Source: Candidatus Adlerbacteria bacterium (GTDB lineage Bacteria > Patescibacteriota > Minisyncoccia > Phycocordibacterales > SBAW01). Taken from it: a DNA stretch of 64,000 nt. Where the stretch lies: positions 8,836 to 72,835 of the forward strand of contig PLCJ01000001.1 in the NCBI GenBank assembly GCA_003135635.1, in the 5' to 3' direction. Made by a program: the position numbers and the translations under genes. The notes under the pieces were generated by a model. That model worked only from the letters and a program-made list of their open reading frames with translations, was not told where the DNA came from and made no database searches. The first letter of the stretch is position 1; the number at the start of each line of letters is the position of its first letter. Positions 1 to 64,000 of this stretch are shown piece after piece.

Positions 1-501
1 CGCGCCTAGGGCACAGGTATTGTACCCGTGGGCAGTTATGGTGGTACGCACAGGATTTCCGTTTTTCGCTACGGTTACTCGTACACAAGAGCTCGATTGA
101 TTCTGACCCATTGATATCTCAAAGGTAGTTGTCGCATCACTCGGGTCGGGCGCCGTTATGGTCCAAGGAAACTGCAGCGGGCTTGAGCCACCAACAATGT
201 CTTGTCCATTGCAATATACCTGACCCGGGGAGGCGGTGCCCCCATAGACATAATCACTTGACGTAGCAAACGCACTTCCATCGGCATCAGTTGGGATTAC
301 CGTGTTGTACTTGAAGTCCCAGTACAAAGCACATTCGGCTCCTGTATCAGCGGCATAAATTGCATACTGCGACTGTGTCTGAGTGATGGAAAGATTGAGT
401 TCGCGCGAAGCAAGATCATAGATAGCAAGCCCTATCGCAAGCGCCAGGGAGGCGATGAGAACTGCAAGAAAAATAGTGAAACCCCGCGTTATAGAGTACA
501 T
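1..501 (-). CDS. Prepilin-type N-terminal domain protein (pilin-like), 3' end truncated by window edge
   Basis: Manual translation of minus strand from ATG at 501..499 gives MYSITRGFTIFLAVLIASLALAIGLAI..., i.e. short leader + G|FT cleavage motif + hydrophobic helix. Not in ORF track because it runs off the window. Lacks Glu at +5. Confidence 0.55.
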   Translation of the reverse strand, partial: MYSITRGFTIFLAVLIASLALAIGLAIYDLASRELNLSITQTQSQYAIYAADTGAECALYWDFKYNTVIPTDADGSAFATSSDYVYGGTASPGQVYCNGQDIVGGSSPLQFPWTITAPDPSDATTTFEISMGQNQSSSCVRVTVAKNGNPVRTTITAHGYNTCALGA

Positions 502-502
502 A

Positions 503-1066
503 TTATTCCCAATTAAATAAATTTTCCTGCACCTGCACGGAGCGAGTAATCCTGGCAGTATCATTCCACGATACTTTAACAGTAACCACAGCCTCAAAAG
601 GATTAGAGCCGCTTGGTATAGGTACCGGTGTGAGTATAGAAACGGTTCTTGTAAAAATAGATGCCGATCCAGCGTTGTAATTAAAATATCCTCCGTTAGT
701 CACTGAATCGTAGTTAAGTATCGGGCAGCCTCCTGTGGGACAGGCTGCTACCGTGGCGTTTAGTGAATCGATAGTGCATTGAGCAGTGCCACCTACGTTA
801 GCATTTATGCAAGAACTCAGTCCCGTAAGCCACGTGGCATTTGATGAATTTCCTGAAAGGTTATTGGAATCGCGGACGGAACGCACATATTCTATGGCAT
901 CTTGAGCAAGGTAATAGGCGGTTATTTGGTCTTTTGCAATAAGAGTGGCATGTAAGTCTCCCTCCGCGATAGCAATCGGACCCGCTAGTGCCATAGTAAG
1001 AATAAGTATCGCAACAAGCGTTTCAACCAGAGTGAATCCTTGGGTGATGTTATATTTATTGATCAT
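503..1066 (-). CDS. Type IV pilin-like / pseudopilin (prepilin N-terminal methylation domain)
   Basis: MINKYNITQGFTLVETLVAILILTMALAG: class III signal peptide, G|FTLVE with Glu+5; start trimmed to internal ATG (cat at 1064-1066) because upstream gene stop lies at 1056. Confidence 0.8.
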   Translation of the reverse strand: MINKYNITQGFTLVETLVAILILTMALAGPIAIAEGDLHATLIAKDQITAYYLAQDAIEYVRSVRDSNNLSGNSSNATWLTGLSSCINANVGGTAQCTIDSLNATVAACPTGGCPILNYDSVTNGGYFNYNAGSASIFTRTVSILTPVPIPSGSNPFEAVVTVKVSWNDTARITRSVQVQENLFNWE

Positions 1067-1655
1067 ATATGCGTTGAGTAACGGAGGCCTGTAAATTAAA
1101 CGATGATGTCTGGGTGCTTGATACTGGGACAGAACCATGTATCAGCATAATGACTCTTGGCTGTATAGTGTCTGGCGCACATCCCCCCGTCCCGGAGGCT
1201 GAGCAAGAACCAATAACATAGAACATAGAACTATTAGCCACATTTACATCAGGCGAGGTGAGGGGCGAGGGTGTGAGGCTTATGGAGGGCACCTGTCGTT
1301 CAATGCAGCCTCCGATATATCCCGCGGGACACTGTCCGGATGGAACAAAACTATACGCAACAACAATGCCACCGCTTGTGGTAAATGAAAGATAATTACT
1401 CCCATTAATGCAGTCTTGCGGTATGGTGGTCACCGTTCCAAAAGTACCACCGCAGTGATAATTGGTGCCGGTTCGAATAGCCCGAGACATACTATCAAGT
1501 GAAAAATTGAGATTATTGATTGCCGATTTCAATACTTCAGCCTTGAGATCACTTTGCGATAGTGTTAAAAGGGCGCCAAGCGCTACTACCATAACGACCA
1601 TAAACAGTGCGACCGCCACCATCATTTCTATAAGAGTAAATCCGCGTTTTTGCAT
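1056..1655 (-). CDS. Type IV pilin-like protein
   Basis: MQKRGFTLIEMMVAVALFMVVMV prepilin leader and cleavage motif; start chosen at internal ATG 1655. Confidence 0.8.
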   Translation of the reverse strand: MQKRGFTLIEMMVAVALFMVVMVVALGALLTLSQSDLKAEVLKSAINNLNFSLDSMSRAIRTGTNYHCGGTFGTVTTIPQDCINGSNYLSFTTSGGIVVAYSFVPSGQCPAGYIGGCIERQVPSISLTPSPLTSPDVNVANSSMFYVIGSCSASGTGGCAPDTIQPRVIMLIHGSVPVSSTQTSSFNLQASVTQRIYDQ

Positions 1656-1659
1656 ATGA

Positions 1660-2292
1660 TTAACTTCCCACAATTCCTACGGCTATTTCCCCCGTGGGAG
1701 AAATGGTCACACTGCGCGTACTGCCCCCTTGAGAGGAAAATTGTATGCTGGCGCTACTATACTCTCCTGGCACACACGCACCAGAATCAAGATTGGTTGC
1801 AAAACATGCATCAGGATTTGGCCGGCTAAAGATAACGGTGAGTGATGTAATAGTCCTGTTGCTACTGCACTGCGAGCCGGCACAAAAATTAGTGATAGTA
1901 TATCCAGGTCCAAGAGTAAAAGTTTGCACTATTTTATCTCCCGAATCATATTGTCCACTGCTATTGGTGTCAGCAAAAAGGAAATAGCTTGTCGGGGTAC
2001 CCGAACTAAAATAGGCCCCGTATGCAGAAGCAAAAACGGTACTCCCCGAAGCACTTTCCCCTTGTACCGATACCCCATACGTCTGCGCTTGGCGAATAGA
2101 GAGCGCCGCACTGTAGGCAAGTGAGCGCAGTAGAATTGAGCTGTCAAACTGTTGTTGGCGCAGCAGAAGAATCGTTGTGATAATAGCCATGATAGCGATT
2201 ACCACTAAGAGCTCAATGAGCGTAAATCCGCGCGTGCGCGGAGAAGTGTGGTTAGCTAAGGAGGCTTGAAAGTGAGAAGAAGAGATCAACAT
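1660..2292 (-). CDS. Type IV pilin-like protein
   Basis: ...SPRTRGFTLIELLVVIAIMAIITT; 22-aa leader; 5' end overlaps 3' end of pilD ORF by ~40 nt (start uncertain, TTG at codon 2 possible). Confidence 0.75.
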   Translation of the reverse strand: MLISSSHFQASLANHTSPRTRGFTLIELLVVIAIMAIITTILLLRQQQFDSSILLRSLAYSAALSIRQAQTYGVSVQGESASGSTVFASAYGAYFSSGTPTSYFLFADTNSSGQYDSGDKIVQTFTLGPGYTITNFCAGSQCSSNRTITSLTVIFSRPNPDACFATNLDSGACVPGEYSSASIQFSSQGGSTRSVTISPTGEIAVGIVGS

Positions 2293-3040
2293 GTAGGAAA
2301 TACACTATGGCCGCTCCAAGAACAAGAAACGGCGCGAAGGGGATTTCGCTTTTCATTGTAAAACGAGAAGCCTTAGTTTTCCATCGACGCGATGCGAACA
2401 ACAGTACGATACCAATACCAGCGCCGCTCCAAAATGCAAGCATGAGCGCAGTAAGTCCCAGAGAAAATCCTAAGAGCCATCCCAAAGAAAGCTCGAGAAT
2501 GCCGTCTCCCCATCCCATCCACTGGCCCTTTGATACAAACGATAACAAAAAAAGTGGCAGGGCAAGCACTACCCCAGCCAGTAAGGTATGGGGAGAAGCG
2601 GGCAGTAGAAAGAGTGCCCGACCAAATCCGAGAATAACAAGCAACAATGAAGGAGCCCGAGGAATAATTGCGTGTCGTAGATCATACACGACAATAAAAA
2701 GAAGGGTCATCCATACAATAAACCAATAACAAAACCAGTACGGATTGAACACAAGCAAATAGATACCCAAGGAAAGCAACGCTGCAGATATTTCAACTAA
2801 CGGATATTGCAGCGAGATAGCGCTACTGCAGTAGCGACACCGACCAGCAAGAGCGAGATAGGAAAAAACAGGGATGAGGTCAAAGAAAGTAAGGACGTGC
2901 CCGCAGCGCATGCAGTGTGAGCGGCCATATATAACTGAGCGTCCAGTGCCGAATCGAAACGACAGAACATTTAGAAAACTACCCGCAATGGCTCCGAGAA
3001 GTACTGCGCCTATTGCAAACACCACTCCCTGCCCATCCAT
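2252..3040 (-). CDS. pilD: Prepilin peptidase (A24 family), PilD
   Basis: MDGQGVVFAIGAVLLGAIAGSFLNV..., CxxC..CxxC zinc motif (CMRCGH...CRYC), polytopic membrane; start at ATG 3040 overlapping stop of upstream pilin by 1 nt (TAATG). Confidence 0.88.
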   Translation of the reverse strand: MDGQGVVFAIGAVLLGAIAGSFLNVLSFRFGTGRSVIYGRSHCMRCGHVLTFFDLIPVFSYLALAGRCRYCSSAISLQYPLVEISAALLSLGIYLLVFNPYWFCYWFIVWMTLLFIVVYDLRHAIIPRAPSLLLVILGFGRALFLLPASPHTLLAGVVLALPLFLLSFVSKGQWMGWGDGILELSLGWLLGFSLGLTALMLAFWSGAGIGIVLLFASRRWKTKASRFTMKSEIPFAPFLVLGAAIVYFLHVDLFFSLSSLLS

Positions 3041-3588
3041 TAGTTTGTAACGTCGTAGCAAGCTTCCGTGCCACCAGGCTGAGGCGTACCGGCAGTTGCG
3101 TCGCAACTTCCGTTGGAACCAGCACTCGTCCCAGAAAAATCACTATTACTGCTCGAACAATTATTAGATCTGTATGCAGCATCACTATCTTGAGTAAGTG
3201 CAGAATTGCTCGTTTGTTCAAGGAGTGCCCCGAGATGGTACGCGATAGGCGGAGGCGGACTACATATGTTGTTTACTGGATTTACCGCATTAAATGCAGC
3301 GTAGGAATATTGTTGACCTGTTTTTGGGTCAAGAGGCATGGTGGGCAGGTACGTTGGAACCAGAGTGCTTAACTGTAGAGGATAGCTAAGATTGTCACTA
3401 TAGTACTGCTCAAGGGAAAGCTGGATGGTGCGAATATCAGCAATGCGTTTAGCATCGCGGCCTTTGGCTTGAGCACTACTCAGAGACACCAAAATGATAG
3501 AGGCTAAAATGCCGATCAGAGCAATGACTACCAACAGCTCAATAAGGGTGAAACCACGAAGACGAAAAATAGATAATTTCATATACAC
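3040..3588 (-). CDS. Type IV pilin (PilA-like)
   Basis: MYMKLSIFRLRGFTLIELLVVIALIGILASIILVSLSSAQAKGRD; N-terminus nearly identical to next pilin. Confidence 0.85.
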   Translation of the reverse strand: MYMKLSIFRLRGFTLIELLVVIALIGILASIILVSLSSAQAKGRDAKRIADIRTIQLSLEQYYSDNLSYPLQLSTLVPTYLPTMPLDPKTGQQYSYAAFNAVNPVNNICSPPPPIAYHLGALLEQTSNSALTQDSDAAYRSNNCSSSNSDFSGTSAGSNGSCDATAGTPQPGGTEACYDVTN

Positions 3589-3654
3589 GTACCTATCCTA
3601 CGATACAATGAGGTCAAATTAAGTGCAGGTAAACCCCTCAGAAAAGTATCCTCC

Positions 3655-4152
3655 TTAGTTACATCCCACCGCAACACTGGCACTACTATTGCTACTAACA
3701 CTTACTATGTACGTGCCTGCTGAGCCTCCAGCAAACTGAGCTGTCCCACTTTCAAGGTACGTGCAAATTTCATAATTCTCTGTTCCGGGAGCACCTGCGC
3801 CGCCTGCTTGAGGAGCCACCATATATTGGCAGGTAGCAGCGGATGTTTTAGTGCAGACGGTCGCTGGAGTAGTTGGATCAAGATAATTTGAGAAGCTAAT
3901 AGGGCTAGGGCCGGTACACGTAGAGGCCATGACGCCGCCACTTACGCACCCGGTAAGGGCTACATTTGTCCCCGTATCAGCCAAGCTTATTGCTTTTCCC
4001 ATTTCCTGCAGAGAGGAAATACGTGCTGCATCGCGTCCTTTTGCCCGAGCGCTGTTAAGAGACACTAAAATGATAGAGGCCAAAATACCAATGATGGCGA
4101 TAACCACCAACAGTTCGATGAGGGTGAAACCACGTTTAAAATGTTTAGACAT
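3655..4152 (-). CDS. Type IV major pilin candidate (PilA-like)
   Basis: MSKHFKRGFTLIELLVVIAIIGILASIILVSLNSARAKGRD; 165 aa, Cys pairs in C-terminal region. Confidence 0.85.
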   Translation of the reverse strand: MSKHFKRGFTLIELLVVIAIIGILASIILVSLNSARAKGRDAARISSLQEMGKAISLADTGTNVALTGCVSGGVMASTCTGPSPISFSNYLDPTTPATVCTKTSAATCQYMVAPQAGGAGAPGTENYEICTYLESGTAQFAGGSAGTYIVSVSSNSSASVAVGCN

Positions 4153-4267
4153 ATATATAATTCATCAATAATTTACACACTTCCTTCACTGCCTCAAGTA
4201 TACCTCGCCCTTAGTATGTCACTTTTTATTGCTGTGGATAATATGTACCTTCCCTTGTAAGCTCTTT

Positions 4268-5482
4268 TTAGAGTTGGCTCGTCGTGTTATAAATCGGCAA
4301 CAATATTGATGCGAGAAGAAATCCAACCCCTATCGCCAAAACGACAATCATTGCTGGCTCAATAAGAGCAACCAGGGTGTCTACCGCTGCGCTTACCTCG
4401 CGATTATAAAATTTAGCAAGCCGATCAAGGATATTGGCAGTTTCCCCCGTCTCATTGCCTATCTGGAGCATTTGCACCATGATCGTAGGAATTTCCTTGG
4501 GATATCGAGACAATATGTCATGAAGGGGCGCGCCTCCCTTCACCCCCTCCACGGCAGCTTGGAGAATATCTTCGTACACAGCATTTTGTATGATTGAGGC
4601 AGTTATCTCAAGGGCGCGGAGAGTAGAGATACCACTACTTAGCATCACGTGCAAATTGTCGGCGATACGGGAAAGATATAACTTTTGGTATAGCGATCCA
4701 ATATAGGGCAAGGTGATCTGCAACCGAGAAATAGACCAGCGTCCTTGGGGTGTTTGAGCGTAACGGAAGAGAAAATAACCTGCGATAATAAGTGCAATAA
4801 GGAGAAATATTCCATAATCGACGAAAAATCCGCTGAGGTTAAGAACAATCTGAGTATATATAGGAAGTGTTCCACCTTCACTGGTCAAAATAGTGGCAAT
4901 TTTAGGAATAATGACCGTAATCATGAGTAGCATTACAGCAATAAACGTCACGATAATGAATGCTGGGTAAATGAGGGCATTGCGCACCTTACTGGTTATC
5001 TCGTAGGAACGATCAATATGATCTGCAAGAAATATAAATGTTTGGCTAAGCTTTCCCGTCTCTTCTCCGGCTCGCACCATATTGACGTAGAAATCTGAAA
5101 AAACCTTCGGGTGTTTGCCGAGCGCCTGAGAAATACTGCTTCCCGCCTGAAGATCATCGCTCACGCTCACGAGCGTTTGCCGCAGATAGGATGTGTCGGC
5201 CTGCTGGCTGAGGAGTTGGAATATGCGCAGTGGAGAAACCTGGGCCTCAAAGAGCGTTGCCAGTTGGCGCGAGAGAATAACGATACTGCGGCCACTTACC
5301 CCTCCAAAAATAGTAATATTGTGCAGTGAGGAGAATACATCTTTTTTTTGATTTGTTGAAAAAACAGTGAGGGTAAGCCCACGACGCTGCAGTATAGTAA
5401 TAGCCGCTTCCTCCGTTGCGGCGTTTACGGTTCCAGCTTGGGGCTTGCCTTCTTGATCTAGTGCTTCGTATTTATACTCCAT
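4268..5482 (-). CDS. pilC: Type IV pilus platform protein PilC (GspF family)
   Basis: 404 aa, two GspF repeats, 3 TM segments, position between pilin and pilT. Confidence 0.9.
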   Translation of the reverse strand: MEYKYEALDQEGKPQAGTVNAATEEAAITILQRRGLTLTVFSTNQKKDVFSSLHNITIFGGVSGRSIVILSRQLATLFEAQVSPLRIFQLLSQQADTSYLRQTLVSVSDDLQAGSSISQALGKHPKVFSDFYVNMVRAGEETGKLSQTFIFLADHIDRSYEITSKVRNALIYPAFIIVTFIAVMLLMITVIIPKIATILTSEGGTLPIYTQIVLNLSGFFVDYGIFLLIALIIAGYFLFRYAQTPQGRWSISRLQITLPYIGSLYQKLYLSRIADNLHVMLSSGISTLRALEITASIIQNAVYEDILQAAVEGVKGGAPLHDILSRYPKEIPTIMVQMLQIGNETGETANILDRLAKFYNREVSAAVDTLVALIEPAMIVVLAIGVGFLLASILLPIYNTTSQL

Positions 5483-5486
5483 AGCT

Positions 5487-6551
5487 CTACATCATTAACC
5501 GCTCCAGTGTTTTGGGGTTCCAAGAACGTGCGTAGGCGCTCTCTGGAGTAATTTCTCCGGCACGCACGAGATCCGCCAAGCAGCGATTCATATCAATCAT
5601 GCCTTCCTGGGAACTCGTTTCGATGATAGCGTCGATTTCGTGGATACGTTTTTCTCGAATAAGATTTGCAACTGCACTGGTGTTGATAAGAAGTTCATAG
5701 GCAGGAATAAGTCCACCAGAGATGCGCGGTATAAGCCGCTGAGAAAAGATGCCGCTGAGTGTTTCTGCAAGCTGGGCCCGGACTTGTTCCTGCTGACCCG
5801 AAGGAAATGTATCAAGGATACGATCGATAGTTTGGGAAGCGTTGTTGGTATGGAGCGTCGAAAAAACGAGGTGGCCCGTCTCTGCGGCAGTGACCGCAAT
5901 GGCCATTGTCTCTGATGTCCGCATCTCACCTATCATAAGAACGTCAACATCTTGACGAAATACGGATCCCAGTGCTGTTTCAAAGTCAGCGGTATCAATA
6001 CGCACTTCGCGTTGATCAACAATAGAGCGCTTATTTTCAAATAGATATTCGATTGGATCTTCAATGGTAATAATATGCTCGGTGCGTTCGATGTTGATTT
6101 TTTCAAGAAGCGCCGCAAGGGTGGTCGTCTTTCCTTGTCCCACTGGCCCAACTACTAAAAAAAAGCCCTGCTCACGGGTTGCAAACTGCTCAAGCTCTGA
6201 AGGAAGGTTTAATTCTTTTACTGAGCGAATGGTGCGGGGAACTAGCCGGAGTGCAACACCGATATGACCGCGCTCAACAAATGCATTTCCACGGAAACGC
6301 GCAGTATTGCCGTAGGAGAAAGAAAAATCGGCTTCCTGAGTCTGCAAAAACTTCTGTATACGCTCTGGAGAGAGCATGCGCTCAAGTAGACCCCGCACAT
6401 CTTCGTCGCTGAGTTTCGCTTCAGAGAGAAGTGGTGTCAAGATGCTAGAAACACGAATGACTGGATGCGCACCAGCCGACAAATGAAGATCTGATGCACC
6501 TTGTGCGATTACTTGATTGACAAAAGAAGTGAGCAATTGTTCGTAGTTCAT
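5487..6551 (-). CDS. pilT: Twitching motility retraction ATPase PilT
   Basis: Walker A GPVGQGKTTTLAAL, Asp box DVLMIGEMR, His box GHLVFSTLHTNNA; 354 aa. Confidence 0.92.
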   Translation of the reverse strand: MNYEQLLTSFVNQVIAQGASDLHLSAGAHPVIRVSSILTPLLSEAKLSDEDVRGLLERMLSPERIQKFLQTQEADFSFSYGNTARFRGNAFVERGHIGVALRLVPRTIRSVKELNLPSELEQFATREQGFFLVVGPVGQGKTTTLAALLEKINIERTEHIITIEDPIEYLFENKRSIVDQREVRIDTADFETALGSVFRQDVDVLMIGEMRTSETMAIAVTAAETGHLVFSTLHTNNASQTIDRILDTFPSGQQEQVRAQLAETLSGIFSQRLIPRISGGLIPAYELLINTSAVANLIREKRIHEIDAIIETSSQEGMIDMNRCLADLVRAGEITPESAYARSWNPKTLERLMM

Positions 6552-8401
6552 AATTGAATTTCTGTTTGGGGCTCTTCCGATTTCGTCTCTTCTTCTTCTG
6601 TTAGTTCTTTGGGCACAGAAGGAGGAATATCCGCACCAATATCAGAAAGTTCAAATTGGCCCCCAAGGCTATTGACCTCCTCAAACGGAATGACGCCCTT
6701 TACCGCTTTAATGATAGCATCCTCTTTCATCGTGAGCATGCCATCTTTACGTACAATGGAGAACATTTCTTCTTCAGATTTCCTTGCGAGGATGGCGCGT
6801 TCCAATTCCGGCACCATTTCAAAGGCTTCGGATACCGCAATGCGTCCTTTGGTTCCTGTTGGATACTCAAGCGTGGGCTTGATACGATATATTTCCTTAA
6901 GGGCGGGAATCTGATCACGAAATTCCTCTGGCACATCGGCAAATTCATCCTTAATCAGAGCCTCCATGCTGCCTTCAATCGGCATTTTCTGTCCACCTCC
7001 TTGCGGAAGCGTCCGTACGAGACGTTGTGCCATACCCAAAATGAGCACCGGGGGAATAAGATATGGCTCAATTTTCATATCAAGGAGACGCGGCACTATA
7101 CCGATAGCATTGTTGGTGTGTATTGTAGAAAGCACTAAATGGCCAGTGAGTGCAGCCTGCACAGCCAAGTCAGCTGTTTCGGCATCACGAATCTCACCCA
7201 CCATTATGATATTTGGGTCTTGGCGCAAGGTTGTACGCAGTCCGTTGGCAAAGGTATAGCCAATTTCAGGATGAACTTGTGATTGTGAAACCCCAGCAAT
7301 GGTGTATTCAACTGGATCTTCAAGCGAGAGCACATTTTGTCCTTCGCGGTCGATTTCATTGAGAACCGCATACAACGTCGTAGATTTTCCCGATCCAGTA
7401 GGACCAGAGATAAGAACGAGGCCGTAAGGCTTTTTTATAGCAGTACGAATAAGTTTAAGACTGCGGTCTGAAAAACCAAGATTCTCCAGTTTGACTTCTT
7501 GGGCAGACGCGCCAAGAATGCGCATCACCACCTTTTCGCCATAGTAGGTTGGAAAAGTAGAAACACGGAAATCCACCTTATTGCCACCCACCCGTGCAGA
7601 AAAACGGCCGTCCTGAGGCTTCCGTTTTTCATCAAGACGCATATTACAGAGTACTTTGATTCGAGCCACTACCGCTGGATGCACCTTGAGTGGCAACGTA
7701 ATGTTTGTTGAAAGGAACCCATCCACACGAAAGCGTACTCGTGTTTTATCGGCGAGTGGTTCGATATGAATGTCAGATGCTCGCTTCTCAGATGCATGAC
7801 GTAAGATGGTCGCTACAATCTTCGTAATGGGTGCATCAGTGGTGGTAGCATCGCTTGCTGTTTCAGTAATGGTTTCTTCTTGTATCGAAACAGTACGTTT
7901 ATTTTCCTTATCTGTTTTTTTAGTTTCATCAGTGATCTCAACTTCAAGTTCACTGAGAGCCTTCCCCACCTCTCCTGAAAGACCCTTATACTGGCCCATG
8001 ACACGATCAAAATCAGTTTCTGTAATAAGAAACACTTTGTATGGCATTCCTAATTTCGAAGAAATAAAGCTGAGAGCGTCTCGTGCTTCTAAATTGTCTG
8101 GATCAGTAATACCTACCTCAAGCACATTATCTTTGACCGTCAGAGGTACTAGCCCGTAATGTCGAGCAGATTCTTCAGGAATAAGCTGCAAAATATCAAA
8201 GGGTACTTGCTCTTCTCCCACTAAGCGCGTGGGGACAGCATAATATTGTCCTTTGGTCTTTAGGATGTCTTCAAGTGATATCCCCGCCTGGATCAAGAGG
8301 GCTTCTGGGGAGGCACCGGGAGATTTGAGATTCCGTTCTATTTCGGAAACTTTTTTTCGATCAAGTGTACCGTTTTGCAGGAATGTTTGCAGAAGGTCCA
8401 T
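6548..8401 (-). CDS. pilB: Type IV pilus assembly ATPase PilB (GspE family)
   Basis: T2SSE_N domain, Walker A ISGPTGSGKSTTLYAV, DPNIIMVGEIRD, TGHLVLSTIHTNNA; no Cys in the region where the tetracysteine motif usually lies; overlaps pilT start by 4 nt. Confidence 0.92.
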   Translation of the reverse strand: MDLLQTFLQNGTLDRKKVSEIERNLKSPGASPEALLIQAGISLEDILKTKGQYYAVPTRLVGEEQVPFDILQLIPEESARHYGLVPLTVKDNVLEVGITDPDNLEARDALSFISSKLGMPYKVFLITETDFDRVMGQYKGLSGEVGKALSELEVEITDETKKTDKENKRTVSIQEETITETASDATTTDAPITKIVATILRHASEKRASDIHIEPLADKTRVRFRVDGFLSTNITLPLKVHPAVVARIKVLCNMRLDEKRKPQDGRFSARVGGNKVDFRVSTFPTYYGEKVVMRILGASAQEVKLENLGFSDRSLKLIRTAIKKPYGLVLISGPTGSGKSTTLYAVLNEIDREGQNVLSLEDPVEYTIAGVSQSQVHPEIGYTFANGLRTTLRQDPNIIMVGEIRDAETADLAVQAALTGHLVLSTIHTNNAIGIVPRLLDMKIEPYLIPPVLILGMAQRLVRTLPQGGGQKMPIEGSMEALIKDEFADVPEEFRDQIPALKEIYRIKPTLEYPTGTKGRIAVSEAFEMVPELERAILARKSEEEMFSIVRKDGMLTMKEDAIIKAVKGVIPFEEVNSLGGQFELSDIGADIPPSVPKELTEEEETKSEEPQTEIQL

Positions 8402-8407
8402 GACATA

Positions 8408-8767
8408 TTAACGTCCCAAGGTTGGCACGGGTAATTTCGTTGTCTGAGATTGGGGCACACTATTTCCAAATGATGCAAAGGGGTTGTGACGACCAACATT
8501 TTCAGGCGGTATAACAACACCAAAATTTGTAAGAGATACAAACACAGGATCAGTAAATATTGAGCTATCAAGCGTTATCGTGCTAAGGCTTGTCAGCGAG
8601 GTAAGTAGTTTCTGGGAAGCGGGCGAGGAAGAGGAATCTCCTGTCGAAATCAAAAGCGTGCTGCTTGAAGAAGAGTTATTCATGCCAAGGGTATAGTAGA
8701 GAAGGCCGCCGATTACCCCCACAGTGACAATGGTCAAGAGTACATTTTGTTTAATAAAGGTCATCAT
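8408..8767 (-). CDS. Small bitopic membrane protein in pilus operon (PilP/PilO-like accessory?)
   Basis: N-terminal TM (LLTIVTVGVIGGLLYYTL), Ser-rich periplasmic part; only positional evidence. Confidence 0.5.
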   Translation of the reverse strand: MMTFIKQNVLLTIVTVGVIGGLLYYTLGMNNSSSSSTLLISTGDSSSSPASQKLLTSLTSLSTITLDSSIFTDPVFVSLTNFGVVIPPENVGRHNPFASFGNSVPQSQTTKLPVPTLGR

Positions 8768-8770
8768 ACG

Positions 8771-9322
8771 TTAATAGAGCCAATAGGTGCGAAAGGTGAT
8801 GGTATACGTTGTGGTGTTTCCGGTTCCATTTTGAAATGAAAGCTGTGTAATATCGACTATGCGCTCACTATGCTCAAGGTCCTGCAGAAACGCCATGAAC
8901 GTATCGTAATTTGTCGTTACTGAAAACCCAAGTTCTGCAGAACCAACTGGATTGCCAGAAGAGCCCACCGCAGCAATGCCGCCCGTGGTGCTGCTGTTTG
9001 ATGCCGTAGCTAATTTAAGGTTGCTGAGCGATAGGTTATACCGGGATGCAATATTGTTAACATCAATGATAAGACGGATGTTATCTACATTGTCAGGAAG
9101 TATCTGCTGCAATTTATCTACATCACTTTGAGAGAAGGCGTTGCTTTTGGTCAATAGTTGCTGACGCAAACCTTGCAACTGTTGCACTTTACTGAGTGCG
9201 TCATCATACTGCACCCCTTGTGATTGCACTCCTTTGATTTGTTGGTAGGTCGGATTGATATACAAGACAAACAGTCCGATGGCAGCAGCAATTAATATGA
9301 GAGGGATGAATATACGAGTCAT
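8771..9322 (-). CDS. pilO: PilO-like pilus assembly protein
   Basis: N-terminal TM + coiled-coil (QQLQGLRQQLLTK) typical of PilO; operon position. Confidence 0.6.
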   Translation of the reverse strand: MTRIFIPLILIAAAIGLFVLYINPTYQQIKGVQSQGVQYDDALSKVQQLQGLRQQLLTKSNAFSQSDVDKLQQILPDNVDNIRLIIDVNNIASRYNLSLSNLKLATASNSSTTGGIAAVGSSGNPVGSAELGFSVTTNYDTFMAFLQDLEHSERIVDITQLSFQNGTGNTTTYTITFRTYWLY

Positions 9323-9324
9323 AG

Positions 9325-9987
9325 TTATTGAAGAGGAGTAGTTGTGGCGGGAAGGATAGGAATAGAAGAGGAAGCAATGGGTTGTACATTTTGGTTAGAA
9401 GTTGCACCAGTGATAAGCTTGTTGCTGTAAAGAAGGAGAGCCTGGCTAACGTTTGTACTCAGGGTAAAAACCACCTGTCCGGATGTGTTGGTATTAATAT
9501 TAGAGAAAATGATATTTTTGAGCATATTGCTGCTGCCGAACTGGTCGCTTTGAAGCGCAAGAGTCGAAAAGGAATCCGCAATGCCCTGCAAGGTGACAAG
9601 TGCGGAACCATTAGGTTGTAGTTGATAATTAAAACTTGTAAATTGGACGTTTAATAGTGTCTGCTGCGAGAGAAAATCAAAAAGAGCAGAGGGAGCCACA
9701 TGCCCGGCAAGCAAAATCTTTGCCTGCAGTATCCGGTTATCCATGCGAACAAGATCATTAATGGAAGAAAGATCAATTGCGCTTTGGTCTTTTTGCAGTA
9801 CAGCGCTTTTATTTGCAATAGATTGGTTCAGATACTGCTCATACCCAAATACCAGCCCAGCTGCAACTAGTGATACTATGAAAATTAACAGCGCAATTAA
9901 AAACAAAAGCCCCGCTCCTTCTCCATGAGAAGGACCCGGAGTAAAAGATTTTTTCGGTATAAAGGACGCGGGAGCTTGAGGATCCAT
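9325..9987 (-). CDS. pilN: PilN-like pilus assembly protein
   Basis: Short cytoplasmic N-term, single TM (LLFLIALLIFIVSLVAAGLVF), follows pilM. Confidence 0.6.
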   Translation of the reverse strand: MDPQAPASFIPKKSFTPGPSHGEGAGLLFLIALLIFIVSLVAAGLVFGYEQYLNQSIANKSAVLQKDQSAIDLSSINDLVRMDNRILQAKILLAGHVAPSALFDFLSQQTLLNVQFTSFNYQLQPNGSALVTLQGIADSFSTLALQSDQFGSSNMLKNIIFSNINTNTSGQVVFTLSTNVSQALLLYSNKLITGATSNQNVQPIASSSIPILPATTTPLQ

Positions 9988-10037
9988 CAGTATTAGTATA
10001 CCGTTAAAAATTCCACAACTGCGGATCTATCAACAGA

Positions 10038-11117
10038 TTAGGCGATTTCCTGCAAACGCCGCAGCGCAAGGCCTACCGCAACAGAAAACTCTGGTCCTGC
10101 TTCTTTAAGAACACCTTCCAGAAATGCTGGCGCCTGTGTTTTTCCAAAAGGATCGGCAAGTCGAATTTCGTTTTGTAACTTACTCTGTGCAAAATCTTTA
10201 AGCCCCTTGAGGGTGGCGCTTCCTCCGGTGACCACCATGGTGCTGAGCGATTGGTTCATGCGCTGCTCGTAGGCAGCAATGGTGCGTGATACCTCCGACA
10301 GCAAGGGTGTTACGGAAAGAGCGAGCGTCTGAGTAAGATCGGGGCCCCCCTCCGGCATAAGGCCAAATTTTCTCTTGCGCTCTTCCGCTTGAGAGACACT
10401 AATATTAAGTGCACGGGAAGCGGCAAGTGTTAAATCTTGGCCTCCGTGATTAATAATATGGCTTTCGCGAATGAGTCCTCGTTCAACCACATAAAACTTT
10501 GTTGTCGCCGCGCCCATGTCAACCACTGCAACCGGCGCAATACCGCGATCAAGGGATGCTCGCACCGCACTAAATACTTCTATTTCAAAAAATGCTAGGG
10601 TAAGTCCGGCATCGCTGACAATACTTTTGAATTTAGCGATGGTATCGTTGTGTATGGCGACTAAAAGTACTTCAAGCTTACTTCCTGGCGTTGCTTCTTT
10701 GCCTCCGCCGGAGAGTACAAACCAATCAAGTAGTACTTCATTTATGGGAACTGGAATATACTTGCGTGCTTCAAGGGGTACCACTTGTGCAAGCTGCTTT
10801 TCGACAGACGCGGGCAATTTCAATATCGAAATAAGGCTCAAGGCATAAGGAATGGAGATTGCTACATCAGTAGTGGTGACACGCGCTTCACGAATCACAT
10901 CTTTAAGCGCTTCAGCGATCTTTTCAGTAGGCAAAGAGGTTGCACGACCAATTTCAAGACCGGCGTATGGCCCAAGGGCGATAGCACCATATGTTTCAAG
11001 TATCACCCGTCCATGTTCACGCCTGAGTTGTACCACCTTGATTGAAGAAGTGCCGACATCGACCCCAATGACACTCTTTTGTTCTTTGGAGAATAATGAT
11101 GAAAAAGAAAAGGCCAT
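10038..11117 (-). CDS. pilM: Type IV pilus assembly protein PilM (actin-like ATPase)
   Basis: SVIGVDVGTSSIKVVQL..., FtsA/actin fold motifs; start trimmed to ATG 11117 (MAFSFSSLFSKEQK) removing 44-aa ORF extension. Confidence 0.88.
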   Translation of the reverse strand: MAFSFSSLFSKEQKSVIGVDVGTSSIKVVQLRREHGRVILETYGAIALGPYAGLEIGRATSLPTEKIAEALKDVIREARVTTTDVAISIPYALSLISILKLPASVEKQLAQVVPLEARKYIPVPINEVLLDWFVLSGGGKEATPGSKLEVLLVAIHNDTIAKFKSIVSDAGLTLAFFEIEVFSAVRASLDRGIAPVAVVDMGAATTKFYVVERGLIRESHIINHGGQDLTLAASRALNISVSQAEERKRKFGLMPEGGPDLTQTLALSVTPLLSEVSRTIAAYEQRMNQSLSTMVVTGGSATLKGLKDFAQSKLQNEIRLADPFGKTQAPAFLEGVLKEAGPEFSVAVGLALRRLQEIA

Positions 11118-11233
11118 CAGGGAGTAGTATACCACTGTGTAGAAAGAGATTTGTGGCTCTAGGGCCTTCTGGTGTATACGTTTTCCGTCAGACTGAGTAT
11201 CTGGTACATTTATGAAGCAAAGGAAAGAATTAC

Positions 11234-11785
11234 GTGGTTGTTTCGTCATTACCTATGGAGCATAAAGATAAAGAAGAGGAGTTTCGGGAGGTATTCGAAA
11301 AACACTCAGATGAGTTATTTCGGCACTGCCACCTGCGCCTCTCTGATCGAGAGCGAGCGGTCGAGCTCACGCAGGAGACCTTCCTGCGGGCGTGGGAGTA
11401 CGTCTCCAAAGGAAATGTGGTTAAAAATTATCGACCTTTTCTCTATCGCATTCTCAACAACCTTGTTGTAGACGAATACCGTAAGAAAAAATCTCAGTCA
11501 CTGGATGCCCTTCTTGAAGATGAAGAAACAGTGGTTTCAATCGAAGGAGAATTTCTGCGGGATGAATCCGATGCGCTTGAAGCCGCTATGATTCGGTTTG
11601 ATGCGGCTCATGCTATTGAGGCTCTAAAAAAACTTCCCCAGCAGTATCAGGTTGTTCTTATTATGCGCTACGTTGATGGCTTTTCTTCTACGGAAATTGC
11701 CGCATATATGAAAGAAAAAGAAAACGCGATCGCGGTGCGCATCCACCGGGGCCTTCGGAAACTACGCGATATGCTTGAACTATAA
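11234..11785 (+). CDS. ECF-type RNA polymerase sigma factor (sigma-70 regions 2 and 4)
   Basis: ETFLRAWEYVSKG region 2; VVLIMRYVDGFSSTEIAAYM...RIHRGLRKLRDML region 4; alternative start at 11255 (MEHKDKEE). Confidence 0.85.
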   Translation: MVVSSLPMEHKDKEEEFREVFEKHSDELFRHCHLRLSDRERAVELTQETFLRAWEYVSKGNVVKNYRPFLYRILNNLVVDEYRKKKSQSLDALLEDEETVVSIEGEFLRDESDALEAAMIRFDAAHAIEALKKLPQQYQVVLIMRYVDGFSSTEIAAYMKEKENAIAVRIHRGLRKLRDMLEL

Positions 11786-11790
11786 AAAAC

Positions 11791-13053
11791 ATGAATGATT
11801 TTGAAACACAACTAAAAAAAGAAACCTCAACACTTCGTCTTTCCTATGAAGAAAAAGAGCGTATGCGTGGAGTACTTGAGGAGCAAATCGTGCATCATCC
11901 TCTGCGGCCCGTTGCTTCTCCATACCAAGCACGATGGCCTTTTCCCTCGCGCGCAGTAGCGGTTTCTTGGGGTATTACGCTGGGAGTGGCTCTCATGAGT
12001 GGCACCGCCTATGCCGCGCAAGGTACCCTACCTGGTGATTTGCTCTACCCGATAAAGATCCACGTTACCGAACCAGTCGCCGGAGCCTTAGCGATTTCTA
12101 CACAAGCAAAAGCTCAGTGGAACGCGGGTGTGGCTCAGGAGCGGGTGCAAGAAGCAGAAAAACTTGCATATAAAGGTGATCTGACCGCAAGTGCTACCCA
12201 AGAGATACAAACTAATTTTGATATGCATGCTACTCAAGCAATCGCTCTAACGCAGAAGCTGAAAAAAGATAATCCCTCGCAAGGGTTGCAGCTCTCTGCA
12301 CAGCTAAGCGCATCGCTTGAAGCGCACAGCCTCGTACTTGAAAGCGTGGCTCAAAACCAACAAAATCCTGCTACGAGAGAGAATGCAAAAAATATAGCGG
12401 AGCAGGTGCAGATACAAGATGCCGTGCTACAAGAAACGGGGAATAAGACGGCATCGTCTAGTCTTCCCCTTCTGCAGACACAGGAAATAGCCACTTCCTC
12501 GCGTGCGTCAAAGGATACTACTGCAGTAACTATAAGAGAAAAAGCAGTGGAGCAACTTTCTTTGGTGGAAGCTAATTTTAATCTTCTACGCTCCTCTCTT
12601 AGCGCAACAACGACAGATGCGTTTGATGCGCGCGTTGCCAAAGCAAACCTATTGATAGAGGAGGGTGATACGGCTTCTACTACCTCTCCACAAACTTCTC
12701 GAGCCCAATATGAAGCAGCACTTGAAGTAGGAATCGTGCTTCAAACATTTCTTGACGCTAATAAAGAATTCAAGGGGGATATCCTTGTTCCGTTGCTGCA
12801 AAACGATACGCTACAAAATCTGATGATTCAGGGGGAAAAGAGCTCCCAAGGAGTTGGCCGTTATAATGAAAATATCTATCTGCAGCAGAAAACGTCTGAC
12901 ACTGCAACAACTTCAGCTCCTTTCATAAAGCTAAATACCTCAGTCAATATTTCATCTTCTACCGGAGGGAGAAGCGCGGATGCATCGGGTACTTTTCATG
13001 CTGATGGGCAGAACACTCTGCAAAATATTATTCAAGCGCTTCCCAGTAAGTAA
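11791..13053 (+). CDS. DUF5667 domain protein (putative anti-sigma / sigma-associated factor)
   Basis: N-terminal cytoplasmic segment, TM (AVSWGITLGVALMSGTAYA), LPGDLLYPIKI motif typical of DUF5667; immediately downstream of ECF sigma. Confidence 0.7.
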   Translation: MNDFETQLKKETSTLRLSYEEKERMRGVLEEQIVHHPLRPVASPYQARWPFPSRAVAVSWGITLGVALMSGTAYAAQGTLPGDLLYPIKIHVTEPVAGALAISTQAKAQWNAGVAQERVQEAEKLAYKGDLTASATQEIQTNFDMHATQAIALTQKLKKDNPSQGLQLSAQLSASLEAHSLVLESVAQNQQNPATRENAKNIAEQVQIQDAVLQETGNKTASSSLPLLQTQEIATSSRASKDTTAVTIREKAVEQLSLVEANFNLLRSSLSATTTDAFDARVAKANLLIEEGDTASTTSPQTSRAQYEAALEVGIVLQTFLDANKEFKGDILVPLLQNDTLQNLMIQGEKSSQGVGRYNENIYLQQKTSDTATTSAPFIKLNTSVNISSSTGGRSADASGTFHADGQNTLQNIIQALPSK

Positions 13054-13155
13054 GGTAACGCTCTTTAGATCAAACTTCTTGACTCTCCCACCAACTCTTA
13101 ATACCCTAGTGCCTAGATGACTCAAAGGTAATTATAGCTAGCTCAGGAGGTTCCC

Positions 13156-13497
13156 GTGCTCAAGATTCAACATGGCGTATCTACCTTTTATACTCCCTAC
13201 CGCGTGGTGCAGCACGATCATGTCGATGTTGGTTTGCAGTTCATCGAGGTTCTGGAGATTCCTCCCGGGGAGATTATTCTTCACGAATACAACCCCCGCA
13301 CCGGCTCAAGCTTCTCCGAGTGGGATACGCTGGATCATGCAAAGCAAGCATTCTGCGCTCGTCCGAGTGGCGGACAAAAGGACGGCTACAGATTCTTTCC
13401 AAAACTCTCTGGCTTCATACGTCTTGTAGAGTGCGGTGAGTCCCTTCCGTGGTTCTATACCCGACGGAAAGACAGGGTGGTGGAAAGCGTGTTATAA
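13156..13497 (+). CDS. Hypothetical protein, 113 aa
   Basis: GTG start at 13156 preceded by AGGAGG (13145-13150, spacing 5); own rho-independent terminator downstream; no recognizable motif. Confidence 0.55.
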   Translation: MLKIQHGVSTFYTPYRVVQHDHVDVGLQFIEVLEIPPGEIILHEYNPRTGSSFSEWDTLDHAKQAFCARPSGGQKDGYRFFPKLSGFIRLVECGESLPWFYTRRKDRVVESVL

Positions 13498-13529
13498 GCG
13501 GTATGGAGATGTAATGTGTCTCTAACCCA

Positions 13530-13571
13530 AGGTCGCCAAGTCCAAAAGGAATGGCGACCTTTAATTTTTAT
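13530..13571 (+). terminator. Rho-independent terminator
   Basis: AGGTCGCCA-agtccaaaaggaa-TGGCGACCT 9-bp stem followed by TTAATTTTTATG. Confidence 0.7.
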
Positions 13572-13648
13572 GTGTTTCAGTTCCCTAAGTAACAGTAGTT
13601 CTCCTACTAGCGGAGGGGTTTGGATGGATTGGTTTATAATGAATCCTC

Positions 13649-14365
13649 ATGGAGCAAAATCAAAACGTTGCCGCTTCCAGTTTACAGCCAGGAACAAAGA
13701 TCATGGTTGATGGTGCTGTTTACGAACGTTTTCCCATAAAAGTGATGCGGCTCATTGAGTTCGGTGAGAACTTAGAGGACAATTTCAATGAATTCGTAAA
13801 ACCTTATTATAAAAAAGGAGACTGGGTTATGCTTTCGGAGAAAATTATCTCGATCTCTCAAAACAGAGTGCGACATATTTCCACGGTACGGGTGACCTGG
13901 CTTGCGCGGCTCATCACGAAAGGAGTGAAAAAACATAAAAATATGACTGCATGGTCAAAGCCGGAAAAAGTTCAGGTGGCAATAGAGGAAGCGGGCATTT
14001 ACCGCATTATTCCCGCCATGATCTTAGGCGGCATTGGAAAGCTCTTCGGCCTCCATGGCATATTTTGGATTATTGCAGGCGGCCGTGTTTCAGAGATCGA
14101 CGGTTTTATTCCGGAGGATATGTATCCCTATACTGAATGGGCGGTACTTCCTCCCCCCGATCCACAAAGAGTGTGCGAGGATTTAGAAAAAAAACTCGGC
14201 ATTCCTATTGCAACTGCAGACGCAAATTATATCGATGTAAAAGTACTGGGAGTAAGCAAGAGCGTCGGGCTTGATAAAAAAACCGTGCGACGAGTCATTC
14301 TCGACAATCCTCTGGGCCAAGGAAATAAAATGACACCATTCGTGCTGGTTCGAAAAATAAGCTAA
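13649..14365 (+). CDS. CofE-like protein (F420-0:gamma-glutamyl ligase family fold), function unknown here
   Basis: GDWVMLSEKIISISQNRV matches the GD..V.SK.VSKAEGR core of PF01996; alternative start ATG 13703 (MVDGAVYE) has weak SD. Confidence 0.5.
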   Translation: MEQNQNVAASSLQPGTKIMVDGAVYERFPIKVMRLIEFGENLEDNFNEFVKPYYKKGDWVMLSEKIISISQNRVRHISTVRVTWLARLITKGVKKHKNMTAWSKPEKVQVAIEEAGIYRIIPAMILGGIGKLFGLHGIFWIIAGGRVSEIDGFIPEDMYPYTEWAVLPPPDPQRVCEDLEKKLGIPIATADANYIDVKVLGVSKSVGLDKKTVRRVILDNPLGQGNKMTPFVLVRKIS

Positions 14366-14378
14366 GCGTTATTTTACA

Positions 14379-15161
14379 ATGAATCTGCGAAGTAAGATTA
14401 AAAGACATCTGCCTTGGATATTCCTGTATATATATCGGAAGATTTACTACTTGCCCCAAGACTTTCCGGCCGCAGTCGGTTTTTTGCTCCATAGAACAAA
14501 GTCACCAACTACCCTCACGAGCCGTCTCTCCCTTATATACAAGTTCTACGCGATCTCTTACAAGGTTGACTGTCCCCATACCGAGCATGAACTTTTGACT
14601 ATCGCGAGACGGATTTTGAATCTCGGCACCGGAGTTTCCGGAGTGATTGTGGAGGCTGGAGCGTATCACGGAGGAAGCACCGCTAAACTTAGTTTGGTCG
14701 CTCGACTGTGTAGGCGGCAGCTGGCAGTTTTTGATTCCTTTGAGGGGATGCCGGGGAACACCGAGATGCATGGGAAAAGCATTTTTGGGAGAGAGCATCA
14801 TTTTCCAAAAGGAAGTCATGCAGTTACTCTTCAGGAAGTGAAGCACAACATCACCCGGTATGGCGATATCAATCGATGCCACTTCTATAAAGGCTGGTTT
14901 AGTGAGACTATGCCACATTTTAGAGATATGGTTGCCGCGGCATGCATTAATGTGGATCTCGTGCAGTCCACGAAAGACTGTTTACGCTACCTATATCCTT
15001 TAACACAAAAAGGCGGCGTCATTTTTTCCCAAGATAGCCACTTCCCGTGGATCATTGACCTCTTAAGTGATGATGCTTTTTGGGAACATGATCTGGGAAT
15101 TAAAAAACCAACGCTCGAAGGACTGGGCTCCTCTAAGCTCGTCGCCATTCCTATAGACTAA
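14379..15161 (+). CDS. TylF/MycF-family SAM-dependent O-methyltransferase
   Basis: GVIVEAGAYHGGS...FDSFEGMPG motif set and C-terminal VIFSQDSHFPW region typical of macrocin O-methyltransferase family. Confidence 0.7.
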   Translation: MNLRSKIKRHLPWIFLYIYRKIYYLPQDFPAAVGFLLHRTKSPTTLTSRLSLIYKFYAISYKVDCPHTEHELLTIARRILNLGTGVSGVIVEAGAYHGGSTAKLSLVARLCRRQLAVFDSFEGMPGNTEMHGKSIFGREHHFPKGSHAVTLQEVKHNITRYGDINRCHFYKGWFSETMPHFRDMVAAACINVDLVQSTKDCLRYLYPLTQKGGVIFSQDSHFPWIIDLLSDDAFWEHDLGIKKPTLEGLGSSKLVAIPID

Positions 15162-15162
15162 G

Positions 15163-16497
15163 TCACTGCGGAAGTGGCGGGAGATATGATAAGGGATTGA
15201 GGTAGGCCTGAAGTGTCGCAACGGGCATCGTATAAATTTTGCCCAAGCAGTAGGGATTTTTAGTAGGCCATGAGGAAATCTCGGATCCTTGAGTGGCATA
15301 GACACCAAAGTGGAGGTGTGGGCCTATGGCGTACCCGGTAGTGTCGGAATATGCAATGACCTGGCCAGTTGTCACTTGTTGTCCCTGAGAGACAAGTATT
15401 GAGGAGAGATGCGCATACATTGTTGAAAGTCCATCATCGTGCTGAATGAATACCCATTTCCCAAAAGATGCTCCAGGGCATGTAAGATCTGTGTTACCTG
15501 TTCCCATCACGACTCCGCTTCGCGCTGCCATAATGGGTGTACCAGGACTCGCGCTCAAGTCGATACCATCGTGACCGTGACCGTTATAGATTTGTGGATT
15601 GGCTGTAGCAAAGGGAGTGTTGCCAAAATACTGAGTGATGATTGTGTGAGCAACTGGCCACTGGAGCACCCCGCTGCCGGCAGGAGGTAGTCCCCCTGGC
15701 TGTATTTTTAGATTCAACTGCGATTCATAATTTAGGAGACTTTGTTCGAACTGCGCCTCTTGGACTTTCTTTTGGGCGATAAGAGCCTGGTACGCGGATT
15801 CTTTGTTTTTGGTCTCTTGGAGTAATTGATTTTGAGATGCACGGGTGATAACAACGCCTTGTTTTTGCTCACTTAGATTCTGCTGCAAGACGGCAAGCTC
15901 CTGGCGCTTACTTTGAGCACTAAACTTATTCGCCTCAAGAGTGGTCTTAAGAGAGGAGAGCTCCTGTATCTTATTTTCCAAATCGATTCGGAGAGATGAG
16001 AGGGCTTCCGCTTCATTAAAAACAGACGAGAGCGTTCCCCCAGAGAGAAGCGTGATGATAAGAGGCTGAGCATCTAATATGTTAAGCTGGCGCAAAGAAC
16101 TTGCTACTTGGGCTTGAGTCTGGAGAACCCCTTGTGACGTCGTGGCAATACTGCCAGAGAGACCTTTGATCTGCAGATTTTTTTGATCAATCTGGAGATT
16201 CGTGAGCGCAATGCTTTTAGTGAGCTTCTGGATATTAAGATTAAGCGATGCTATCGCACTCTGCAGGGTCTGTTTCTGGCTGCTGGTGGTATTAAGTTGC
16301 GCCTGAAGCTGAGCCACTTCGGACTGGAGTGCTTGAAGTTGTGCATTTTGTTGGTCTATCTGTGTTTGAAGCGAAGAAGAGGCGGCCGTCTGAGCTTCCG
16401 ACCGAGGTACGAGAAAAAGAGATACTGTAGTAATGAGAAAAAGTAAGATGCCAAAGAGTATAAGAGGACGAGTTAAGAGAAATACGGCAGAGCGCAT
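15163..16497 (-). CDS. M23 family metallopeptidase with long N-terminal coiled coil (EnvC-like murein hydrolase/activator)
   Basis: Signal/TM, ~250 aa Q-rich coiled coil, C-terminal HGHDGIDL...HLHFGVY M23 motifs. Confidence 0.85.
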   Translation of the reverse strand: MRSAVFLLTRPLILFGILLFLITTVSLFLVPRSEAQTAASSSLQTQIDQQNAQLQALQSEVAQLQAQLNTTSSQKQTLQSAIASLNLNIQKLTKSIALTNLQIDQKNLQIKGLSGSIATTSQGVLQTQAQVASSLRQLNILDAQPLIITLLSGGTLSSVFNEAEALSSLRIDLENKIQELSSLKTTLEANKFSAQSKRQELAVLQQNLSEQKQGVVITRASQNQLLQETKNKESAYQALIAQKKVQEAQFEQSLLNYESQLNLKIQPGGLPPAGSGVLQWPVAHTIITQYFGNTPFATANPQIYNGHGHDGIDLSASPGTPIMAARSGVVMGTGNTDLTCPGASFGKWVFIQHDDGLSTMYAHLSSILVSQGQQVTTGQVIAYSDTTGYAIGPHLHFGVYATQGSEISSWPTKNPYCLGKIYTMPVATLQAYLNPLSYLPPLPQ

Positions 16498-16619
16498 CTA
16501 TCCACTGTAAAGCCCTGTAGGAAACACCGCAACGTATGCCCATAAACTTAAGCAGACTTGCTGTAAAAAGAATTGCAAACTACTCCCCTCTCTTGCTACC
16601 ATAAAGTTCCACTGATTTC

Positions 16620-17750
16620 ATGAAATATCACACAAACTACATTCTTGTATCACTAGTTGTTATAGTCTCTTACTTTTCTATCCATAGCACAGCTCTCGCT
16701 CAAAGCGGTACTTCAGAACAAGACTACATTGAGAGAGCAAAAGTGCTTGAAGTGCTCTCCCAAGCGCAAAAAATTATTCCCGGCACCAATACCCAAGCGA
16801 ATTATCAAACGCTCAAAGCTCAGGTACTGGACGGGCCGGACAGCGGAAAAACAGTCACGGTTCAAAACGATTATCTCAATCTCACGCAAGGAGAGGAATT
16901 TTATCTGACCCACGTCATAGATCCACTGGATGGTATCGATGCATACAATGTGTCGCAACCGTACCGTTTACCTACAGTGCTTTTTTTCGTTGGTTTGTTT
17001 GTGCTTGCAGTCATTGTGTTTGGAGGAAAGCAGGGTGTGCGTGGACTCCTCTCTCTTATGGTAAGCATCGCTGCTATTTTCTATGTCCTACTGCCCGGTA
17101 TTTTGAATGGCTATTCACCGATACTTCTGAGTGTGGTGATTTCATCATTCATCGTTACCATGGGCTCCTATATAACGCATGGCTTCAATAGAACAACGAC
17201 CGCTGCTGTGCTGGGTATGATTATTACCATATGTTTTACTGGAGCATTAGCCTACTGGGCGGTACACGCAACGCAACTCTCCGGATATACCACGGAGGAA
17301 TCCACGTACCTTAATTTTGATACCGCAGGAAAAATAGATTTTGTCGGTCTGCTGCTTGGGGGTATCATGATAGGGTTACTTGGAATTTTGTATGACGCTG
17401 CGATAGGGCAAGCGGTGGCTGTCGAGGAATTACGTGCTGCAGCAGAGCACTTCTCGCGAGGGCAGGTATATAAACGTGCACTGCGCATTGGAAAAGAGCA
17501 TATCGGGGCTCTTGTGAATACTCTGGCAATAGCCTATGTGGGAGCGTCTCTCCCGCTGCTTCTGCTTCTGCATTTTTCCAATAGTTCCCTCAGCATAACG
17601 CTCAATCAAGAAATTTTCTCAACTGAAATTGTTCGCACGGTGGTGGGCAGCATCGGACTAGTCCTCGCGGTGCCTATTACTACTCTTATTGCCGTATATA
17701 TATTGTTTAAATGGCCAGTAGAAAGACTGGCTAAAAGTTCCAGTCATTAG
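16620..17750 (+). CDS. YibE/F family membrane protein
   Basis: Signal peptide, extracellular domain then multiple TM helices with YibE/F-like Gly-rich helices. Confidence 0.7.
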   Translation: MKYHTNYILVSLVVIVSYFSIHSTALAQSGTSEQDYIERAKVLEVLSQAQKIIPGTNTQANYQTLKAQVLDGPDSGKTVTVQNDYLNLTQGEEFYLTHVIDPLDGIDAYNVSQPYRLPTVLFFVGLFVLAVIVFGGKQGVRGLLSLMVSIAAIFYVLLPGILNGYSPILLSVVISSFIVTMGSYITHGFNRTTTAAVLGMIITICFTGALAYWAVHATQLSGYTTEESTYLNFDTAGKIDFVGLLLGGIMIGLLGILYDAAIGQAVAVEELRAAAEHFSRGQVYKRALRIGKEHIGALVNTLAIAYVGASLPLLLLLHFSNSSLSITLNQEIFSTEIVRTVVGSIGLVLAVPITTLIAVYILFKWPVERLAKSSSH

Positions 17751-17773
17751 TGGCATTTCTATAACCTATAGAG

Positions 17774-18370
17774 TTATTTGTTTTGTCGTGCAGCTTTGAG
17801 TGCCTTTGCAAACCACAGCAGCTGGCTCAGCATGCTACCAGCACGCTCGACGACCGGTTTAAAGAGCTCTGGATTAGTGGGCACTTGCTCTTTCATCACC
17901 GCCATATAGACTTCCATGGGTATATGTACCGCGTAGCGTATAGGAGTCATCTGAAGCTCTATAACAACCTGCCTTAGTTGTTCAACGGCACGGGCTCCTC
18001 CTACACCACCATACCCAACAAACGCGACCGGCTTGTTATTCCATTCTACAAAAATTGAATCAAGCGCATTTTTGAGCACACCGGAATATCCGTGGTTGTA
18101 CTCTGGTGTGACAATGATATACGCATCAGCTTCACTTATCTTCTTTCCAAACTTTTTTACCATATTATCTGCGTAGTTACCCTTAGCCGCAGATGGAGGC
18201 GTCTCTTCCTCAAGAAAAGGAAGCGGATAGTCTTTTAGGTCAATGAGTTCAGCTTCAACCCTTTCCAATTTCTTCGCTTCCCCCAAAATCCAATGAGCGG
18301 GTTTGTCGCCGAACCTACCGTGACGAATGCTTGCGAGAATAACCTGAATCTTTATATGCGCGCTGTCCAT
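17774..18370 (-). CDS. NAD(P)H-dependent FMN reductase (flavodoxin-like fold)
   Basis: IVTPEYNHGYSGVLKNALD motif. Confidence 0.8.
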   Translation of the reverse strand: MDSAHIKIQVILASIRHGRFGDKPAHWILGEAKKLERVEAELIDLKDYPLPFLEEETPPSAAKGNYADNMVKKFGKKISEADAYIIVTPEYNHGYSGVLKNALDSIFVEWNNKPVAFVGYGGVGGARAVEQLRQVVIELQMTPIRYAVHIPMEVYMAVMKEQVPTNPELFKPVVERAGSMLSQLLWFAKALKAARQNK

Positions 18371-18432
18371 ATAAAGATATTAGCATATACTTATAGCCAA
18401 GTAATGATCTCATAAAAGTGTAAAATATACCT

Positions 18433-18882
18433 GTGCACATTAAAGAACTTGGTCATGTGGTGTTGTACGTCTCCGCCCTTAAAAGATCGGCGAATTTTTA
18501 TCGCGACCTGCTTGGTTTTCAAGAAGTTTATCGAGGAGATGGCGTTGCGGTTTTTTCATCTGGACGGACCCATCATGAACTGCTCTTAATTGAAGTTGGC
18601 GGAGAACCAATCCGCAGGGGGCACCCCACCCCGGGTCTGTATCACATTGGGTTTAAGATTGGAGATTCTCCCAAAGAGGCGAAACAGGTATATCAAGAAT
18701 TAAAAGAAAAAGGCGTAGTCATCGTAGGCACCGGAGATCATGGAATTACTCATAGTATCTATATTCTTGATCCCGATGGAAATGAACTCGAGCTGTATGC
18801 GGATGTTTCCGATGAGTGGAAACAAAATCCAAAAGCCATCATGAAACCCGTTAAGTTGCTCAATTTAGAAGAGAAGATATAG
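18433..18882 (+). CDS. VOC/glyoxalase-bleomycin resistance-dioxygenase family protein
   Basis: GTG start; LGHVVLYVSALKRSANFYRDLLGF ... HHELLL...HIGF... paired beta-alpha-beta-beta-beta modules. Confidence 0.75.
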   Translation: MHIKELGHVVLYVSALKRSANFYRDLLGFQEVYRGDGVAVFSSGRTHHELLLIEVGGEPIRRGHPTPGLYHIGFKIGDSPKEAKQVYQELKEKGVVIVGTGDHGITHSIYILDPDGNELELYADVSDEWKQNPKAIMKPVKLLNLEEKI

Positions 18883-18914
18883 CAGCTCCCCTTTCTTCCT
18901 TATATAATGAAACT

Positions 18915-19280
18915 ATGGAAGCTACTTCTGTGTCTGCGGCACCTTTGCTCTGCCCACAATGCCATCAGGTAGTTTCTCCGACCGCATATTATTGCTCAAA
19001 TTGCGGAAAGAAATTACATGAGCCACCATTCTCAACGAGCGCAGGGGCGCAGCTCTGGATATACGCGTTTAGCATTATCCTTCCCATTATTTGTTTTTTA
19101 GCGATAAGTTACTGGCCCGGGATAAAATATGTACGATCAGATGATCCGAAGGTAAAACAGATCGGGTATATTGCAATCGCTCTGGTGGTGATTTCAACGA
19201 TCATAACATTTTGGTACGCAACAGTATGGATTAATCAGCAGATTCAGTCATCGGTAAGCAGCATTGGGAGTCTAGGATAA
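18915..19280 (+). CDS. Zinc-ribbon domain membrane protein
   Basis: CPQCH...CSNCGK ribbon followed by two TM helices. Confidence 0.55.
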   Translation: MEATSVSAAPLLCPQCHQVVSPTAYYCSNCGKKLHEPPFSTSAGAQLWIYAFSIILPIICFLAISYWPGIKYVRSDDPKVKQIGYIAIALVVISTIITFWYATVWINQQIQSSVSSIGSLG

Positions 19281-19418
19281 ATCTGAAAAATTTTTATTGT
19301 AAGAGCTACTTTTTGGACACGAAAATGCCTATGGGGTGTCAGTACATTACAAGATTCATTTTTAAGTGTACTATCCGGGAAGAAGATCTTCATATAGAGG
19401 ATCTATCCCACCAAGGAG

Positions 19419-20453
19419 ATGTTTATGAGAGACCTAAAGCAACACCCTATTTTTGAGGCTACAGACCCGACCCGTGGTCGATCGGTACGTATCTCAGCAC
19501 CATCTCCAAAGTGGCTTAATCCGTTTTGGAAAGATGGAGTGGTTATCCGTGCAGCCGGAATTCCGGGAGAGTTGCCCCATAGTAAATTCTACGTGGCTCG
19601 CGAACTTTTGCTGGGTGGCATCCTTGATGGATCAATCCTACCTGGTACCACCATTGTCGAAGCAACGAGCGGTAATACCGGTGATGGGCTTGCATTATTT
19701 TGCAAGGCACTTGGCTTACCAGTCAGACTTATCATATCGGCTGGCACGGTCGGATGGAAGGTGGATAAAATCCGGGTGATGGGAAGTGGCGTAGAAGTCG
19801 TACTAGATACCATCGCGGGGGAAACCACGGTTGAACGTGCCCGCCGGGAAGGTAAATTAGAAGGACACTACAACCCCGACCAGTATGCAAACCCTCTCAA
19901 TCCACTTTCGCACAAAAAATATTTGGCTCCGCAGCTCTTTAAGGCAGCGGAGGAAATAACTCTTCTTGCGGTTGCGTCAGGTACGATGGGCACTTCCATG
20001 GGCCTCAAGCAATATGCGGAGGAACAGGGTCTTCCTACCTACGTACTTGCTGTTATTCTCGAAGAGAAAGAAGAAGTTCCCGGCATTCGGTCGCTTAGTA
20101 AGATCAAACATGATATACGGCAGCCGTGGAAGAACTTTTTCACGCTTGAAGATCTTGAGTTCGTAAAGCGTCACGAATCGTTTCTTACGTCCTTTTACTC
20201 TTGGCGGTGGGTGCTGCAATCATTTGGCCCGAGCTACGGTTCAGCGCACTTCGGCGCGCTCAAACGCCTCTATAAAGCCAAACGGGCAGGGACGCTTGAT
20301 CGCTACCGTTCGAAGAGGAGTGGAATGGTTGAAGTGGTTGTTCTCGGCGCTGACACGAACGCTCCTTATCTCGACCTCTTCTCAGGAGAGCTCAAGGCTG
20401 AGGAACGACACACGGATAAGGAACCAGATCTTCTAAGTTTACTCGCGGCATAG
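19419..20453 (+). CDS. PLP-dependent enzyme of cysteine synthase / Trp-synthase-beta fold (PALP), with ~100-aa C-terminal extension
   Basis: TSGNTGDGLAL glycine-rich PLP loop, HSKFYVAREL (Lys candidate); function not assignable. Confidence 0.55.
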   Translation: MFMRDLKQHPIFEATDPTRGRSVRISAPSPKWLNPFWKDGVVIRAAGIPGELPHSKFYVARELLLGGILDGSILPGTTIVEATSGNTGDGLALFCKALGLPVRLIISAGTVGWKVDKIRVMGSGVEVVLDTIAGETTVERARREGKLEGHYNPDQYANPLNPLSHKKYLAPQLFKAAEEITLLAVASGTMGTSMGLKQYAEEQGLPTYVLAVILEEKEEVPGIRSLSKIKHDIRQPWKNFFTLEDLEFVKRHESFLTSFYSWRWVLQSFGPSYGSAHFGALKRLYKAKRAGTLDRYRSKRSGMVEVVVLGADTNAPYLDLFSGELKAEERHTDKEPDLLSLLAA

Positions 20454-20473
20454 ATAGTCCTCTACAAAGACTC

Positions 20474-20507
20474 GCCCGGTTGGAATCTCCAACCGGGCAT
20501 TTTTTTC
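20474..20507 (+). terminator. Rho-independent terminator
   Basis: GCCCGGTTGG-aatctc-CCAACCGGGC followed by ATTTTTTTC. Confidence 0.85.
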
Positions 20508-20794
20508 TCACTAACAGTATTTGAGTTCATCAACATATACAGCACAATAAAATAGAAGAGGGTTCGCATTTCTGCGAACCCTCAAACGCTAGATTTAAGT
20601 CTAGCGAGACTTGTGGATCATCCTCCCTTCTTGGGAGAAGGGGGACGGTACGCGGCGTAGGTATGCTGATTTACGACGCCTAAACAAAGTCTCAAATGAG
20701 AGGTACCTCCTATAGGGGACAATATATGATAGGAAGGAAATTGGCAACGATTTTTTGTGAATAAAATTTTGTCGCTTACAAAATGTTCTCTTAC

Positions 20795-21409
20795 CTATTC
20801 TTTATCAGCAAATACCACTAGTCGATCGGAGTAACTTTTCTGAGCCTTATTCCAAACTCCCTGGCACGTGATGAGATTAAGGTGTGCTTTTCCATCGCTT
20901 GAATTAAACACACTTGAGGCATCCTCATTCTGGTCATATGTCCGAACTTCGCGTACCACGAAAGTAGTTATTGTTCCTGTTTCATCTTCAACGTATATTT
21001 TGTCTCCTTTCTGCAATTTATATAAATTATCAAATACCGCTGGTATGCCATTTTTCCAGCCGAAGTGCCCGACAATAACAGCACTACCATTTTCTCCGGG
21101 ACGTGGTCCGAGATCAAACCAGGCTGCGTTAACGGGACCTTCCGGTACCCCCACTGCTCCTTGAGGCGTAAGACCCACAGATTCGAGGGCGGCATCAACA
21201 TTAATCTTTGGAATTTCGAGATGCACTGGCAATCCAGAATTCACTTTTTCTTGTTCATACAGAGCAGAGGTGTTTGCGGCAAGTGCTATCGGGACGTTCT
21301 GAGTCGGGCTTCTTAAGAAAAAAAGGAAAACAAACACTAAAGAAAGCGCAACTCCTGCGAAGGTGATTATTACTAGTGTTCGCCTTAATAAGGTTTTCGA
21401 TATATTCAT
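20795..21409 (-). CDS. Sortase (transpeptidase), membrane anchored
   Basis: N-terminal TM, LEIPKINVDAAL, VGHFGW, catalytic LITC motif; start trimmed to ATG 21409 (MNISKTLL). Confidence 0.85.
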   Translation of the reverse strand: MNISKTLLRRTLVIITFAGVALSLVFVFLFFLRSPTQNVPIALAANTSALYEQEKVNSGLPVHLEIPKINVDAALESVGLTPQGAVGVPEGPVNAAWFDLGPRPGENGSAVIVGHFGWKNGIPAVFDNLYKLQKGDKIYVEDETGTITTFVVREVRTYDQNEDASSVFNSSDGKAHLNLITCQGVWNKAQKSYSDRLVVFADKE

Positions 21410-21512
21410 ACACAACTCAGAAGAGCCAGACCAGCCTTGCTCCTTGGTCTGGCTCTTCTTGCTTACCGGCAGGCAAGGCAAACAATTTTGTTAACTCTCT
21501 TCAAGACTTGGA

Positions 21513-23099
21513 CTACATTGTTAGTTCCTTTCGAGCTAGATAGAACGAGAACAGGGCAAGGAAAATTCCAGTCGGAATGATGATATTCCATGGAGTATTC
21601 CCTTCAGGAGGAAGTCCTGTATTGGGCAAACCAGGAGCAGTTACAGCGACAGTAGCGGGTGAGAAATCGATGGCGGTCAAACCATTGGCACTTCCCTCGG
21701 CCGTGCCGATGTTTGTTGTTGTTTGTGTAAGGTGCGTTTGGCAAGTGAAAGTCCATGTTTCATTACTATCAAGCAGACCATTGTGATTGAGGTCTCCCGG
21801 ATTTCCCAAGACGAGGCCTGGTAGACCGGTACATTTATTGTCAGTAACACTGACATTATTCAGTGGCACTATACCGGGGTTGGTTACCGTGTACGTGTAG
21901 GTAACTGCTCCACCGCCTGCAGGAAGAACAAACACGCTGGGCTTTTTTACTAGGTGGATTAACGGCGGCGTCAATGGCAGTCCAACAACGACAGTTGCGT
22001 TTGCGGTGTCGTACGTGTCCCAACCATTAGCCTGACCATGAGCAGTAGCTGTATTTGTCTGAGTTTGAGAAACTGTTTTAGTACAGTTGTATATCCATGT
22101 TTCAGTTACATCAAGCATTGAGTCATGGTTGGTATCGCCAGATACATATGTTACAGGACTACACATATTGTCCTTGACCCACACACCATGCATTGCAACT
22201 GTGCTTAGATTGGTCGCTGTGTATATGTAAGTAACAGATCCAGGTCCTGAAGGTAAAGCTAAAGGATTTGGTACTTTTATAATGTCAATAAGTGGTAATA
22301 CCGCAAAACTACCGCCACCAGCACCAGGTCCAGATGGTGGGGGAGGAGGAACCACACACGTCGCTTTGATAACGTGAGTATTATTTAATGTAACCGCAGC
22401 ATTTCTTGCCAGAAGTCTTCCGTTGACAGTTGAACCGCCGTTATCTGTGATCGATTGTAAGGCTAGTATATTTCCCTTGAAATCGGAGCCCGTTCCAAGT
22501 GTTGCAGAACTGGTGACTTGCCAAAAGACGTTGCAAGCCTGGGCACCGTTGATCAAGGTTACATGGCTTGCTGATGCTGTGGTTAGCGTGGAGCCCGCTT
22601 GAAAGATGAAGACTGCATTGGGATCGCCACCGGCATCGAGTGTAACCGTTCCGGTGATTGCAAACGAGCTGGGGTCATTGTAAACACCAGGTGTCAGCAC
22701 TGCCCCCCCGAGGTCATGGATCGGACCGTACGTTGTAGTCGGTGTTTGTCCTGCGGCGTTTGTGTAGGCCGCAGTCAGAGAAGTTTGGGCTGCACCCACT
22801 AAGACTGGGTTATTTCCCGCGGCACCTGCAGGACCAGTGGCGTCAACGGCATATATCGTGCCCGTTACTTCTCCTGTAGTTAACACCGGCGTAAGATAAA
22901 AGGTACCTGCGGCTGGACTCAATCCAACATCCCCGCTAATAACAGAGGGAGTAGTGTCCGTAATCGCCGAGCCGGCCAGAACTGCAAAACTATCCGCAGT
23001 GCCAAGACTTACCGTCGTCGCAGCTCTGACTAGCCCAGCCAGACCAAACGTAAACGCAACAGTCAGTACAACTACTGAAACCTTATTAAATATTTTCAT
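21513..23099 (-). CDS. LPXTG-anchored surface protein: N-terminal DUF3494 (ice-binding-like) domain + two DUF11/TIGR01451 repeat domains
   Basis: Signal peptide; LGTADSFAVLAGSAIT...ISGDVGLSP; Pro-rich linker PPPPPSGPGAGGG; C-terminal LPNTG + hydrophobic helix + RKE tail. Confidence 0.85.
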   Translation of the reverse strand: MKIFNKVSVVVLTVAFTFGLAGLVRAATTVSLGTADSFAVLAGSAITDTTPSVISGDVGLSPAAGTFYLTPVLTTGEVTGTIYAVDATGPAGAAGNNPVLVGAAQTSLTAAYTNAAGQTPTTTYGPIHDLGGAVLTPGVYNDPSSFAITGTVTLDAGGDPNAVFIFQAGSTLTTASASHVTLINGAQACNVFWQVTSSATLGTGSDFKGNILALQSITDNGGSTVNGRLLARNAAVTLNNTHVIKATCVVPPPPPSGPGAGGGSFAVLPLIDIIKVPNPLALPSGPGSVTYIYTATNLSTVAMHGVWVKDNMCSPVTYVSGDTNHDSMLDVTETWIYNCTKTVSQTQTNTATAHGQANGWDTYDTANATVVVGLPLTPPLIHLVKKPSVFVLPAGGGAVTYTYTVTNPGIVPLNNVSVTDNKCTGLPGLVLGNPGDLNHNGLLDSNETWTFTCQTHLTQTTTNIGTAEGSANGLTAIDFSPATVAVTAPGLPNTGLPPEGNTPWNIIIPTGIFLALFSFYLARKELTM

Positions 23100-23116
23100 A
23101 TATCTTATTTGTTAAT

Positions 23117-24295
23117 CTAATAATGTGCACTTATATAGCCTCTCGTTATTGGTCCGAAATTTCCCAGAGCTGGGCTAATCCCCACACTCGCTTGAAACTC
23201 AGCCAATGCTGCACGGGTCAGAGCGCCAAAATAAGCAGTCGCGCCAACGTTAGCCAAGGCTTGAGCAGCTGGACCTTTATTTTGGGAAATCAAAAACTGT
23301 TGAAGGATTGTTACATTGTTATTACTCTTGCCTTTTTGAAGATTGACCGCGATCGTTCGAATTTGTTGGCCAGAAGCGGAAGATGCAGTGGCAGTTGCAT
23401 TAGTAGTCGGAACTGTAGATTGCGTAACTGGATAGACATACACATATCCTCCTCCACTACCACCACTGGATGATGAACTAACTGGCACTGTGGAAGTGGG
23501 GGTTGTAGCGGGGGTTGGAGTTGGAGTCATAACCACAGTGGAAGGAATAGTGACAGAATTCGCATTTAATGTAACTGCACTTTGCGCCAACGCTCTACCA
23601 ATTAATTGTGCACCAGTGTTCAGCACAATCGCTGTTTGATCTAATATATTTCCATTAAAGACAGCGGTCGTACCGATGGTCGTTTGACCGGCAACAACCC
23701 AAAAAACATTACCAGCCTGGGCACCGCCAGCAAGAACTATGTTTGTAGCGGAGCTAATACTAAGATTTTGCGCTACCTGAAAAATCCAGACATCATTGGC
23801 ACCACCAGAGAGAGTGACATTTGTTGGTATTGTTACATTAGTACTCCATTTATAGAGCCCAGGAGCGATTGTCAGTCCGCCAATATTTCCCGCTCCAAGT
23901 TCAGTCGCGGTCGGATTTGTCCTTCCAGCGGCATCGACGTACGCGGCTTGCATATCATTGACCGCAGCAGTTACAGTAGCAGGAGTTGGGTTAGCATAAT
24001 CCGGGGCATATATATTTCCAGTTACTAAGGCTGATGTGGAAAATGCACTCGCTGCGGGAAGAATTAACGCAAATCCGGTTATATAACTCGCGGCTGCCGG
24101 ACTGAGTCCAAGATTTCCAACAATGGAGGTGGATCCGGTAGTTGAGATTCCTGTTTTTGCCAGAATCACAAAATTACCTGCCGTTCCAAGATTTACTGCT
24201 GCCGGGCCGGCCGCAAGCGCAGTAATTGGCCCAGCGAGAACAAGCACCGAGGCGGCGGTTAATATAACTACCGAAACCTTATCAAATATTTTCAT
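23117..24295 (-). CDS. Secreted DUF3494 (ice-binding-like) protein with C-terminal peptidoglycan-binding (PG_binding_1-like) domain
   Basis: Paralogous N-terminus (MKIFDKVSVVILT vs MKIFNKVSVVVLT, near-identical DNA around start codons); LGTAGNFVILAKTGIST...VGNLGLSP; C-terminal LQQFLISQ...YFGALTRAALAEFQ. Confidence 0.8.
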   Translation of the reverse strand: MKIFDKVSVVILTAASVLVLAGPITALAAGPAAVNLGTAGNFVILAKTGISTTGSTSIVGNLGLSPAAASYITGFALILPAASAFSTSALVTGNIYAPDYANPTPATVTAAVNDMQAAYVDAAGRTNPTATELGAGNIGGLTIAPGLYKWSTNVTIPTNVTLSGGANDVWIFQVAQNLSISSATNIVLAGGAQAGNVFWVVAGQTTIGTTAVFNGNILDQTAIVLNTGAQLIGRALAQSAVTLNANSVTIPSTVVMTPTPTPATTPTSTVPVSSSSSGGSGGGYVYVYPVTQSTVPTTNATATASSASGQQIRTIAVNLQKGKSNNNVTILQQFLISQNKGPAAQALANVGATAYFGALTRAALAEFQASVGISPALGNFGPITRGYISAHY

Positions 24296-24797
24296 AATAT
24301 TATTTTTTTATAAGCGATTATTGGGAAATTATTAAATACACGTGGAGGTTACGGAATCTCGAAATTCCGAATGGTTGATAATGGTTTAATGGGTTGTTTG
24401 GACAATTGGGGGGCAAGAAGGGGGGTTAATGCCTTTCTTCTTATAGTCTACCCCCAATAAGCTTGCAATACCAACCCCTTGTGCATAATTGGGAAAGAAT
24501 TGACTCTAGGCAAAGGGTAGCAGTACGGCGGATCCTTGCGAATTTGCTTTATAACATGGGGACTTTCGGGGCGCACTGCAGCCATACCTCTGATAAAAAA
24601 TACCCTGTGCGGTGGGGGTTGGTCTCGGAATAAGACGTATGAGGCAGTGTAAGAGTTTTGGGACGAGTTAGCGACTCAGGAAACTGAGGGGGAACGGTCG
24701 GGATTTCCATCGCACCTCGCCTACTCCGAGTGCCGCTCGGAGGCTCTCGACTCTTTTCAGGAAGAGGGTGCCGTTCAGAAATAAAGCGCGGCGACTC

Positions 24798-25340
24798 TCA
24801 TTTAGGCTCCTGGCCGTATGCCTCATCTTGGACATTTGCGTCCGCGGCCACTTTGGTAACTTCGATAGTTCCGTCGATATGGTTTGGCGGAGCATAGACT
24901 GTATAGAGTTTGAGCGGGACGGTACCCGTGTTTATGAAATTATGCAGCGTTCCGGGCGTAACCACAACGACATCACCTGGGCCAATGGGGCTGATCTTTC
25001 CATTTAAGACCGCCTCTCCTGTGCCACTCACAAAGAACAGTGTCTGCTCGGTGTAGATATGTGTTTCCGCACCAATTTCCCCGCCGGGTGGAATGCTCTG
25101 GATGACAAGCTGGCTTCTGGTACCAGTAAAAAGAACTTTTCGAAAATCAGTATTTTGCTGTGTTTCTTGAACTATATTTCCCAGGTATGACATATTGGCT
25201 TTGCTATCTATTTGAGTGACACTGTAGACTACTCCGTCACCTTGTTTAGTTTGATAATAGAAATACATCCCGACCAAGGCGGCGATAAGAACTACTATGA
25301 CTACTACCAACGCTGAGTTACCTTGTTGTACTTTTTTCAT
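24798..25340 (-). CDS. Membrane-anchored cupin domain protein
   Basis: N-terminal TM, GGEIGAETHIYTEQTLFFVSGTG...GDVVVVTPGTLHNF cupin motifs. Confidence 0.75.
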   Translation of the reverse strand: MKKVQQGNSALVVVIVVLIAALVGMYFYYQTKQGDGVVYSVTQIDSKANMSYLGNIVQETQQNTDFRKVLFTGTRSQLVIQSIPPGGEIGAETHIYTEQTLFFVSGTGEAVLNGKISPIGPGDVVVVTPGTLHNFINTGTVPLKLYTVYAPPNHIDGTIEVTKVAADANVQDEAYGQEPK

Positions 25341-25568
25341 TTATTACTTTCGCTCGTGATTATTTGAATAATAGAAATGAGAGATGAGGTTCAAGACCTT
25401 CGTTGCTTTGAGTGTACCATTCTTCGAACATTGCGGTTCGTGACAAATCCCCGCGCTTTTCCGTATCCGCTCCGTTTGATTTTGTCGCTACGCGACGAGA
25501 GTTATTATCTCTCTCCACACGTGCGTCGCGAAGCGGCGCGGCTCTATCTAAACGCGAAGTTTCTATAT

Positions 25569-25656
25569 GCGGAGGCGGAAGGATTCGAACCTTCGGACCA
25601 GTTTCCCGGTCAGCAACTTAGCAGGTTGCTGCTTTCGACCGCTCAGCCACGCCTCC
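25569..25656 (-). tRNA. tRNA-Ser (anticodon GCU)
   Basis: Minus strand GGAGGCGTGGCTGAGCGG...CTGCTAA anticodon loop (GCT), long variable arm GACCGGGAAACTGGTCC, T-arm GAAGGTTCGAATCCTTC, acceptor closed; no encoded CCA. Confidence 0.88.
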
Positions 25657-25747
25657 GTGTTTTATACCCTACACCAAATATACATGACCTGCATTATGTG
25701 TCTGACAGTTGTAGCACAAAAAATATTATTTTCCTGTTCCTTTTATA

Positions 25748-25776
25748 TATGTAAGCATTGAGCGCAGATAAAGCGC
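25748..25776 (+). promoter_or_regulatory. Sigma-70-like promoter upstream of recG
   Basis: TTGAGC-17 nt-TATAAT ending ~8 nt before recG ATG region. Confidence 0.5.
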
Positions 25777-25783
25777 ACGTATA

Positions 25784-27949
25784 ATGGACACGATGCGTAT
25801 AGATGATAGCCTCTCTTCCCACTTCCGGCTTACCGATTCACAAAAAAGTGCCTGCGATACCTTAGGAATCAGAACGGTTCATGATCTTCTTTTTCACTTC
25901 CCTTCTCGTTATGAAGAAGGAGGAAATGAATCGACTATTAGTGGGCTTGCCTCTGGAATGGAAGCCTCCATTATCGGAGTGCTTGAAAAACTAGAAACGA
26001 AAAAATCTTGGAAACGAAAAATTCCGGTATCTGAAGGATATGTATGCGACCAGACCGGTCGCATCAAAGTAATGTGGTTTAACCAGCCCTACATCGCCAA
26101 GATGTATGCCGACGGAGTGCATGTGCGTGCAACCGGTAAGATAACCGGCTCAAGTGGCAAATTGTATTTAGCCAATCCTCATCTTGAGCGTATCTCTCCT
26201 ACTGAAAGCAGCTTATTTGAAAAAAAGACTGCCGACAAAAAAGAAGAGCGCGAACTTTTTGCGATCTATCCGGAAAGTCGTGGCATCACCTCGCTGTGGT
26301 TTCGGCATGCCATCCAAAAGGTGTTGACAAGTGAAATCATGGGCCCCCTGAAGGATCCGATTCCCGCAGATCTGCTCAAGCGCTACAACTTGCCGACGCT
26401 CAAAACCGCACTCGTGTGGGTGCATACGCCACAGCGGCTGAGGGATGCGGAGGCTGCGCGCAAGCGTTTTGCATTTCAGGAAGTATTTTTGATACAGCTT
26501 GAGCTTGGGCGCGAACGTCAAGCACAATTAAAAGAGCAAAGCTTCACCATTGATTCTCCTATAGAGGACATAGAAAGGTTTATGGGTGCGTTCCCTTTCA
26601 AAGCAACCCAAGCGCAAAAGCGAGCGATAAGTACCATCCTTGGTGATATGAAAAGCGGACTCCCGATGTCGCGCTTACTTGAAGGAGATGTGGGGAGTGG
26701 TAAGACCGCAGTTGCTGCAACAGTCGCATATTCGGTAGTGCATACACGCCCCCTAGGACAAAACTATGGAACCCTACAAGCCGCATACATGGCACCCACA
26801 GAGATTTTAGCAAAGCAACATTTTGAATCCTTCATAGCATACTTCAAACAGTTTCCCATCAATATCGGCCTTATCACCGGAAGCGGGTGTTATAAGTTTC
26901 CTTCTAAATTATCGCGAGAAAAAGCAACTCCCATCTCCCGTGCGCAGCTTTTAAAGTGGGTGGCAAATGGTGAGATACCGGTACTCATCGGCACGCACAC
27001 ACTTATTCAAAAATCAGTGCGGTGGAAACATTTGGCACTCGTTATCATCGATGAGCAGCATCGCTTTGGCACCAATCAGCGGCGTCTACTTACGCGCAAA
27101 GAAATACGTCTACCCCATTTACTCTCCATGACCGCAACACCAATCCCCCGAACGCTTGCGCTTACCATATACGGAGACCTAGACCTCACTTTGCTTGACG
27201 AGATGCCTCCGGGACGAAAACCTATTATCACCGAAATCATAAAGCCCGAAGACCGACTAAGAGCGTATGAAAAAATTCGCAAGGAACTACAGGCTGGTCG
27301 TCAAGCGTATATCATTTGTCCGCGCATCGATGAGCCAGATCCTGAAAAAGCATTTGCACTCATTGCAAAGTCAGTGAAAGCAGAGGCAAAACGATTGAAA
27401 AAAGATATATTCCCTGAGTACATCATAGGGATACTTCACGCAAAAATGAAAACCGCTGAAAAAGATGCCGTGATGCGTGCGTTTTCACTACATGAAACAG
27501 ATATCTTGGTTGCAACATCGGTCGTCGAGGTGGGTATCAATATACCAAACGCAACGGTCATCATGATTGAAGGTGCGGAGCGCTTCGGGCTTTCCCAGCT
27601 CCACCAGCTGCGTGGAAGAGTCGTTCGCAGTAACCACCAGGCCTATTGTTTTGTCTGTTCAGAGACCCGCGGGCAGGTGTCACTTACCCGACTCAAAAGT
27701 CTCATCACCGCCAAAAACGGCTTTGAACTTGCTGAACAAGATCTGATGCAGCGAGGACCCGGGGAGCTTTCTGGTCGCAAGCAGTGGGGCATTTCTGACA
27801 TTGGCATGGAAGCACTAAGAAATTTGAAATTGGTTGAAGCCGCCCGTAGTGAAGCTCTAGAGCTCATACAGCATGATGAGAAACTTGCTCACCATCCCCT
27901 CCTTTTGGAGGCACTCAAGCGGCGTCTGGGGGCGATGCATTTGGAATAA
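25784..27949 (+). CDS. recG: ATP-dependent DNA helicase RecG
   Basis: OB-wedge N-terminus, Walker A DVGSGKTAVA, DEQHRFG, helicase C motifs; 721 aa. Confidence 0.92.
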   Translation: MDTMRIDDSLSSHFRLTDSQKSACDTLGIRTVHDLLFHFPSRYEEGGNESTISGLASGMEASIIGVLEKLETKKSWKRKIPVSEGYVCDQTGRIKVMWFNQPYIAKMYADGVHVRATGKITGSSGKLYLANPHLERISPTESSLFEKKTADKKEERELFAIYPESRGITSLWFRHAIQKVLTSEIMGPLKDPIPADLLKRYNLPTLKTALVWVHTPQRLRDAEAARKRFAFQEVFLIQLELGRERQAQLKEQSFTIDSPIEDIERFMGAFPFKATQAQKRAISTILGDMKSGLPMSRLLEGDVGSGKTAVAATVAYSVVHTRPLGQNYGTLQAAYMAPTEILAKQHFESFIAYFKQFPINIGLITGSGCYKFPSKLSREKATPISRAQLLKWVANGEIPVLIGTHTLIQKSVRWKHLALVIIDEQHRFGTNQRRLLTRKEIRLPHLLSMTATPIPRTLALTIYGDLDLTLLDEMPPGRKPIITEIIKPEDRLRAYEKIRKELQAGRQAYIICPRIDEPDPEKAFALIAKSVKAEAKRLKKDIFPEYIIGILHAKMKTAEKDAVMRAFSLHETDILVATSVVEVGINIPNATVIMIEGAERFGLSQLHQLRGRVVRSNHQAYCFVCSETRGQVSLTRLKSLITAKNGFELAEQDLMQRGPGELSGRKQWGISDIGMEALRNLKLVEAARSEALELIQHDEKLAHHPLLLEALKRRLGAMHLE

Positions 27950-27972
27950 GAATACGATATAGTCGTGGCATT

Positions 27973-28044
27973 GCGCGAGTAGCTCAATGGTAGAGCATCC
28001 GTCTTATACACGGACGGCTCCTGGTTCGAGTCCAGGCTCGCGCA
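27973..28044 (+). tRNA. tRNA with anticodon UAU (tRNA-Ile(UAU)-like)
   Basis: GCGCGAG acceptor, D-arm GCTCAATGGTAGAGC, anticodon arm TCCGT-CTTATAC-ACGGA (U33, anticodon TAT, A37), T-arm CCTGGTTCGAGTCCAGG, 3' CTCGCGC+A; followed by CC. Confidence 0.8.
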
Positions 28045-28073
28045 CCGGAGGTTTAGCAGTATACTAATGTCGT

Positions 28074-30008
28074 TTACACAAGCGGCTGATGTTCGATATC
28101 TTCTTTTTTCTTGGGAGTGATGCCGTGAATGATAAGAATTTTTTCGAATTCTTCGCGCTCGAGCGTCTCTACTTCAACAAGTCGCTTGGCGATGGCGTTG
28201 AGTGCCGCACGATGATGGGTGATAATATGTTCTGCTTTTTTATACGCCTCATCGATGATACGGCGCACTTCAGTATCAATTTCTGCAGATATTTTTTCAG
28301 AATGTTCCTTTCCTTCGATACCTCCGCCAAAAAGAGCTCGTCCTCCGTCGCCGGCGAGCGCTATCGTGCCCATTTTCTCACTCATCCCATAGCGGGTCAC
28401 CATATCCCGCGCCAGGGCGGTCAGTATTTGCAGATCATTGGAAGGACCAGTAGTAATATCGCCAAAGACTGTTTTTTCAGCGACGTACCCACCAAGAGAC
28501 ATCGCAATATCATCGAGAAATTCCCGCTTGCTCTGCATTCTTTTGTCTTCAAAGGGAAGCTTCAAGGTATATCCGCCCGTGCGGCCGCGGCTGATGATTG
28601 ATATCTTGTGGACCGGATCGGCATAAGGCAATACCGAAGCCACCAGCGCGTGACCCGCTTCGTGATAGGCGGTAATTTCCTTTTCTTTTTTGTTGAGTAC
28701 GTGGCTTCGTTCGGGACCGAGCATAACCTTTTCGATAGAGCGGATGAGATCGTATTGGGCAATAGTTTTACGGTTTTCCCGTGCGGCTAAAATTGCGGCT
28801 TCGTTCATAAGAGAGGAAAGATCGGCGCCGGAGAAGCCCGGGGTGCGCTCAGCAACAACTGTTAAATTAACATCCTCAGCAAACGGCTTTTTGCGGGAAT
28901 GGATGTTGAGTATATCGAGGCGATCTCTGCGATCAGGCAGATCAATAACCACCCGGCGGTCAAACCGACCCGTGCGTAAAAGTGCGGGATCAAGCACATC
29001 CGGGCGATTAGTCGCTGCCATGACAATGACCTTCTCGTTCGGTTCAAAGCCGTCCATTTCAACAAGAATCTGATTGAGCGTTTGCTCGCGCTCGTCGTTG
29101 CCCCCACCCACTCCCGTGCCGCGTACCCGGCCGACCGCGTCGATTTCATCGACAAAAATAATAGATGGAGCAGCTTTTTTTGCAGTCAAAAAAAGATCGC
29201 GCACCCGGCTTGCACCAACACCCACAAACATCTCCACAAACTCTGAGCCGGAGATGGAGAAAAACGGCACTCCTGCTTCACCGGCAACTGCACGCGCCAA
29301 AAGGGTCTTACCGGTGCCCGGCGCACCCATAAGAAGAATCCCCTTGGGAATGCGCGCTCCGATATCAAGGAATTTTTTCGGATTGCGCAGAAAATCAACC
29401 ACTTCAATCAGTTCTTCTTTTGCTTCCCGCGCACCTGCGACATCTTTAAACGTCACTCGCTGCGATTGGTCATTGGGATCAGTAACCCGCGGGCGGGATT
29501 GGCCGAAAGAGAATACCTGCATACCCGCGCCGCGCATCTGCCTGGAGAGATACCATACGAATACTACAATGAGAAGAATCGGCGCAAGAAAAGGAGCAAG
29601 GCCCGTGAGCCAAAGCTCCCAGGTACTTTCAGACTTTATTGTGAGCATCACTTTACTGAGCGCATCTTTAGACACCCCATAGTTGGCAAGTGTTTGGGAT
29701 AGAGCGGTGCCGGGTTCTTTTTTTGAGAGCTTCTCAGATTTGTCGGTGTATATAACATCGAGATCATCCCCGTTTACCGTTATCGAGGATACCGTACCGG
29801 CGCCAATGTCCGTGGCAAGTTGGGAAATGGGAATAGTTGGTGGTTGCGGCTTTACACTCCCTGTCACGTACGCATAGGCAGTTGCAAGCAGCGCGAGCAC
29901 CAGGATACTTGCGGCGAGGTTAAATAAAAAGCCATTCCGCCGCGGAGCGGGAGGAGGAGAGACCTTTTTTGGCTTTTTGGAGTCCGGCATCGCGGGGCAG
30001 TATATCAT
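28074..30008 (-). CDS. ftsH: ATP-dependent zinc metalloprotease FtsH
   Basis: Two TM, AAA+ Walker [24 protein letters not shown] zinc site; alternative start 29990. Confidence 0.93.
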
Positions 30009-30040
30009 TTTTATGTTCTGGGTGCTACACTTTTTTCAAA

Positions 30041-30484
30041 ATGACCATCTTGGAGCATAAAAAAGCACGACTCAATTTTGAGCTGCTTGAAGAATTTGAA
30101 GCGGGTATCGAACTATTCGGGTTTGAGGTCAAAGCGTTGCGCGCAAAGCTCGGCAAACTCGATGGGTCGCATGTGATCGTGCGGGGCAAAGAGGGTTACA
30201 TAGTTGGTATGCATATCCCTCCCTACCAGCCCAAAAATACGCCAAAAGAATATGATCCCGATAGAATACGTAAATTACTTCTCACAAAAAAAGAATTAGC
30301 AGTCCTTGCTGGTTTGGAGTCGCAAAAGGGCTTGACAATAGTGCCTATTTCGGTATATACTAAAAACAGGAAATTGAAACTGCGTATCGCAGCTGCGCGC
30401 GGGAGAAAAAGATACGATAAGCGCGAAGTGCTTAAGGCACGCGATGCGAAACGAGAGATGGATCGATCATTGAAAAATCAATAA
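30041..30484 (+). CDS. smpB: SsrA-binding protein SmpB
   Basis: MTILEHKKARLNFELLEEFEAGIELFGFEVKALRAK...; start trimmed to ATG 30041. Confidence 0.9.
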   Translation: MTILEHKKARLNFELLEEFEAGIELFGFEVKALRAKLGKLDGSHVIVRGKEGYIVGMHIPPYQPKNTPKEYDPDRIRKLLLTKKELAVLAGLESQKGLTIVPISVYTKNRKLKLRIAAARGRKRYDKREVLKARDAKREMDRSLKNQ

Positions 30485-30538
30485 TCATTGGAAAGACAGT
30501 TCACTGCGAATATTGCAGGTTAGCGTCGTGCGCTCTTC

Positions 30539-30915
30539 GGGGATGCATTGTCTAGACAATAGAATCATGTGGTCGGCAGTGCGAAGTAGAAGTCCGGAAC
30601 TTCTCTAACACTCCGGAAAACTATAACTGCCAAATCAGTTAGTTCGCCGTATTTCTCGGCGAATAATTTCGCGTTCGCCTACGCTAAGGCCTAACGCGAC
30701 ACTCGCTGCACAACGCTCGTACGTGCAGGCTTGGGTGTCATAATATCGAGCTGCATTGATAAGAGCGCTTTCTCTTATTAATAAAGATTTAGAGCTTAGA
30801 TACAAAATGGTTTTGTCTGTTTTTTACATTTTGTATCGAAACTATAAATAGACTACGCTTTGTAGAAACACCACCACTTCTCTGTTGCACGCGAGCTCAC
30901 TACTCGCCATCTCCA
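30539..30915 (+). ncRNA. ssrA: tmRNA (ssrA) candidate
   Basis: 5' GGGGAUG... pairs with 3' CAUCUCC-A (G3:U wobble, tRNA-Ala identity); T-arm-like GCGAG-CTCACTA-CTCGC just before acceptor; internal ORF GCC AAA...GCC TAA (30629-30694) with B. subtilis-like ACUGCCAAAUC resume context, proposed tag ending ...ANNFAFAYAKA*; directly downstream of smpB. Confidence 0.6.
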
Positions 30916-30944
30916 CAAATAAAGTTGGAATCACTTGTTTGTGC

Positions 30945-30972
30945 TTGACAAGTTTGTATTATATGCTATGAT
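30945..30972 (+). promoter_or_regulatory. Strong sigma-70-like promoter
   Basis: cTTGACAAGT-16 nt-TATGAT, 30 nt upstream of ORF 31001. Confidence 0.6.
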
Positions 30973-31000
30973 AGCACACGCTAACATTAATTAAACAGCC

Positions 31001-31525
31001 ATGAACAAATTTCGTCATATTTCACAAGCATTTTATGGCATTGCCATTTTGGCAACAATTGTGATAGTTCCACACATGTTGTCCGTACCAGTTGCACATG
31101 CTTATGGAAGCGTTAACTCAACGGCTCCATATCTTTGCTGGAATAATTCTTCCTACTGTTCCCCAGTTGTTATTGATACAACTGGACAGTATGTCACACC
31201 TATTAACGTCGCCGGAACGTGGTCTGCTAATGAAGTTCCTGCAACTTATAATGACGTACCTGTGACAATAAACCTTCCGTCCTCGACTGTTACACCTGTT
31301 GGTGAGAGCCCGATCATTATTCCTCCCACCACCTGTGGGACTTATAATTGCATTCCTTCTCATCAAAATTGTATACGTGGCGTTGACTACATCAATGGCT
31401 GCATTAACTATTGCGGAATCGATAATTGTATTCCTCACAATTATAACTACTGTCTCGCGAGCATTGACGGTTGTGTATGGAATAATCCTTGGAACAATTC
31501 GTGGGTGAACAACTATAACTACTAG
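31001..31525 (+). CDS. Secreted Cys- and Asn-rich small protein (174 aa), unknown function
   Basis: Signal peptide ...VAHAYG; 10 Cys with repeated C-I-P-(S/H) and NxxC motifs; C-terminal WNNPWNNSWVNNYNY. Confidence 0.65.
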   Translation: MNKFRHISQAFYGIAILATIVIVPHMLSVPVAHAYGSVNSTAPYLCWNNSSYCSPVVIDTTGQYVTPINVAGTWSANEVPATYNDVPVTINLPSSTVTPVGESPIIIPPTTCGTYNCIPSHQNCIRGVDYINGCINYCGIDNCIPHNYNYCLASIDGCVWNNPWNNSWVNNYNY

Positions 31526-31705
31526 AATTATTATCCTTTTACTGTTAGTCAAAACTGCCCCTAGGGGTAGTTTTGATTTACAAACGATATATATTCATCG
31601 CACTAGTCACTAAGACAGGTTCTAACTTGGTCAACTCATCTCCACAGATAAAATAGCCTTATTTTATAAGGCTCTATAGAGTCAGATCCTTCGTGCACAC
31701 TACAC

Positions 31706-31733
31706 TTGACAAGTAAGCATTATACGATACAAT
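31706..31733 (+). promoter_or_regulatory. Strong sigma-70-like promoter (same extended -35 as 30945)
   Basis: cTTGACAAGT-16 nt-TACAAT upstream of ORF 31762. Confidence 0.6.
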
Positions 31734-31761
31734 ATAAACCTCAATCTTGGCTTAGAGCTTT

Positions 31762-33471
31762 ATGAATTCTCGCTATATTTCCAAACTATTTTACGGAGTC
31801 ACAGTTCTTTGCGTAGTTGTCTTTTCTGTCTCGGTAGCAAGCAGCGTACAGGCGCAGCAACTGCCTATATCGGGCACGCTTACCTGCACCTCTCTTTCTT
31901 ATAACCTCCGGGAAGGATCTACTGATGCATATACGGGCGGAGAGGTAAGTAGATTACAGACCTTTTTGAATCAGGAAAACTATTTTCCCTATGCGGCAGT
32001 AGGTATCTTTGGTCCAGTAACGTATACATCCGTACGAAATTTTCAAGCGGCCCACGGCATATCTAGTACAGGATACGTTGGACCGATAACGAGAGCCGCG
32101 ATTCAACAAATGTCTTGCGGGGGCGCTACGAATATTCCAACGTCAGGTCTTTCACTCCAGTCGTTATCGCCTAATTTAGTAGCGATAGGAAATACGGTAA
32201 CGCTATATGGTACAGGATTTACTTCTGACAATACCATTCTCCTTGCGAGCGGGGCGATTGCTCACGTAGCTTCATATAATGGGACTTCTCTTTCCTTTAC
32301 TGTGCCAAGCACCATCGGGCCAGATTGCTCGGGAACCACTCTGTGTCCAGATTGGATAAGACAGCTTACTCCCGGCACATATAACGTATCTATTGAAAAT
32401 ACATACGGCACTAGCAACACACTGACGTTAACAATTACAGCAAACGGAATAATTCAAGGGGGATATCAATCTCCTGTCATCTCTAGTATCAGCGCTCCTA
32501 CACAATTAACTGTAGGTCAAACAGGAACGTGGACTGTCTATGCCACTAGTCAAACGCAAAATGGGCAGCAACTGAACTATGCAGTTAATTGGGGTGATGG
32601 ATCAAATAATCCATACTCTCAAAACTTCTCTGCTTCAACGGTGTCTTCTGGAACATTTACCCATGCGTATAGTAGTCCAGGCACCTATACTTCCACTTTT
32701 ACAGTCACGGATAGCAATGGTCAATCAAACTCAGCAAGTGCTTCAGTCATAGTGAGTGGACAGCAAAACCAAACTTCAAGCCTGTACATTCAATCACTCT
32801 CACCTTCTTCAGGAGTTGTTGGAACTACGGTGACTATATATGGCTCTGGTTTTACCTCTAATGACACGGTCAACTTCCAAGGCCAAGGAAACGCTTACGT
32901 GAGTTCTGTATCTAGTAATGGGACTTCTCTTTCCTTTACTGTGCCAAGCACATTGACTCAAACTGGATCGGTGACCGGAACTGGATACTGTGCGGTTTCT
33001 TGGACCTGTTCCTATCCTCCTACGAGTCCAGGAATATATAACGTCTCAGTCACAAATGGAAATGTTACCAGCAATGCGCTCCCTTTCACTGTTACCACTG
33101 GCAGTACTAGTAATATTTCTGCCACTCCTTCCATCCAATCACTTTCACCAATATCAGGAATAGTAGGAACAATCGTGACAATATATGGATCAGGATTTAC
33201 TTCTAATGATGTTATAGATTTTGGTACCACTGTATTTTCAGCAGACGTCCTCAATCCCATATCTATATCTAACGATGGAACGAGCATCTCTTTCACTATC
33301 CCGAGTACATGGTCGTCGGGGTTTCTCTGCCCCACAGATATTGTGTGCTCTCCAGTTTTTATAGTTCCAGGAACTTACGGTGTATGGGTTGCCAATATTA
33401 GTACAAACAAGATAAGTAACGCTCTTAGCTTCACCGTCATCAGCTCGGGACAAACGAGAACTCTTCAATAA
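31762..33471 (+). CDS. Secreted wall-associated protein: N-terminal peptidoglycan-binding domain + three IPT/TIG-like repeats + PKD-like domain
   Basis: Signal peptide; LQTFLNQENYFPYAAVGIFGPVTYTSVRNFQAAHGI; repeats IQSLSPxSGxVGTxVTIYGSGFTSND...NGTSLSFTVPST x3; NWGDGS...THAYSSPGTYTSTFTVTDSNG PKD signature. Confidence 0.75.
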   Translation: MNSRYISKLFYGVTVLCVVVFSVSVASSVQAQQLPISGTLTCTSLSYNLREGSTDAYTGGEVSRLQTFLNQENYFPYAAVGIFGPVTYTSVRNFQAAHGISSTGYVGPITRAAIQQMSCGGATNIPTSGLSLQSLSPNLVAIGNTVTLYGTGFTSDNTILLASGAIAHVASYNGTSLSFTVPSTIGPDCSGTTLCPDWIRQLTPGTYNVSIENTYGTSNTLTLTITANGIIQGGYQSPVISSISAPTQLTVGQTGTWTVYATSQTQNGQQLNYAVNWGDGSNNPYSQNFSASTVSSGTFTHAYSSPGTYTSTFTVTDSNGQSNSASASVIVSGQQNQTSSLYIQSLSPSSGVVGTTVTIYGSGFTSNDTVNFQGQGNAYVSSVSSNGTSLSFTVPSTLTQTGSVTGTGYCAVSWTCSYPPTSPGIYNVSVTNGNVTSNALPFTVTTGSTSNISATPSIQSLSPISGIVGTIVTIYGSGFTSNDVIDFGTTVFSADVLNPISISNDGTSISFTIPSTWSSGFLCPTDIVCSPVFIVPGTYGVWVANISTNKISNALSFTVISSGQTRTLQ

Positions 33472-33571
33472 GAAGCTTCTTTTCGACTTCGTAGAGGCAG
33501 CCTTATTTTCACTATTTCTATAGTGAGTATAGGAGTAGTGAAAGAATATTTATTGGTTGTATAATTGAGCT

Positions 33572-33952
33572 ATGAATAAAACTTCTTTTCTCATTTTGAG
33601 AGTGGGGCTGGCTATTACTTTTATTTGGGTGAGTGTATTGATTTTTAGGCAACCAGAAACTTGGGGAAGTCTTATACAACCTTGGGCACTTAAACTGCTG
33701 CCCATTCCGCTTGTACAGATAATGATGGGAACTGCACTATTGGATATGGTCATCGGTATATTATTTTTCTTTGGTCGAACTGCGTGGATTGCAGGCCTGC
33801 TGGGATTCCTGCACCTTGTGACCGTCCTTGTAGCAACTGGAATCAACGACATAACCGTTCGAGACATCGGACTTCTTGCCGCTTCCCTTGCCGTTATGAT
33901 TACCTCACTGCCTCCATCTGTGAGAAACTTATTTGCTAAAACAAGAATATAG
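33572..33952 (+). CDS. Small polytopic membrane protein (DoxX-like?)
   Basis: 4 predicted TM helices; no catalytic motif. Confidence 0.5.
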   Translation: MNKTSFLILRVGLAITFIWVSVLIFRQPETWGSLIQPWALKLLPIPLVQIMMGTALLDMVIGILFFFGRTAWIAGLLGFLHLVTVLVATGINDITVRDIGLLAASLAVMITSLPPSVRNLFAKTRI

Positions 33953-34032
33953 ACACCCACCTCTGAGGGGCTGTGGATGTCTGTATGTGTTAAAATATTC
34001 CTTAATTATATATTAGCCAATAAATAACTCGT

Positions 34033-34341
34033 ATGATTTTTTTCCTTATCCTTGGCATTATTCTCGGTGCAATTTCAGTAGTTTTTCTCTTGCAGAATAT
34101 CACTGTGGTTACGGTGGCATTCTTAACCTGGCAGATTCAAGGTTCACTAGCTGTGGTATTATTTCTCGCTATTTTGTGTGGGGCGATAATGGCTTTGTTG
34201 TTTTTGCTCCCCAGCTTTATTAGCGATGCTTTGTATCTCTCTGCAATAAAAAAGCGGAAAAAGGAACTTGAAGATGAGCTTGCGGATACTAAGCATGCTT
34301 TAGAAAATGCAACCTCTCACACCGAGACTTCTATCCTCTAG
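34033..34341 (+). CDS. LapA/DUF1049-like membrane protein
   Basis: Two TM helices then KKRKKELEDELADTKHALENA coiled coil. Confidence 0.5.
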   Translation: MIFFLILGIILGAISVVFLLQNITVVTVAFLTWQIQGSLAVVLFLAILCGAIMALLFLLPSFISDALYLSAIKKRKKELEDELADTKHALENATSHTETSIL

Positions 34342-34389
34342 TACAAGGCTATCTCCCACTACAAAAGGACGAATACCGTAAGGAGTAAG

Positions 34390-34917
34390 CTATCGTATAC
34401 CAGTATCGATACTGATAGCGACTGTTGAAACTTGTCCCGTAGTAATAATAAGAGTTGTTGGTACCCCTCGCACGCCACCAATCGATTGGTGTTGTATGTC
34501 AATAAAATATGTACCTGTAGGAAGAGTTGCGGAAAAATTACCGTTTGCATCAGGAATGAGCGTCGTGATGAGCTTCGACCTGTCAGAAGAGTAGACAAAG
34601 ACCGTGTGTGCGGCATACATCTGAGGTGTTGGGTTACACGGATGACCAACTTGCTCAACAGGACAAATTGGTCCGATGGTCATAGTTCCTTGAAGAACAC
34701 CGTTTCCTTTTTCTTGCAGTGGTGGGGGGCAAGCTGCAAATGCACAGTCTGGACCTGTTCGACCGACATAGCTTCCATCAGGACACTGCTTTGCTTCCTG
34801 AGTACACGCAACTGGATGTGGGGAATTATTGAAAAAATAAACTGTCCATAAAACGCCGCCAATTATTAAGATAATTGCGAGAAGCAAAATAGCATGCCAC
34901 TTCCCCATCCAAGCCAT
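34390..34917 (-). CDS. Membrane-anchored extracytoplasmic protein, unknown function
   Basis: N-terminal TM (AILLLAIILIIGGVLWTVYFF), Cys pairs, beta-rich C-terminal domain. Confidence 0.5.
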   Translation of the reverse strand: MAWMGKWHAILLLAIILIIGGVLWTVYFFNNSPHPVACTQEAKQCPDGSYVGRTGPDCAFAACPPPLQEKGNGVLQGTMTIGPICPVEQVGHPCNPTPQMYAAHTVFVYSSDRSKLITTLIPDANGNFSATLPTGTYFIDIQHQSIGGVRGVPTTLIITTGQVSTVAISIDTGIR

Positions 34918-35027
34918 ATGGTTTTAATGGTATCACTTGTTTTTAGCTCTTGGAGTAGATTCGAGCATCGCTCAAGACAAAGAGTAAGTGAGATCTCATC
35001 TTGAAGTATTCCGCATTGAGTCGTTCA

Positions 35028-35336
35028 TTACACTCTATCCATAGAACTGAAAATGAATGAGAAAAGCTGAATGATAAGCCAGCCCAAAATGGCGTAGCAG
35101 ATCATGGCCAAAACGATTGAGAGGTTAATCACTGAGTTGCCTCCGATGAATAGCCCCGGGAAGGCTCCTACAAAGGGACCTGCGAGTCTATCGGTGACTT
35201 CATAGAGCCATGCGATGAATTGTGCTGCTGGACTTGCACCGAACAATTGCAATGCCAGCCGCAGAGCGAAGAGAGCTTCAATGATTCCGATAATTGTGTT
35301 GACCAGTCGCATTATAAAAGTTGCCATGATAATCAT
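35028..35336 (-). CDS. YggT family membrane protein
   Basis: ~100 aa, two TM helices, YggT-like LRLALQLFG motif. Confidence 0.6.
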   Translation of the reverse strand: MIIMATFIMRLVNTIIGIIEALFALRLALQLFGASPAAQFIAWLYEVTDRLAGPFVGAFPGLFIGGNSVINLSIVLAMICYAILGWLIIQLFSFIFSSMDRV

Positions 35337-35498
35337 TATACTCCAGATACTATTTAGTAGCCTAGGTTAATACTTCTACTTCCTGAACCTTAAACTTGAG
35401 AGAAATTTGTTCTACTTTGCACACTAGCGTTCGTACTGGATGAGAATAGTTGCCTCTTATATTTTTCTTTGATATAGTCTCTCACATCAGCTACTATT

Positions 35499-36011
35499 TT
35501 GGATACTCGAATTAATCACCAGATCCGTGCGAAAGAAGTGCGTGTCATCGGTCCTGAAGGAGAGAACTTCGGGGTGCTGGCGCTGAGCGAAGCCTTGGGA
35601 CAAGCAGAGAGTTTTGGACTTGACCTTATTGAAATTTCTCCAAACGCCAACCCTCCCGTTGCAAAAATAATGGAGTATGGTAAATTCCATTACGAACAGG
35701 AGAAAAAACGCCGAGAGATGAAGGCGAAATCCCATGCCACCGAGACCAAAAATGTACAGGTCAAAATCGGCACGGGTGATCATGACTTAACACTCAAGGC
35801 AAAAAAAGCTGCCGATTGGCTTAATGAAGGCCACCGTGTCAAAGTGAATCTTTTTCTCTGGGGTCGGTACAAGTACATGGAATTTGATTTCCTAAAAGGA
35901 CGGCTAGAGCGATTTTTGAAACTGATTCCGTATGAATATAAGTTGGGAGAGCCGATAGCAAAAAGCCCGAAGGGGCTCTCTGCCGTCATAGAAAGAGACA
36001 CTAAAAAGTAA
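35499..36011 (+). CDS. infC: Translation initiation factor IF-3
   Basis: INHQIRAKEVRVIGPEGENFGVL...IEISPNANPPVAKIMEYGKF; non-ATG start (TTG at 35499 or ATT at 35496) as in other infC genes. Confidence 0.9.
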   Translation: MDTRINHQIRAKEVRVIGPEGENFGVLALSEALGQAESFGLDLIEISPNANPPVAKIMEYGKFHYEQEKKRREMKAKSHATETKNVQVKIGTGDHDLTLKAKKAADWLNEGHRVKVNLFLWGRYKYMEFDFLKGRLERFLKLIPYEYKLGEPIAKSPKGLSAVIERDTKK

Positions 36012-36013
36012 TT

Positions 36014-36202
36014 ATGAAAACGACTAAAGCATTTACCAAACGCCTCAAGCTCACGCGCCGGGGCAAAATCGTAGCGCGCAAGCCTGGTCAAAATCATTTC
36101 AACGCAAAGGAAAGCCGTTCTGGCCACATGAACCGCCGACGTACGCAAAATATTTCATTAACCAAGAAAGTGATGCAGCGATACATCGACATCGTTAAAT
36201 AA
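36014..36202 (+). CDS. rpmI: 50S ribosomal protein L35
   Basis: MKTTKAFTKRLKLTRRGKIVARKPGQNHFNAKES. Confidence 0.9.
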   Translation: MKTTKAFTKRLKLTRRGKIVARKPGQNHFNAKESRSGHMNRRRTQNISLTKKVMQRYIDIVK

Positions 36203-36207
36203 AAAAT

Positions 36208-36558
36208 ATGGCACGCGTAAAAGGAGGAAAAACATCAAGTAAACGACGCCGCAACGTGCTTCGTATGGTGAAGGGATACCGCTTTGCCCGCAGTAAAAAG
36301 GAACGCGCGGCGCGAGAAGCGATCTTTCATGCGGGCAAATACGCCTTCGCCCACCGTAGAGACAAGAAAAATGATTTTCGCAAACTCTGGAACGTGCGCA
36401 TCAACGGTGGCCTTGACGCCATGAATACAAAACTTTCCTATAGTAAACTCATCAATGCCCTGAAGGTAAAAAAGGTATTGGTAAACCGCAAGATGCTCGC
36501 GGAGCTTGCCGAGAAGCGGCCGGAGAGCTTTATGCGGATCATTAAACAGGTTTCCTGA
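36208..36558 (+). CDS. rplT: 50S ribosomal protein L20
   Basis: MARVKGGKTSSKRRRNVLRMVKGYRF... Confidence 0.92.
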   Translation: MARVKGGKTSSKRRRNVLRMVKGYRFARSKKERAAREAIFHAGKYAFAHRRDKKNDFRKLWNVRINGGLDAMNTKLSYSKLINALKVKKVLVNRKMLAELAEKRPESFMRIIKQVS

Positions 36559-37192
36559 AAGCCTGATCCGGGGCTTTTTCGTATGGGGCAGGCGCCTCTG
36601 CTGATTGTTCAAAACGAAATGAGGCGCGATTAATTCTGTCTTTATTAACAAGCTCCACGACGCGTTCAACAAGTGCCTTGGGGTCGGTATCAAACACGAT
36701 ACAATCGTTCGGACGATGTCCGTTTCGCAAGATATCTTTAATAACCTCATCCGTTTCCCAGCCTGCTTCATATACACCGATGGGTTTTTGATCTTCAAAC
36801 GCAACCGTAAACTCATGTATTGTGCCGATACGCCCACATCCAAAAAAAAGAGCGTCACACGAACGGGTAAAGACAAGATCTCGGCCAGGATACCCAAAAC
36901 CGGTGTATACAATGACATCCAGATACTCAATAGGAAGGTTATAAGTTTCAATGTGTTCCTTCTCCGAGCTTGCGGGAGAAAAGCCCAACGTAAATCCTCC
37001 AGCCTCTTTTGCTCCCATAGCCGCCCATAGCGGAAATCCCGTGGTAGCCCCGTTTATAAGAATGGCTTTGTGGGAAGCAATTATTTTGCCGAGCTCTATT
37101 CCTTTGTCGTATGCATCGGCGCCACAATGGCCGGTTTCTGCCGCCCCTGAGACACCAAATTTCATCTGGAGGTATTGCTGACTTGTATTCAT
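36542..37192 (-). CDS. TIGR00725/SLOG-family Rossmann-fold protein (LOG-like), unknown function
   Basis: MKFGVSGAAETGHCGADAYDKGIELGKIIASHKAILINGATTGFP. Confidence 0.55.
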   Translation of the reverse strand: MNTSQQYLQMKFGVSGAAETGHCGADAYDKGIELGKIIASHKAILINGATTGFPLWAAMGAKEAGGFTLGFSPASSEKEHIETYNLPIEYLDVIVYTGFGYPGRDLVFTRSCDALFFGCGRIGTIHEFTVAFEDQKPIGVYEAGWETDEVIKDILRNGHRPNDCIVFDTDPKALVERVVELVNKDRINRASFRFEQSAEAPAPYEKAPDQAFRKPV

Positions 37193-37209
37193 ACTGCTTC
37201 TTAAGTCTA

Positions 37210-38592
37210 CTACACCTCTATAGTTACCTTCTCTCCGCGCTCTGGCGTCACTGCTTTAACACCGAGGTAATCCCTGATGCGCTGTGCTAAAAATGCCGAT
37301 GAGGCTGGTTCTCCCATAACCACAAATACTTCTTTGAGTGAGGCATTTCCTTTATTGACGAATTCAAGTAGCGCTTCACCATCCATATGGGCCGAGTAGC
37401 CGTAGATGTGTTCAATTTGGCACTTGACGGGCACACTGCGTCCCATGATCTCTACTTTCTTTGCGCCATCAATGAGCCTGCGGCCGAGACTACCGGCTGC
37501 TTGGTAGCCGACAATAAGAAGTGTTGAGGCGGGGTCGGGTAAAATATGCTCTTCGTGACTTATCACTCGGCCGCCATTGCTCATGCCGGAGCCTGCAATA
37601 ATTATTTTTGGGTTAGGTGCCTGCATAAGAGCGCGCGACTGCTCCATATCTTCAATCCACCGCAACTCAGGAAAAGTAAAAATGTTTTCACCCTTCTCAA
37701 TACGTTTTTCAATATTAGGCGCAAAGTAGGAAGGATACGAGAGATAGGCAGTGGTAATTTTTTGGGCCAAGGGTGAATCAAGGTATACCGGCATTGAGGG
37801 GATCTGTTTTTTCAGCATGAGTGTACGGATATCAAAAAGAAGATCTTGTGTGCGTTCAGTTGAAAAAGCGGGGATAAGAAGCGTGCCGCCTCGTCTTACA
37901 GTATTTTCGATAATATTTTCAAGCTCTTGGCAACTATTCCCGTCCTCGTGGCGCACACGATCACCGTACACGCTTTCCATGACGAGATACTGAACCGCGG
38001 GGAGATCTTCCACAAGAGGAAGGAGCGGCGAATTACCACTGCCGAGGTCGCCGGTAAATACGATACTTCTGCCATCACGGGTAAAGCACGCCATAGAAGA
38101 GCCGAGAATATGCCCGGAGCGAAAAAACTCAAAAGAAACACCTCCCCTGAGCGCTTGCTTAGTGTGAAGAGGTACTGTTTCCCACATCTGGAGCGCTTTA
38201 GTAATATCTTCTTTTCCGTAGAACGGTTCTTTACCCTGGCGCTTGGCGCTGTGGAAGAGAAGTTCAAGCGCATCAAAAAGAAGTGGCTCAGCAATAGCTT
38301 TAGTGGGTTCCGTTGAAAGAATCTTGCCCCGAAAACCGTCGTGCACGAGCTTTGGGATTCGGCCGATATGATCGATATGCGCGTGGGTCACGATAAGAAA
38401 AGAGATGTCTTCAGGTTTATACGGAAACGGTTCCCAATTGAGCGCTTCCGTTTCCAAGGTTCCTTGAGTAAGTCCGCAATCAATAAGAAACTTCGCCTCA
38501 CCGATATCAAATAAAAAATTGGAACCCGTGACGAGTCCCGCTCCGCCGCAAAACGTAATCGTTGAGCGCATACTATTTCCATGGTACAGCAA
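37210..38592 (-). CDS. MBL-fold beta-CASP RNA-metabolising hydrolase (RNase J / CPSF-like)
   Basis: HAHIDHIG metallo-beta-lactamase motif, beta-CASP and RMMBL-like C-terminus; alternative start 38571. Confidence 0.8.
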   Translation of the reverse strand: MLYHGNSMRSTITFCGGAGLVTGSNFLFDIGEAKFLIDCGLTQGTLETEALNWEPFPYKPEDISFLIVTHAHIDHIGRIPKLVHDGFRGKILSTEPTKAIAEPLLFDALELLFHSAKRQGKEPFYGKEDITKALQMWETVPLHTKQALRGGVSFEFFRSGHILGSSMACFTRDGRSIVFTGDLGSGNSPLLPLVEDLPAVQYLVMESVYGDRVRHEDGNSCQELENIIENTVRRGGTLLIPAFSTERTQDLLFDIRTLMLKKQIPSMPVYLDSPLAQKITTAYLSYPSYFAPNIEKRIEKGENIFTFPELRWIEDMEQSRALMQAPNPKIIIAGSGMSNGGRVISHEEHILPDPASTLLIVGYQAAGSLGRRLIDGAKKVEIMGRSVPVKCQIEHIYGYSAHMDGEALLEFVNKGNASLKEVFVVMGEPASSAFLAQRIRDYLGVKAVTPERGEKVTIEV

Positions 38593-38750
38593 ATCCCGCG
38601 TGAGCGGGATTGACTGTCAGACGACGGAAGCAAGTGTCTCTTGTAAAGCTAGGTGGGTACTTTAAGTGAAGCGCCAAGGCGCACCAACAAGATCAAGTTC
38701 CCTAAAACACTTAAGGACATTGCCTCCGCTGTCTACCGTTAATTATACAC

Positions 38751-39335
38751 CTACTCGTCAACGCCAAACCGCTTATAGCTAAACGTGGCATCTTTGCCGA
38801 ACCAGTGCGCTATTTCGTGCTGTGCTTCCTCGGGGGTTTCTGAAGCATGAAGAATATTTGCAACTGCACGTTTTTCGCTGTTTGCAATCGCGGGAGAATC
38901 AATGGAGAAATCACCCCGTATGGTACCCATATCTGCCATATACGGCATGGTTGGTCCTGCAATTTTACGCACCATATCAACCGCATGTACCCCCTCCACC
39001 ACCATGCGAACCAGAGGCGCTGAGGTCATGTAATCGATCACCCATAGGCGTACCATGGGGCCTATTTTTTTTGGATCGTTTGTGCCGAGAACTTCTATAG
39101 GGTCTATCTTGTACTTCTCGTACGTGGCAAGTGTCTTCGTGGCCAACCGCTCGATCCAGGCCGAGTCTTTGGGGTAATGATCATCAATCATCTGCCGAGT
39201 CGGTTCAAACATTTGCAGTGCCACGATTTTAAGATCGCGCTGCTCAAAACGCCGAATAACTTCTCCAATGAGTCCTTTGCGCACACCGTCTGGCTTCAGG
39301 AGCACAAAAGTTTGTTCTCTTTTTAAATCTTTCAT
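38751..39335 (-). CDS. ndk: Nucleoside diphosphate kinase (elongated, 194 aa)
   Basis: TFVLLKPDGVRKGLIGEVIRRFE, catalytic His region; ~50 aa longer than typical Ndk. Confidence 0.88.
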   Translation of the reverse strand: MKDLKREQTFVLLKPDGVRKGLIGEVIRRFEQRDLKIVALQMFEPTRQMIDDHYPKDSAWIERLATKTLATYEKYKIDPIEVLGTNDPKKIGPMVRLWVIDYMTSAPLVRMVVEGVHAVDMVRKIAGPTMPYMADMGTIRGDFSIDSPAIANSEKRAVANILHASETPEEAQHEIAHWFGKDATFSYKRFGVDE

Positions 39336-39340
39336 TGCTC

Positions 39341-39727
39341 CTAGATCATCTTTACTTCAATAGTAACTCCTGAAGGCAGTGAGAGATTGGTCAACGCTTC
39401 AATGACCTTCTGCGATGGATCAAGAATATCTATGAGACGTTTATGCACGCGCATTTCAAACTGCTCGCGGGCGTCTTTGTAAATGAACGTGGAGCGATTC
39501 ACCGTATATTTTTTAATCTCTGTCGGAAGCGGAATAGGGCCGGCGATTTTTGCGTCATAGCGAAGCGCAGTTTCTACAATCTGCTTCACAGACATATCAA
39601 GCACTTTGTGCTCATAGGCGCGCACCTTAATGCGCAGCCGTTGTGGCGGAGCGACGACGGCTACTTTGCGAGGACGCCTGGGCGTTGCCACTTTCTTTTT
39701 CTTTTCTTCTTTTGCGGCTACTGCCAT
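39341..39727 (-). CDS. rpsJ: 30S ribosomal protein S10 with Lys-rich N-terminal extension
   Basis: ...[41 protein letters not shown]; start trimmed to ATG 39727 ([12 protein letters not shown]...). Confidence 0.9.
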
Positions 39728-39737
39728 GACAAAACAG

Positions 39738-40937
39738 CTAGGCAGTGATCTTGGTGATAACGCCTGCGCCGACGGTCTTACCACCTTCGCGCACGGCGAA
39801 GCGCTGCTTTTCTTCAAGCGCAACCGGGGCAACGAGCTTGACCTTAAAGGTAATGGTATCCCCTGGCATGACCATCTCGGTTCCTCCGGGAAGCGTTACT
39901 TCCCCTGTTACATCCGTAGTGCGCAGATAAAACTGCGGTTTGTATCCGGTGAAAAACGGTGTGTGCCTGCCACCTTCCTCTTTGGTAAGAACATATACCT
40001 CTGATTCAAATTCGGTGTGCGGCGTCACTGAACCGGGTTTTGCAAGCACCTGGCCACGATGGATATCTTCTTTTTTAGTGCCACGAAGAAGTACGCCTGC
40101 ATTATCCCCTGCAACACCGGAGTCAAGCTGCTTGTTGAACATTTCAATACCAGTGACTGTAGTTTTTGTCGTTGGCTGAAGACCGACAATTTCTATTTCT
40201 TCACCTACTTTCACTTGCCCGCGTTCAATGCGACCAGTGACGACCGTGCCACGGCCTTCAATTGAGAAGATGTCTTCAATCGGCATGAGAAATGGCTTGT
40301 CTAACTCGCGCTGCGGAAGCGGAATATAGCTATCAAGCGTCTTTACGAGCTCAAGCACCTTCTGAGATGCTTCGCTGTTTATATCTTTTGATTCAAGTGC
40401 CTTCAGGCCCGATCCGCGAATGACTGGAGCATCTTTGCCATCAAAGCCTTGTTTGGTAAGAAGATCGCGAACTTCTTCTTCAACGAGATCAATGAGGTCT
40501 TTATCATCCACCATGTCTACTTTGTTTAAGAAAACGACCACCCGAGGCACACCGACCTGTTTTGCAAGCAGAATGTGTTCACGGGTCTGGGGCATAACAC
40601 CATCGGTTGCAGCGACAACCAAAATTGCGCCGTCCATCTGTGCGGCACCGGTAATCATGTTCTTAATGTAGTCGGCGTGGCCTGGAGCATCAATGTGTGC
40701 GTAGTGGCGCTCTGGAGTCCAGTACTCAGAGTGGTGAAGTGCAATAGTAATACCGCGCGCTTTTTCCTCAGGCGCGTTGTCGATACCCTCAACTCCCTCT
40801 ACGCGTGCGCCATAGCCCTGGTCTTTGGCCATATCAAGCGTATGGAGAATTGCCGCGGTAAGAGTAGTCTTTCCGTGGTCAACGTGGCCAATGGTGCCGA
40901 CGTTTACGTGAGGCTTGGTGCGTTCAAATGTTGCCAT
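39738..40937 (-). CDS. tuf: Elongation factor Tu
   Basis: [44 protein letters not shown]. Confidence 0.97.
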
Positions 40938-41178
40938 ATCTATAACTAATACTAAGTAATAATGTGCACAATATTGATGTTCTCAAAAGAAAAACCACGC
41001 ACGGATGCGTTGCTTCCTATAGTAGCCGAGGAGCAAGAAAGAGTCAATAACTATATAGCAATCCACTGAAGGGAGTTTGACAAAAGAGTGGGGATGGTGT
41101 ATAAGGAACATAGATGTTTGTGGGGCAAATCTGCACCGCATTCACAATCACTCCACTCCCTACCTAAGGAGGTAGAGA

Positions 41179-41724
41179 ATGAACAATCTCCAACGGCTTG
41201 TCCTGCTAATCGCAGTGGCGAGCGGTGGGCTCGTTGCCTGCACAGGAGGAGGTAGCGGAGGTGGAGGATTTAACCCTACCCCACTGCCGGTGTCTCCGAC
41301 GCCAATGATCACACCCAAGTCCTTCAATGGATTTGATCTCACGGTGTTGGGTAGTGGAAGCCTCGCCGTGGATTACATCCTCACGGGGTCCTATGCCCAG
41401 CAAGTCCCGGCAGCGGATGTCGGGAAGGGAGTCACCTGCGTTCAATCAAACGGGCAGAATTACCTCCAGGGAGCAAGTTTGCATCTTGCTGTCGGGGGAG
41501 AATTGAACGACCCCGACGCTTCGTCAACGGGCTATATCGTGGAGCTGACCGCCAGCTCCGGAGGAAACATTCCCGCAAACGTACAGGTGAAGTGTCAGAT
41601 GAAGCTCAATGACGGCACGGTGATTACCCCCTTCTCCGCGTCCTACGAGACCTGGACGACCGCAGTCCCTTCCGGCTGGACGGAGACGAACGACACTCCG
41701 AGCACGGCAACAGCCGCGCTTTAA
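41179..41724 (+). CDS. Predicted lipoprotein, unknown function; GC-rich relative to neighbours
   Basis: Signal + lipobox LLIAVASGGLVAC; strong SD AAGGAGG 7 nt upstream; codons end mostly in G/C, unlike flanking genes. Confidence 0.7.
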   Translation: MNNLQRLVLLIAVASGGLVACTGGGSGGGGFNPTPLPVSPTPMITPKSFNGFDLTVLGSGSLAVDYILTGSYAQQVPAADVGKGVTCVQSNGQNYLQGASLHLAVGGELNDPDASSTGYIVELTASSGGNIPANVQVKCQMKLNDGTVITPFSASYETWTTAVPSGWTETNDTPSTATAAL

Positions 41725-41730
41725 TTCCCA

Positions 41731-41790
41731 AAACACGAGAGCCCGTTCCGACGCACAGATTGTGCATCGGCGCGGGCTCATTTTTTATAT
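41731..41790 (+). terminator. Rho-independent terminator
   Basis: GAGCCCG...CGGGCTC stem with internal palindrome, followed by ATTTTTTAT. Confidence 0.65.
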
Positions 41791-41796
41791 AACTAA

Positions 41797-42687
41797 TCAG
41801 TGAGAAGAAAGGGTGGAGTCATTGCTCTGACTAGGAAGTGCACGAATAGCAGTGAGAAAATCGTTGAAGTGTTGCGCCAAAATTGGCTGGCCCGTTACTA
41901 AGTTCTTTGTCCAACTAAATTCAGGTAGCCCGCATTGCGTATATATTGCATTTACTGCGTCTCGTAAAGCTATGTAGTGGGCAGCTCTAATTACAGTATT
42001 GCCTGATACGAGTTCTGTGGGCTCTCCCCCATTTATTGCCAGTGGATCAGTATTCCCAAAGCTGTCTAGGTCAAGGTGTGTACCCGTTACCTGAAAATAC
42101 AGCTGTATTATCGCAGCACGGAGATCTGTAACCCCAGCTGCATATATGGGTGTGCCCAGAGATACGCTTGGGGGCAATGAGACAGAAAATAAGCTGCAAT
42201 TACTTCCTGCCACCGTATAGGTTGCTGTTGCAGTAAGTCCATAGGACTCTGCGCTTACTGTATAGGTACCCGGAGTATCTGGAGCATTAAACGTCGTACT
42301 GTAAAGAAATCCTCCTCCAGTATCTACAGTTTGATCGGAGGGATCTCCCGGGGCCGCTAGAATTAAAATACCATCAAACGCATCTCCAGTAATAGGACTG
42401 AGTGGAATTATTCCACTAATTGTAACGGTTTCCCCTGGTGCATACGCTGATTTGTCCGTACTCACAGTGGTACACTGTATATCTTTATACTCAATAATTT
42501 TCTCATCAGAGGTATAGCCCGGTAAATCAGCATTGGTATAATAGATCGTTGTGCAGGAAGAGCCAAACGTGCCATTATTTCGTGAAGCATTAACACTGTG
42601 AGAAGAAAAAGAAAATATCACACTAAAGACTGCTACAAAAAGAAGAGCGAATTTGAAAAAGGTTGAAGTTGCTGAGATTTGTTTCAT
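41797..42687 (-). CDS. Secreted protein, unknown function
   Basis: Signal peptide MKQISATSTFFKFALLFVAVFSVIFSFSSHSVNA; Thr/Gly-rich beta domain; start trimmed to ATG 42687. Confidence 0.6.
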   Translation of the reverse strand: MKQISATSTFFKFALLFVAVFSVIFSFSSHSVNASRNNGTFGSSCTTIYYTNADLPGYTSDEKIIEYKDIQCTTVSTDKSAYAPGETVTISGIIPLSPITGDAFDGILILAAPGDPSDQTVDTGGGFLYSTTFNAPDTPGTYTVSAESYGLTATATYTVAGSNCSLFSVSLPPSVSLGTPIYAAGVTDLRAAIIQLYFQVTGTHLDLDSFGNTDPLAINGGEPTELVSGNTVIRAAHYIALRDAVNAIYTQCGLPEFSWTKNLVTGQPILAQHFNDFLTAIRALPSQSNDSTLSSH

Positions 42688-42723
42688 ATAATCGCCAAGT
42701 TTAGTCATAAAAAATTTTTCTAC

Positions 42724-44028
42724 TCATAGCTCTACATGATGCATTCCATGCTTCAGTGCAAAAAATGCACCAAGAAGGATAAGAAGCACTAGAATAAACG
42801 CAAATAATTCGGTATTTGCTTTGCTCCATGGCAAAGTATTTATCGGAGGATGTGCGCTTATAACGATTAGCATTTTGTGAGCATATACATTTCCCGTTCC
42901 GTCTGTTATGGAAGCCGTAACTGTAGGGCTTATACATGTCGCTGTTATTTGCATGGGCACGACAATCTGAATGCTACTTGAGCTAGTTATTGTTTGTGAC
43001 ACGGGCGCGGCGCACGAGAATCCTTTTCCATCTACAAGAGAGAGGCCGAGATAGGCTTCTCGTGCAGTAGATCCGCTAAAAAAGTCAGGAGAGAGTGTCC
43101 AGGTGACGGTGGCAGTTGCAACATCACCTCTAGCATACATATCTTTATCAAGAACAAGATCTTCTATCGTTGCAGAAGGTCCGCTTACCTGATAAAGGAA
43201 AAAGGTAGGATTTGAAACTATGCTACCGGCACTATCAGCAAAGCTTAATTTAGCTTCATACAGCTGAGGCATTTGAGGTACGAGCAATAGGAAAGAAACC
43301 GAGTGCAGGGCGCCAGGAGAAAAAACACTTCCCTGCTGTGCAGAAGGTGCGGCTGTCACCATTTGACCGAACTGACTTTGATAAAATGTCTCAACGACAG
43401 GTGAGAGCGTTTGCACAGACGTAAAATGGCTTTGCACCTGACAGGTCGCACGAAGTATGTCCGTGGAGGATACTCCTATTCTCTGCTGAGGCAGATAATG
43501 TGTAGTACTTGTCCCTACGGTAAGAAAGCAGGTCGAAGGAAGAATTGTTGCATATCCCTGATTAGATGCTGGCACAATTATCTTCCCAGCAAAGGCAACC
43601 CCAAGTGGAAGTCCACTGCTTGTACGGGCTTCTATAACAATTTGATATGTGCCGGATAGATAGGGAGGAATCGGATATGAAATACTGCGGCCGATGGATT
43701 GATTGGCAGAGAGAGAAAGAGTTTCATTTGCAACGCTGGTATCAACAATTTGCTGCGGTGTTCCTTTTTGTGTTGATAGGACATCGATACCGTAGCGAAT
43801 ATCCGGCTGCGCAGTATCGCTATTTTGTAGCGCAAAAGTAACGGTGAGAATCCCGCCACTTAGCTGTGCATTCGCGGCATGAATCGATACCGTGGAAATG
43901 GTGGCTTGCTCTGTAGAAGTACTCACTGCGGCAAAAGCTGTCGAAGAGTAAGAAAGAGCAATTAACAAAATCGCTGCCGCGCCAAGATGCTTAAACACAA
44001 ACGTAATAAGGGGATAGGGCTTTTTCAT
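42724..44028 (-). CDS. Secreted protein with C-terminal membrane anchor, unknown function
   Basis: N-terminal signal (AAILLIALSYSSTAFA), C-terminal LFAFILVLLILLGAFFALKH helix; start trimmed to ATG 44028. Confidence 0.6.
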   Translation of the reverse strand: MKKPYPLITFVFKHLGAAAILLIALSYSSTAFAAVSTSTEQATISTVSIHAANAQLSGGILTVTFALQNSDTAQPDIRYGIDVLSTQKGTPQQIVDTSVANETLSLSANQSIGRSISYPIPPYLSGTYQIVIEARTSSGLPLGVAFAGKIIVPASNQGYATILPSTCFLTVGTSTTHYLPQQRIGVSSTDILRATCQVQSHFTSVQTLSPVVETFYQSQFGQMVTAAPSAQQGSVFSPGALHSVSFLLLVPQMPQLYEAKLSFADSAGSIVSNPTFFLYQVSGPSATIEDLVLDKDMYARGDVATATVTWTLSPDFFSGSTAREAYLGLSLVDGKGFSCAAPVSQTITSSSSIQIVVPMQITATCISPTVTASITDGTGNVYAHKMLIVISAHPPINTLPWSKANTELFAFILVLLILLGAFFALKHGMHHVEL

Positions 44029-44035
44029 TTGAATT

Positions 44036-44383
44036 CTATTGATAGACGATGCCCGCGGTTGAAGGAGAACATATAATATTTCCTTGTGCATCTGTGGCGA
44101 GATTAGTGCAGTTTTGTATTGGTATCAACTCAACACTACCTTGACGCACAATAAGAGCTTGGGCCTGTACGCCCCCTGCGTTTAGCTCTACACCACCCTG
44201 TTTTATTTGCCAGCTGGAACCAACATTTAAGGGAGCCGGGGTGTTGCCACCTGGAGCTTGGGCGGTAGGAGGATTCCACACACCGGAGTCAGCAGAGACG
44301 ATATTAGCGAAAAGCACGGCACCGCCAAGGGCAAGAAAAACAACTGCGGCCTGAGTTAGTATGGCTTTTAATTCTATTTTCAT
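44036..44383 (-). CDS. Small secreted protein (116 aa)
   Basis: Signal peptide AVVFLALGGAVLFANIVSA; Gly-rich; start trimmed to ATG 44383. Confidence 0.55.
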   Translation of the reverse strand: MKIELKAILTQAAVVFLALGGAVLFANIVSADSGVWNPPTAQAPGGNTPAPLNVGSSWQIKQGGVELNAGGVQAQALIVRQGSVELIPIQNCTNLATDAQGNIICSPSTAGIVYQ

Positions 44384-44428
44384 ACTCTGTGATTCCTTAA
44401 TTACACCTAATAATATCACTTTCCCACA

Positions 44429-45490
44429 CTATAACTCTCTATACGAAGGTATGAGGGTAATACTCACACTTGAAGTATAGGGAGCTCCGTTTGAATCCGT
44501 GCACGTTAAAGTATATATCGCCTTTTGGGTAATGGGTTTAGTGGTAAACTCCGAATTCCCCGAAAGAGTCCCTCTGTCAGCATTTGTGGCAGAGATAGAG
44601 CATGAACTTAGATTAACATTTGACAAATTGACCCCATACAGGTTGACCTTCGATTGAGCAGTAACAAGTGCGCTTTCAACACATGAGGATTGTTTCGTAC
44701 TGAGACAGCCACTAGCAGAAGGGGGTATGCATTGGCCCGTGCTTTGATTGCATCCATCATTACAAGCAGTAACCGCTACTTGATTTGGATCGGTGGTACA
44801 TTCACTGCTACCGTCTGGAGAACAGGTACACCCCGTAATGCATTCCCCCGTACCTTGATTGCAGCCCAGTGGACAATCTGTTGTTGTTGTATTTCCTTGG
44901 GTGTCTGTGGTCTGACTATTATTGCTGTCAATGCAGATATGGGTGTTGGGGGTCGCATACACTCCGCTAAATGATACCCAGCCAACGACATTTCCTCCCC
45001 ATGCAAACCCACTCAATACGCCATCCTGTGCAGTAAGGCCGTCCCCATAGCCAGTGCTGCCAAGATCGATCCATCCATCCCATCCATCAGTACGGCCAAT
45101 AGCTGAGATCGCCCGTGCCCATCCCGTAACAGTGCCATCTCTAGCAACTTTTCCCTGACAACTACTCCCTTGGGGGACAGGGCATCCTTGCACATCATTG
45201 TAGTTGAAACTCACCCAACCGATGTTGCTGCTCCAGGCATAACCGCTTAATGTTCCCGTAGGGAATCCGGAGGAAATGACGTCGTAATTACTTGTTCCGC
45301 ACACATTACTTTGTCCTGGACCGCCCTCCTCGCAGTTTAAGCTTATCCATCCGATATTACTGCTCCATGCATAACCTCCAATTGGGGTTGGGGGAACAGC
45401 GAAAGCATGCACTCGTGAAGATAGAGCGACTATAGACACAAAAACCAGAAGGAGGGACAGTAGAAACCACCACCGGCCGAAAATATTCAC
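44429..45490 (-). CDS. Secreted repeat protein: three G[YF]AW[SG][SG]N[IV][GV]W[IV]SF motifs + Cys-rich C-terminal modules
   Basis: Signal peptide; GYAWSSNIGWISLN / GYAWSSNIGWVSFN / GFAWGGNVVGWVSFS; CPLGCNQGTGECITGC and CNDGCNQSTGQCIP modules. Confidence 0.65.
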   Translation of the reverse strand: MNIFGRWWFLLSLLLVFVSIVALSSRVHAFAVPPTPIGGYAWSSNIGWISLNCEEGGPGQSNVCGTSNYDVISSGFPTGTLSGYAWSSNIGWVSFNYNDVQGCPVPQGSSCQGKVARDGTVTGWARAISAIGRTDGWDGWIDLGSTGYGDGLTAQDGVLSGFAWGGNVVGWVSFSGVYATPNTHICIDSNNSQTTDTQGNTTTTDCPLGCNQGTGECITGCTCSPDGSSECTTDPNQVAVTACNDGCNQSTGQCIPPSASGCLSTKQSSCVESALVTAQSKVNLYGVNLSNVNLSSCSISATNADRGTLSGNSEFTTKPITQKAIYTLTCTDSNGAPYTSSVSITLIPSYREL

Positions 45491-45544
45491 TCCCCAATTA
45501 TACTTGGGTAGAAGGTATGAAGGAGCGCGGTTATCAACAACGAC

Positions 45545-47689
45545 CTATTTTCTCTCAGCCACTATTGCTGCCGAAACACTGGGCGGCACCACCTCATAAT
45601 GGTCAAATTCCATAGTAAAACTTGCCCGTCCCTCAGTCATTGAGCGCAGCACGGTCGTATAGCCGAACATCTCCGCAAGAGGGACGGTTGCTCTAATAGC
45701 TCGGGCAAGCCCCCGCTCTTCGGTCCCCTCTATCTGACCGCGCCTTCCGTTGAGGTTGCCCGTAACGTCACCCATAAACTTTTCAGGCGTCACGACTTCT
45801 ACCTTCATGACAGGCTCAAGCAAGACTGGCTTAGCAGCTTTTGCCGCGTCCTGGAAGCCCATTGAAGCCGCAATTTTAAAAGCGATTTCTGAGGAATCTA
45901 CATCGTGATAGGAGCCATCGTAGAGTTCAACGGAAATATCAACGAGCTTAAAGCCCGCAACGATGCCTCGCTCCATTGCCTCGCGTACTCCTTTTTCAAC
46001 TGCAGGTATGTACTCCTGAGGAATCACTCCTCCTTTGATGTTATTGATGAATTCAAAGTGATCCTCCCGAGTAATGTTTTTGCGCACCTTTGCTCCCTCC
46101 ACAATTTTCTCAAGAGGTTTTATGCGCAGCCGTACATGACCATACTGTCCGCGGCCGCCTGTTTGTTTTATATATTTCCCTTCCGCCTCAGCCTCTTTTT
46201 GTATAGTTTCGCGATACGCCACCTGCGGCTTGCCGACATCAGCCTCAACGTTAAATTCGCGTTTCATGCGATCAACCAAAATTTCCAAGTGGAGCTCCCC
46301 CATGCCCGCAATAAGAGTCTCGAGAGTCTCCGCATCAGTTGAAACTTTAAACGTAGGATCTTCATCGGAGAGTTTCTTCAGAGCAATACCCATTTTTTCC
46401 TGGTCTGCTTTGGTCTTGGGTTCAATGCGCATAGAAATAACTGGTTCGGGAAAGTGTATTTGCTCAAGGATAATGGGATTATTCTCATCACAAAGTGTAT
46501 GGGAAGTTTTGGTGTTTTTGAGGCCCACCGCCGCAGCAATCTCTCCGGAGTACACCGTCTTTACTTCTTCGCGCTGGTCAGCTTGCAGGCGCACGATGCG
46601 TCCCACTCGCTCTTTCTCTCCCGTGGTCGAGTTATAAACATAGGAACCCGCTTCAACAATGCCCGAATACACACGGAAAAACGTGAGCTGCCCCACAAAG
46701 GGATCCGCTTGGAGTTTAAAAGCAAGCGCACAAAAGGGCTCAGAGTCAGACGCATGGCGTTCCACCTCTTTGCCATCTTTTGGATTAATGCCCTTAACTG
46801 GTGGCATATCAAGAGGAGAAGGCAAATAGTCTACAACCGCGTCAAGCACGAGCTGCACCCCTTTGTTTTTAAGCGCGGAGCCGGTGTAAACGGGAAAGAT
46901 CTTGTTATCTATGACCGCTCCCCGAAGGGTGGCATTGAGCTCTTCAAGACTCGGCTCTTTACCGTCAAGGTAGCTGGTCATGAGTGCATCATTGTGCTCG
47001 ACAATTCTTTCGACGAGCTCAGCGCGATACTTGGTGGCGTCAGGGAGATATGCCTCTGGAATAGCAAATTCGATGACCGCATCACCCATATTCCCCTCAA
47101 AGCGGTAGGCTTTCATTTTCAAAAGATCAATCACGCCTTCAAACTTCTCTTCAGCGCCAATAGGGATTTGCATGCGTACGGCGCTCTTGCTCAAGCGATC
47201 AAGAATAGAGTGAAAGGATTTCTCAAAGGATGCACCGGTGCGATCAAGTTTGTTGATGAAACACACCCGCGGCACTTTCGCTTCGTCGGCATAGCGCCAG
47301 TTGGTCTCCGACTGCGGTTCAACGCCGGCAACACCATCAAATACAACGATTGCCCCATCGAGCACTCGCATAGAGCGCTTTACTTCAGCGGTAAAATCAA
47401 TATGCCCCGGGGTATCGATAATATTGAAACGGTATTTCTTAGACGCATCTTTTTTATCCTGCTCCTCAGTCTTTGACCAAAAACAAGTAATCGCAGCGGC
47501 AGTGATAGTAATACCTCGCTCCCTCTCCTGCTCCATCCAGTCAGTGGTGGTCTCCCCTTCATGCACCTCACCGATTTTGTGCTGCGACCCTGTGTAGTAC
47601 AAAACACGCTCAGACGTGGTCGTCTTGCCCGCGTCGATGTGCGCGATGATGCCGAAATTGCGAACTTTTTGAAGTGGGTAGTCTCTCAT
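45545..47689 (-). CDS. fusA: Elongation factor G
   Basis: [33 protein letters not shown]; 714 aa. Confidence 0.97.
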
Positions 47690-47769
47690 AAAATGTGGTC
47701 AAAAAAAACCGCCCGAGGCGTAGCTGTAGAGTACTGCAAAATCACAAAAAATGCAAAAGAAATGAGCCG

Positions 47770-48780
47770 CTAAAGATCAAGAATATGCCGCGCAAGTAGT
47801 GTGGAATCGTGACGAATAAGATCCTGCACAAGACCAGGCTTGCTTAAGAAATCCGCGCACACAATTTTTTCCGACCGCAAACGCACCCGCTCCTCAGCCC
47901 CCGCATCAAAGACAACCGGGAATGCTTTTTCTTTCGCCTGGTATGCCTGAAGCAACTTCTTCGGGATCACTCCACTATTAACGAGTACCGCGTCAAGACA
48001 ATCTCTCCCGATACCATAGGCAAAGAGCGTTTCAACAAAATCCGCAACGCTAAAATCTCTCGTTTCGGCATACTTCGTCATAATATTTGCAACGTATATA
48101 ACTCGCGCGGAGGAATCATGAATTGCTTCTGCGGCTCCCTCTACCAGAAGATTTGGGATAATGGAGGTGTAGAGGTCGCCCGGTCCCAACACAATGAGAT
48201 CGGCTTTCTGTATTGCCTCAGCTGCTTCACGGCAGATAAGCGCAGAGGGCTGAAGTGATACACGCACAATAGTGCGCGTATCATTGTACCCGCGCGTATC
48301 AATCGCTCCTTCACCTTCCAGAGAAGAGCCGTCGGAGAGCTCCGCCACCAAAGTAGCGTGATCTATTGAAATCGGCAGTACTTCTCCGTGGGCATCAAGG
48401 AGCCTGCTTATCCGACGAATGCCTTCAATCGGTCCCCACAATTGCTCCGCGGCAAGTAGCAGCACATTGCCTACGTTGTGTTCGGAAAGTCCCGAACCAT
48501 TTCCTTGAAAACGGTGGCTAAAAATTTCTCGCAGAGTATCGTACTCATCATTTGCCAGTGCCAAGATACACCGGCGAATATCTCCTTGGGGCAGTGAACC
48601 AAATTCATCGCGCAGCTTCCCAGTGCTCCCGCCGCTGTCAAACACCGTACAAATCGCCGTCGGTCGGCCAGGATACCGGTTGAGCCCGCGATTGACTATA
48701 AACCCACCGCTTCCGCCGCCGATGGTCACAATCCTTCGCTCTAATATGTGGGAGCTGCCCTGCATGCCTTTAGGATACAA
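47770..48780 (-). CDS. yvcK: YvcK/CofD-like (UPF0052, gluconeogenesis factor family) protein
   Basis: IVTIGGGSGGFIVNRGL, FDSGGSTGKLRDEFG motifs. Confidence 0.8.
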   Translation of the reverse strand: MYPKGMQGSSHILERRIVTIGGGSGGFIVNRGLNRYPGRPTAICTVFDSGGSTGKLRDEFGSLPQGDIRRCILALANDEYDTLREIFSHRFQGNGSGLSEHNVGNVLLLAAEQLWGPIEGIRRISRLLDAHGEVLPISIDHATLVAELSDGSSLEGEGAIDTRGYNDTRTIVRVSLQPSALICREAAEAIQKADLIVLGPGDLYTSIIPNLLVEGAAEAIHDSSARVIYVANIMTKYAETRDFSVADFVETLFAYGIGRDCLDAVLVNSGVIPKKLLQAYQAKEKAFPVVFDAGAEERVRLRSEKIVCADFLSKPGLVQDLIRHDSTLLARHILDL

Positions 48781-48809
48781 CTATATACCTCCCCCTCGTG
48801 GTCACAGAA

Positions 48810-49280
48810 CTACCACGCAAAGTGCGCAAACGCTTTGTTCGCTTCAGCCATTTTATGCGTATCTTCGCGCTTTTTTACCGCCACTCCTTCATTATTGGAA
48901 GCCGAAAGAATTTCTTCAGCAAGACGTTTATGCATTGCCATGCCTTTGCGCGAACGGGCTGCGGTTAAAATCCATCGAAACGCAAGTGCTTGTTTGCGCT
49001 CAGAGCGGACTTCCCTTGGCACTTGATAGTTAGCACCCCCGACTCGGCGAGAGCGAATTTCCATAGTGGGACTTACATTGCGCAGCGCCGTTTCAAACAC
49101 TTCAACCGGATTTTCAACCTTTGCTTTCTCTTTGATCAGGTCAAATGCGTCATACACCACCTTGCGTGCAGTTGATTTCTTTCCATCCAACATCACCGAA
49201 TTGATAAATTTTTCAACCCGAAGTGATTGGTACTTGAGGTCAGGTTTAAGTTCGTGTTTTTTCTTAAGAGGTCTGCGCAT
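48810..49280 (-). CDS. rpsG: 30S ribosomal protein S7
   Basis: [26 protein letters not shown]. Confidence 0.95.
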
Positions 49281-49285
49281 ATGTC

Positions 49286-49702
49286 TTACTTATTTTTGGG
49301 CTTCTTACCCCCATAGCGGCTGCGAGAAACCCGCCGCTTCTCAAGGCCGGAAGCATCCAGACGGCCACGCACCACTTGATAGCGGACGTTAATATCTTTC
49401 ACCCGACCCGCGCGCACCATAACCACGGAGTGTTCCTGGAGATTATGGGTCTCGCCAGGAATATACGCAGTAATTTCTTGTCCGTTCGTGAGACGCACCC
49501 GAGCAATTTTTCGAATGGCAGAGTTTGGTTTGCGCGGTGTTTTGGTAGTCACCTTAGTACACACACCGCGTTTAAAGGGCGATGGGTAAAAAACAGGACG
49601 GTTTTTAACTGCATTAAAACCACGCCCGAGCGCCGGCGCTTTTGATTTTGATTTAATCATTCCCTTACGTCCGCTGCGAACTAGTTGTGAGATACGTGCC
49701 AT
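49286..49702 (-). CDS. rpsL: 30S ribosomal protein S12
   Basis: [15 protein letters not shown]...[29 protein letters not shown]. Confidence 0.95.
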
Positions 49703-49774
49703 ATTTTCTTAAATAAAATGCCCGCTGAGGTGCGTGCTTGCGCAGTGTACTATAGGCATACTGCTGACGCAACT

Positions 49775-50419
49775 CTACACAGCAACTCCAGTCAAAAGCG
49801 AAAATAGCCAGGAGAGAGCTGCGGTAAAAAAAGGAGAAAGCGCATAAAAAATAATAAGTATGAGAAGCATGCCAGGAAGGAGTCCGATGCGTTCAAAATT
49901 GCTGCGAAACATGGCGTAGGTCTGGGAAAGCCCCGAAGGCAATATGCCGGAAAGTACTTTGGAGCCATCAAAGGGTGGTATAGGGATGAGGTTAAAGAGA
50001 GCAAGAAGCATGTTGATATAAACAATGGCAGCAAACGCGCTTAGCATGGGTGCGCTCATTGCCACTGCTCCAAAACGAATGGTGAGGCCGAATATAAGCG
50101 CGATGCAAATGTTTGTCCCTGGCCCCGCAAATGCGACCAGCGTTTCGTCATACCGGCCAGGTAAATTATCAGGATTGTATGGTACTGGTTTTGCGTAGCC
50201 GATCAGTATAGGAGAGCCGGTCAACCCTAAGAAAAGGGGCAAAATGATCGAGCCGATGGGATCAATATGTGGAAGAGGGTTTAGAGTAAGTCGGCCCATA
50301 AGTCTTGCGGTCGGATCTCCCAACATATCTGCAACGTACCCATGAGCGACTTCATGGAGAATGACGGAAACAATAAGCACCACAAGCCCGAATACAATTT
50401 CTATTTGCATAATGTACAA
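49775..50419 (-). CDS. Site-2 protease family (M50) intramembrane zinc metalloprotease
   Basis: HEVAHG (HExxH) in TM1, NLIPIPPFDGSKV (LDG) motif; alternative start 50410. Confidence 0.8.
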   Translation of the reverse strand: MYIMQIEIVFGLVVLIVSVILHEVAHGYVADMLGDPTARLMGRLTLNPLPHIDPIGSIILPLFLGLTGSPILIGYAKPVPYNPDNLPGRYDETLVAFAGPGTNICIALIFGLTIRFGAVAMSAPMLSAFAAIVYINMLLALFNLIPIPPFDGSKVLSGILPSGLSQTYAMFRSNFERIGLLPGMLLILIIFYALSPFFTAALSWLFSLLTGVAV

Positions 50420-50447
50420 AAAATGATACCATAATTTGCTTAACTAT

Positions 50448-50690
50448 ATGGCAAAAATCTGTCCCATCACGAAAAAAGGTTCGAAAGTCGCCGGCGGCTA
50501 TAGTAACCGCGTGCGTGCTACAAAATTCAATCCAACGGGATCTGTACGCAAACAGCCAAATATGCAGAAGAAGCGCATTTTTGTACCTGAACTGAATCGC
50601 ACCATCGTCGTAACCCTTTCTACGAAAGGGATGCGAACCCTTACAAAAAACGGCGTCTACAATACTTTAAAAAAAGCTGGGGTGATATAA
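50448..50690 (+). CDS. rpmB: 50S ribosomal protein L28
   Basis: MAKICPITKKGSKVAGGYSNRVRATKFNPTGSVRKQPNMQKKRIFVPE; start trimmed to ATG 50448. Confidence 0.88.
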   Translation: MAKICPITKKGSKVAGGYSNRVRATKFNPTGSVRKQPNMQKKRIFVPELNRTIVVTLSTKGMRTLTKNGVYNTLKKAGVI

Positions 50691-50698
50691 CCCGACAC

Positions 50699-50727
50699 TT
50701 GACAAATATTGTGCTGTTGTTTAATAT
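50699..50727 (+). promoter_or_regulatory. Sigma-70-like promoter for candidate sRNA
   Basis: TTGACA-17 nt-TAATAT. Confidence 0.55.
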
Positions 50728-50734
50728 AGCGCGC

Positions 50735-50915
50735 AGAGGTTGGGTTGTGTTGCCCCACTTCCTTGGGAAATCTCCCAAGTGGTGGGCACGTGCTGCACAG
50801 TCATAGGTGGGAGACCCGATGCGGTTTCCAGTCCAGACATCCCTTGGATGTCGACACACACACTTCACAACCTATGGGGACCTCGGCTGCGTCAGCAACC
50901 GGGGTCCTTTATTAT
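50735..50915 (+). ncRNA. Candidate small RNA (~180 nt), family unassigned
   Basis: Between consensus promoter and intrinsic terminator GGACCUCGG-cugcgucagcaa-CCGGGGUCC + UUUAUU (50878-50915); internal hairpins CCACUUCCUUGGG-aaaucu-CCCAAGUGGUGGG and GACAUCC-cuu-GGAUGUC; GC-rich island in AT-rich spacer; short antisense/sense ORFs look spurious. Confidence 0.45.
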
Positions 50916-50997
50916 TTACATATAGTAATTACTTTATTCATAAAATTTTAAAAAGTGTATACTTAGAAATGAACACTACTAGTAATAAACAACTTCT

Positions 50998-51591
50998 ATG
51001 GCATACGAAGAAAAAAAATTTAATCTCCCCGACCTCATAGATATTTCAAAAGAAAGTGTCATTGCGCATCTTGGTCTCTACGCAGGATATGTAAAAAACT
51101 GCAATGCACTCATGAGCCTGGAGAAAGAACTTCGGGGGGACGCCGCCAGCAATACACATGCTCTTGCTGAAGTTGTACGCCGGTTTGCTTTTGAATTTGA
51201 TGGCATGCGCATGCATGAATACTACTTTCAACAGTGGGAAGAGGGAGCAAACGCGCTTGATGGTGCTGGCGCCCTGGGCAGCGCACTCATACAGCAGTTC
51301 GGCAGCATTGTGGAGTTTGAGAAACAGCTCCGTAGTGTCGGTATGATGCGCGGTGTCGGTTGGGCAGTACTCTTTTTTGATCCGGCAAGCAGCCTCTTCC
51401 ACATCGTGTGGGTGGGCGAGCACATGCAAGGACATTTGGCTGGAGTGCCTATCATTTGCGGGCTTGATGTATGGGAGCACGCCTATATTGCCCAGTTTGG
51501 AGCGGGGGGACGAAATGCCTATATTGACGCTTTCTTCAAAAATCTTAATTGGAAAGTAATGGAGAAGCGCTTTAGTGCCGCGATAAAATAA
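50998..51591 (+). CDS. Fe/Mn superoxide dismutase family protein (divergent N-terminus)
   Basis: C-terminal GWAVLFFDP...ICGLDVWEHAYI and MHEYYFQQW match SOD signatures; N-terminal helical hairpin shortened, only one His where HHxKHH is expected. Confidence 0.7.
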   Translation: MAYEEKKFNLPDLIDISKESVIAHLGLYAGYVKNCNALMSLEKELRGDAASNTHALAEVVRRFAFEFDGMRMHEYYFQQWEEGANALDGAGALGSALIQQFGSIVEFEKQLRSVGMMRGVGWAVLFFDPASSLFHIVWVGEHMQGHLAGVPIICGLDVWEHAYIAQFGAGGRNAYIDAFFKNLNWKVMEKRFSAAIK

Positions 51592-51608
51592 ACACGCGTT
51601 GTGGGACG

Positions 51609-52040
51609 CTAGTGATGCCCATCAATCGCCGCATTCACTAATGTGTCGGCGTGCGTATTTTTCTCCCGCCCCACATGGGTAAAGATTACATTTGGCATAT
51701 GCTCAAGGCGCACCGTAGCGACACGCGCAAATAGTTTTTTGAGTGTTGCATCTTTCACCTTATAAATTCCATTGAGCTGCCGTACGGCAAGCTCACTATC
51801 CATACACACCTCAATCTTCATAGACCTGAGTTTTTCTCCAAATAACTCCACTACCGCAGTGAGCGCGCGAATAAGCGCTTCATATTCGGCAACGTTGTTT
51901 GTCGTCTCGCCAATGTAGTCTGATATCTCTTTCAGTACCTTTCCTTCCCCATCAAGAATCACTGCGCCCACGCCGGCGGGCCCCGGATTGCCACGCGCGC
52001 CTCCGTCGGTATATATGGTTATTGCTTCCATGTGCTTCAC
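51609..52040 (-). CDS. rnhA: Ribonuclease HI
   Basis: IYTDGGARGNPGPAGVGAVIL, TNNVAEYEALIRAL. Confidence 0.88.
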   Translation of the reverse strand: MKHMEAITIYTDGGARGNPGPAGVGAVILDGEGKVLKEISDYIGETTNNVAEYEALIRALTAVVELFGEKLRSMKIEVCMDSELAVRQLNGIYKVKDATLKKLFARVATVRLEHMPNVIFTHVGREKNTHADTLVNAAIDGHH

Positions 52041-52052
52041 TATATCCCCAAG

Positions 52053-53705
52053 TTATAGCAAGTCGACGACCCGAACGCGCACACCGCCGCGCCAATCAGT
52101 TTCTATGTGACCCACGACATCAAACCGCTCCCCCACTCGCGCAGGTTTTGTAAATGAGTTTGGTGTCGAAAAAAAGGCTATACCTGAAACTTGATCAGTA
52201 TCTGCGCTCAGTGTAAGCGCGAGGTGATCTTTTGCTTTACCAAAGGTGCGTGCTCCTGCAATTGAGACTCGAGGAAAGAGAAACAGCGGCTTTGGATTTC
52301 CTTGGCCAAAGGGGGCGAGCTGTTTCACGATGCGATGCGCATGCGTAATTTCATGGAGCGGAAGCTCCCGCTCAACAATGGTATCGGGAAGAGGTGTGGG
52401 AGATGTGCGCATCTCTTCATATGCGCTTTGGAGTCTGCCGCTGAGTTCATGTACTCGTTCTTGGGAAACGGAAAAACCGCCTGATGCATAGTGTCCTCCA
52501 AAATCATCAAACACATCCCGTGCAGCACTCATAAGTGCAACGACGTTGAGTGAACCGTCAGAGCGGCATGAACCACGAACCATCGTGCCACCCTCTCGAC
52601 CCCATAAAAATACTGGCTTGCGGTGTACCGCGACTAGTGAATTGGCAACCAGACCAAGCACCCCGGGGCGCCAACGAGGATTTCCCATGATGATGATGGG
52701 GCTTTCTATAGCGCCGCTCAGAAGTCGTTTGTTTACTTCTTTTACCGTCGTCGCCACAGCACCTTTGCGCTTGTCGTTGAGTCTCTGGAGTGTTTGGGCA
52801 AGTTCGCGTGCTTCCTCTGCGTCTTTTGTTGCAAGGAGATGAGCCGCTGTCTCTGGAGCATCCATGCGCGATGCTGCGTTTATGCGTGGCGCAATCATGA
52901 AGCCAATATCATCTTCCGTGAGCGTAGAGGCACGGATGCGCAGCAAGCTCATAAGAGCTGCAATACCCGGCCTGCGACCGCGTTTCATAACCAAGAGACC
53001 GTAGTGCGCGAGCATACGATTTTCTCCTACGAGCGGAACCATGTCAGAGAGCGTTGCAAGCCCAACTAAATCAAGAAGCCATTTCTCTTGGCCCTCGGCG
53101 ATACCAAAACGCTCCCCCCGGAGCATCCCTTGCACGAGCTTCCATGCAACTCCCGCGCCGCACAAGCTATCAAAAGGATAAGTGCTGTCGGGTCGCTTCG
53201 GATTAATTATTGCATAGGCCTCCGGCAGAGACCCAGAGACTAAATGGTGGTCAGTAATAATGATTTCGATATTTTTTTCTTTTGCAAAAAGAACCGGCTC
53301 GACATCACTTATGCCAAGATCAACAGTGATTACCAAAGAAATACCCTCCCTAGCCAGTTGTGCAAGACCGTTCTCATTGAGACCATACCCTTCTGCGTGT
53401 CGATGCGGGATATAGTGTCTGACTTCAAGACCGATGCTGCGTAAAAACTCTACCAGCATGACACCTCCGGGAATGCCGTCGCAGTCGTAGTCGCTCCATA
53501 CGGCAATCTTTTCGCCACGCACCAGTGCATGTTTGATACGCTCTACCGCTTTTTCCATATCAGGAAGAAGAAATGGATCATGAGAATCACGCGTAAAATC
53601 AGGCTCAAGAAAACGCGTTTGTGTTTCTTCAGTTATAAGCCCTCGCGCGCGTAGAAGATCGGTGAGTAATTCGGGATGGAATACTTCTCGCACGCGATAT
53701 ATCAT
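52053..53705 (-). CDS. recJ: Single-stranded-DNA-specific exonuclease RecJ (DHH/DHHA1)
   Basis: DYDCDGIPGG, IITDHH, DHHA1 C-terminus; start trimmed to ATG 53705 (MIYRVREVF), upstream in-frame ATGs possible. Confidence 0.85.
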   Translation of the reverse strand: MIYRVREVFHPELLTDLLRARGLITEETQTRFLEPDFTRDSHDPFLLPDMEKAVERIKHALVRGEKIAVWSDYDCDGIPGGVMLVEFLRSIGLEVRHYIPHRHAEGYGLNENGLAQLAREGISLVITVDLGISDVEPVLFAKEKNIEIIITDHHLVSGSLPEAYAIINPKRPDSTYPFDSLCGAGVAWKLVQGMLRGERFGIAEGQEKWLLDLVGLATLSDMVPLVGENRMLAHYGLLVMKRGRRPGIAALMSLLRIRASTLTEDDIGFMIAPRINAASRMDAPETAAHLLATKDAEEARELAQTLQRLNDKRKGAVATTVKEVNKRLLSGAIESPIIIMGNPRWRPGVLGLVANSLVAVHRKPVFLWGREGGTMVRGSCRSDGSLNVVALMSAARDVFDDFGGHYASGGFSVSQERVHELSGRLQSAYEEMRTSPTPLPDTIVERELPLHEITHAHRIVKQLAPFGQGNPKPLFLFPRVSIAGARTFGKAKDHLALTLSADTDQVSGIAFFSTPNSFTKPARVGERFDVVGHIETDWRGGVRVRVVDLL

Positions 53706-53729
53706 AAGATTCAAGTATACTAGAGATGC

Positions 53730-54119
53730 ATGGATTGTATTTTTTGCAAAATCGTCGCTGGAGAAATTCCTTGCGATCGTATCTATGAAGACACCGAGGT
53801 GCTCGCATTTCTTGACATCCACCCCAAGACGCCGGGGCATACTCTGGTCATACCCAAAACTCATTCTGAAAATATCTACGACATACACTCTCAATCCTTA
53901 ACAGCGATAATGAGTAGCGCACAAAAAATCGCGTGCGCTATAAAAACTGCCCTAGCGGTTGATGGTATTAATGTCATTATGAATAACGGAGCTGCCGCCG
54001 GTCAGATTGTCTTTCACGCACACCTACATGTTATTGCGCGCTTTGCAGCGGGAAGCAACACTTCTCGCCATGAAGAGCTTGGAATCGTTGCCTCAAAAAT
54101 TAGAGAAGCACTTTTATAA
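53730..54119 (+). CDS. HIT family (histidine triad) hydrolase
   Basis: CIFCKI zinc-ribbon start, HAHLHVI histidine triad. Confidence 0.88.
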   Translation: MDCIFCKIVAGEIPCDRIYEDTEVLAFLDIHPKTPGHTLVIPKTHSENIYDIHSQSLTAIMSSAQKIACAIKTALAVDGINVIMNNGAAAGQIVFHAHLHVIARFAAGSNTSRHEELGIVASKIREALL

Positions 54120-54154
54120 CCCTATAGAAGGTTTATCATTCAATGAGCACAAAG

Positions 54155-54192
54155 GAGCACCGAGAGGGCGTACCCAATCGGTGCTCTTGTTT
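54155..54192 (+). terminator. Rho-independent terminator
   Basis: GAGCACCGA-gagggcgtacccaa-TCGGTGCTC then TTGTTT. Confidence 0.75.
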
Positions 54193-54639
54193 AACGCTGA
54201 TCAGTTACCAGACTGTTTAACGGGTTGGCCTTCGGCCGTCATTGCGATCTTGAATCGCCGCCGACCTTTCTTCATCGGGGAGCATTTCGCCGCTTGTTGG
54301 ACAACGAACGAAACTGCTACCTCTGCCGTGGTGGGTAATTTTAGGACCGAGGCTCAATGAGCTTCTCACCGAAGCCATCGTACTAGCTCGATCTGGATCT
54401 ACAGCATTTCTGCTGTTGGAGTCGTTGTCATCCACGGATAACCCTTTCAGCGATCATTGTGCAAAAAGATTGCACTGAAAAAAGAATACGATACGAGATT
54501 TAATTGTCAATGTGGATATTAACTTCATGTTAGCGAGACTCAAATCTATAACCTTCACTAGTTACGAAATGATTTCACGAGTTTGCTTCCAGAACTTTTA
54601 GAAAAAGAGAAAGGAAGTTCTGAATATTCCTCAGTGTCT

Positions 54640-55773
54640 TCAGTTTTGTCTGAGCGCTTCAATACCAACGAGAGTTCCCGCCGTTAAAAAGGCAAGCATA
54701 GCCCCACCGCCAGTTGAGAGAAACACACGTTTTGGATCAAAAGAAAACTTCTGAAGTGCCGCAAGTGTGTCTCCGCCTCCAACCACGCCGACGCCCGTTG
54801 CCCTTGTCAGCGCTTCAGCAAGTGCATCGGTGCCTGAGACAAAACCAAGCTCATATACACCAACTGGGCCATTCCATAAAATAAATGGTGCAGTAGAAAT
54901 TTCCTTGCCCCATTCTTGCGCAGTGATCGGGCCAATATCATCGATTTGCTCGGCTTTATGTACATTGTTTATATACGCTTCCCGTTCGGCATTTGCACCT
55001 TCATCTTTAAATACAGCATCTACCGGCACCACCAGTCGTTCATTTTGCGCAAGCTCAACGGGAATGGGAGTTGAGGAAATAACTGAGCTTCCAATGGGAG
55101 CGCCGCGAACCTTCAGCACATCGTTTGCAAGCGCGCCGCCAAGAAAAATCTTTTCGTAGGAAGAGAGTAGTTTGCTGATGAGGGGTTCTTTTGTTTGAAA
55201 TTTTGCCCCACCGATGATAGCAAGCGCGTGGGGAGGAGGAGTGAGCGCCGGGGAAAGTCGTGCAATTTCCTCGGCCATCAAAAAGCCACAGTAGGAAGGC
55301 AGGAGTGGGGGTATGCCGATGATTGATGCATGTCCTCGATGCGAATCGGCAAATGCATCGTTTACATAGATGTCACCGAGGCTTGCAAACGCCTCCGCAA
55401 GCTTAGAGTCATTGCTTTCTTCCCCCGCGTTGCGTCGCACATTTTCAAGTACCAGGCACTCACCATCAAGAAGCTTCTTTATCTCTGCCTTTGCGGCGCT
55501 CAGCGCTCCAGGAAAAAATTTGACCGGCACTCCCGAAATGAGGCTTGAGAGCGCAGTGACAATGGGCTCAAGTGTGGCTCCTTCACTGCCCAAATGAGCA
55601 AGGATAACAATACGCGCTCCATGTTCATGCAACCATAAGATAGTAGGCAGTGCTGCTTTGAGGCGAAATAGGTCACCAGGGGCACCATTAAGGAGCGGCA
55701 CATTAAGACTGGTGCGCAGAAGCACCCGCTTGCCGCGGACCTCGGCCGAGGAAATAATTTTTACTTCTTGCAT
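54640..55773 (-). CDS. pgk: Phosphoglycerate kinase
   Basis: N-terminal KRVLLRTSLNVPL, hinge and C-terminal GGGDTLAAL motifs. Confidence 0.93.
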   Translation of the reverse strand: MQEVKIISSAEVRGKRVLLRTSLNVPLLNGAPGDLFRLKAALPTILWLHEHGARIVILAHLGSEGATLEPIVTALSSLISGVPVKFFPGALSAAKAEIKKLLDGECLVLENVRRNAGEESNDSKLAEAFASLGDIYVNDAFADSHRGHASIIGIPPLLPSYCGFLMAEEIARLSPALTPPPHALAIIGGAKFQTKEPLISKLLSSYEKIFLGGALANDVLKVRGAPIGSSVISSTPIPVELAQNERLVVPVDAVFKDEGANAEREAYINNVHKAEQIDDIGPITAQEWGKEISTAPFILWNGPVGVYELGFVSGTDALAEALTRATGVGVVGGGDTLAALQKFSFDPKRVFLSTGGGAMLAFLTAGTLVGIEALRQN

Positions 55774-56537
55774 GCAGAGAGTATCTCGATAAATGATTCT
55801 ATCTCAGCGCTTGCGTGCCCAACCAAAAAACCCGAGACCCCACCTTCTTGCATAAGCAAGTGGGCATTTTGAGGCTCAATCGAACCACCATAGAGAACCG
55901 GCACTCCGCGCGCTGACTCGCGGCCTAAAATATCGACAAGAATTTTCCGGATGAAAATTTGCATCTCTTGAAGTTCACCAGGGTTCATTGCGTCTTGTGC
56001 GGTCTTCCCGATCGCCCAGACCGGCTCATAGGCAATCATCAGTTTACGAGTTGCACTGCGCGGAAAGTCGGAAAGCGCTGACGATAATTGCGAAGAAATA
56101 ACTTCAAAATAGGATCCATTGTGATCATGTTCCCGCTCCCCTATGCACAGCACTGCCGTAAGACCCGCTTGTATGGTCTGCAAAAGTTCTTCATGAATGA
56201 GTGCGTCTGTCTCCCCGAGCGCACGACGATCAGAATGTCCTACAAGCACAAACGAAGCGCCAGTCTGTTTTAGCATAGTGGCCGAGACATCGCCCGTATG
56301 CGCGCCCGCTTTGTGGGCGGAGACTGTTTGTGCCCCCAGGCGCACCGAAGTATTTTTAAGCGTGGGTTGCAGAAGTGAAAGGAGTGTAAAAGGAGGAGCT
56401 ACCCATACCTCAAGACCCCGAAAGAGGCGAGCGCGTCGCGTAAGCGTCAGAGCAAATTTCTTTGCTTCACTCGGCGAGGCAATATACATCTTCCAATTAC
56501 CAATAACAAAACGTTTTTTCACCCCCCAACTATACAA
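55761..56537 (-). CDS. tpiA: Triosephosphate isomerase
   Basis: IGNWKM, AYEPVWAIG, VLYGGSI motifs; overlaps pgk start by 13 nt. Confidence 0.9.
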   Translation of the reverse strand: MYSWGVKKRFVIGNWKMYIASPSEAKKFALTLTRRARLFRGLEVWVAPPFTLLSLLQPTLKNTSVRLGAQTVSAHKAGAHTGDVSATMLKQTGASFVLVGHSDRRALGETDALIHEELLQTIQAGLTAVLCIGEREHDHNGSYFEVISSQLSSALSDFPRSATRKLMIAYEPVWAIGKTAQDAMNPGELQEMQIFIRKILVDILGRESARGVPVLYGGSIEPQNAHLLMQEGGVSGFLVGHASAEIESFIEILSACKK

Positions 56538-56543
56538 TTCTTA

Positions 56544-58274
56544 TTACTGGGCCGCTATCCGCAAGACTTCTTCTATTGTTGTATATCCTTGTGTCGCTTT
56601 ATAGATACCATCTTCAGCAAGAGTAAGCATGCCTTCATCGTAGGCAATCTGCTGGAGATCCTGTAGATCAGTATGCTGGGTGATCATTTCCTTCATGTTG
56701 CGCGATATTGGCCATACCTCCTGCACGCCGATGCGTCCCCGGTATCCCCCGTCGCACTTCTCACAGGGCACCTGGCGGTGAAAACTAATTTCCTTCCACG
56801 GCGTATGCGGGGCCACAGCTCCACCTTCTCTCAGTGCCGCCAAAATACGGGAGGGATCTGCTACCTCTTCAATCGATTGCAACTCCGATCGTAGTGCCTG
56901 ATATGTCTCTCGTTTAGTGCAAAGTCTGCGTACGTGGGAAACCCCGATGGCTGTATGTAGAACAGATGCAATGGATAGAGGAGGCGCTACCTCTTGGAGT
57001 TTTGTGATACCTTCTGCGGTAGAAGATGCTCCAATACCTGCAAGTACCAATATGCCGCGGTTCGCTGCAGCAAGTGCGACCGTGGCCACAGCCGCATCGT
57101 CAATAGTACCCACCATGAGCACGTCGGGATCTTGTTTTGCTGCGGCACGAAGCGCTGCGACCAACGAAACGCCCATCTCAGGCTGCGCTTGTGTTTGGAC
57201 AATATGACGAAGCGGATACTTAACACGCTCTTCTACCGTGATTATGTTTTTATCAGAGGTAGCAAGAATATCAAGAAGTGTATAGAGGAGCGTTGCTTTT
57301 CCCGCCCCCAGTGCGCCACATACCATAATAAGTCCAGAGCGTTGGGCAAGAGCGTGGTGGACATTTTCAAGTGACTGTCCATGCAACCCGAGTGCCTCAA
57401 GCGTAAAGCCGGCGCGATGGGAATAGTCAGGGATAAGATGAAGCACCATCCGCTCGCCATGAGCGCTCGGGATACTTGCAAGTGTTACCAAGGCTCGGCC
57501 TGCTTCTCCTTCTAACCGAAAGCGCCCCTCTTGTGGTGACACTTCGGAAAGTGGTACCTGTGCGAGGAATTTTAAACGCAGAAGCATGCTAGTTGCTGTA
57601 GAGGGTGGCAACACCATGCTGTCGCATAATTTTCCAGCAATCCTATAGCGCACTAACAAACCGTGCTCCGTGGGATCCAAATGAATATCTGTCGCGCGAC
57701 TGCTAAGCGCATGTCGCATGAGCAGGTCAACAAGATGTGATACCGGCTGGAGCTGCGCTGCTTGAAGCACATCTTGAGGAGTGTCTGAAAAAGGGACGGA
57801 CACGTCATGAGCCACCTGCGCCATAGCATTCCCGACCGTTTGTTTGAGATATTTTTGATATTTCAGAAGAGCCATCTTCATACTTTCCGCGTCGGTCAAA
57901 CGAGGCAGGACGCGCCAGCGATCTTCTAAAAACGAAATCGCGGGTCGATCCTCAAGATCAAGAAATGCTACTTCCAGCGTATGGCCATGCGCGGCAAATG
58001 CCACCGTATGATGAGCCCGAGCAAGAGGTTCAGGAATAAGGGTGAAAACCTCAGGAGTAATATCCTCAGCGGTGAGTTTTACAAATGGTACGCCAGTCAT
58101 ATTGGCTACTGCCCGATTGAGCTCATCTGAGGAAAGAATGCCAGCGCCCACAAGTGCTTGCTCGAGAGTTTCCCGCATTTCCTCTGCGCGCTCTTGTGCA
58201 GCCGCTGCATCGGCGCGAGAGAGCATACCGCTTCCGAGTAAAAAATCAAGCAGCTGTGCTTCATCAATCTCCAT
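56544..58274 (-). CDS. PilB/GspE-family ATPase paralog with degenerate catalytic motifs (predicted pseudo-ATPase)
   Basis: T2SSE_N-like N-terminus; Walker A GALGAGKATLL (Ala after Lys), Asp box VGTIDD (catalytic Glu lost), His box replaced by NRGILVLAGIGASS; retains C..CxxC; start trimmed to MEIDEAQLL (coordinate +/-1). Confidence 0.75.
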   Translation of the reverse strand: MEIDEAQLLDFLLGSGMLSRADAAAAQERAEEMRETLEQALVGAGILSSDELNRAVANMTGVPFVKLTAEDITPEVFTLIPEPLARAHHTVAFAAHGHTLEVAFLDLEDRPAISFLEDRWRVLPRLTDAESMKMALLKYQKYLKQTVGNAMAQVAHDVSVPFSDTPQDVLQAAQLQPVSHLVDLLMRHALSSRATDIHLDPTEHGLLVRYRIAGKLCDSMVLPPSTATSMLLRLKFLAQVPLSEVSPQEGRFRLEGEAGRALVTLASIPSAHGERMVLHLIPDYSHRAGFTLEALGLHGQSLENVHHALAQRSGLIMVCGALGAGKATLLYTLLDILATSDKNIITVEERVKYPLRHIVQTQAQPEMGVSLVAALRAAAKQDPDVLMVGTIDDAAVATVALAAANRGILVLAGIGASSTAEGITKLQEVAPPLSIASVLHTAIGVSHVRRLCTKRETYQALRSELQSIEEVADPSRILAALREGGAVAPHTPWKEISFHRQVPCEKCDGGYRGRIGVQEVWPISRNMKEMITQHTDLQDLQQIAYDEGMLTLAEDGIYKATQGYTTIEEVLRIAAQ

Positions 58275-58383
58275 TATCTTCACATTATATACGCTACACA
58301 GGAAAATTAGAGTGACGTGCACGGGTGACACAAAGGCATTTGACATATGCGACCGTCTCATATATCATGTGTACATCTGGCAG

Positions 58384-58407
58384 CCGCCCTGAGGGGGCGG
58401 TTGTTTT
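58384..58407 (+). promoter_or_regulatory. Leader hairpin/attenuator-like element upstream of nusA
   Basis: CCGCCC-tgag-GGGCGG followed by TTGTTTTG, ~10 nt downstream of a TTGACA-17-TATCAT promoter (58339-58367). Confidence 0.4.
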
Positions 58408-58439
58408 GTGCCAGGGCATATTCATTAACCTATTTTTTT

Positions 58440-59633
58440 ATGTTCGACCTTAAAGTCATTAACTCGGTTCTGAGTGAACTTGAGCAAGAGCGTGGCATAC
58501 CGCGAGAAAAAGTTATCGAAGCGATAGAGGCTGCTCTTGCGACCGCATACAAAAAAGAATACGCAAAAAAAGGACAGATCATACGCGCACATATTGATCT
58601 TGAGACCGGCACTACTGAATTTTCGCAAGTAAAAGTAGCAGTAGATGCGTCAACCGTACGATTTTCTGAAGAAAATGAGAGCGATGCGCACAAACCAGCT
58701 CAGGGGTTGACTGATGAGGAACTTTTGCCCCACTTTAATCCTGAACAGCACATCCTTCTTTCAGATGCCAAGCTCATCAAGCGCGACGCACAGGTAGGTG
58801 ACGAGCTTATTTTCCCCCTCGAAACGAAGGGTGATTATGGGCGTATTGCGGCACAAACCGCAAAACAGGTCATTATCCAAAAAATCAGAGAAGCGGAAAA
58901 AGTTTCCATCATGGCCGAGTTCGGCAAGCGACAAGGAGAAATTATTACTGGCATGGTACAGCGCATGGAACGAGGCAATTTGTATGTGGATCTCGGACGC
59001 GCTACTGGCATTATTCCCTACAGCGAACAAATTCCCGGTGAACGCTATCGACAAGGTGAGCGTATTCGAGCACTCCTGTATCAAGTTGAAGAAAGTCTGC
59101 ATGGGATGTACTTGCGACTTTCGCGTGCACAGCCACAATTTCTTGCAAAGCTTTTTGAAGCAGAAGTGCCAGAAGTTGCACACGGTACTGTCGTGTTTAA
59201 ATCCATCGCAAGGGAGGCCGGCAGTCGCTCCAAAGTAGCAGTTGCTTCCACCGATCCCCACGTGGATCCTGTGGGTTCTCTGGTGGGCCAGCGTGGTGTG
59301 CGTGTTTCGACAGTTACCACTGAGCTTGGGGGAGAAAAAATCGACATCGTCGAATGGTCAGAAGATACAAAAAGATTTATTGAAGAAGCCCTTTCCCCTG
59401 CTCGCGTTATAGAAGTGGACATTGATGAAGCAGAGCACAAGGCAGTCGTTAAAGTCTCTGAAGATCAGCAATCCCTCGCCATCGGCAGGGGGGGTCAAAA
59501 TGTACGGCTTGCCGCAAAACTGACTGGCTGGCGCATTGATATTCAATCAATAGGCGGAGGAAAAACTGCTGAGATGACTGAGAACACTAAAGCTACAGAA
59601 GAAAAACCAACGGGGGAAATTATAAAAGAGTAA
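58440..59633 (+). CDS. nusA: Transcription termination/antitermination factor NusA
   Basis: MFDLKVINSVLSELEQERGIPREKVIEAIEAAL, S1 and two KH domains; start trimmed to ATG 58440. Confidence 0.9.
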   Translation: MFDLKVINSVLSELEQERGIPREKVIEAIEAALATAYKKEYAKKGQIIRAHIDLETGTTEFSQVKVAVDASTVRFSEENESDAHKPAQGLTDEELLPHFNPEQHILLSDAKLIKRDAQVGDELIFPLETKGDYGRIAAQTAKQVIIQKIREAEKVSIMAEFGKRQGEIITGMVQRMERGNLYVDLGRATGIIPYSEQIPGERYRQGERIRALLYQVEESLHGMYLRLSRAQPQFLAKLFEAEVPEVAHGTVVFKSIAREAGSRSKVAVASTDPHVDPVGSLVGQRGVRVSTVTTELGGEKIDIVEWSEDTKRFIEEALSPARVIEVDIDEAEHKAVVKVSEDQQSLAIGRGGQNVRLAAKLTGWRIDIQSIGGGKTAEMTENTKATEEKPTGEIIKE

Positions 59634-59648
59634 GATATAATCACCTAT

Positions 59649-60188
59649 ATGAATCTTTGGCACGACATACCTCTTGGTAAGAATGTTCCCGAAGAAATTA
59701 ATACTATTATTGAAATCCCGCGCGGTTCATCTAACAAGTACGAAATTGATAAAGAAACAGGCCTTATAAAATTAGATCGGGCTAATTATTCATCTGCCCC
59801 ATACCCCTTTGATTATGGGTTTGCACCCCAAACACTGTGGGAAGATAATGATCCTTTGGACGTTATGGTTCTTACAACTTATCCGCTGTTTCCGGGAATC
59901 TTAGTTGCGGTCCGCCCTGTCGGTGTTATTGAAATGATTGATTCAGGTGAATCTGATTACAAAATTATTACAGTACCAGTTGCAGACCGCAATTGGGATC
60001 ACGTGAAAGATCTATCTGATCTCAATCCTCACAGTTTGAGAGAATATCAGCACTTCTTTGAAACTTACAAAATGCTTAAAGGAAAACCAGTCTCAGTAGA
60101 AATAAAAGGTATCAAAGGTAAAGCAGAAGCACTGGAAGCAATACGGAAGTCTATAGAAATGTACCAACAGAAATTTCCAAAAAAATAG
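59649..60188 (+). CDS. ppa: Inorganic pyrophosphatase (family I)
   Basis: NTIIEIPRGSSNKYEIDKETG, DNDPLDVMVL. Confidence 0.9.
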   Translation: MNLWHDIPLGKNVPEEINTIIEIPRGSSNKYEIDKETGLIKLDRANYSSAPYPFDYGFAPQTLWEDNDPLDVMVLTTYPLFPGILVAVRPVGVIEMIDSGESDYKIITVPVADRNWDHVKDLSDLNPHSLREYQHFFETYKMLKGKPVSVEIKGIKGKAEALEAIRKSIEMYQQKFPKK

Positions 60189-60203
60189 CGCTATACTTAC
60201 GGC

Positions 60204-60377
60204 ATGGATCCCTCTCCCCCACCACCTCAAAGGCACAAACGCCGAGAAGAGGTTGGGGAGATAATTGGAATAATTGTTGTTGTACTGTTATTTTTCTTTG
60301 CGGGTATATACTTTGTCATCACTGAAAAATCTCGTTTGCATACTGCGCCAGTACAAGAGCAAGTGAACTCTTAATCT
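60204..60377 (+). CDS. Possible small single-TM protein (57 aa), below ORF-track cutoff
   Basis: ATG...MDPSPPPPQRHKRREEVGEIIGIIVVVLLFFFAGIYFVITEKSRLHTAPVQEQVNS*; Pro-rich N-term, one hydrophobic helix; no homology evidence. Confidence 0.3.
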
Positions 60378-60413
60378 ATTGCGACCAAGATCTCTACCTG
60401 CTAGTATCGCGCA

Positions 60414-61460
60414 ATGTCTCATGATCTTTTTTCCGATATTGCAAAAACATTTACACTTACGAAGTTACCAGACTCAGAAATAGAGCTCTCTGGCGACATC
60501 CCACCCGAAATAATCGCCCTCTACAGCAAGAAGGCACTTGAGGAGATCGCGCGTAGTCTTAAACTGCCAGGGTTTCGCGAAGGCCACGTGCCGGAGGAGA
60601 TCGCGCGCAAAAAAGTGGGTGATATTGCTGTTCTTGAAGGGGCAGTTGCGCTCTGTATAAAAGAGTTTTACCCAGTGCTTATAACTCAGAAAAACGTAGA
60701 TGCGGTAGGCCAGCCCGCTATACGCCTCACCAAACTAGCCCCTGGCAATCCCGTCGGCGTAGTCCTTAAAACAGCAGTGTACCCTGCGGTCAGCTTACCG
60801 AAAGACTGGAAAACCCTGGGCACGAAGATTCCTCCTGTTGTAGAGGGAGCAGTAACCGAGGAGGAAGTATTGAAGATGCTCACTTCTCTTCAAGAAAATC
60901 ACAAGCAAGAAAAAGGAGACGGGGCTCAAGATCTTCCCGAGATTAATGATGCATTTGCGAAATCTCTTGGGGCATTTGAAAATCTCGATGCACTCAAGAA
61001 ACAAATCAGGCAAGGCATTCAGGAAGAGAAGGAACGCGTGGCACACGATACTTATCGTGGGCATATAATCGATGCCTTACTACAAAAGGTAGTGGTTACC
61101 ATACCAAAAATTTTTGTCGAAAGTGAGCTTGATAAAATTATAGGTCAGATGCGCCAAGATATTACACGTTTCAATATGACATTTGAGGCATATCTTGAGC
61201 GTACACAAAAAACCGAGGAGAGCGTGAGAAACGAGTTTGAAGCACAAGCAGCAAAACGTGCGAAACTTCAACTTACCCTTAATAAAATTGCCGAACTGGA
61301 AAAAATTACGGCAGATACTGATGCGGTTGAGCGAGAAATGAAATATGCGTTGGAACACTTCCCTAACGCAAAGCCGGAACTTGTGCGTATTCACATTGAA
61401 ACGGTGCTACGAAATGAGAAAGCACTGCAGTTACTTGAGTCTCGGGACAAAAAAGAGTAG
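60414..61460 (+). CDS. tig: Trigger factor (short form lacking FKBP/PPIase domain)
   Basis: Ribosome-binding signature LPGFREGHVP in N-domain; C-terminal helical arm domain; 348 aa; immediately upstream of clpP. Confidence 0.75.
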   Translation: MSHDLFSDIAKTFTLTKLPDSEIELSGDIPPEIIALYSKKALEEIARSLKLPGFREGHVPEEIARKKVGDIAVLEGAVALCIKEFYPVLITQKNVDAVGQPAIRLTKLAPGNPVGVVLKTAVYPAVSLPKDWKTLGTKIPPVVEGAVTEEEVLKMLTSLQENHKQEKGDGAQDLPEINDAFAKSLGAFENLDALKKQIRQGIQEEKERVAHDTYRGHIIDALLQKVVVTIPKIFVESELDKIIGQMRQDITRFNMTFEAYLERTQKTEESVRNEFEAQAAKRAKLQLTLNKIAELEKITADTDAVEREMKYALEHFPNAKPELVRIHIETVLRNEKALQLLESRDKKE

Positions 61461-61469
61461 AGTCGTAAC

Positions 61470-62084
61470 ATGCAAACCAAGATCATAAGAAGCCAGCTCG
61501 TGCCTATGGTAGTTGAGAAAAGCCCTTACGGAGAACGGGCCTTTGATATCTACTCTCGGCTCCTCAAAGAGCGAATTATTTTCCTTGGAGGACCAATTGA
61601 AGATCATACCGCTAACCTGGTTATTGCCCAGCTCCTCCACCTAGAATCTGAGGACCCAAAGAAAGACGTTCAGATATACATAAATTCTCCCGGGGGGTCG
61701 GTTACCGCAACACTCGCCATGCTTGATACGATGAACTACATTAAGCCCGATGTCGCTACCGTGTGTGTGGGTGTCGCTGCGTCAGGGGCAGCAATTATTC
61801 TTGCGGGAGGCGCTAAAGGAAAACGCTTCGCGCTTCCAAACGCCGAAATATTGGTGCATCAACCATGGGGCAATGCGCAGGGTCAAGCAACCGATATCGA
61901 AATAACCGCAAAGCATATCATTGCAAGTCGTAGTCGACTCAACAAAATTCTTGCGAAAGCGACTGGTAAACCTTTGGCTCAAGTTGAAAAAGACGTGGAA
62001 CGTGACTACTTTATGGATGCAGATGAAGCAAAAAAGTATGGAATTATTGACGATATTCTTACTCATAAAGGAGAGAAAAAGTAG
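61470..62084 (+). CDS. clpP: ATP-dependent Clp protease proteolytic subunit
   Basis: [33 protein letters not shown] (Ser), HQPWG (His). Confidence 0.93.
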
Positions 62085-62210
62085 CTATCCCCAGGCCTAG
62101 AAAATTTTTGGGCCCCAGTCCTCTATTCCTATTGCCTAATGGGAATTTTATTGCTATTGTAAAGTCGTTCGTTTTCCCTGTTTTCTTATAAAATCCTATG
62201 TTTAATCTTT

Positions 62211-63740
62211 ATGTCATTAAAATTATTGCTTGCGCTCCTGGCGTTTTCAGGAATCGTGGGAGCAGTCATCGGATACGTATTCCGCTGGCTTTTCGCTCTT
62301 GCCCGTAAAAGTTCGATAGAAGTTGAAGTCAAACAATTACTGTTTGATGCTCGCGAAGAGGCAAAAAAAATAACTACCCGGGCGGAAGAAGAATCGAGGA
62401 AGCATGTCGCAATCCTTGAGAATGAGCTGAAGGAAAAAGAAGAGAAAGTAGCTCGCATGGAAGATCGCGTTTTTAAACGCGAAGAATCTCTCGACAAGAA
62501 ACAAACTGAACTGAATGCAGAAGTGGAAGGTCTCAAGGTTCGCATTGAAGAAATAAAAGTCATTAAAGAACGCGCGAGCGTACTCCTCGCACAGCGCAGC
62601 GAAGAACTCGCAAAAGTTGCAGGACTTACGAAAGAAGAAGCAGAAGAACTTCTCTATAAGGAATTGGCCCGTGAGGGTGAGGAAGATCTTATGGTGCGCC
62701 TACAAAAACTCGAGCGCGATGGACTGGAAAAAATTGAACGCAGAGCAAAAGAAATCCTTACTACCGCTATTCACCGATTGGGTAATTCTGTTGCCTCCGA
62801 CACCATGGCGACCGCTATTACTATTCCCAATGATGAATTAAAAGGCAAAATTATCGGTAAAGAAGGCCGTAATATCAAGGCCTTTGAACGCGCGGCGGGG
62901 GTGGAAGTCATTATCGATGATACACCGGGTTCCATACTTATTTCTTCTTTTGACCCAATCCGTCGTGCCATTGCACGAGTTGCGCTTGAAAATCTTATTA
63001 TCGACGGACGTATACAACCAGCGAAAATAGAAGAAACCGTTGAAAAAGCGAAAAATGAGATCCAAAAGATTATAAAAGAGAAAGGCGAACAAGCCGCATT
63101 TGAGACGGGTGTGCTTAATCTTGATCCTCGCCTCCTTCAAATTCTTGGTCGACTCTACTTCCGTACGAGTTACGGTCAAAATGTACTTCAACACTCAATT
63201 GAAATGGCACATCTCTCTGGAATGATCGCCGAAGAGCTTGGAGCAAATCCGCAAATTGCACGTGCGGGAGCTTTGCTGCATGACATTGGCAAAGCCCTCG
63301 ACCATGATATACAAGGTACCCATGTGGAAATTGGCCGGCGCGTCCTTCAAAAATTCGGCGTAAATGAAGAAGTAGTTAAGGCTATGCAAGCGCATCATGA
63401 GGAATATCCATATGAAACAGTGGAATCAATCATTGTACAGGTTGCAGATGCTATCTCCGGAGGACGCCCTGGCGCTCGGCGAGACTCGGTTGAAAATTAT
63501 CTTAAACGTCTGGCTGACATCGAAGAAATCACAAACTCTTTCGGAGGAGTCGAGAAATCTTACGCCATTTCAGCTGGTCGCGAGGTACGCGTCTTTGTAA
63601 GGCCAGAGGAAATGTCTGATCTTGCGGCCCGCGAGTTGGCCCGCAATATTGCTCTGCGTATTGAAAATGAACTTAAATATCCAGGCGAGATAAAAGTAGC
63701 AGTTATTCGAGAGACACGCGCTATAGAGTTTGCTCGATAA
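62211..63740 (+). CDS. rny: Ribonuclease Y
   Basis: N-terminal TM, coiled coil, KH domain (GKIIGKEGRNIKA), HD domain LLHDIGKALDHD. Confidence 0.92.
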   Translation: MSLKLLLALLAFSGIVGAVIGYVFRWLFALARKSSIEVEVKQLLFDAREEAKKITTRAEEESRKHVAILENELKEKEEKVARMEDRVFKREESLDKKQTELNAEVEGLKVRIEEIKVIKERASVLLAQRSEELAKVAGLTKEEAEELLYKELAREGEEDLMVRLQKLERDGLEKIERRAKEILTTAIHRLGNSVASDTMATAITIPNDELKGKIIGKEGRNIKAFERAAGVEVIIDDTPGSILISSFDPIRRAIARVALENLIIDGRIQPAKIEETVEKAKNEIQKIIKEKGEQAAFETGVLNLDPRLLQILGRLYFRTSYGQNVLQHSIEMAHLSGMIAEELGANPQIARAGALLHDIGKALDHDIQGTHVEIGRRVLQKFGVNEEVVKAMQAHHEEYPYETVESIIVQVADAISGGRPGARRDSVENYLKRLADIEEITNSFGGVEKSYAISAGREVRVFVRPEEMSDLAARELARNIALRIENELKYPGEIKVAVIRETRAIEFAR

Positions 63741-63867
63741 TCGGCGAGTGTAGTTTTTACTCCAAAAATCCGCATATTGGCTTCAACACTGTATCCGGGA
63801 GTAAAAACGCTGTTTCATACTCTTGAGAGTAGTTCTCATATGCTACACTTAATCGTGGACTGTTCGC

Positions 63868-63907
63868 CCAAACCCGCTCTACGGCACAAGCCTCGGGGCG
63901 GGTTTGG
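63868..63907 (+). terminator. Terminator-like hairpin downstream of rny (second of two inverted repeats)
   Basis: CCAAACCCGC-19 nt-GCGGGTTTGG; an upstream 11-bp inverted repeat AGTTTTTACTCC/GGAGTAAAAAC at 63755-63813. Confidence 0.5.
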
Positions 63908-64000
63908 TGCATATTGGGAAACTTTTTTGTATATCTGTCAAAAATTTATTATCCCCGTGGCTCTATTGCAAGGTTTTTCACAATCAGTATACTTTGGGCG

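What the first reader, a model, noticed from the sequence alone, without database searches (positions are those of the whole stretch)
50699..50915. Candidate ~180-nt sRNA with its own promoter and terminator between rpmB and the SOD-like gene
A consensus promoter (TTGACA-17-TAATAT) is followed by a GC-rich, highly structured segment containing at least three perfect hairpins. It ends in a stem-loop + U-tract terminator ~80 nt before the SOD start. The size and stand-alone signals are compatible with 6S RNA or another trans-acting sRNA. An SRP RNA domain IV GGAA motif and RNase P P4 are not evident.
Basis: seen in the sequence. Interest (0 to 1): 0.5.

Follow-up and report, generated by a model that had tools for sequence, protein, structure and literature searches.

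The report
Orphan small-RNA candidate after rpmB
Between the ribosomal protein L28 gene and a superoxide dismutase gene of an uncultured Adlerbacteria (CPR) bacterium lies a ~180-base unit with a promoter, a folded RNA and a terminator; it looks like a small RNA gene, matches no known RNA family, is missing from every related genome checked, and its function is still a guess.

Summary
A sigma-70-type promoter (TTGACA-17-TAATAT, 50699-50727) sits 9 nt after the rpmB stop codon. It is followed by a G+C-rich core (50734-50876) with a closing helix and three stable hairpins, then a strong hairpin plus U-tract (50877-50917) about 80 nt before the SOD start. The + strand folds better than shuffles and better than the - strand.

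It is not 6S, SRP, RNase P or tmRNA, nor any Rfam family at E<=10. A rod-like 6S-type fold is 17 kcal/mol worse than the branched fold.

It is probably not a conserved SOD leader. SOD keeps its own conserved -10 (TATACT) downstream of the terminator. Six related species with known rpmB surroundings, and about 17 Patescibacteria SOD loci, lack the element.

No homologue turned up in phage, plasmid, viral or metagenome DNA, in a six-frame protein search, or with a covariance model. Three independent assemblies of the same species carry it unchanged, so it is not an assembly artefact.

Best reading: a lineage-specific, stand-alone (or rpmB-3'UTR-type) small RNA of unknown class, probably trans-acting. 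Without covariation or expression data this stays unproven. Interest is modest.

The parts
50699..50727 (+). Sigma-70-type promoter: -35 TTGACA (50699-50704), 17-nt spacer, -10 TAATAT (50722-50727). The predicted start is near 50733-50735. The -35 begins 9 nt after the rpmB stop codon (50688-50690).
   Evidence: 10/12 match; only 6 sites with a perfect -35 in 128 kb of both strands, 4 of them intergenic.
50734..50742 (+). P1, 5' strand (CAGAGGUUG). It pairs with 50868-50876 and closes the branched core. It contains the tandem GGUUG-GGUUG (50738-50747).
   Evidence: Pair probabilities 0.79-0.97; present in both MFE and centroid.
50754..50786 (+). Hairpin A: lower stem 50754-59/50781-86 (one U-G pair), upper stem 50762-68/50773-79 (7 perfect pairs), loop AAUC.
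   Evidence: Pair probabilities 0.6-1.0.
50787..50809 (+). 23-nt linker CACGUGCUGCACAGUCAUAGGUG with poorly defined pairing. It contains the self-complementary 8-mer GCACGUGC (50786-50793). In the MFE part of it pairs with 50743-50750 (P2), but with low probability.
   Evidence: no pair above 0.5 here.
50810..50829 (+). Hairpin B: GGAGACC / GGUUUCC (7 pairs, one G-U), loop CGAUGC.
   Evidence: Pair probabilities 0.96-1.0. The - strand fold of this hairpin carries a mismatch, which fits an RNA read from the + strand.
50831..50855 (+). Hairpin C: lower stem GUC/GAC, bulge CA, upper stem GACAUCC/GGAUGUC (7 perfect pairs), loop CUU.
   Evidence: Pair probabilities 0.73-1.0.
50856..50876 (+). C/A-rich, G-free strand ACACACACUUCA (50856-50867) followed by the 3' strand of P1 (CAACCUAUG, 50868-50876).
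50877..50917 (+). Intrinsic-terminator-like hairpin (50877-50908, 10+3 pairs, loop GUCA) with a U-tract UUUAUUAUUU. It works on the + strand only. It is also the first terminator downstream of rpmB.
   Evidence: -24.1 kcal/mol, z=-5.6; the reverse strand has no U-tract.
50958..50963 (+). Context, not part of the RNA: the SOD-proximal -10 TATACT, downstream of the element's terminator. It marks where the ancestral rpmB-SOD spacer resumes.
   Evidence: The same TATACT/CATACT motif lies upstream of SOD in L001, L002, L004, L006, L009-L012 and L014. The spacers of relatives align to 50928-50985.

Best explanation
The segment is a lineage-specific small transcription unit inserted into the rpmB-SOD spacer of one Candidatus Adlerbacteria species. 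A strong sigma-70-type promoter just after the rpmB stop codon drives a ~180-nt RNA. The RNA folds into a closing helix with three hairpins joined by long linkers and ends at a strong intrinsic terminator. That terminator also ends rpmB transcripts, so the unit is built like a 'type I' 3'UTR small RNA (own promoter, shared terminator). It belongs to no described RNA family. The most likely mode of action is a trans-acting regulatory RNA, either base-pairing or protein-binding. The only candidate target found is weak: a 9-bp match between its 5' end and codons 9-12 of the neighbouring SOD mRNA.

Shown: the promoter-like site, the fold, the terminator-like hairpin, the absence from relatives, and the absence of family matches. 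Inferred: that it is transcribed as a discrete RNA, that it is functional, and that it acts in trans.
For: Signals and fold:
- Promoter.
- Fold better than shuffles and better on + than on -.
- G-U pairs in helices A, B and the terminator, which would be A-C mismatches on the other strand.
- Terminator at -24.1 kcal/mol with a U-tract.
- G+C 0.57 against 0.23-0.29 in the flanks.
- Identical in three independent assemblies, so not an assembly artefact.

Independence from SOD:
- SOD has its own conserved -10 downstream of the terminator, and the spacers of relatives align to that part only.
- No statistically unusual antiterminator: 85% of shuffled 17-nt tails and 14% of shuffled 11-nt tails pair as well.

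Lineage restriction:
- Absence from relatives with the same gene order fits fast-evolving accessory sRNAs better than riboswitches or housekeeping RNAs.

Supporting hints:
- A second unit of the same build elsewhere in the window (20548-20747, - strand) suggests this genome uses such modules.
- SOD ranks 2nd of about 66 translation-start regions in a crude accessibility-corrected pairing scan.
Against: - There is no homologue anywhere, so no covariation. The structure rests on thermodynamic prediction from a single sequence.
- The core alone has only z=-2.9.
- There are no expression data.
- The nearest relatives lack the element, so it could be recent, neutral DNA.
- The proposed seed (the 5' end) is buried in P1 (pair probability 0.97). 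The target site lies at +25 to +33, outside the usual window for blocking initiation. Rank 2 of 66 is weak, and only about 8% of a typical genome of this group was scanned.
- My homologue searches in large collections needed exact matches at 14 bases, so diverged homologues could have been missed.
Confidence: 0.45

Rival explanations
1. Cis-acting leader or attenuator of SOD. The strong promoter is a second, upstream SOD promoter. The branched core is a ligand- or protein-binding domain, and the hairpin plus U-tract is a conditional terminator that gates read-through into SOD.
For: - Same orientation as SOD and directly upstream.
- P1 abuts the terminator with no spacer, as in riboswitch expression platforms.
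- A register-shifted alternative fold exists. The 5' GAGGUU can pair with the terminator's 5' strand GACCUC, and GGUUGUG with CACAACC. This is the MFE of the nascent transcript, 5.5 kcal/mol better than the core with an unpaired tail.
- The U-tract is interrupted (UUUAUUAUUU), so some read-through is plausible.
Against: - The alternative pairing is no better than with shuffled tails.
- The terminator wins by 19 kcal/mol.
- An 80-nt A+T-rich spacer with SOD's own conserved -10 lies between terminator and gene.
- About 17 Patescibacteria SOD loci have short upstream spacers and no such element.
- No Rfam cis-regulatory family matches.
- Riboswitch classes are normally widespread, not confined to one species (general knowledge).
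Confidence: 0.15
2. No RNA function of its own. The segment is recently acquired or expanded spacer DNA at a recombination-prone junction. Its terminal hairpin serves simply as the rpmB terminator, possibly with a structured, stabilising 3'UTR, and the promoter match is fortuitous or idle.
For: - The rpmB-SOD junction is variable among relatives: 41 nt, 93-96 nt, two inserted genes, or a different neighbour.
- L004 and L006 have only a plain terminator at this place.
- The element is absent from all relatives and has no homologue.
- The core z-score is moderate.
Against: - A perfect -35 with a 17-nt spacer exactly at the start of the structured segment is unlikely by chance.
- G+C is enriched 2-fold over the flanks.
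- Four stable helices carry strand-specific G-U pairs.
- It is not a recognisable pseudogene: six-frame translation finds nothing.
- It is not a repeat or MITE within 64 kb.
Confidence: 0.25
3. A highly divergent 6S-type RNA that binds RNA polymerase holoenzyme by mimicking an open promoter.
For: Length of ~180 nt, own strong promoter, 5' and 3' parts pair to form a closing helix, high structure content.
Against: - No match to the Rfam 6S models even at E<=10 in a 191-nt search.
- The stable local hairpins give a branched fold. The best rod-like pairing of the two halves is -42.7 against -60.0 kcal/mol.
- A housekeeping RNA should be present in close relatives, but it was not found within +-3 to 10 kb of the syntenic region. 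This is weak evidence, because the rest of those genomes could not be searched.
Confidence: 0.05
4. A small protein-coding gene, for example the 61- or 68-codon open frames on the + strand, or a ~20-codon peptide after the AGAGG at 50735.
For: Two + frames are open across the whole segment. An SD-like AGAGG lies 5-7 nt before TTG/GTG codons.
Against: - The long frames run through the terminator hairpin.
- The translations are Cys/His/Pro/Gly-rich, as expected from G+C-rich RNA.
- None of the six frames has any relative among 5.8 billion proteins.
- No gene was called here in two independent assemblies.
Confidence: 0.03

Closest known systems
'Type I' 3'UTR-derived small RNAs of enterobacteria (e.g. 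MicL, DapZ); named from my own knowledge, not tested here
   Same: The promoter lies at the very end of, or just after, an upstream ORF. The RNA shares the intrinsic terminator of the upstream mRNA. It is a short structured RNA that is typically lineage-restricted.
   Different: No sequence or structural homology. No Hfq or ProQ context is known in Patescibacteria. No validated target. Here the promoter lies just after, not inside, the ORF.
6S RNA (Rfam RF00013)
   Same: About 180 nt, own promoter, 5' and 3' ends pair.
   Different: Branched rather than rod-like with a central bubble. No covariance-model match. Not conserved in relatives as far as could be searched.
Terminator-type riboswitch or attenuator leaders
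   Same: A multi-helix junction closed by P1, directly followed by an intrinsic terminator, upstream of and co-oriented with a gene.
   Different: An independent conserved promoter separates it from the gene. No significant antiterminator. No family match. Absent from all orthologous SOD leaders.
sRNAs that repress superoxide dismutase mRNAs (RyhB/FnrS on sodB/sodA in E. coli, RsaC on sodA in S. aureus); from my own knowledge
   Same: A possible pairing of a small RNA with a sod mRNA (9 bp).
   Different: Those RNAs are not homologous to this one and are regulated by Fur, FNR or Mn. The pairing here is short, lies at +25 to +33, and is statistically weak.

Membership tests
6S RNA | Match to the family covariance model (Rfam RF00013 and related) | tested here: not met
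   No 6S hit at gathering score or at E<=10 on 451-nt and 191-nt searches.
6S RNA | Rod-like fold: long closing stem, large central bubble, terminal stem | tested here: not met
   The MFE and centroid are branched (closing helix plus three hairpins). The best pairing of the 5' half with the 3' half is -42.7 against -60.0 kcal/mol.
6S RNA | Binding to sigma-70 holoenzyme and templating of product RNAs | not testable with these tools
   Needs biochemistry or RNA-seq.
SRP RNA (4.5S / Bacteria_small_SRP) | Domain IV hairpin with GNRA tetraloop and conserved symmetric/asymmetric loops; covariance-model match | tested here: not met
   No SRP hit at E<=10. Hairpin loops are AAUC, CGAUGC, CUU and GUCA. 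The only AGCA lies in the terminator stem, without the matching 5' loop.
RNase P RNA | P4 helix formed by conserved regions CR-I (GAGGAAAGUCC) and CR-V; covariance-model match; size of 300 nt or more | tested here: not met
   No hit. The core is 143 nt. AGUCC at 50830-50834 has no convincing CR-V partner on manual inspection.
tmRNA / tRNA-like | tRNA-like domain found by ARAGORN or Rfam | tested here: not met
   ARAGORN finds nothing in 50600-51000. The genome's tmRNA is at 30539-30918.
Known riboswitch / cis-regulatory leader families (Rfam) | Covariance-model match and conserved association with the downstream gene | tested here: not met
   No match. SOD loci of about 17 Patescibacteria relatives lack the element. 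The T-box-like and B12-box-like strings I noticed by eye (AGGUGGGAGACCCG) are not backed by the T-box or cobalamin models.
Terminator-type attenuator (generic) | A mutually exclusive antiterminator that is better than chance | tested here: not met
   The alternative pairing gains 5.5 kcal/mol. 85% of shuffled 17-nt tails and 14% of shuffled 11-nt tails gain as much.
TIGR array (TIGR-Tas guide RNA arrays of CPR bacteria and phages; PMC12045711) | Tandem ~36-nt units with edge/loop repeats, or stem-loop units with C/D-like motifs, next to a Nop-domain Tas gene | tested here: not met
   No tandem periodicity. Hairpin loops are only 3-6 nt. The neighbours are rpmB and SOD. Family features taken.
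Bacterial small RNA gene (generic kind) | Own promoter, intrinsic terminator, non-coding, intergenic | tested here: met
   This rests on sequence signals only.
Bacterial small RNA gene (generic kind) | Discrete transcript detected | not testable with these tools
Repeat / MITE / mobile element | Multiple copies, terminal inverted repeats, target-site duplication | tested here: inconclusive
   Single copy within the 64-kb window. No convincing TIR or TSD. No match in phage, plasmid or viral collections. The rest of the genome could not be searched.

The most novel reading that the evidence does not exclude
The element is the first seen member of a new class of structured RNA in CPR bacteria. It could be a protein- or polymerase-binding RNA with a four-way-junction core, or a riboswitch-like attenuator that couples an oxidative-stress or metal signal to SOD expression from a strong upstream promoter. 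Its relatives would have been missed because the large collections could only be searched with exact patterns.
Probability: 0.07. Interest if true: 0.7.

Novelty: new member of a known kind. Interest (0 to 1): 0.3.

Why it matters
Regulatory RNAs of Patescibacteria (CPR) are almost unexplored. My literature searches found no paper on 6S RNA in CPR and essentially nothing on their small RNAs. If this unit is a real, expressed small RNA next to SOD, it would be a concrete entry point into RNA-based regulation, possibly of oxidative-stress defence, in these reduced-genome epibionts. A second module of the same build in the same window hints that such units may be common there. As it stands, it is one unconserved candidate in one uncultured species, so its value is as a lead for transcriptomics rather than a discovery.

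Tried and rejected
Searches that found nothing:
1. Rfam at gathering score on the whole window, and at E<=10 on 451 nt and 191 nt. The only hits were chance-level (ftsZ-DE, rpfG, Yfr17, SNORD42) in the terminator and spacer.
2. nhmmer and blastn of the element against 63 SOD loci and against the window.
3. blastn in distant mode against the phage and plasmid collections.
4. Five viral-contig scans with exact or purine/pyrimidine-coded patterns from hairpins A, B and C, the linker and the CA-rich strand.
5. Metagenome scan with a hairpin-A pattern: 0 hits.
6. Metagenome scan with a gap-tolerant hairpin B+C pattern: 17 hits, all chance. Five lie in 21-nt tandem-repeat arrays and most others in coding sequence, e.g. 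L073 lies inside a 333-aa ORF.
7. All six reading frames concatenated and searched against 5.8 billion proteins, to catch spurious ORFs called over homologous RNAs: nothing at E<=10.
8. SOD and M50-protease homologue searches, to find closer relatives: the nearest are 72% and 77% identical, so no sister strain or species is available.
9. Covariance model R1 of the core against the window and 33 loci, with filters off for two 16-20 kb syntenic loci: only itself.

Ideas considered and dropped:
- T-box: the AGGUGGGAGACCCG string is too far from the terminator and there is no model hit.
- Cobalamin B12 box: GGAGACC is present but there is no model hit.
- TIGR array.
- tRNA-like cloverleaf.
- Retron, bridge or omega RNAs: no RT, IS110 or TnpB gene is adjacent.
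- rRNA fragment: no Rfam hit.
- Remnant homology to the L001 spacer: a shared TCCAGACAT, not significant.
- Designed antiterminator.
- My first duplexfold target scan was meaningless because loop size was unlimited. It was replaced by a windowed, accessibility-corrected scan.

Full report
CONTEXT
The window comes from a Patescibacteria (CPR) genome close to Candidatus Adlerbacteria. The best genome hits of the SOD-like protein are Adlerbacteria/Paceibacterota MAGs at 68% identity or less. The local gene order is rpsG and rpsL (-), an M50 site-2 protease (49775-50419, -), rpmB/L28 (50448-50690, +), the element, an Fe/Mn-type SOD (50998-51591, +), RNase H (-) and recJ (-). Relatives keep the same order.

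Yes.
- Promoter. The scan finds exactly one site in 50300-51200: TTGACA-17-TAATAT at 50699-50727. The scan's own null (1.4 per 900 nt) is not impressive. However, sites with a perfect TTGACA, a 16-18 nt spacer and an acceptable -10 occur only six times on both strands of the whole window, and four of these are in the ~10% that is intergenic. Perfect-TTGACA sites also occur in the spacers flanking the tmRNA gene (30945-30972 and 31706-31733).
- Fold of the whole unit. 50730-50915 folds at -83.8 kcal/mol on the + strand (z=-4.1, no shuffle as good). The - strand gives -74.8.
- Fold of the core. Without the terminator, 50734-50876 has z=-2.9 on + and -1.9 on -.
- Stable helices. Those with pair probability above 0.7 are a closing helix P1 (50734-42/50868-76), hairpin A (50754-86), hairpin B (50810-29) and hairpin C (50831-55). 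The linkers (50743-53, 50787-50809, 50856-67) have no well-defined pairing, so P2 and P3 of the MFE are uncertain.
- Strand. G-U pairs in A, B and the terminator make the + strand the better RNA.
- Terminator. The hairpin 50877-50908 (-24.1 kcal/mol, z=-5.6) is followed by UUUAUUAUUU. The reverse strand has no U-tract.
- Composition. G+C is 0.57 in the core and 0.23-0.29 in the spacer that follows.
- Not an artefact. The segment is identical in a Logan assembly and a JGI assembly of the same species.

WHAT IT IS NOT
- Not a known RNA family. No Rfam family matches at gathering score or at E<=10, and ARAGORN and TRF are negative.
- Not 6S-like in shape. Pairing the two halves against each other gives -42.7 kcal/mol, against -60.0 for the branched fold.
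- Not a repeat within the window.
- Not a recognisable pseudogene or small gene. The six frames have no relative among 5.8 billion proteins. The long open frames run through the terminator. No gene was called here in two independent assemblies.
- Not a TIGR array, the guide-RNA arrays known from CPR bacteria. It lacks 36-nt periodicity and a Nop-domain neighbour.

IS IT A LEADER OF SOD?
Probably not.
- Relatives with the same rpmB-SOD adjacency have spacers of only 41 nt (L064), 93 nt (L001) and 96 nt (L004, L006), without the element.
- L004 and L006 carry just a plain terminator after rpmB.
- Two further relatives have other things at this junction: MaoC next to rpmB in L084, and a lactamase_B gene plus a 99-aa ORF in L085/L089.
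- A -10-like TATACT or CATACT lies upstream of SOD in the window (50958-63) and in L001, L002, L004, L006, L009-L012 and L014. The spacers of relatives align to window 50928-50985, the part downstream of the element's terminator. SOD therefore keeps its ancestral promoter, and the element (about 50691-50920) is an insertion between rpmB and that promoter.
- None of about 17 Patescibacteria SOD loci has a long upstream spacer or a match to the element.
- I found a register-shifted alternative in which the 5' GAGGUU pairs with the 5' strand of the terminator. Shuffled tails pair equally well in 85% of trials for the 17-nt tail and 14% for the 11-nt tail, so this is not evidence of an antiterminator.

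HOMOLOGUE HUNT
Everything was negative.
- DNA collections: phages and plasmids, five viral scans and two metagenome scans.
- The 17 hits of the second metagenome scan are tandem repeats, coding sequence or otherwise unrelated DNA with no similarity beyond the pattern.
- The spurious-ORF trick found nothing.
- Covariance model R1 found only itself in the window plus 33 loci, including two 16-20 kb syntenic loci searched with filters off.
- SOD and M50 searches show that the nearest sequenced relative is only 72-77% identical at the protein level. No close relative exists that could supply covariation.

Two limits apply. Collection scans required 14 exactly matching bases. The remainder of the relatives' genomes could not be read.

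HOW IT MOST LIKELY WORKS
The anatomy is that of a small RNA gene placed directly behind rpmB. The promoter starts 9 nt after the stop codon. No terminator lies between rpmB and the element, so rpmB transcripts must also end at the element's terminator. This is the build of 'type I' 3'UTR small RNAs (my knowledge of MicL and DapZ; not tested here). Lineage restriction is typical of trans-acting sRNAs and atypical of riboswitches or housekeeping RNAs.

A crude accessibility-corrected pairing scan against about 66 translation-start regions in the window puts the neighbouring SOD mRNA second. The pairing is GAGGUUGGG with CCCGACCUC at +25 to +33. This is a lead only. The seed is buried in P1, the site lies outside the usual initiation window, and only a fraction of the genome was scanned.

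My probabilities:
- About 0.45 that this is a functional, discretely transcribed small RNA of a new family. Within that, trans-acting base-pairing is the likeliest mode.
- 0.25 that it is functionless inserted DNA whose hairpin merely terminates rpmB.
- 0.15 that it is a cis-acting SOD attenuator.
- 0.05 for a divergent 6S-type RNA.
- 0.03 for a small protein.

NOVELTY AND INTEREST
It is a new, unclassified member of a familiar kind (a bacterial sRNA gene candidate), in a phylum where such RNAs are hardly known. Without conservation or expression evidence, a specialist would file it as a reasonable candidate rather than a surprise. Interest is 0.3.

The most novel reading not excluded is the founding member of a new CPR structured-RNA class, or a riboswitch-like SOD attenuator. 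I put that at about 7%.

Noticed in passing
window 20548-20747 (- strand): A second unit of the same build. Just after the stop of the minus-strand gene (20795) comes a promoter-like TTGCCA-17-TATTGT (20747-20719). About 135 nt with three perfect hairpins follow (20500-20760 minus strand: -79.5 kcal/mol, z=-6.1), then a terminator at 20583-20558 with UUCUAUUUUA. No Rfam family matches at E<=10. It shares only the 9-mer UCUCCCAAG with the finding, which has roughly a 0.1 chance of occurring at random.
   Followed up: partly
window 50924-50933 and 50981-50986; L014, L011, L012 upstream of SOD: A perfect 10-bp palindrome AGTAATTACT lies between the element's terminator and the SOD -10. The same 10-mer lies next to the SOD -10 in L014, and AGTAAT half-sites recur near the SOD start in several relatives. 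It may be an operator of a SOD regulator.
   Followed up: partly
window 50958-50963; L001, L002, L004, L006, L009-L012, L014 upstream of SOD: A conserved -10-like TATACT/CATACT lies 10-50 nt before the SOD start codon and there is no evident Shine-Dalgarno sequence. In L004 and L006 the spacing implies a nearly leaderless SOD mRNA.
   Followed up: partly
rpmB-SOD junction in L064/L088, L001, L004, L006, L084, L085/L089: This junction is a variable spot in otherwise conserved synteny (T2SSE-TIM-PGK-HIT-recJ-RNaseH-SOD-rpmB-M50-rpsL-rpsG-fusA). Relatives show 41-96 nt spacers, a plain terminator, two inserted genes (lactamase_B plus a 99-aa ORF), or a different neighbour (MaoC).
   Followed up: yes
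window 50786-50793: A self-complementary 8-mer GCACGUGC sits in the poorly paired 23-nt linker of the RNA. It could mediate RNA dimerisation, or be a DNA-level CACGTG-type protein site.
   Followed up: no
window 30539-30918, 27973-28044, 25570-25656: A tmRNA gene (90.9 bits) and two tRNA genes are the only Rfam families at gathering score in the 64-kb window.
   Followed up: no
L068, L069, L072, L074, L076 (metagenome JGI26493J50217): Several contigs of one metagenome consist largely of arrays of a ~21-nt tandem repeat (consensus about GATATTTGATGGGTGTCCTGGA). My search pattern hit them by chance and they are unrelated to the finding.
   Followed up: no
window 13498-13648, 31526-31761, 38593-38750: Other intergenic regions have strongly negative folding z-scores (-4.4 to -5.9 with mononucleotide shuffles). 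They may be terminators or further RNA candidates.
   Followed up: no

What the first reader, a model, noticed from the sequence alone, without database searches (positions are those of the whole stretch)
56544..58274. Second PilB/GspE-family protein with all catalytic motifs degenerated (predicted pseudo-ATPase) upstream of tpiA-pgk
Compared with the canonical PilB at 6548-8401, this 576-aa paralog keeps the T2SSE_N domain and overall fold. Its Walker A is GAGKAT with Ala at the Ser/Thr position. The Walker B/Asp-box glutamate is Thr (VGTIDD). Both His-box histidines are lost (NRGILVLAGIGASS). It retains three Cys (C-x45-CxxC), while the canonical PilB has none. Such a protein cannot hydrolyse ATP normally. 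It may act as a regulatory or scaffolding subunit of the pilus motor, possibly a c-di-GMP receptor via the MshEN-like N-domain. It is co-oriented with glycolytic genes, far from the pilus locus.
Basis: seen in the sequence. Interest (0 to 1): 0.6.

Follow-up and report, generated by a model that had tools for sequence, protein, structure and literature searches.

The report
Orphaned, catalytically dead PilB2 pilus ATPase
This gene is the only surviving piece of a lost second type IV pilus operon: a pilus-motor ATPase homologue that has lost most catalytic residues, yet a large clade of ultrasmall Patescibacteria has kept it under strong purifying selection, so it most likely has a non-catalytic job.

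Summary
Window 56544-58274(-) encodes a 576-aa PilB/GspE-fold protein (Pfam T2SSE 2.9e-71 plus the MshEN/GSPII domain; AF2 pLDDT 94). It keeps 3 of 8 catalytic elements: Walker A Lys326, Asp-box Glu348 and Arg251. It has lost the Walker A Ser/Thr (Ala327), the catalytic Glu (Thr390), the second Arg finger (Thr264) and both His-box histidines (Ile408, Gly415).

It is not a one-off. At least 177 protein clusters from Paceibacteria/Parcubacteria share the loss of both histidines and form one clade. That clade is derived from canonical "PilB2" ATPases.

In relatives, canonical PilB2 sits in the same slot (nusA | ... tpiA-pgk). There it heads an operon pilB2-pilC2-large pilin-like protein-pilin-474-aa protein. 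All 10 degenerate or partly degenerate loci examined have lost pilC2 and the pilins.

The orphan is still under purifying selection. dN/dS is 0.17, against 0.16 for the adjacent tpiA. Constraint has shifted from the ATPase core to the N-terminal N1D docking domain.

Best reading, by inference: a non-catalytic adaptor or regulator that docks on the remaining complete T4P-1 machine (window 503-11249). The c-di-GMP-receptor idea fails the motif test. I found no published description.

The parts
56544..58274 (-). pilB2' gene: an orphan, catalytically degenerate PilB/GspE-family protein of 576 aa, including the stop codon. The longer ORF reaching 58361 is not supported by homologue alignment.
57840..58274 (-). 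N1D (GSPII/MshEN-like) domain, aa 1-145. It is the most constrained part of the protein in the degenerate clade. The c-di-GMP motif is not met.
57291..57317 (-). Walker A remnant GALGAGKAT (aa 320-328). Lys326 is kept and the Ser/Thr is replaced by Ala327.
57216..57239 (-). Asp-box remnant TVEERVKY (aa 346-353). Glu348, the equivalent of the Mg ligand, is kept. It is kept in 173 of 177 family members.
57096..57125 (-). Atypical Walker B DVLMVGTIDD (aa 384-393). The catalytic Glu is replaced by Thr390.
57024..57059 (-). Former His box RGILVLAGIGAS (aa 406-417). Both His are lost (Ile408, Gly415). Arg406 replaces the inter-chain-contact Thr.
56754..56921 (-). Remnant of the tetracysteine Zn site: C452, Arg455 in place of the second ligand, then C504 and C507.
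55761..56537 (-). tpiA. It starts 6 nt after the pilB2' stop codon, so it is probably co-transcribed.
54640..55773 (-). pgk, overlapping the end of tpiA. It is a syntenic anchor.
58347..59633 (+). nusA, divergent from pilB2' and a syntenic anchor. The true start is probably near 58440.
503..11249 (-). Complete T4P-1 locus and the candidate partner machine. Genes: pilM 10038-11249, pilN 9325-9987, pilO 8771-9322, pilB1 6548-8401, pilT 5487-6551, pilC 4268-5482, pilD 2252-3106. Pilins: 3655-4152, 3040-3588, 1660-2292, 1056-1673, 503-1138.

Best explanation
Shown:
- The gene is the ortholog of PilB2, the extension ATPase of a second, compact type IV pilus/Com-like operon (pilB2-pilC2-large pilin-like protein-pilin-474-aa protein). 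In related Paceibacteria that operon lies between nusA and tpiA-pgk.
- In the lineage that includes this window, the platform gene pilC2 and the pilin genes were deleted. Only the ATPase gene remains.
- The orphan lost its catalytic Glu, both His-box histidines, one Arg finger and the Walker A Ser/Thr. It kept the whole three-domain fold.
- It has been maintained as an intact gene under purifying selection as strong as that on the neighbouring tpiA.
- The strongest constraint is now on the N-terminal N1D domain and the weakest on the ATPase core.

Inferred:
- The protein no longer works as a motor.
- It acts as a non-catalytic subunit. It would dock through N1D, the domain that binds GspL/PilM-type platform proteins in homologues. 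It may still assemble into a static ring, because Glu348 and Arg251 form an inter-subunit salt bridge in canonical PilB.
- The target would be the only pilus machine left in the genome, T4P-1 (window 503-11249).
- There it would act as an adaptor, placeholder or brake that modulates access of the active motors PilB1 and PilT.
- In this protein Lys326 may still allow nucleotide binding without turnover.
For: - Fold and family: Pfam T2SSE and MshEN. AF2 pLDDT 94.1 and pTM 0.87. Top Foldseek hits are GspE-GspL, PilF, EpsE and PilB.
- Motif loss. The roles of the residues come from GmPilB structures (PMC5424180).
- Family-wide decay: among 177 homologues lacking both His, the catalytic Glu is kept in 34, the Walker A Lys in 129, an intact GxxxxGK[ST] in 115 and the second Arg finger in 86. 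None keeps more than 6 of 8 elements. The replacement residues vary.
- Orthology: degenerate, partly degenerate and operon-encoded canonical PilB2 proteins form a clade in 100 of 100 NJ bootstraps, and that clade excludes the PilB1 types. All 177 degenerate and 12 partial forms make one clade with no canonical member.
- Synteny: 11 canonical loci (L005, L011-L019, L021) carry pilC2 and pilin-like genes. Ten distinct degenerate or partial loci (window, L001, L002, L003, L006, L008, L009, L020, L103, L104) lack them. Eight of those 10 have the orphan between nusA and tpiA; L002 and L006 have short unannotated ORFs before tpiA; L103 shows no nusA, and other genes lie between its pilB and tpiA; the L104 contig ends inside tpiA. 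The window has no pilC2, 605-aa, 199-aa or 474-aa homologue.
- Selection: for the L003/L020 pair dN/dS is 0.17 for pilB2', 0.16 for tpiA, 0.12 for pgk and 0.11 for nusA. By domain it is 0.10 for N1D and 0.25 for the CTD core. Canonical pairs show the opposite dN pattern, with N1D dN 1.3 to 3.4 times that of the CTD core.
- Column conservation: columns at least 90% conserved, degenerate clade versus canonical PilB2, are 18 vs 8 in N1D and 18 vs 65 in the CTD core.
- Precedent: ATPase-dead PilT variants still support PilU-dependent retraction, and PilU cannot function without PilT (PMC6762196). M. xanthus PilB signals to EPS production independently of pilus assembly (PMC11656802).
Against: - No biochemical or interaction evidence exists. 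Inactivity is inferred from sequence alone.
- The partner is unknown. Only 64 kb of the genome is visible, so a pilC2 or a pilin set elsewhere in the genome cannot be excluded.
- The proposal of N1D docking on PilM or PilC comes from homologues and was not modelled here.
- No strongly conserved clade-specific replacement residue was found that would mark a new binding site. The nearest is Arg406, present in 121 of 177 members.
- The dN/dS estimate rests on a single unsaturated pair.
- About 65% of the family keeps an intact P-loop, so nucleotide binding or slow hydrolysis cannot be ruled out.
Confidence: 0.5

Rival explanations
1. A moonlighting role unrelated to the pilus machine. The dead ATPase would have been recruited for something else, for example a ComGA-like role in organising DNA uptake or competence proteins (comEC and recJ lie 3-5 genes downstream in relatives), or in growth control. 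N1D would then bind a non-pilus partner.
For: - The gene is orphaned from all pilus genes and sits about 48 kb from T4P-1.
- Its synteny is with housekeeping genes and with recJ-rnhA-comEC.
- The ancestral operon is Com-like: an ATPase, a platform protein and pilin-like proteins, with no PilT and often no PilMNO.
- The region aa 185-430 matches NCBIfam ComGA at 3.5e-43.
- From my own knowledge, B. subtilis ComGA has roles beyond pseudopilus assembly.
Against: - The adjacency to recJ and comEC is also present in lineages with canonical PilB2 and looks like backbone synteny rather than a functional operon.
- The ComGA match is far weaker than the PilB and GspE matches and far below its cut-off.
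- No direct evidence points to any alternative partner.
Confidence: 0.2
2. It is still a working, slow or atypical ATPase or ATP-dependent switch. It would act as an alternative extension motor, or a nucleotide-gated subunit, for T4P-1, using non-canonical catalytic residues.
For: - The Walker A Lys is kept in this protein and in 129 of 177 relatives.
- The P-loop glycines, the Asp-box Glu (173 of 177) and the leading Walker B Asp (171 of 177) are conserved.
- Asp replaces the catalytic Glu in 53 of 177 members.
Against: - Both His-box histidines are gone in every member. This is by the class definition, but the members form one clade.
- The catalytic position holds variable residues (D, E, S, A, N, T, R, P), so there is no conserved alternative.
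- 27% of members have lost the Walker A Lys.
- The ATPase core is the least constrained domain.
- Mutations of these motifs abolish ATPase activity and function in studied PilT-like ATPases (PMC5424180; PMC6762196).
- In this protein 5 of 8 catalytic elements are missing.
Confidence: 0.12
3. It is a c-di-GMP receptor that uses the MshEN-like N1D.
For: - Pfam MshEN matches above its cut-off.
- N1D is the most conserved domain in the clade.
Against: - The defining tandem motif (R/K/L)LGxx[LVI][LVI]xxG[LVI][LVI]xxxxL...LxxQ is not met. Position 1 is Q7 and T36, position 3 is L9 and E38, and the last position is A30 and M59.
- The family consensus lacks the Gly at position 3 and the terminal Gln.
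- GspE-like outgroup sequences in the same alignment do carry G3, L17, L21 and Q24, so the alignment is able to detect the motif (PMC11731258).
Confidence: 0.04
4. It is a decaying pseudogene. The reading frame would stay open only because nonsense mutations would have polar effects on the essential tpiA-pgk genes downstream.
For: - The gene is the first in an apparent pilB2'-tpiA-pgk transcription unit. There is a 6-nt gap and no terminator between pilB2' and tpiA.
- The catalytic motifs have decayed.
- The clade evolves about 3 times faster than canonical PilB2 (root-to-tip 0.91 vs 0.31).
Against: - Polarity would protect only the frame, not the amino acids. dN/dS is 0.17, equal to tpiA, and 0.10 in N1D.
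- 18 columns are invariant across 65 sequences that share 34-51% identity with the window protein.
- The AF2 model is confident throughout, with pLDDT 94.
- The ORF is intact in at least 177 clusters at 50% identity.
- Simple deletion of the gene, as happened to pilC2 and the pilins, would have been possible.
Confidence: 0.03

Closest known systems
PilB / GspE / PilF extension ATPases of type IV pili and type II secretion (PilT-like ASCE ATPases; e.g. G. metallireducens PilB 5TSH, T. thermophilus PilF 5OIU, Vibrio GspE 4PHT)
   Same: - The same three-domain architecture: N1D (GSPII), N2D and CTD.
- The best sequence and fold matches.
- P-loop glycines, the Walker A Lys, the Asp-box Glu and the first Arg finger are retained.
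   Different: - The catalytic Glu, both His-box histidines, the second Arg finger and the Walker A Ser/Thr are lost. The Zn site is incomplete.
- There is no adjacent PilC or pilin genes.
- Scores are far below the NCBIfam PilB and GspE equivalog cut-offs (297.6 vs 675.65; 281.1 vs 630.25).
- Domain constraint is inverted, with N1D more constrained than the core.
PilB2 of the second type IV pilus (T4P-2) of Patescibacteria, shown experimentally in Saccharibacteria Nanosynbacter lyticus TM7x (PMC11623550 / PMC12206443)
   Same: - A second extension-ATPase paralogue in a Patescibacterium that also has a complete T4P-1 with PilT.
- The ancestral Paceibacterial operon likewise lacks a retraction ATPase.
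- Some canonical loci (L015, L018, L019) also carry a pilM2.
   Different: - TM7x PilB2 has conserved Walker A and B boxes and assembles thin pili together with PilC2 and the PilM2N2O2 proteins.
- Here the platform and pilins are gone and the catalytic residues have decayed.
- Orthology between the Saccharibacterial and the Paceibacterial T4P-2 was not tested.
ATPase-dead PilT variants that still support retraction by the active paralogue PilU (V. cholerae, P. aeruginosa; PMC6762196)
   Same: They show that a PilT-like ATPase unable to bind or hydrolyse ATP can still have a function at the pilus machine; the authors' simplest interpretation is that it recruits the active paralogue.
   Different: - Those are engineered point mutants, plus one natural R206S allele, of an otherwise canonical motor.
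- Here the loss is natural, multi-site, ancient and clade-wide, and it is in an extension-type (PilB) protein.
MshE and the MshEN c-di-GMP-binding N-terminal domains (V. cholerae MshE, PilF GSPII-B/C; PMC11731258)
   Same: The same N-terminal GSPII fold family. Pfam MshEN matches above its cut-off.
   Different: The c-di-GMP-binding consensus is not met in either motif.
FlaH of the archaellum and TadZ/CpaE of Tad pili (from my own knowledge, not tested here)
   Same: They are non-hydrolysing or atypical NTPase-fold accessory proteins that bind to or position the real motor ATPase of a type IV filament machine. This is the kind of role proposed here.
   Different: They belong to different protein families (RecA/KaiC-like and ParA/MinD-like). 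They are not derived from the motor ATPase itself.

Membership tests
PilB/GspE-type secretion ATPase family (Pfam T2SSE + GSPII N-domain) | T2SSE (PF00437) domain above the gathering score | tested here: met
   240.5 bits against a cut-off of 24.9, covering aa 172-572
PilB/GspE-type secretion ATPase family (Pfam T2SSE + GSPII N-domain) | N-terminal GSPII/MshEN (PF05157) domain and the three-domain N1D-N2D-CTD fold | tested here: met
   MshEN 35.1 bits against 23.1. AF2 pLDDT 94.1. Foldseek to GspE, PilF and PilB gives E-values from 1e-37 to 1e-29.
PilB/GspE-type secretion ATPase family (as an active enzyme) | Walker A GxxxxGK[ST] | tested here: not met
   The sequence is GALGAGKAT. Lys326 is present and the Ser/Thr is Ala327.
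PilB/GspE-type secretion ATPase family (as an active enzyme) | Asp-box Glu that coordinates Mg (GmPilB E357) | tested here: met
   Glu348 is kept, as in 173 of 177 clade members. The rest of the box is altered, EERVK instead of EDPVE.
PilB/GspE-type secretion ATPase family (as an active enzyme) | Catalytic Glu directly after the atypical Walker B (GmPilB E395) | tested here: not met
   Thr390 (MVGTIDD). The Glu is kept in only 34 of 177 clade members.
PilB/GspE-type secretion ATPase family (as an active enzyme) | The two His-box histidines (GmPilB H413, H420) | tested here: not met
   Ile408 and Gly415. Both His are lost in all 177 members of the class.
PilB/GspE-type secretion ATPase family (as an active enzyme) | Two arginine fingers (GmPilB R271, R286) | tested here: not met
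   Arg251 is kept and the second finger is Thr264. In the clade the second Arg is kept in 86 of 177.
PilB/GspE-type secretion ATPase family (as an active enzyme) | Tetracysteine Zn-binding motif of the PilB/GspE clade | tested here: not met
   C452, C504 and C507 are present, and the second ligand is Arg455. The window's PilB1 and many canonical Patescibacterial PilB2 proteins also lack the full motif, so this feature is weak for this phylum.
PilB/GspE-type secretion ATPase family (as an active enzyme) | NCBIfam equivalog score (TIGR02538 PilB or TIGR02533 GspE) | tested here: not met
   297.6 against 675.65, and 281.1 against 630.25. PilB1 of the window also falls short (472.3).
PilB/GspE-type secretion ATPase family (as an active enzyme) | Measurable ATPase activity and hexamer formation | not testable with these tools
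   This needs purified protein. Only a monomer model was available.
Functional T4P/T2SS gene cluster | ATPase encoded together with a PilC/GspF platform protein and pilins | tested here: not met
   There is no pilC2 or pilin next to the gene or elsewhere in the window apart from T4P-1. The same holds in the 9 other degenerate or partial loci.
Paceibacterial PilB2 orthologous group (second pilus operon at nusA|...|tpiA-pgk) | Phylogenetic grouping with operon-encoded PilB2 rather than PilB1 | tested here: met
   The clade of degenerate, partial and canonical-operon PilB2 proteins appears in 100 of 100 NJ bootstraps. PilB1 types fall outside it.
Paceibacterial PilB2 orthologous group (second pilus operon at nusA|...|tpiA-pgk) | Same syntenic position | tested here: met
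   nusA is divergent upstream and tpiA-pgk-HIT-recJ lies downstream in both canonical loci (L005, L011-L013, L017) and degenerate loci.
MshEN-type c-di-GMP receptors | Two tandem 24-residue motifs (R/K/L)LGxx[LVI][LVI]xxG[LVI][LVI]xxxxL...LxxQ separated by 5 residues | tested here: not met
   Motif I: Q7, L9 (not Gly), A23, A30. Motif II: T36, E38 (not Gly), M59. The clade consensus also lacks G3 and Q24 (consensus).
Pseudoenzyme (a catalytically inactive homologue retained by selection) | Loss of catalytic residues together with purifying selection on the protein | tested here: met
   5 of 8 catalytic elements are lost. dN/dS is 0.17, against 0.16 for tpiA, in the one unsaturated pair. The ORF is intact across at least 177 clusters. 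Catalytic inactivity itself has not been measured.

The most novel reading that the evidence does not exclude
The PilB2' clade would be the first natural, ancient and widely conserved pseudo-ATPase within the PilT-like secretion ATPase superfamily. It would be a dead extension motor that survived the deletion of its own pilus. It would then have been exapted as a non-catalytic clutch or adaptor that competes with, or recruits, PilB1 and PilT at the single remaining T4P platform through its N1D domain. That would give ultrasmall episymbiotic bacteria a protein-level control of pilus dynamics.
Probability: 0.3. Interest if true: 0.75.

Novelty: new variant of a known kind. Interest (0 to 1): 0.62.

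Why it matters
Type IV pili are thought to be central to how Patescibacteria (CPR) attach to hosts, move and take up DNA. Their motor ATPases are textbook examples of strictly conserved catalytic motifs.

A clade-wide, selection-maintained PilB homologue without those residues and without its own platform or pilins implies a non-catalytic function of the PilB scaffold, most likely of the poorly understood N1D domain.

It offers a natural separation-of-function variant for asking what N1D and the PilB ring do besides hydrolysing ATP. It also warns that 'PilB' annotations in Paceibacterial genomes overcount functional pilus systems. Finally, it documents stepwise reductive evolution of a pilus operon in which one component was exapted.

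Tried and rejected
- The metagenome-contig scan with the window protein found no close relatives. It returned 12 loci, the best at 36-38% identity over partial matches, so no additional dN/dS pairs came from it.
Only L011-L024 were informative.
- dN/dS for most locus pairs could not be used because dS was saturated. Only L003/L020 was informative.
- I looked for clade-specific conserved replacement residues (at least 85% in the degenerate clade, with a different residue at 70% or more in canonical PilB2). None was found.
- The small ORFs between pilB' and tpiA in L002 were inspected as possible pilins. They have no prepilin signal.
- Literature searches for 'pseudo-ATPase' with pilus, for pseudoenzyme with type IV pilus, and for degenerate PilB found nothing relevant. 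The CPR protein-family paper does not mention degenerate forms.
- The ~1000-aa tandem double-PilB proteins were checked as possible fusions of a dead half and a live half. Both halves are mostly canonical, so they are unrelated to this finding.
- I considered an AF2 prediction of a chimeric N1D-PilM construct.
Full report
**1. Observation**

The ORF at 56544..58361(-) is 605 aa from the first ATG. The start at 58274 (MEIDEAQLL..., 576 aa) is the one that aligns residue 1 to residue 1 with homologues. Pfam gives T2SSE at 2.9e-71 (240.5 bits) over aa 172-572 and MshEN/GSPII at 1.3e-8. NCBIfam ranks PilB and GspE first, but far below their equivalog cut-offs (297.6 vs 675.65; 281.1 vs 630.25). 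Identity to the window's other PilB (6548-8401, here called PilB1) is 27%.

The motif registration agrees in four independent alignments: with solved PilF and PilB structures, with 120 homologues, with 235 homologues, and with locus-encoded proteins.

| Element | Canonical | Window protein |
|---|---|---|
| Walker A | GPTGSGK[ST]T | GALGAGKAT (Lys326 kept, Ala327 at Ser/Thr) |
| Asp box | T[IV]EDP[IV]EY | TVEERVKY (Glu348 kept) |
| Walker B + catalytic Glu | MVGEIRD | MVGTIDD (Thr390) |
| His box | LTGH..ST.HTN | NRGILVLAGIGAS (Ile408, Gly415) |

The residue roles come from the G. metallireducens PilB structures (PMC5424180): E357 is the Mg ligand, E395 the catalytic Glu, R271 and R286 the Arg fingers, and H413 and H420 the His box. 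On that map the window protein keeps 3 of 8 catalytic elements (Lys326, Glu348, Arg251).

Two minor corrections apply. The Cys pattern is C452-x51-C504-x2-C507, with Arg455 at the second Zn-ligand position. PilB1 has one Cys (C252), but none in the Zn motif.

An AF2 model built on a 65-sequence family alignment is confident throughout (pLDDT 94.1, pTM 0.87). Its best structural matches are GspE-GspL (4PHT), PilF, EpsE and PilB. The fold is therefore intact.

**2. It is a large conserved family, not a one-off**

A word-indexed search of 5.8 billion proteins and an exhaustive HMMER search of 1.84 billion cluster representatives found no protein closer than 51% identity. They did find a deep family in Patescibacteria. 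Source names include Candidatus Adlerbacteria, Paceibacterota and Parcubacteria.

Of 235 aligned sequences, 177 lack both His-box histidines, 13 are partly degenerate and 45 are canonical. Within the 177:

- the catalytic Glu is kept in 34;
- the Walker A Lys is kept in 129 (replaced by R, V, T, A, I or C in the rest);
- an intact GxxxxGK[ST] is kept in 115;
- the second Arg finger is kept in 86;
- the Asp-box Glu is kept in 173.

None keeps more than 6 of the 8 elements. The substitutions differ from member to member. That is the pattern expected when catalysis is no longer under selection, and not the pattern of a conserved alternative chemistry.

**3. Origin: an orphan of a deleted second pilus operon**

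Some canonical proteins (P0009-P0014 and others) are 38-41% identical to the window protein. That is closer than the window's own PilB1.

Genomic context was recovered for 21 distinct loci, and motif states were read from the encoded proteins.

- Eleven loci encode a canonical ATPase (L005, L011-L019, L021). All of them have, directly downstream, pilC2 (T2SSF) and pilin-like genes. In L005 these are a ~605-aa protein with a prepilin-like N-terminus and CarboxypepD_reg domains, a 199-aa N_methyl pilin, and a 474-aa protein with a pilin-like N-terminus.
- In L005, L011-L013, L016 and L017 this block is followed by tpiA-pgk. In most of those loci nusA lies divergently upstream.
- Ten distinct loci encode a degenerate or partly degenerate protein (window, L001, L002, L003=L004, L006=L007, L008, L009=L010, L020, L103, L104). 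None of them has pilC2 or the pilin genes next to the ATPase. Eight of the 10 have the ATPase alone between nusA and tpiA. L002 and L006 carry short unannotated ORFs before tpiA. L103 shows no nusA and has other genes between its pilB and tpiA. The L104 contig ends inside tpiA.
- The association is complete (11/0 versus 0/10). The loci are phylogenetically related, so this is not an independent-sample statistic.

The window has no other homologue of pilC2 or of the three pilin-like proteins.

A bootstrapped NJ tree places the degenerate, partial and operon-encoded canonical PilB2 proteins in one clade in 100 of 100 replicates. PilB1-type proteins, which are encoded next to pilT and pilC, fall outside. 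In the larger tree all 177 degenerate and 12 partial proteins form a single clade with no canonical member. Root-to-tip distance is about 3 times longer in the degenerate clade (0.91 vs 0.31).

Even the least decayed form examined, P0144, which lacks only the second His, has already lost pilC2. This suggests that loss of the platform came before or together with the catalytic decay.

Two type IV pilus systems per cell, one without a retraction ATPase, are established experimentally in Saccharibacteria. There both PilB proteins have canonical Walker boxes (PMC11623550).

**4. It is maintained by selection, with the constraint shifted**

- The ORF is intact in all sequences with DNA in hand, although amino-acid identity among them is 33-51% and dS is saturated.
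- For the one unsaturated pair (L003/L020, 76% identity), dN/dS is 0.17. The flanking genes in the same pair give 0.16 (tpiA), 0.12 (pgk) and 0.11 (nusA).
- By domain, dN/dS is 0.10 for N1D, 0.17-0.18 for N2D, 0.25 for the CTD core and 0.19-0.21 for the C-terminal part.
- Canonical PilB2 pairs show the opposite dN pattern. N1D dN is 1.3 to 3.4 times that of the CTD core in five pairs.
- Columns at least 90% conserved, degenerate clade versus canonical PilB2, number 18 vs 8 in N1D, 13 vs 42 in N2D and 18 vs 65 in the CTD core.

This rules out a drifting pseudogene. It also rules out an ORF kept open only to avoid polar effects on tpiA-pgk. The polarity idea was worth considering because the stop codon lies 6 nt from the tpiA start and no terminator is predicted between them.

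**5. The c-di-GMP idea**

The published MshEN consensus is (R/K/L)LGxx[LVI][LVI]xxG[LVI][LVI]xxxxL...LxxQ, present twice (PMC11731258). It is not met here. Motif I has Q7, L9, A23 and A30. Motif II has T36, E38 and M59. The clade consensus also lacks the Gly at position 3 and the terminal Gln. GspE-like outgroup sequences in the same alignment do have these residues, so the test can detect the motif.

**6. Mechanism (inference)**

The window holds one complete pilus machine, T4P-1: pilM-pilN-pilO-(119-aa ORF)-pilB1-pilT-pilC-pilins-pilD-pilins at 503-11249.

In homologues, N1D is the module that contacts the GspL/PilM-type platform. The top fold match is the GspE-GspL complex, and the PilB review makes the same proposal (PMC11656802).

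Glu348 and Arg251 are retained. In PilB the equivalent residues form an inter-subunit salt bridge in the ADP-bound state. That is compatible with a ring that still assembles.

I therefore favour a non-catalytic adaptor, placeholder or brake acting on T4P-1. There are precedents for hydrolysis-independent roles:
- ATPase-dead PilT variants still support PilU-dependent retraction, and PilU cannot function without PilT (PMC6762196).
- M. xanthus PilB regulates EPS production independently of pilus assembly.

The rival explanations are a non-pilus moonlighting role, residual or atypical ATPase or ATP-switch activity, c-di-GMP sensing, and a pseudogene. They are weighted in the rival list.

**7. 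Novelty**

Public sources name these proteins generically: PilB, TadA, 'ATPase, T2SS/T4P/T4SS family' or hypothetical protein.

The protein is a member of a known superfamily by fold. It fails the catalytic membership features and the operon context. I therefore rate it a new variant of a known kind.

**Limits**

- Only 64 kb of the genome is visible.
- Inactivity and the partner are inferred, not measured.
- The trees are NJ trees built on Kimura distances.
- The dN/dS estimate rests on one pair.

Noticed in passing
P0135, P0141, P0143, P0145, P0157, P0179, P0181, P0184, P0186, P0206, P0207, P0221, P0234 (proteins): PilB/GspE-family proteins of about 1000 aa that contain two ATPase cores in tandem. 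Both halves mostly have canonical Walker A and His-box motifs. These look like covalently fused double motors. Their origin and context are unknown.
   Followed up: partly
window 53730-64000, and loci L001-L013: A long conserved backbone synteny across divergent Paceibacteria: HU - rny - clpP - tig - ppa - nusA, then divergently pilB2(') ... tpiA - pgk - HIT - recJ - rnhA - comEC - sodA.
   Followed up: partly
L015 11172-12236, L018 17132-18292, L019 9627-10637: In one branch of canonical PilB2 operons, a PilM homologue (pilM2) follows the 474-aa gene. The operons that are followed by tpiA lack it. The second system therefore varies in whether it has its own alignment protein.
   Followed up: no
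window 6548-8401 (-): PilB1, which has canonical catalytic motifs, has no tetracysteine Zn motif at all (only C252). It carries an acidic C-terminal tail of about 40 aa. It also scores below the NCBIfam PilB equivalog cut-off (472.3 vs 675.65).
   Followed up: no
window 8408-8767 (-): A 119-aa ORF between pilO and pilB1 in the T4P-1 locus has no Pfam match.
   Followed up: no
L002 9700-13700; L103 59-4234 and 7274-10783: The vacated slot between pilB2' and tpiA has been refilled differently in some lineages. L002 has about 4 kb holding seven small ORFs without Pfam hits. L103 has giant Flg_new-repeat proteins of 1391 and 1169 aa.
   Followed up: partly
window 58275-58440: The divergent intergenic region between pilB2' and nusA has a TATAAT about 10 nt upstream of the pilB2' ATG. 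That would imply a very short or absent leader. The listed nusA ORF start (58347) is probably too far upstream, and homology suggests a start near 58440.
   Followed up: no
P0001, P0003, P0004, P0006, P0007, P0023, P0028, P0029: In many degenerate-clade members the second Zn ligand appears to be His (C-x2-H ... C-x2-C) rather than Cys. Other members have lost all four ligands. The window protein has Arg455 at that position.
   Followed up: partly
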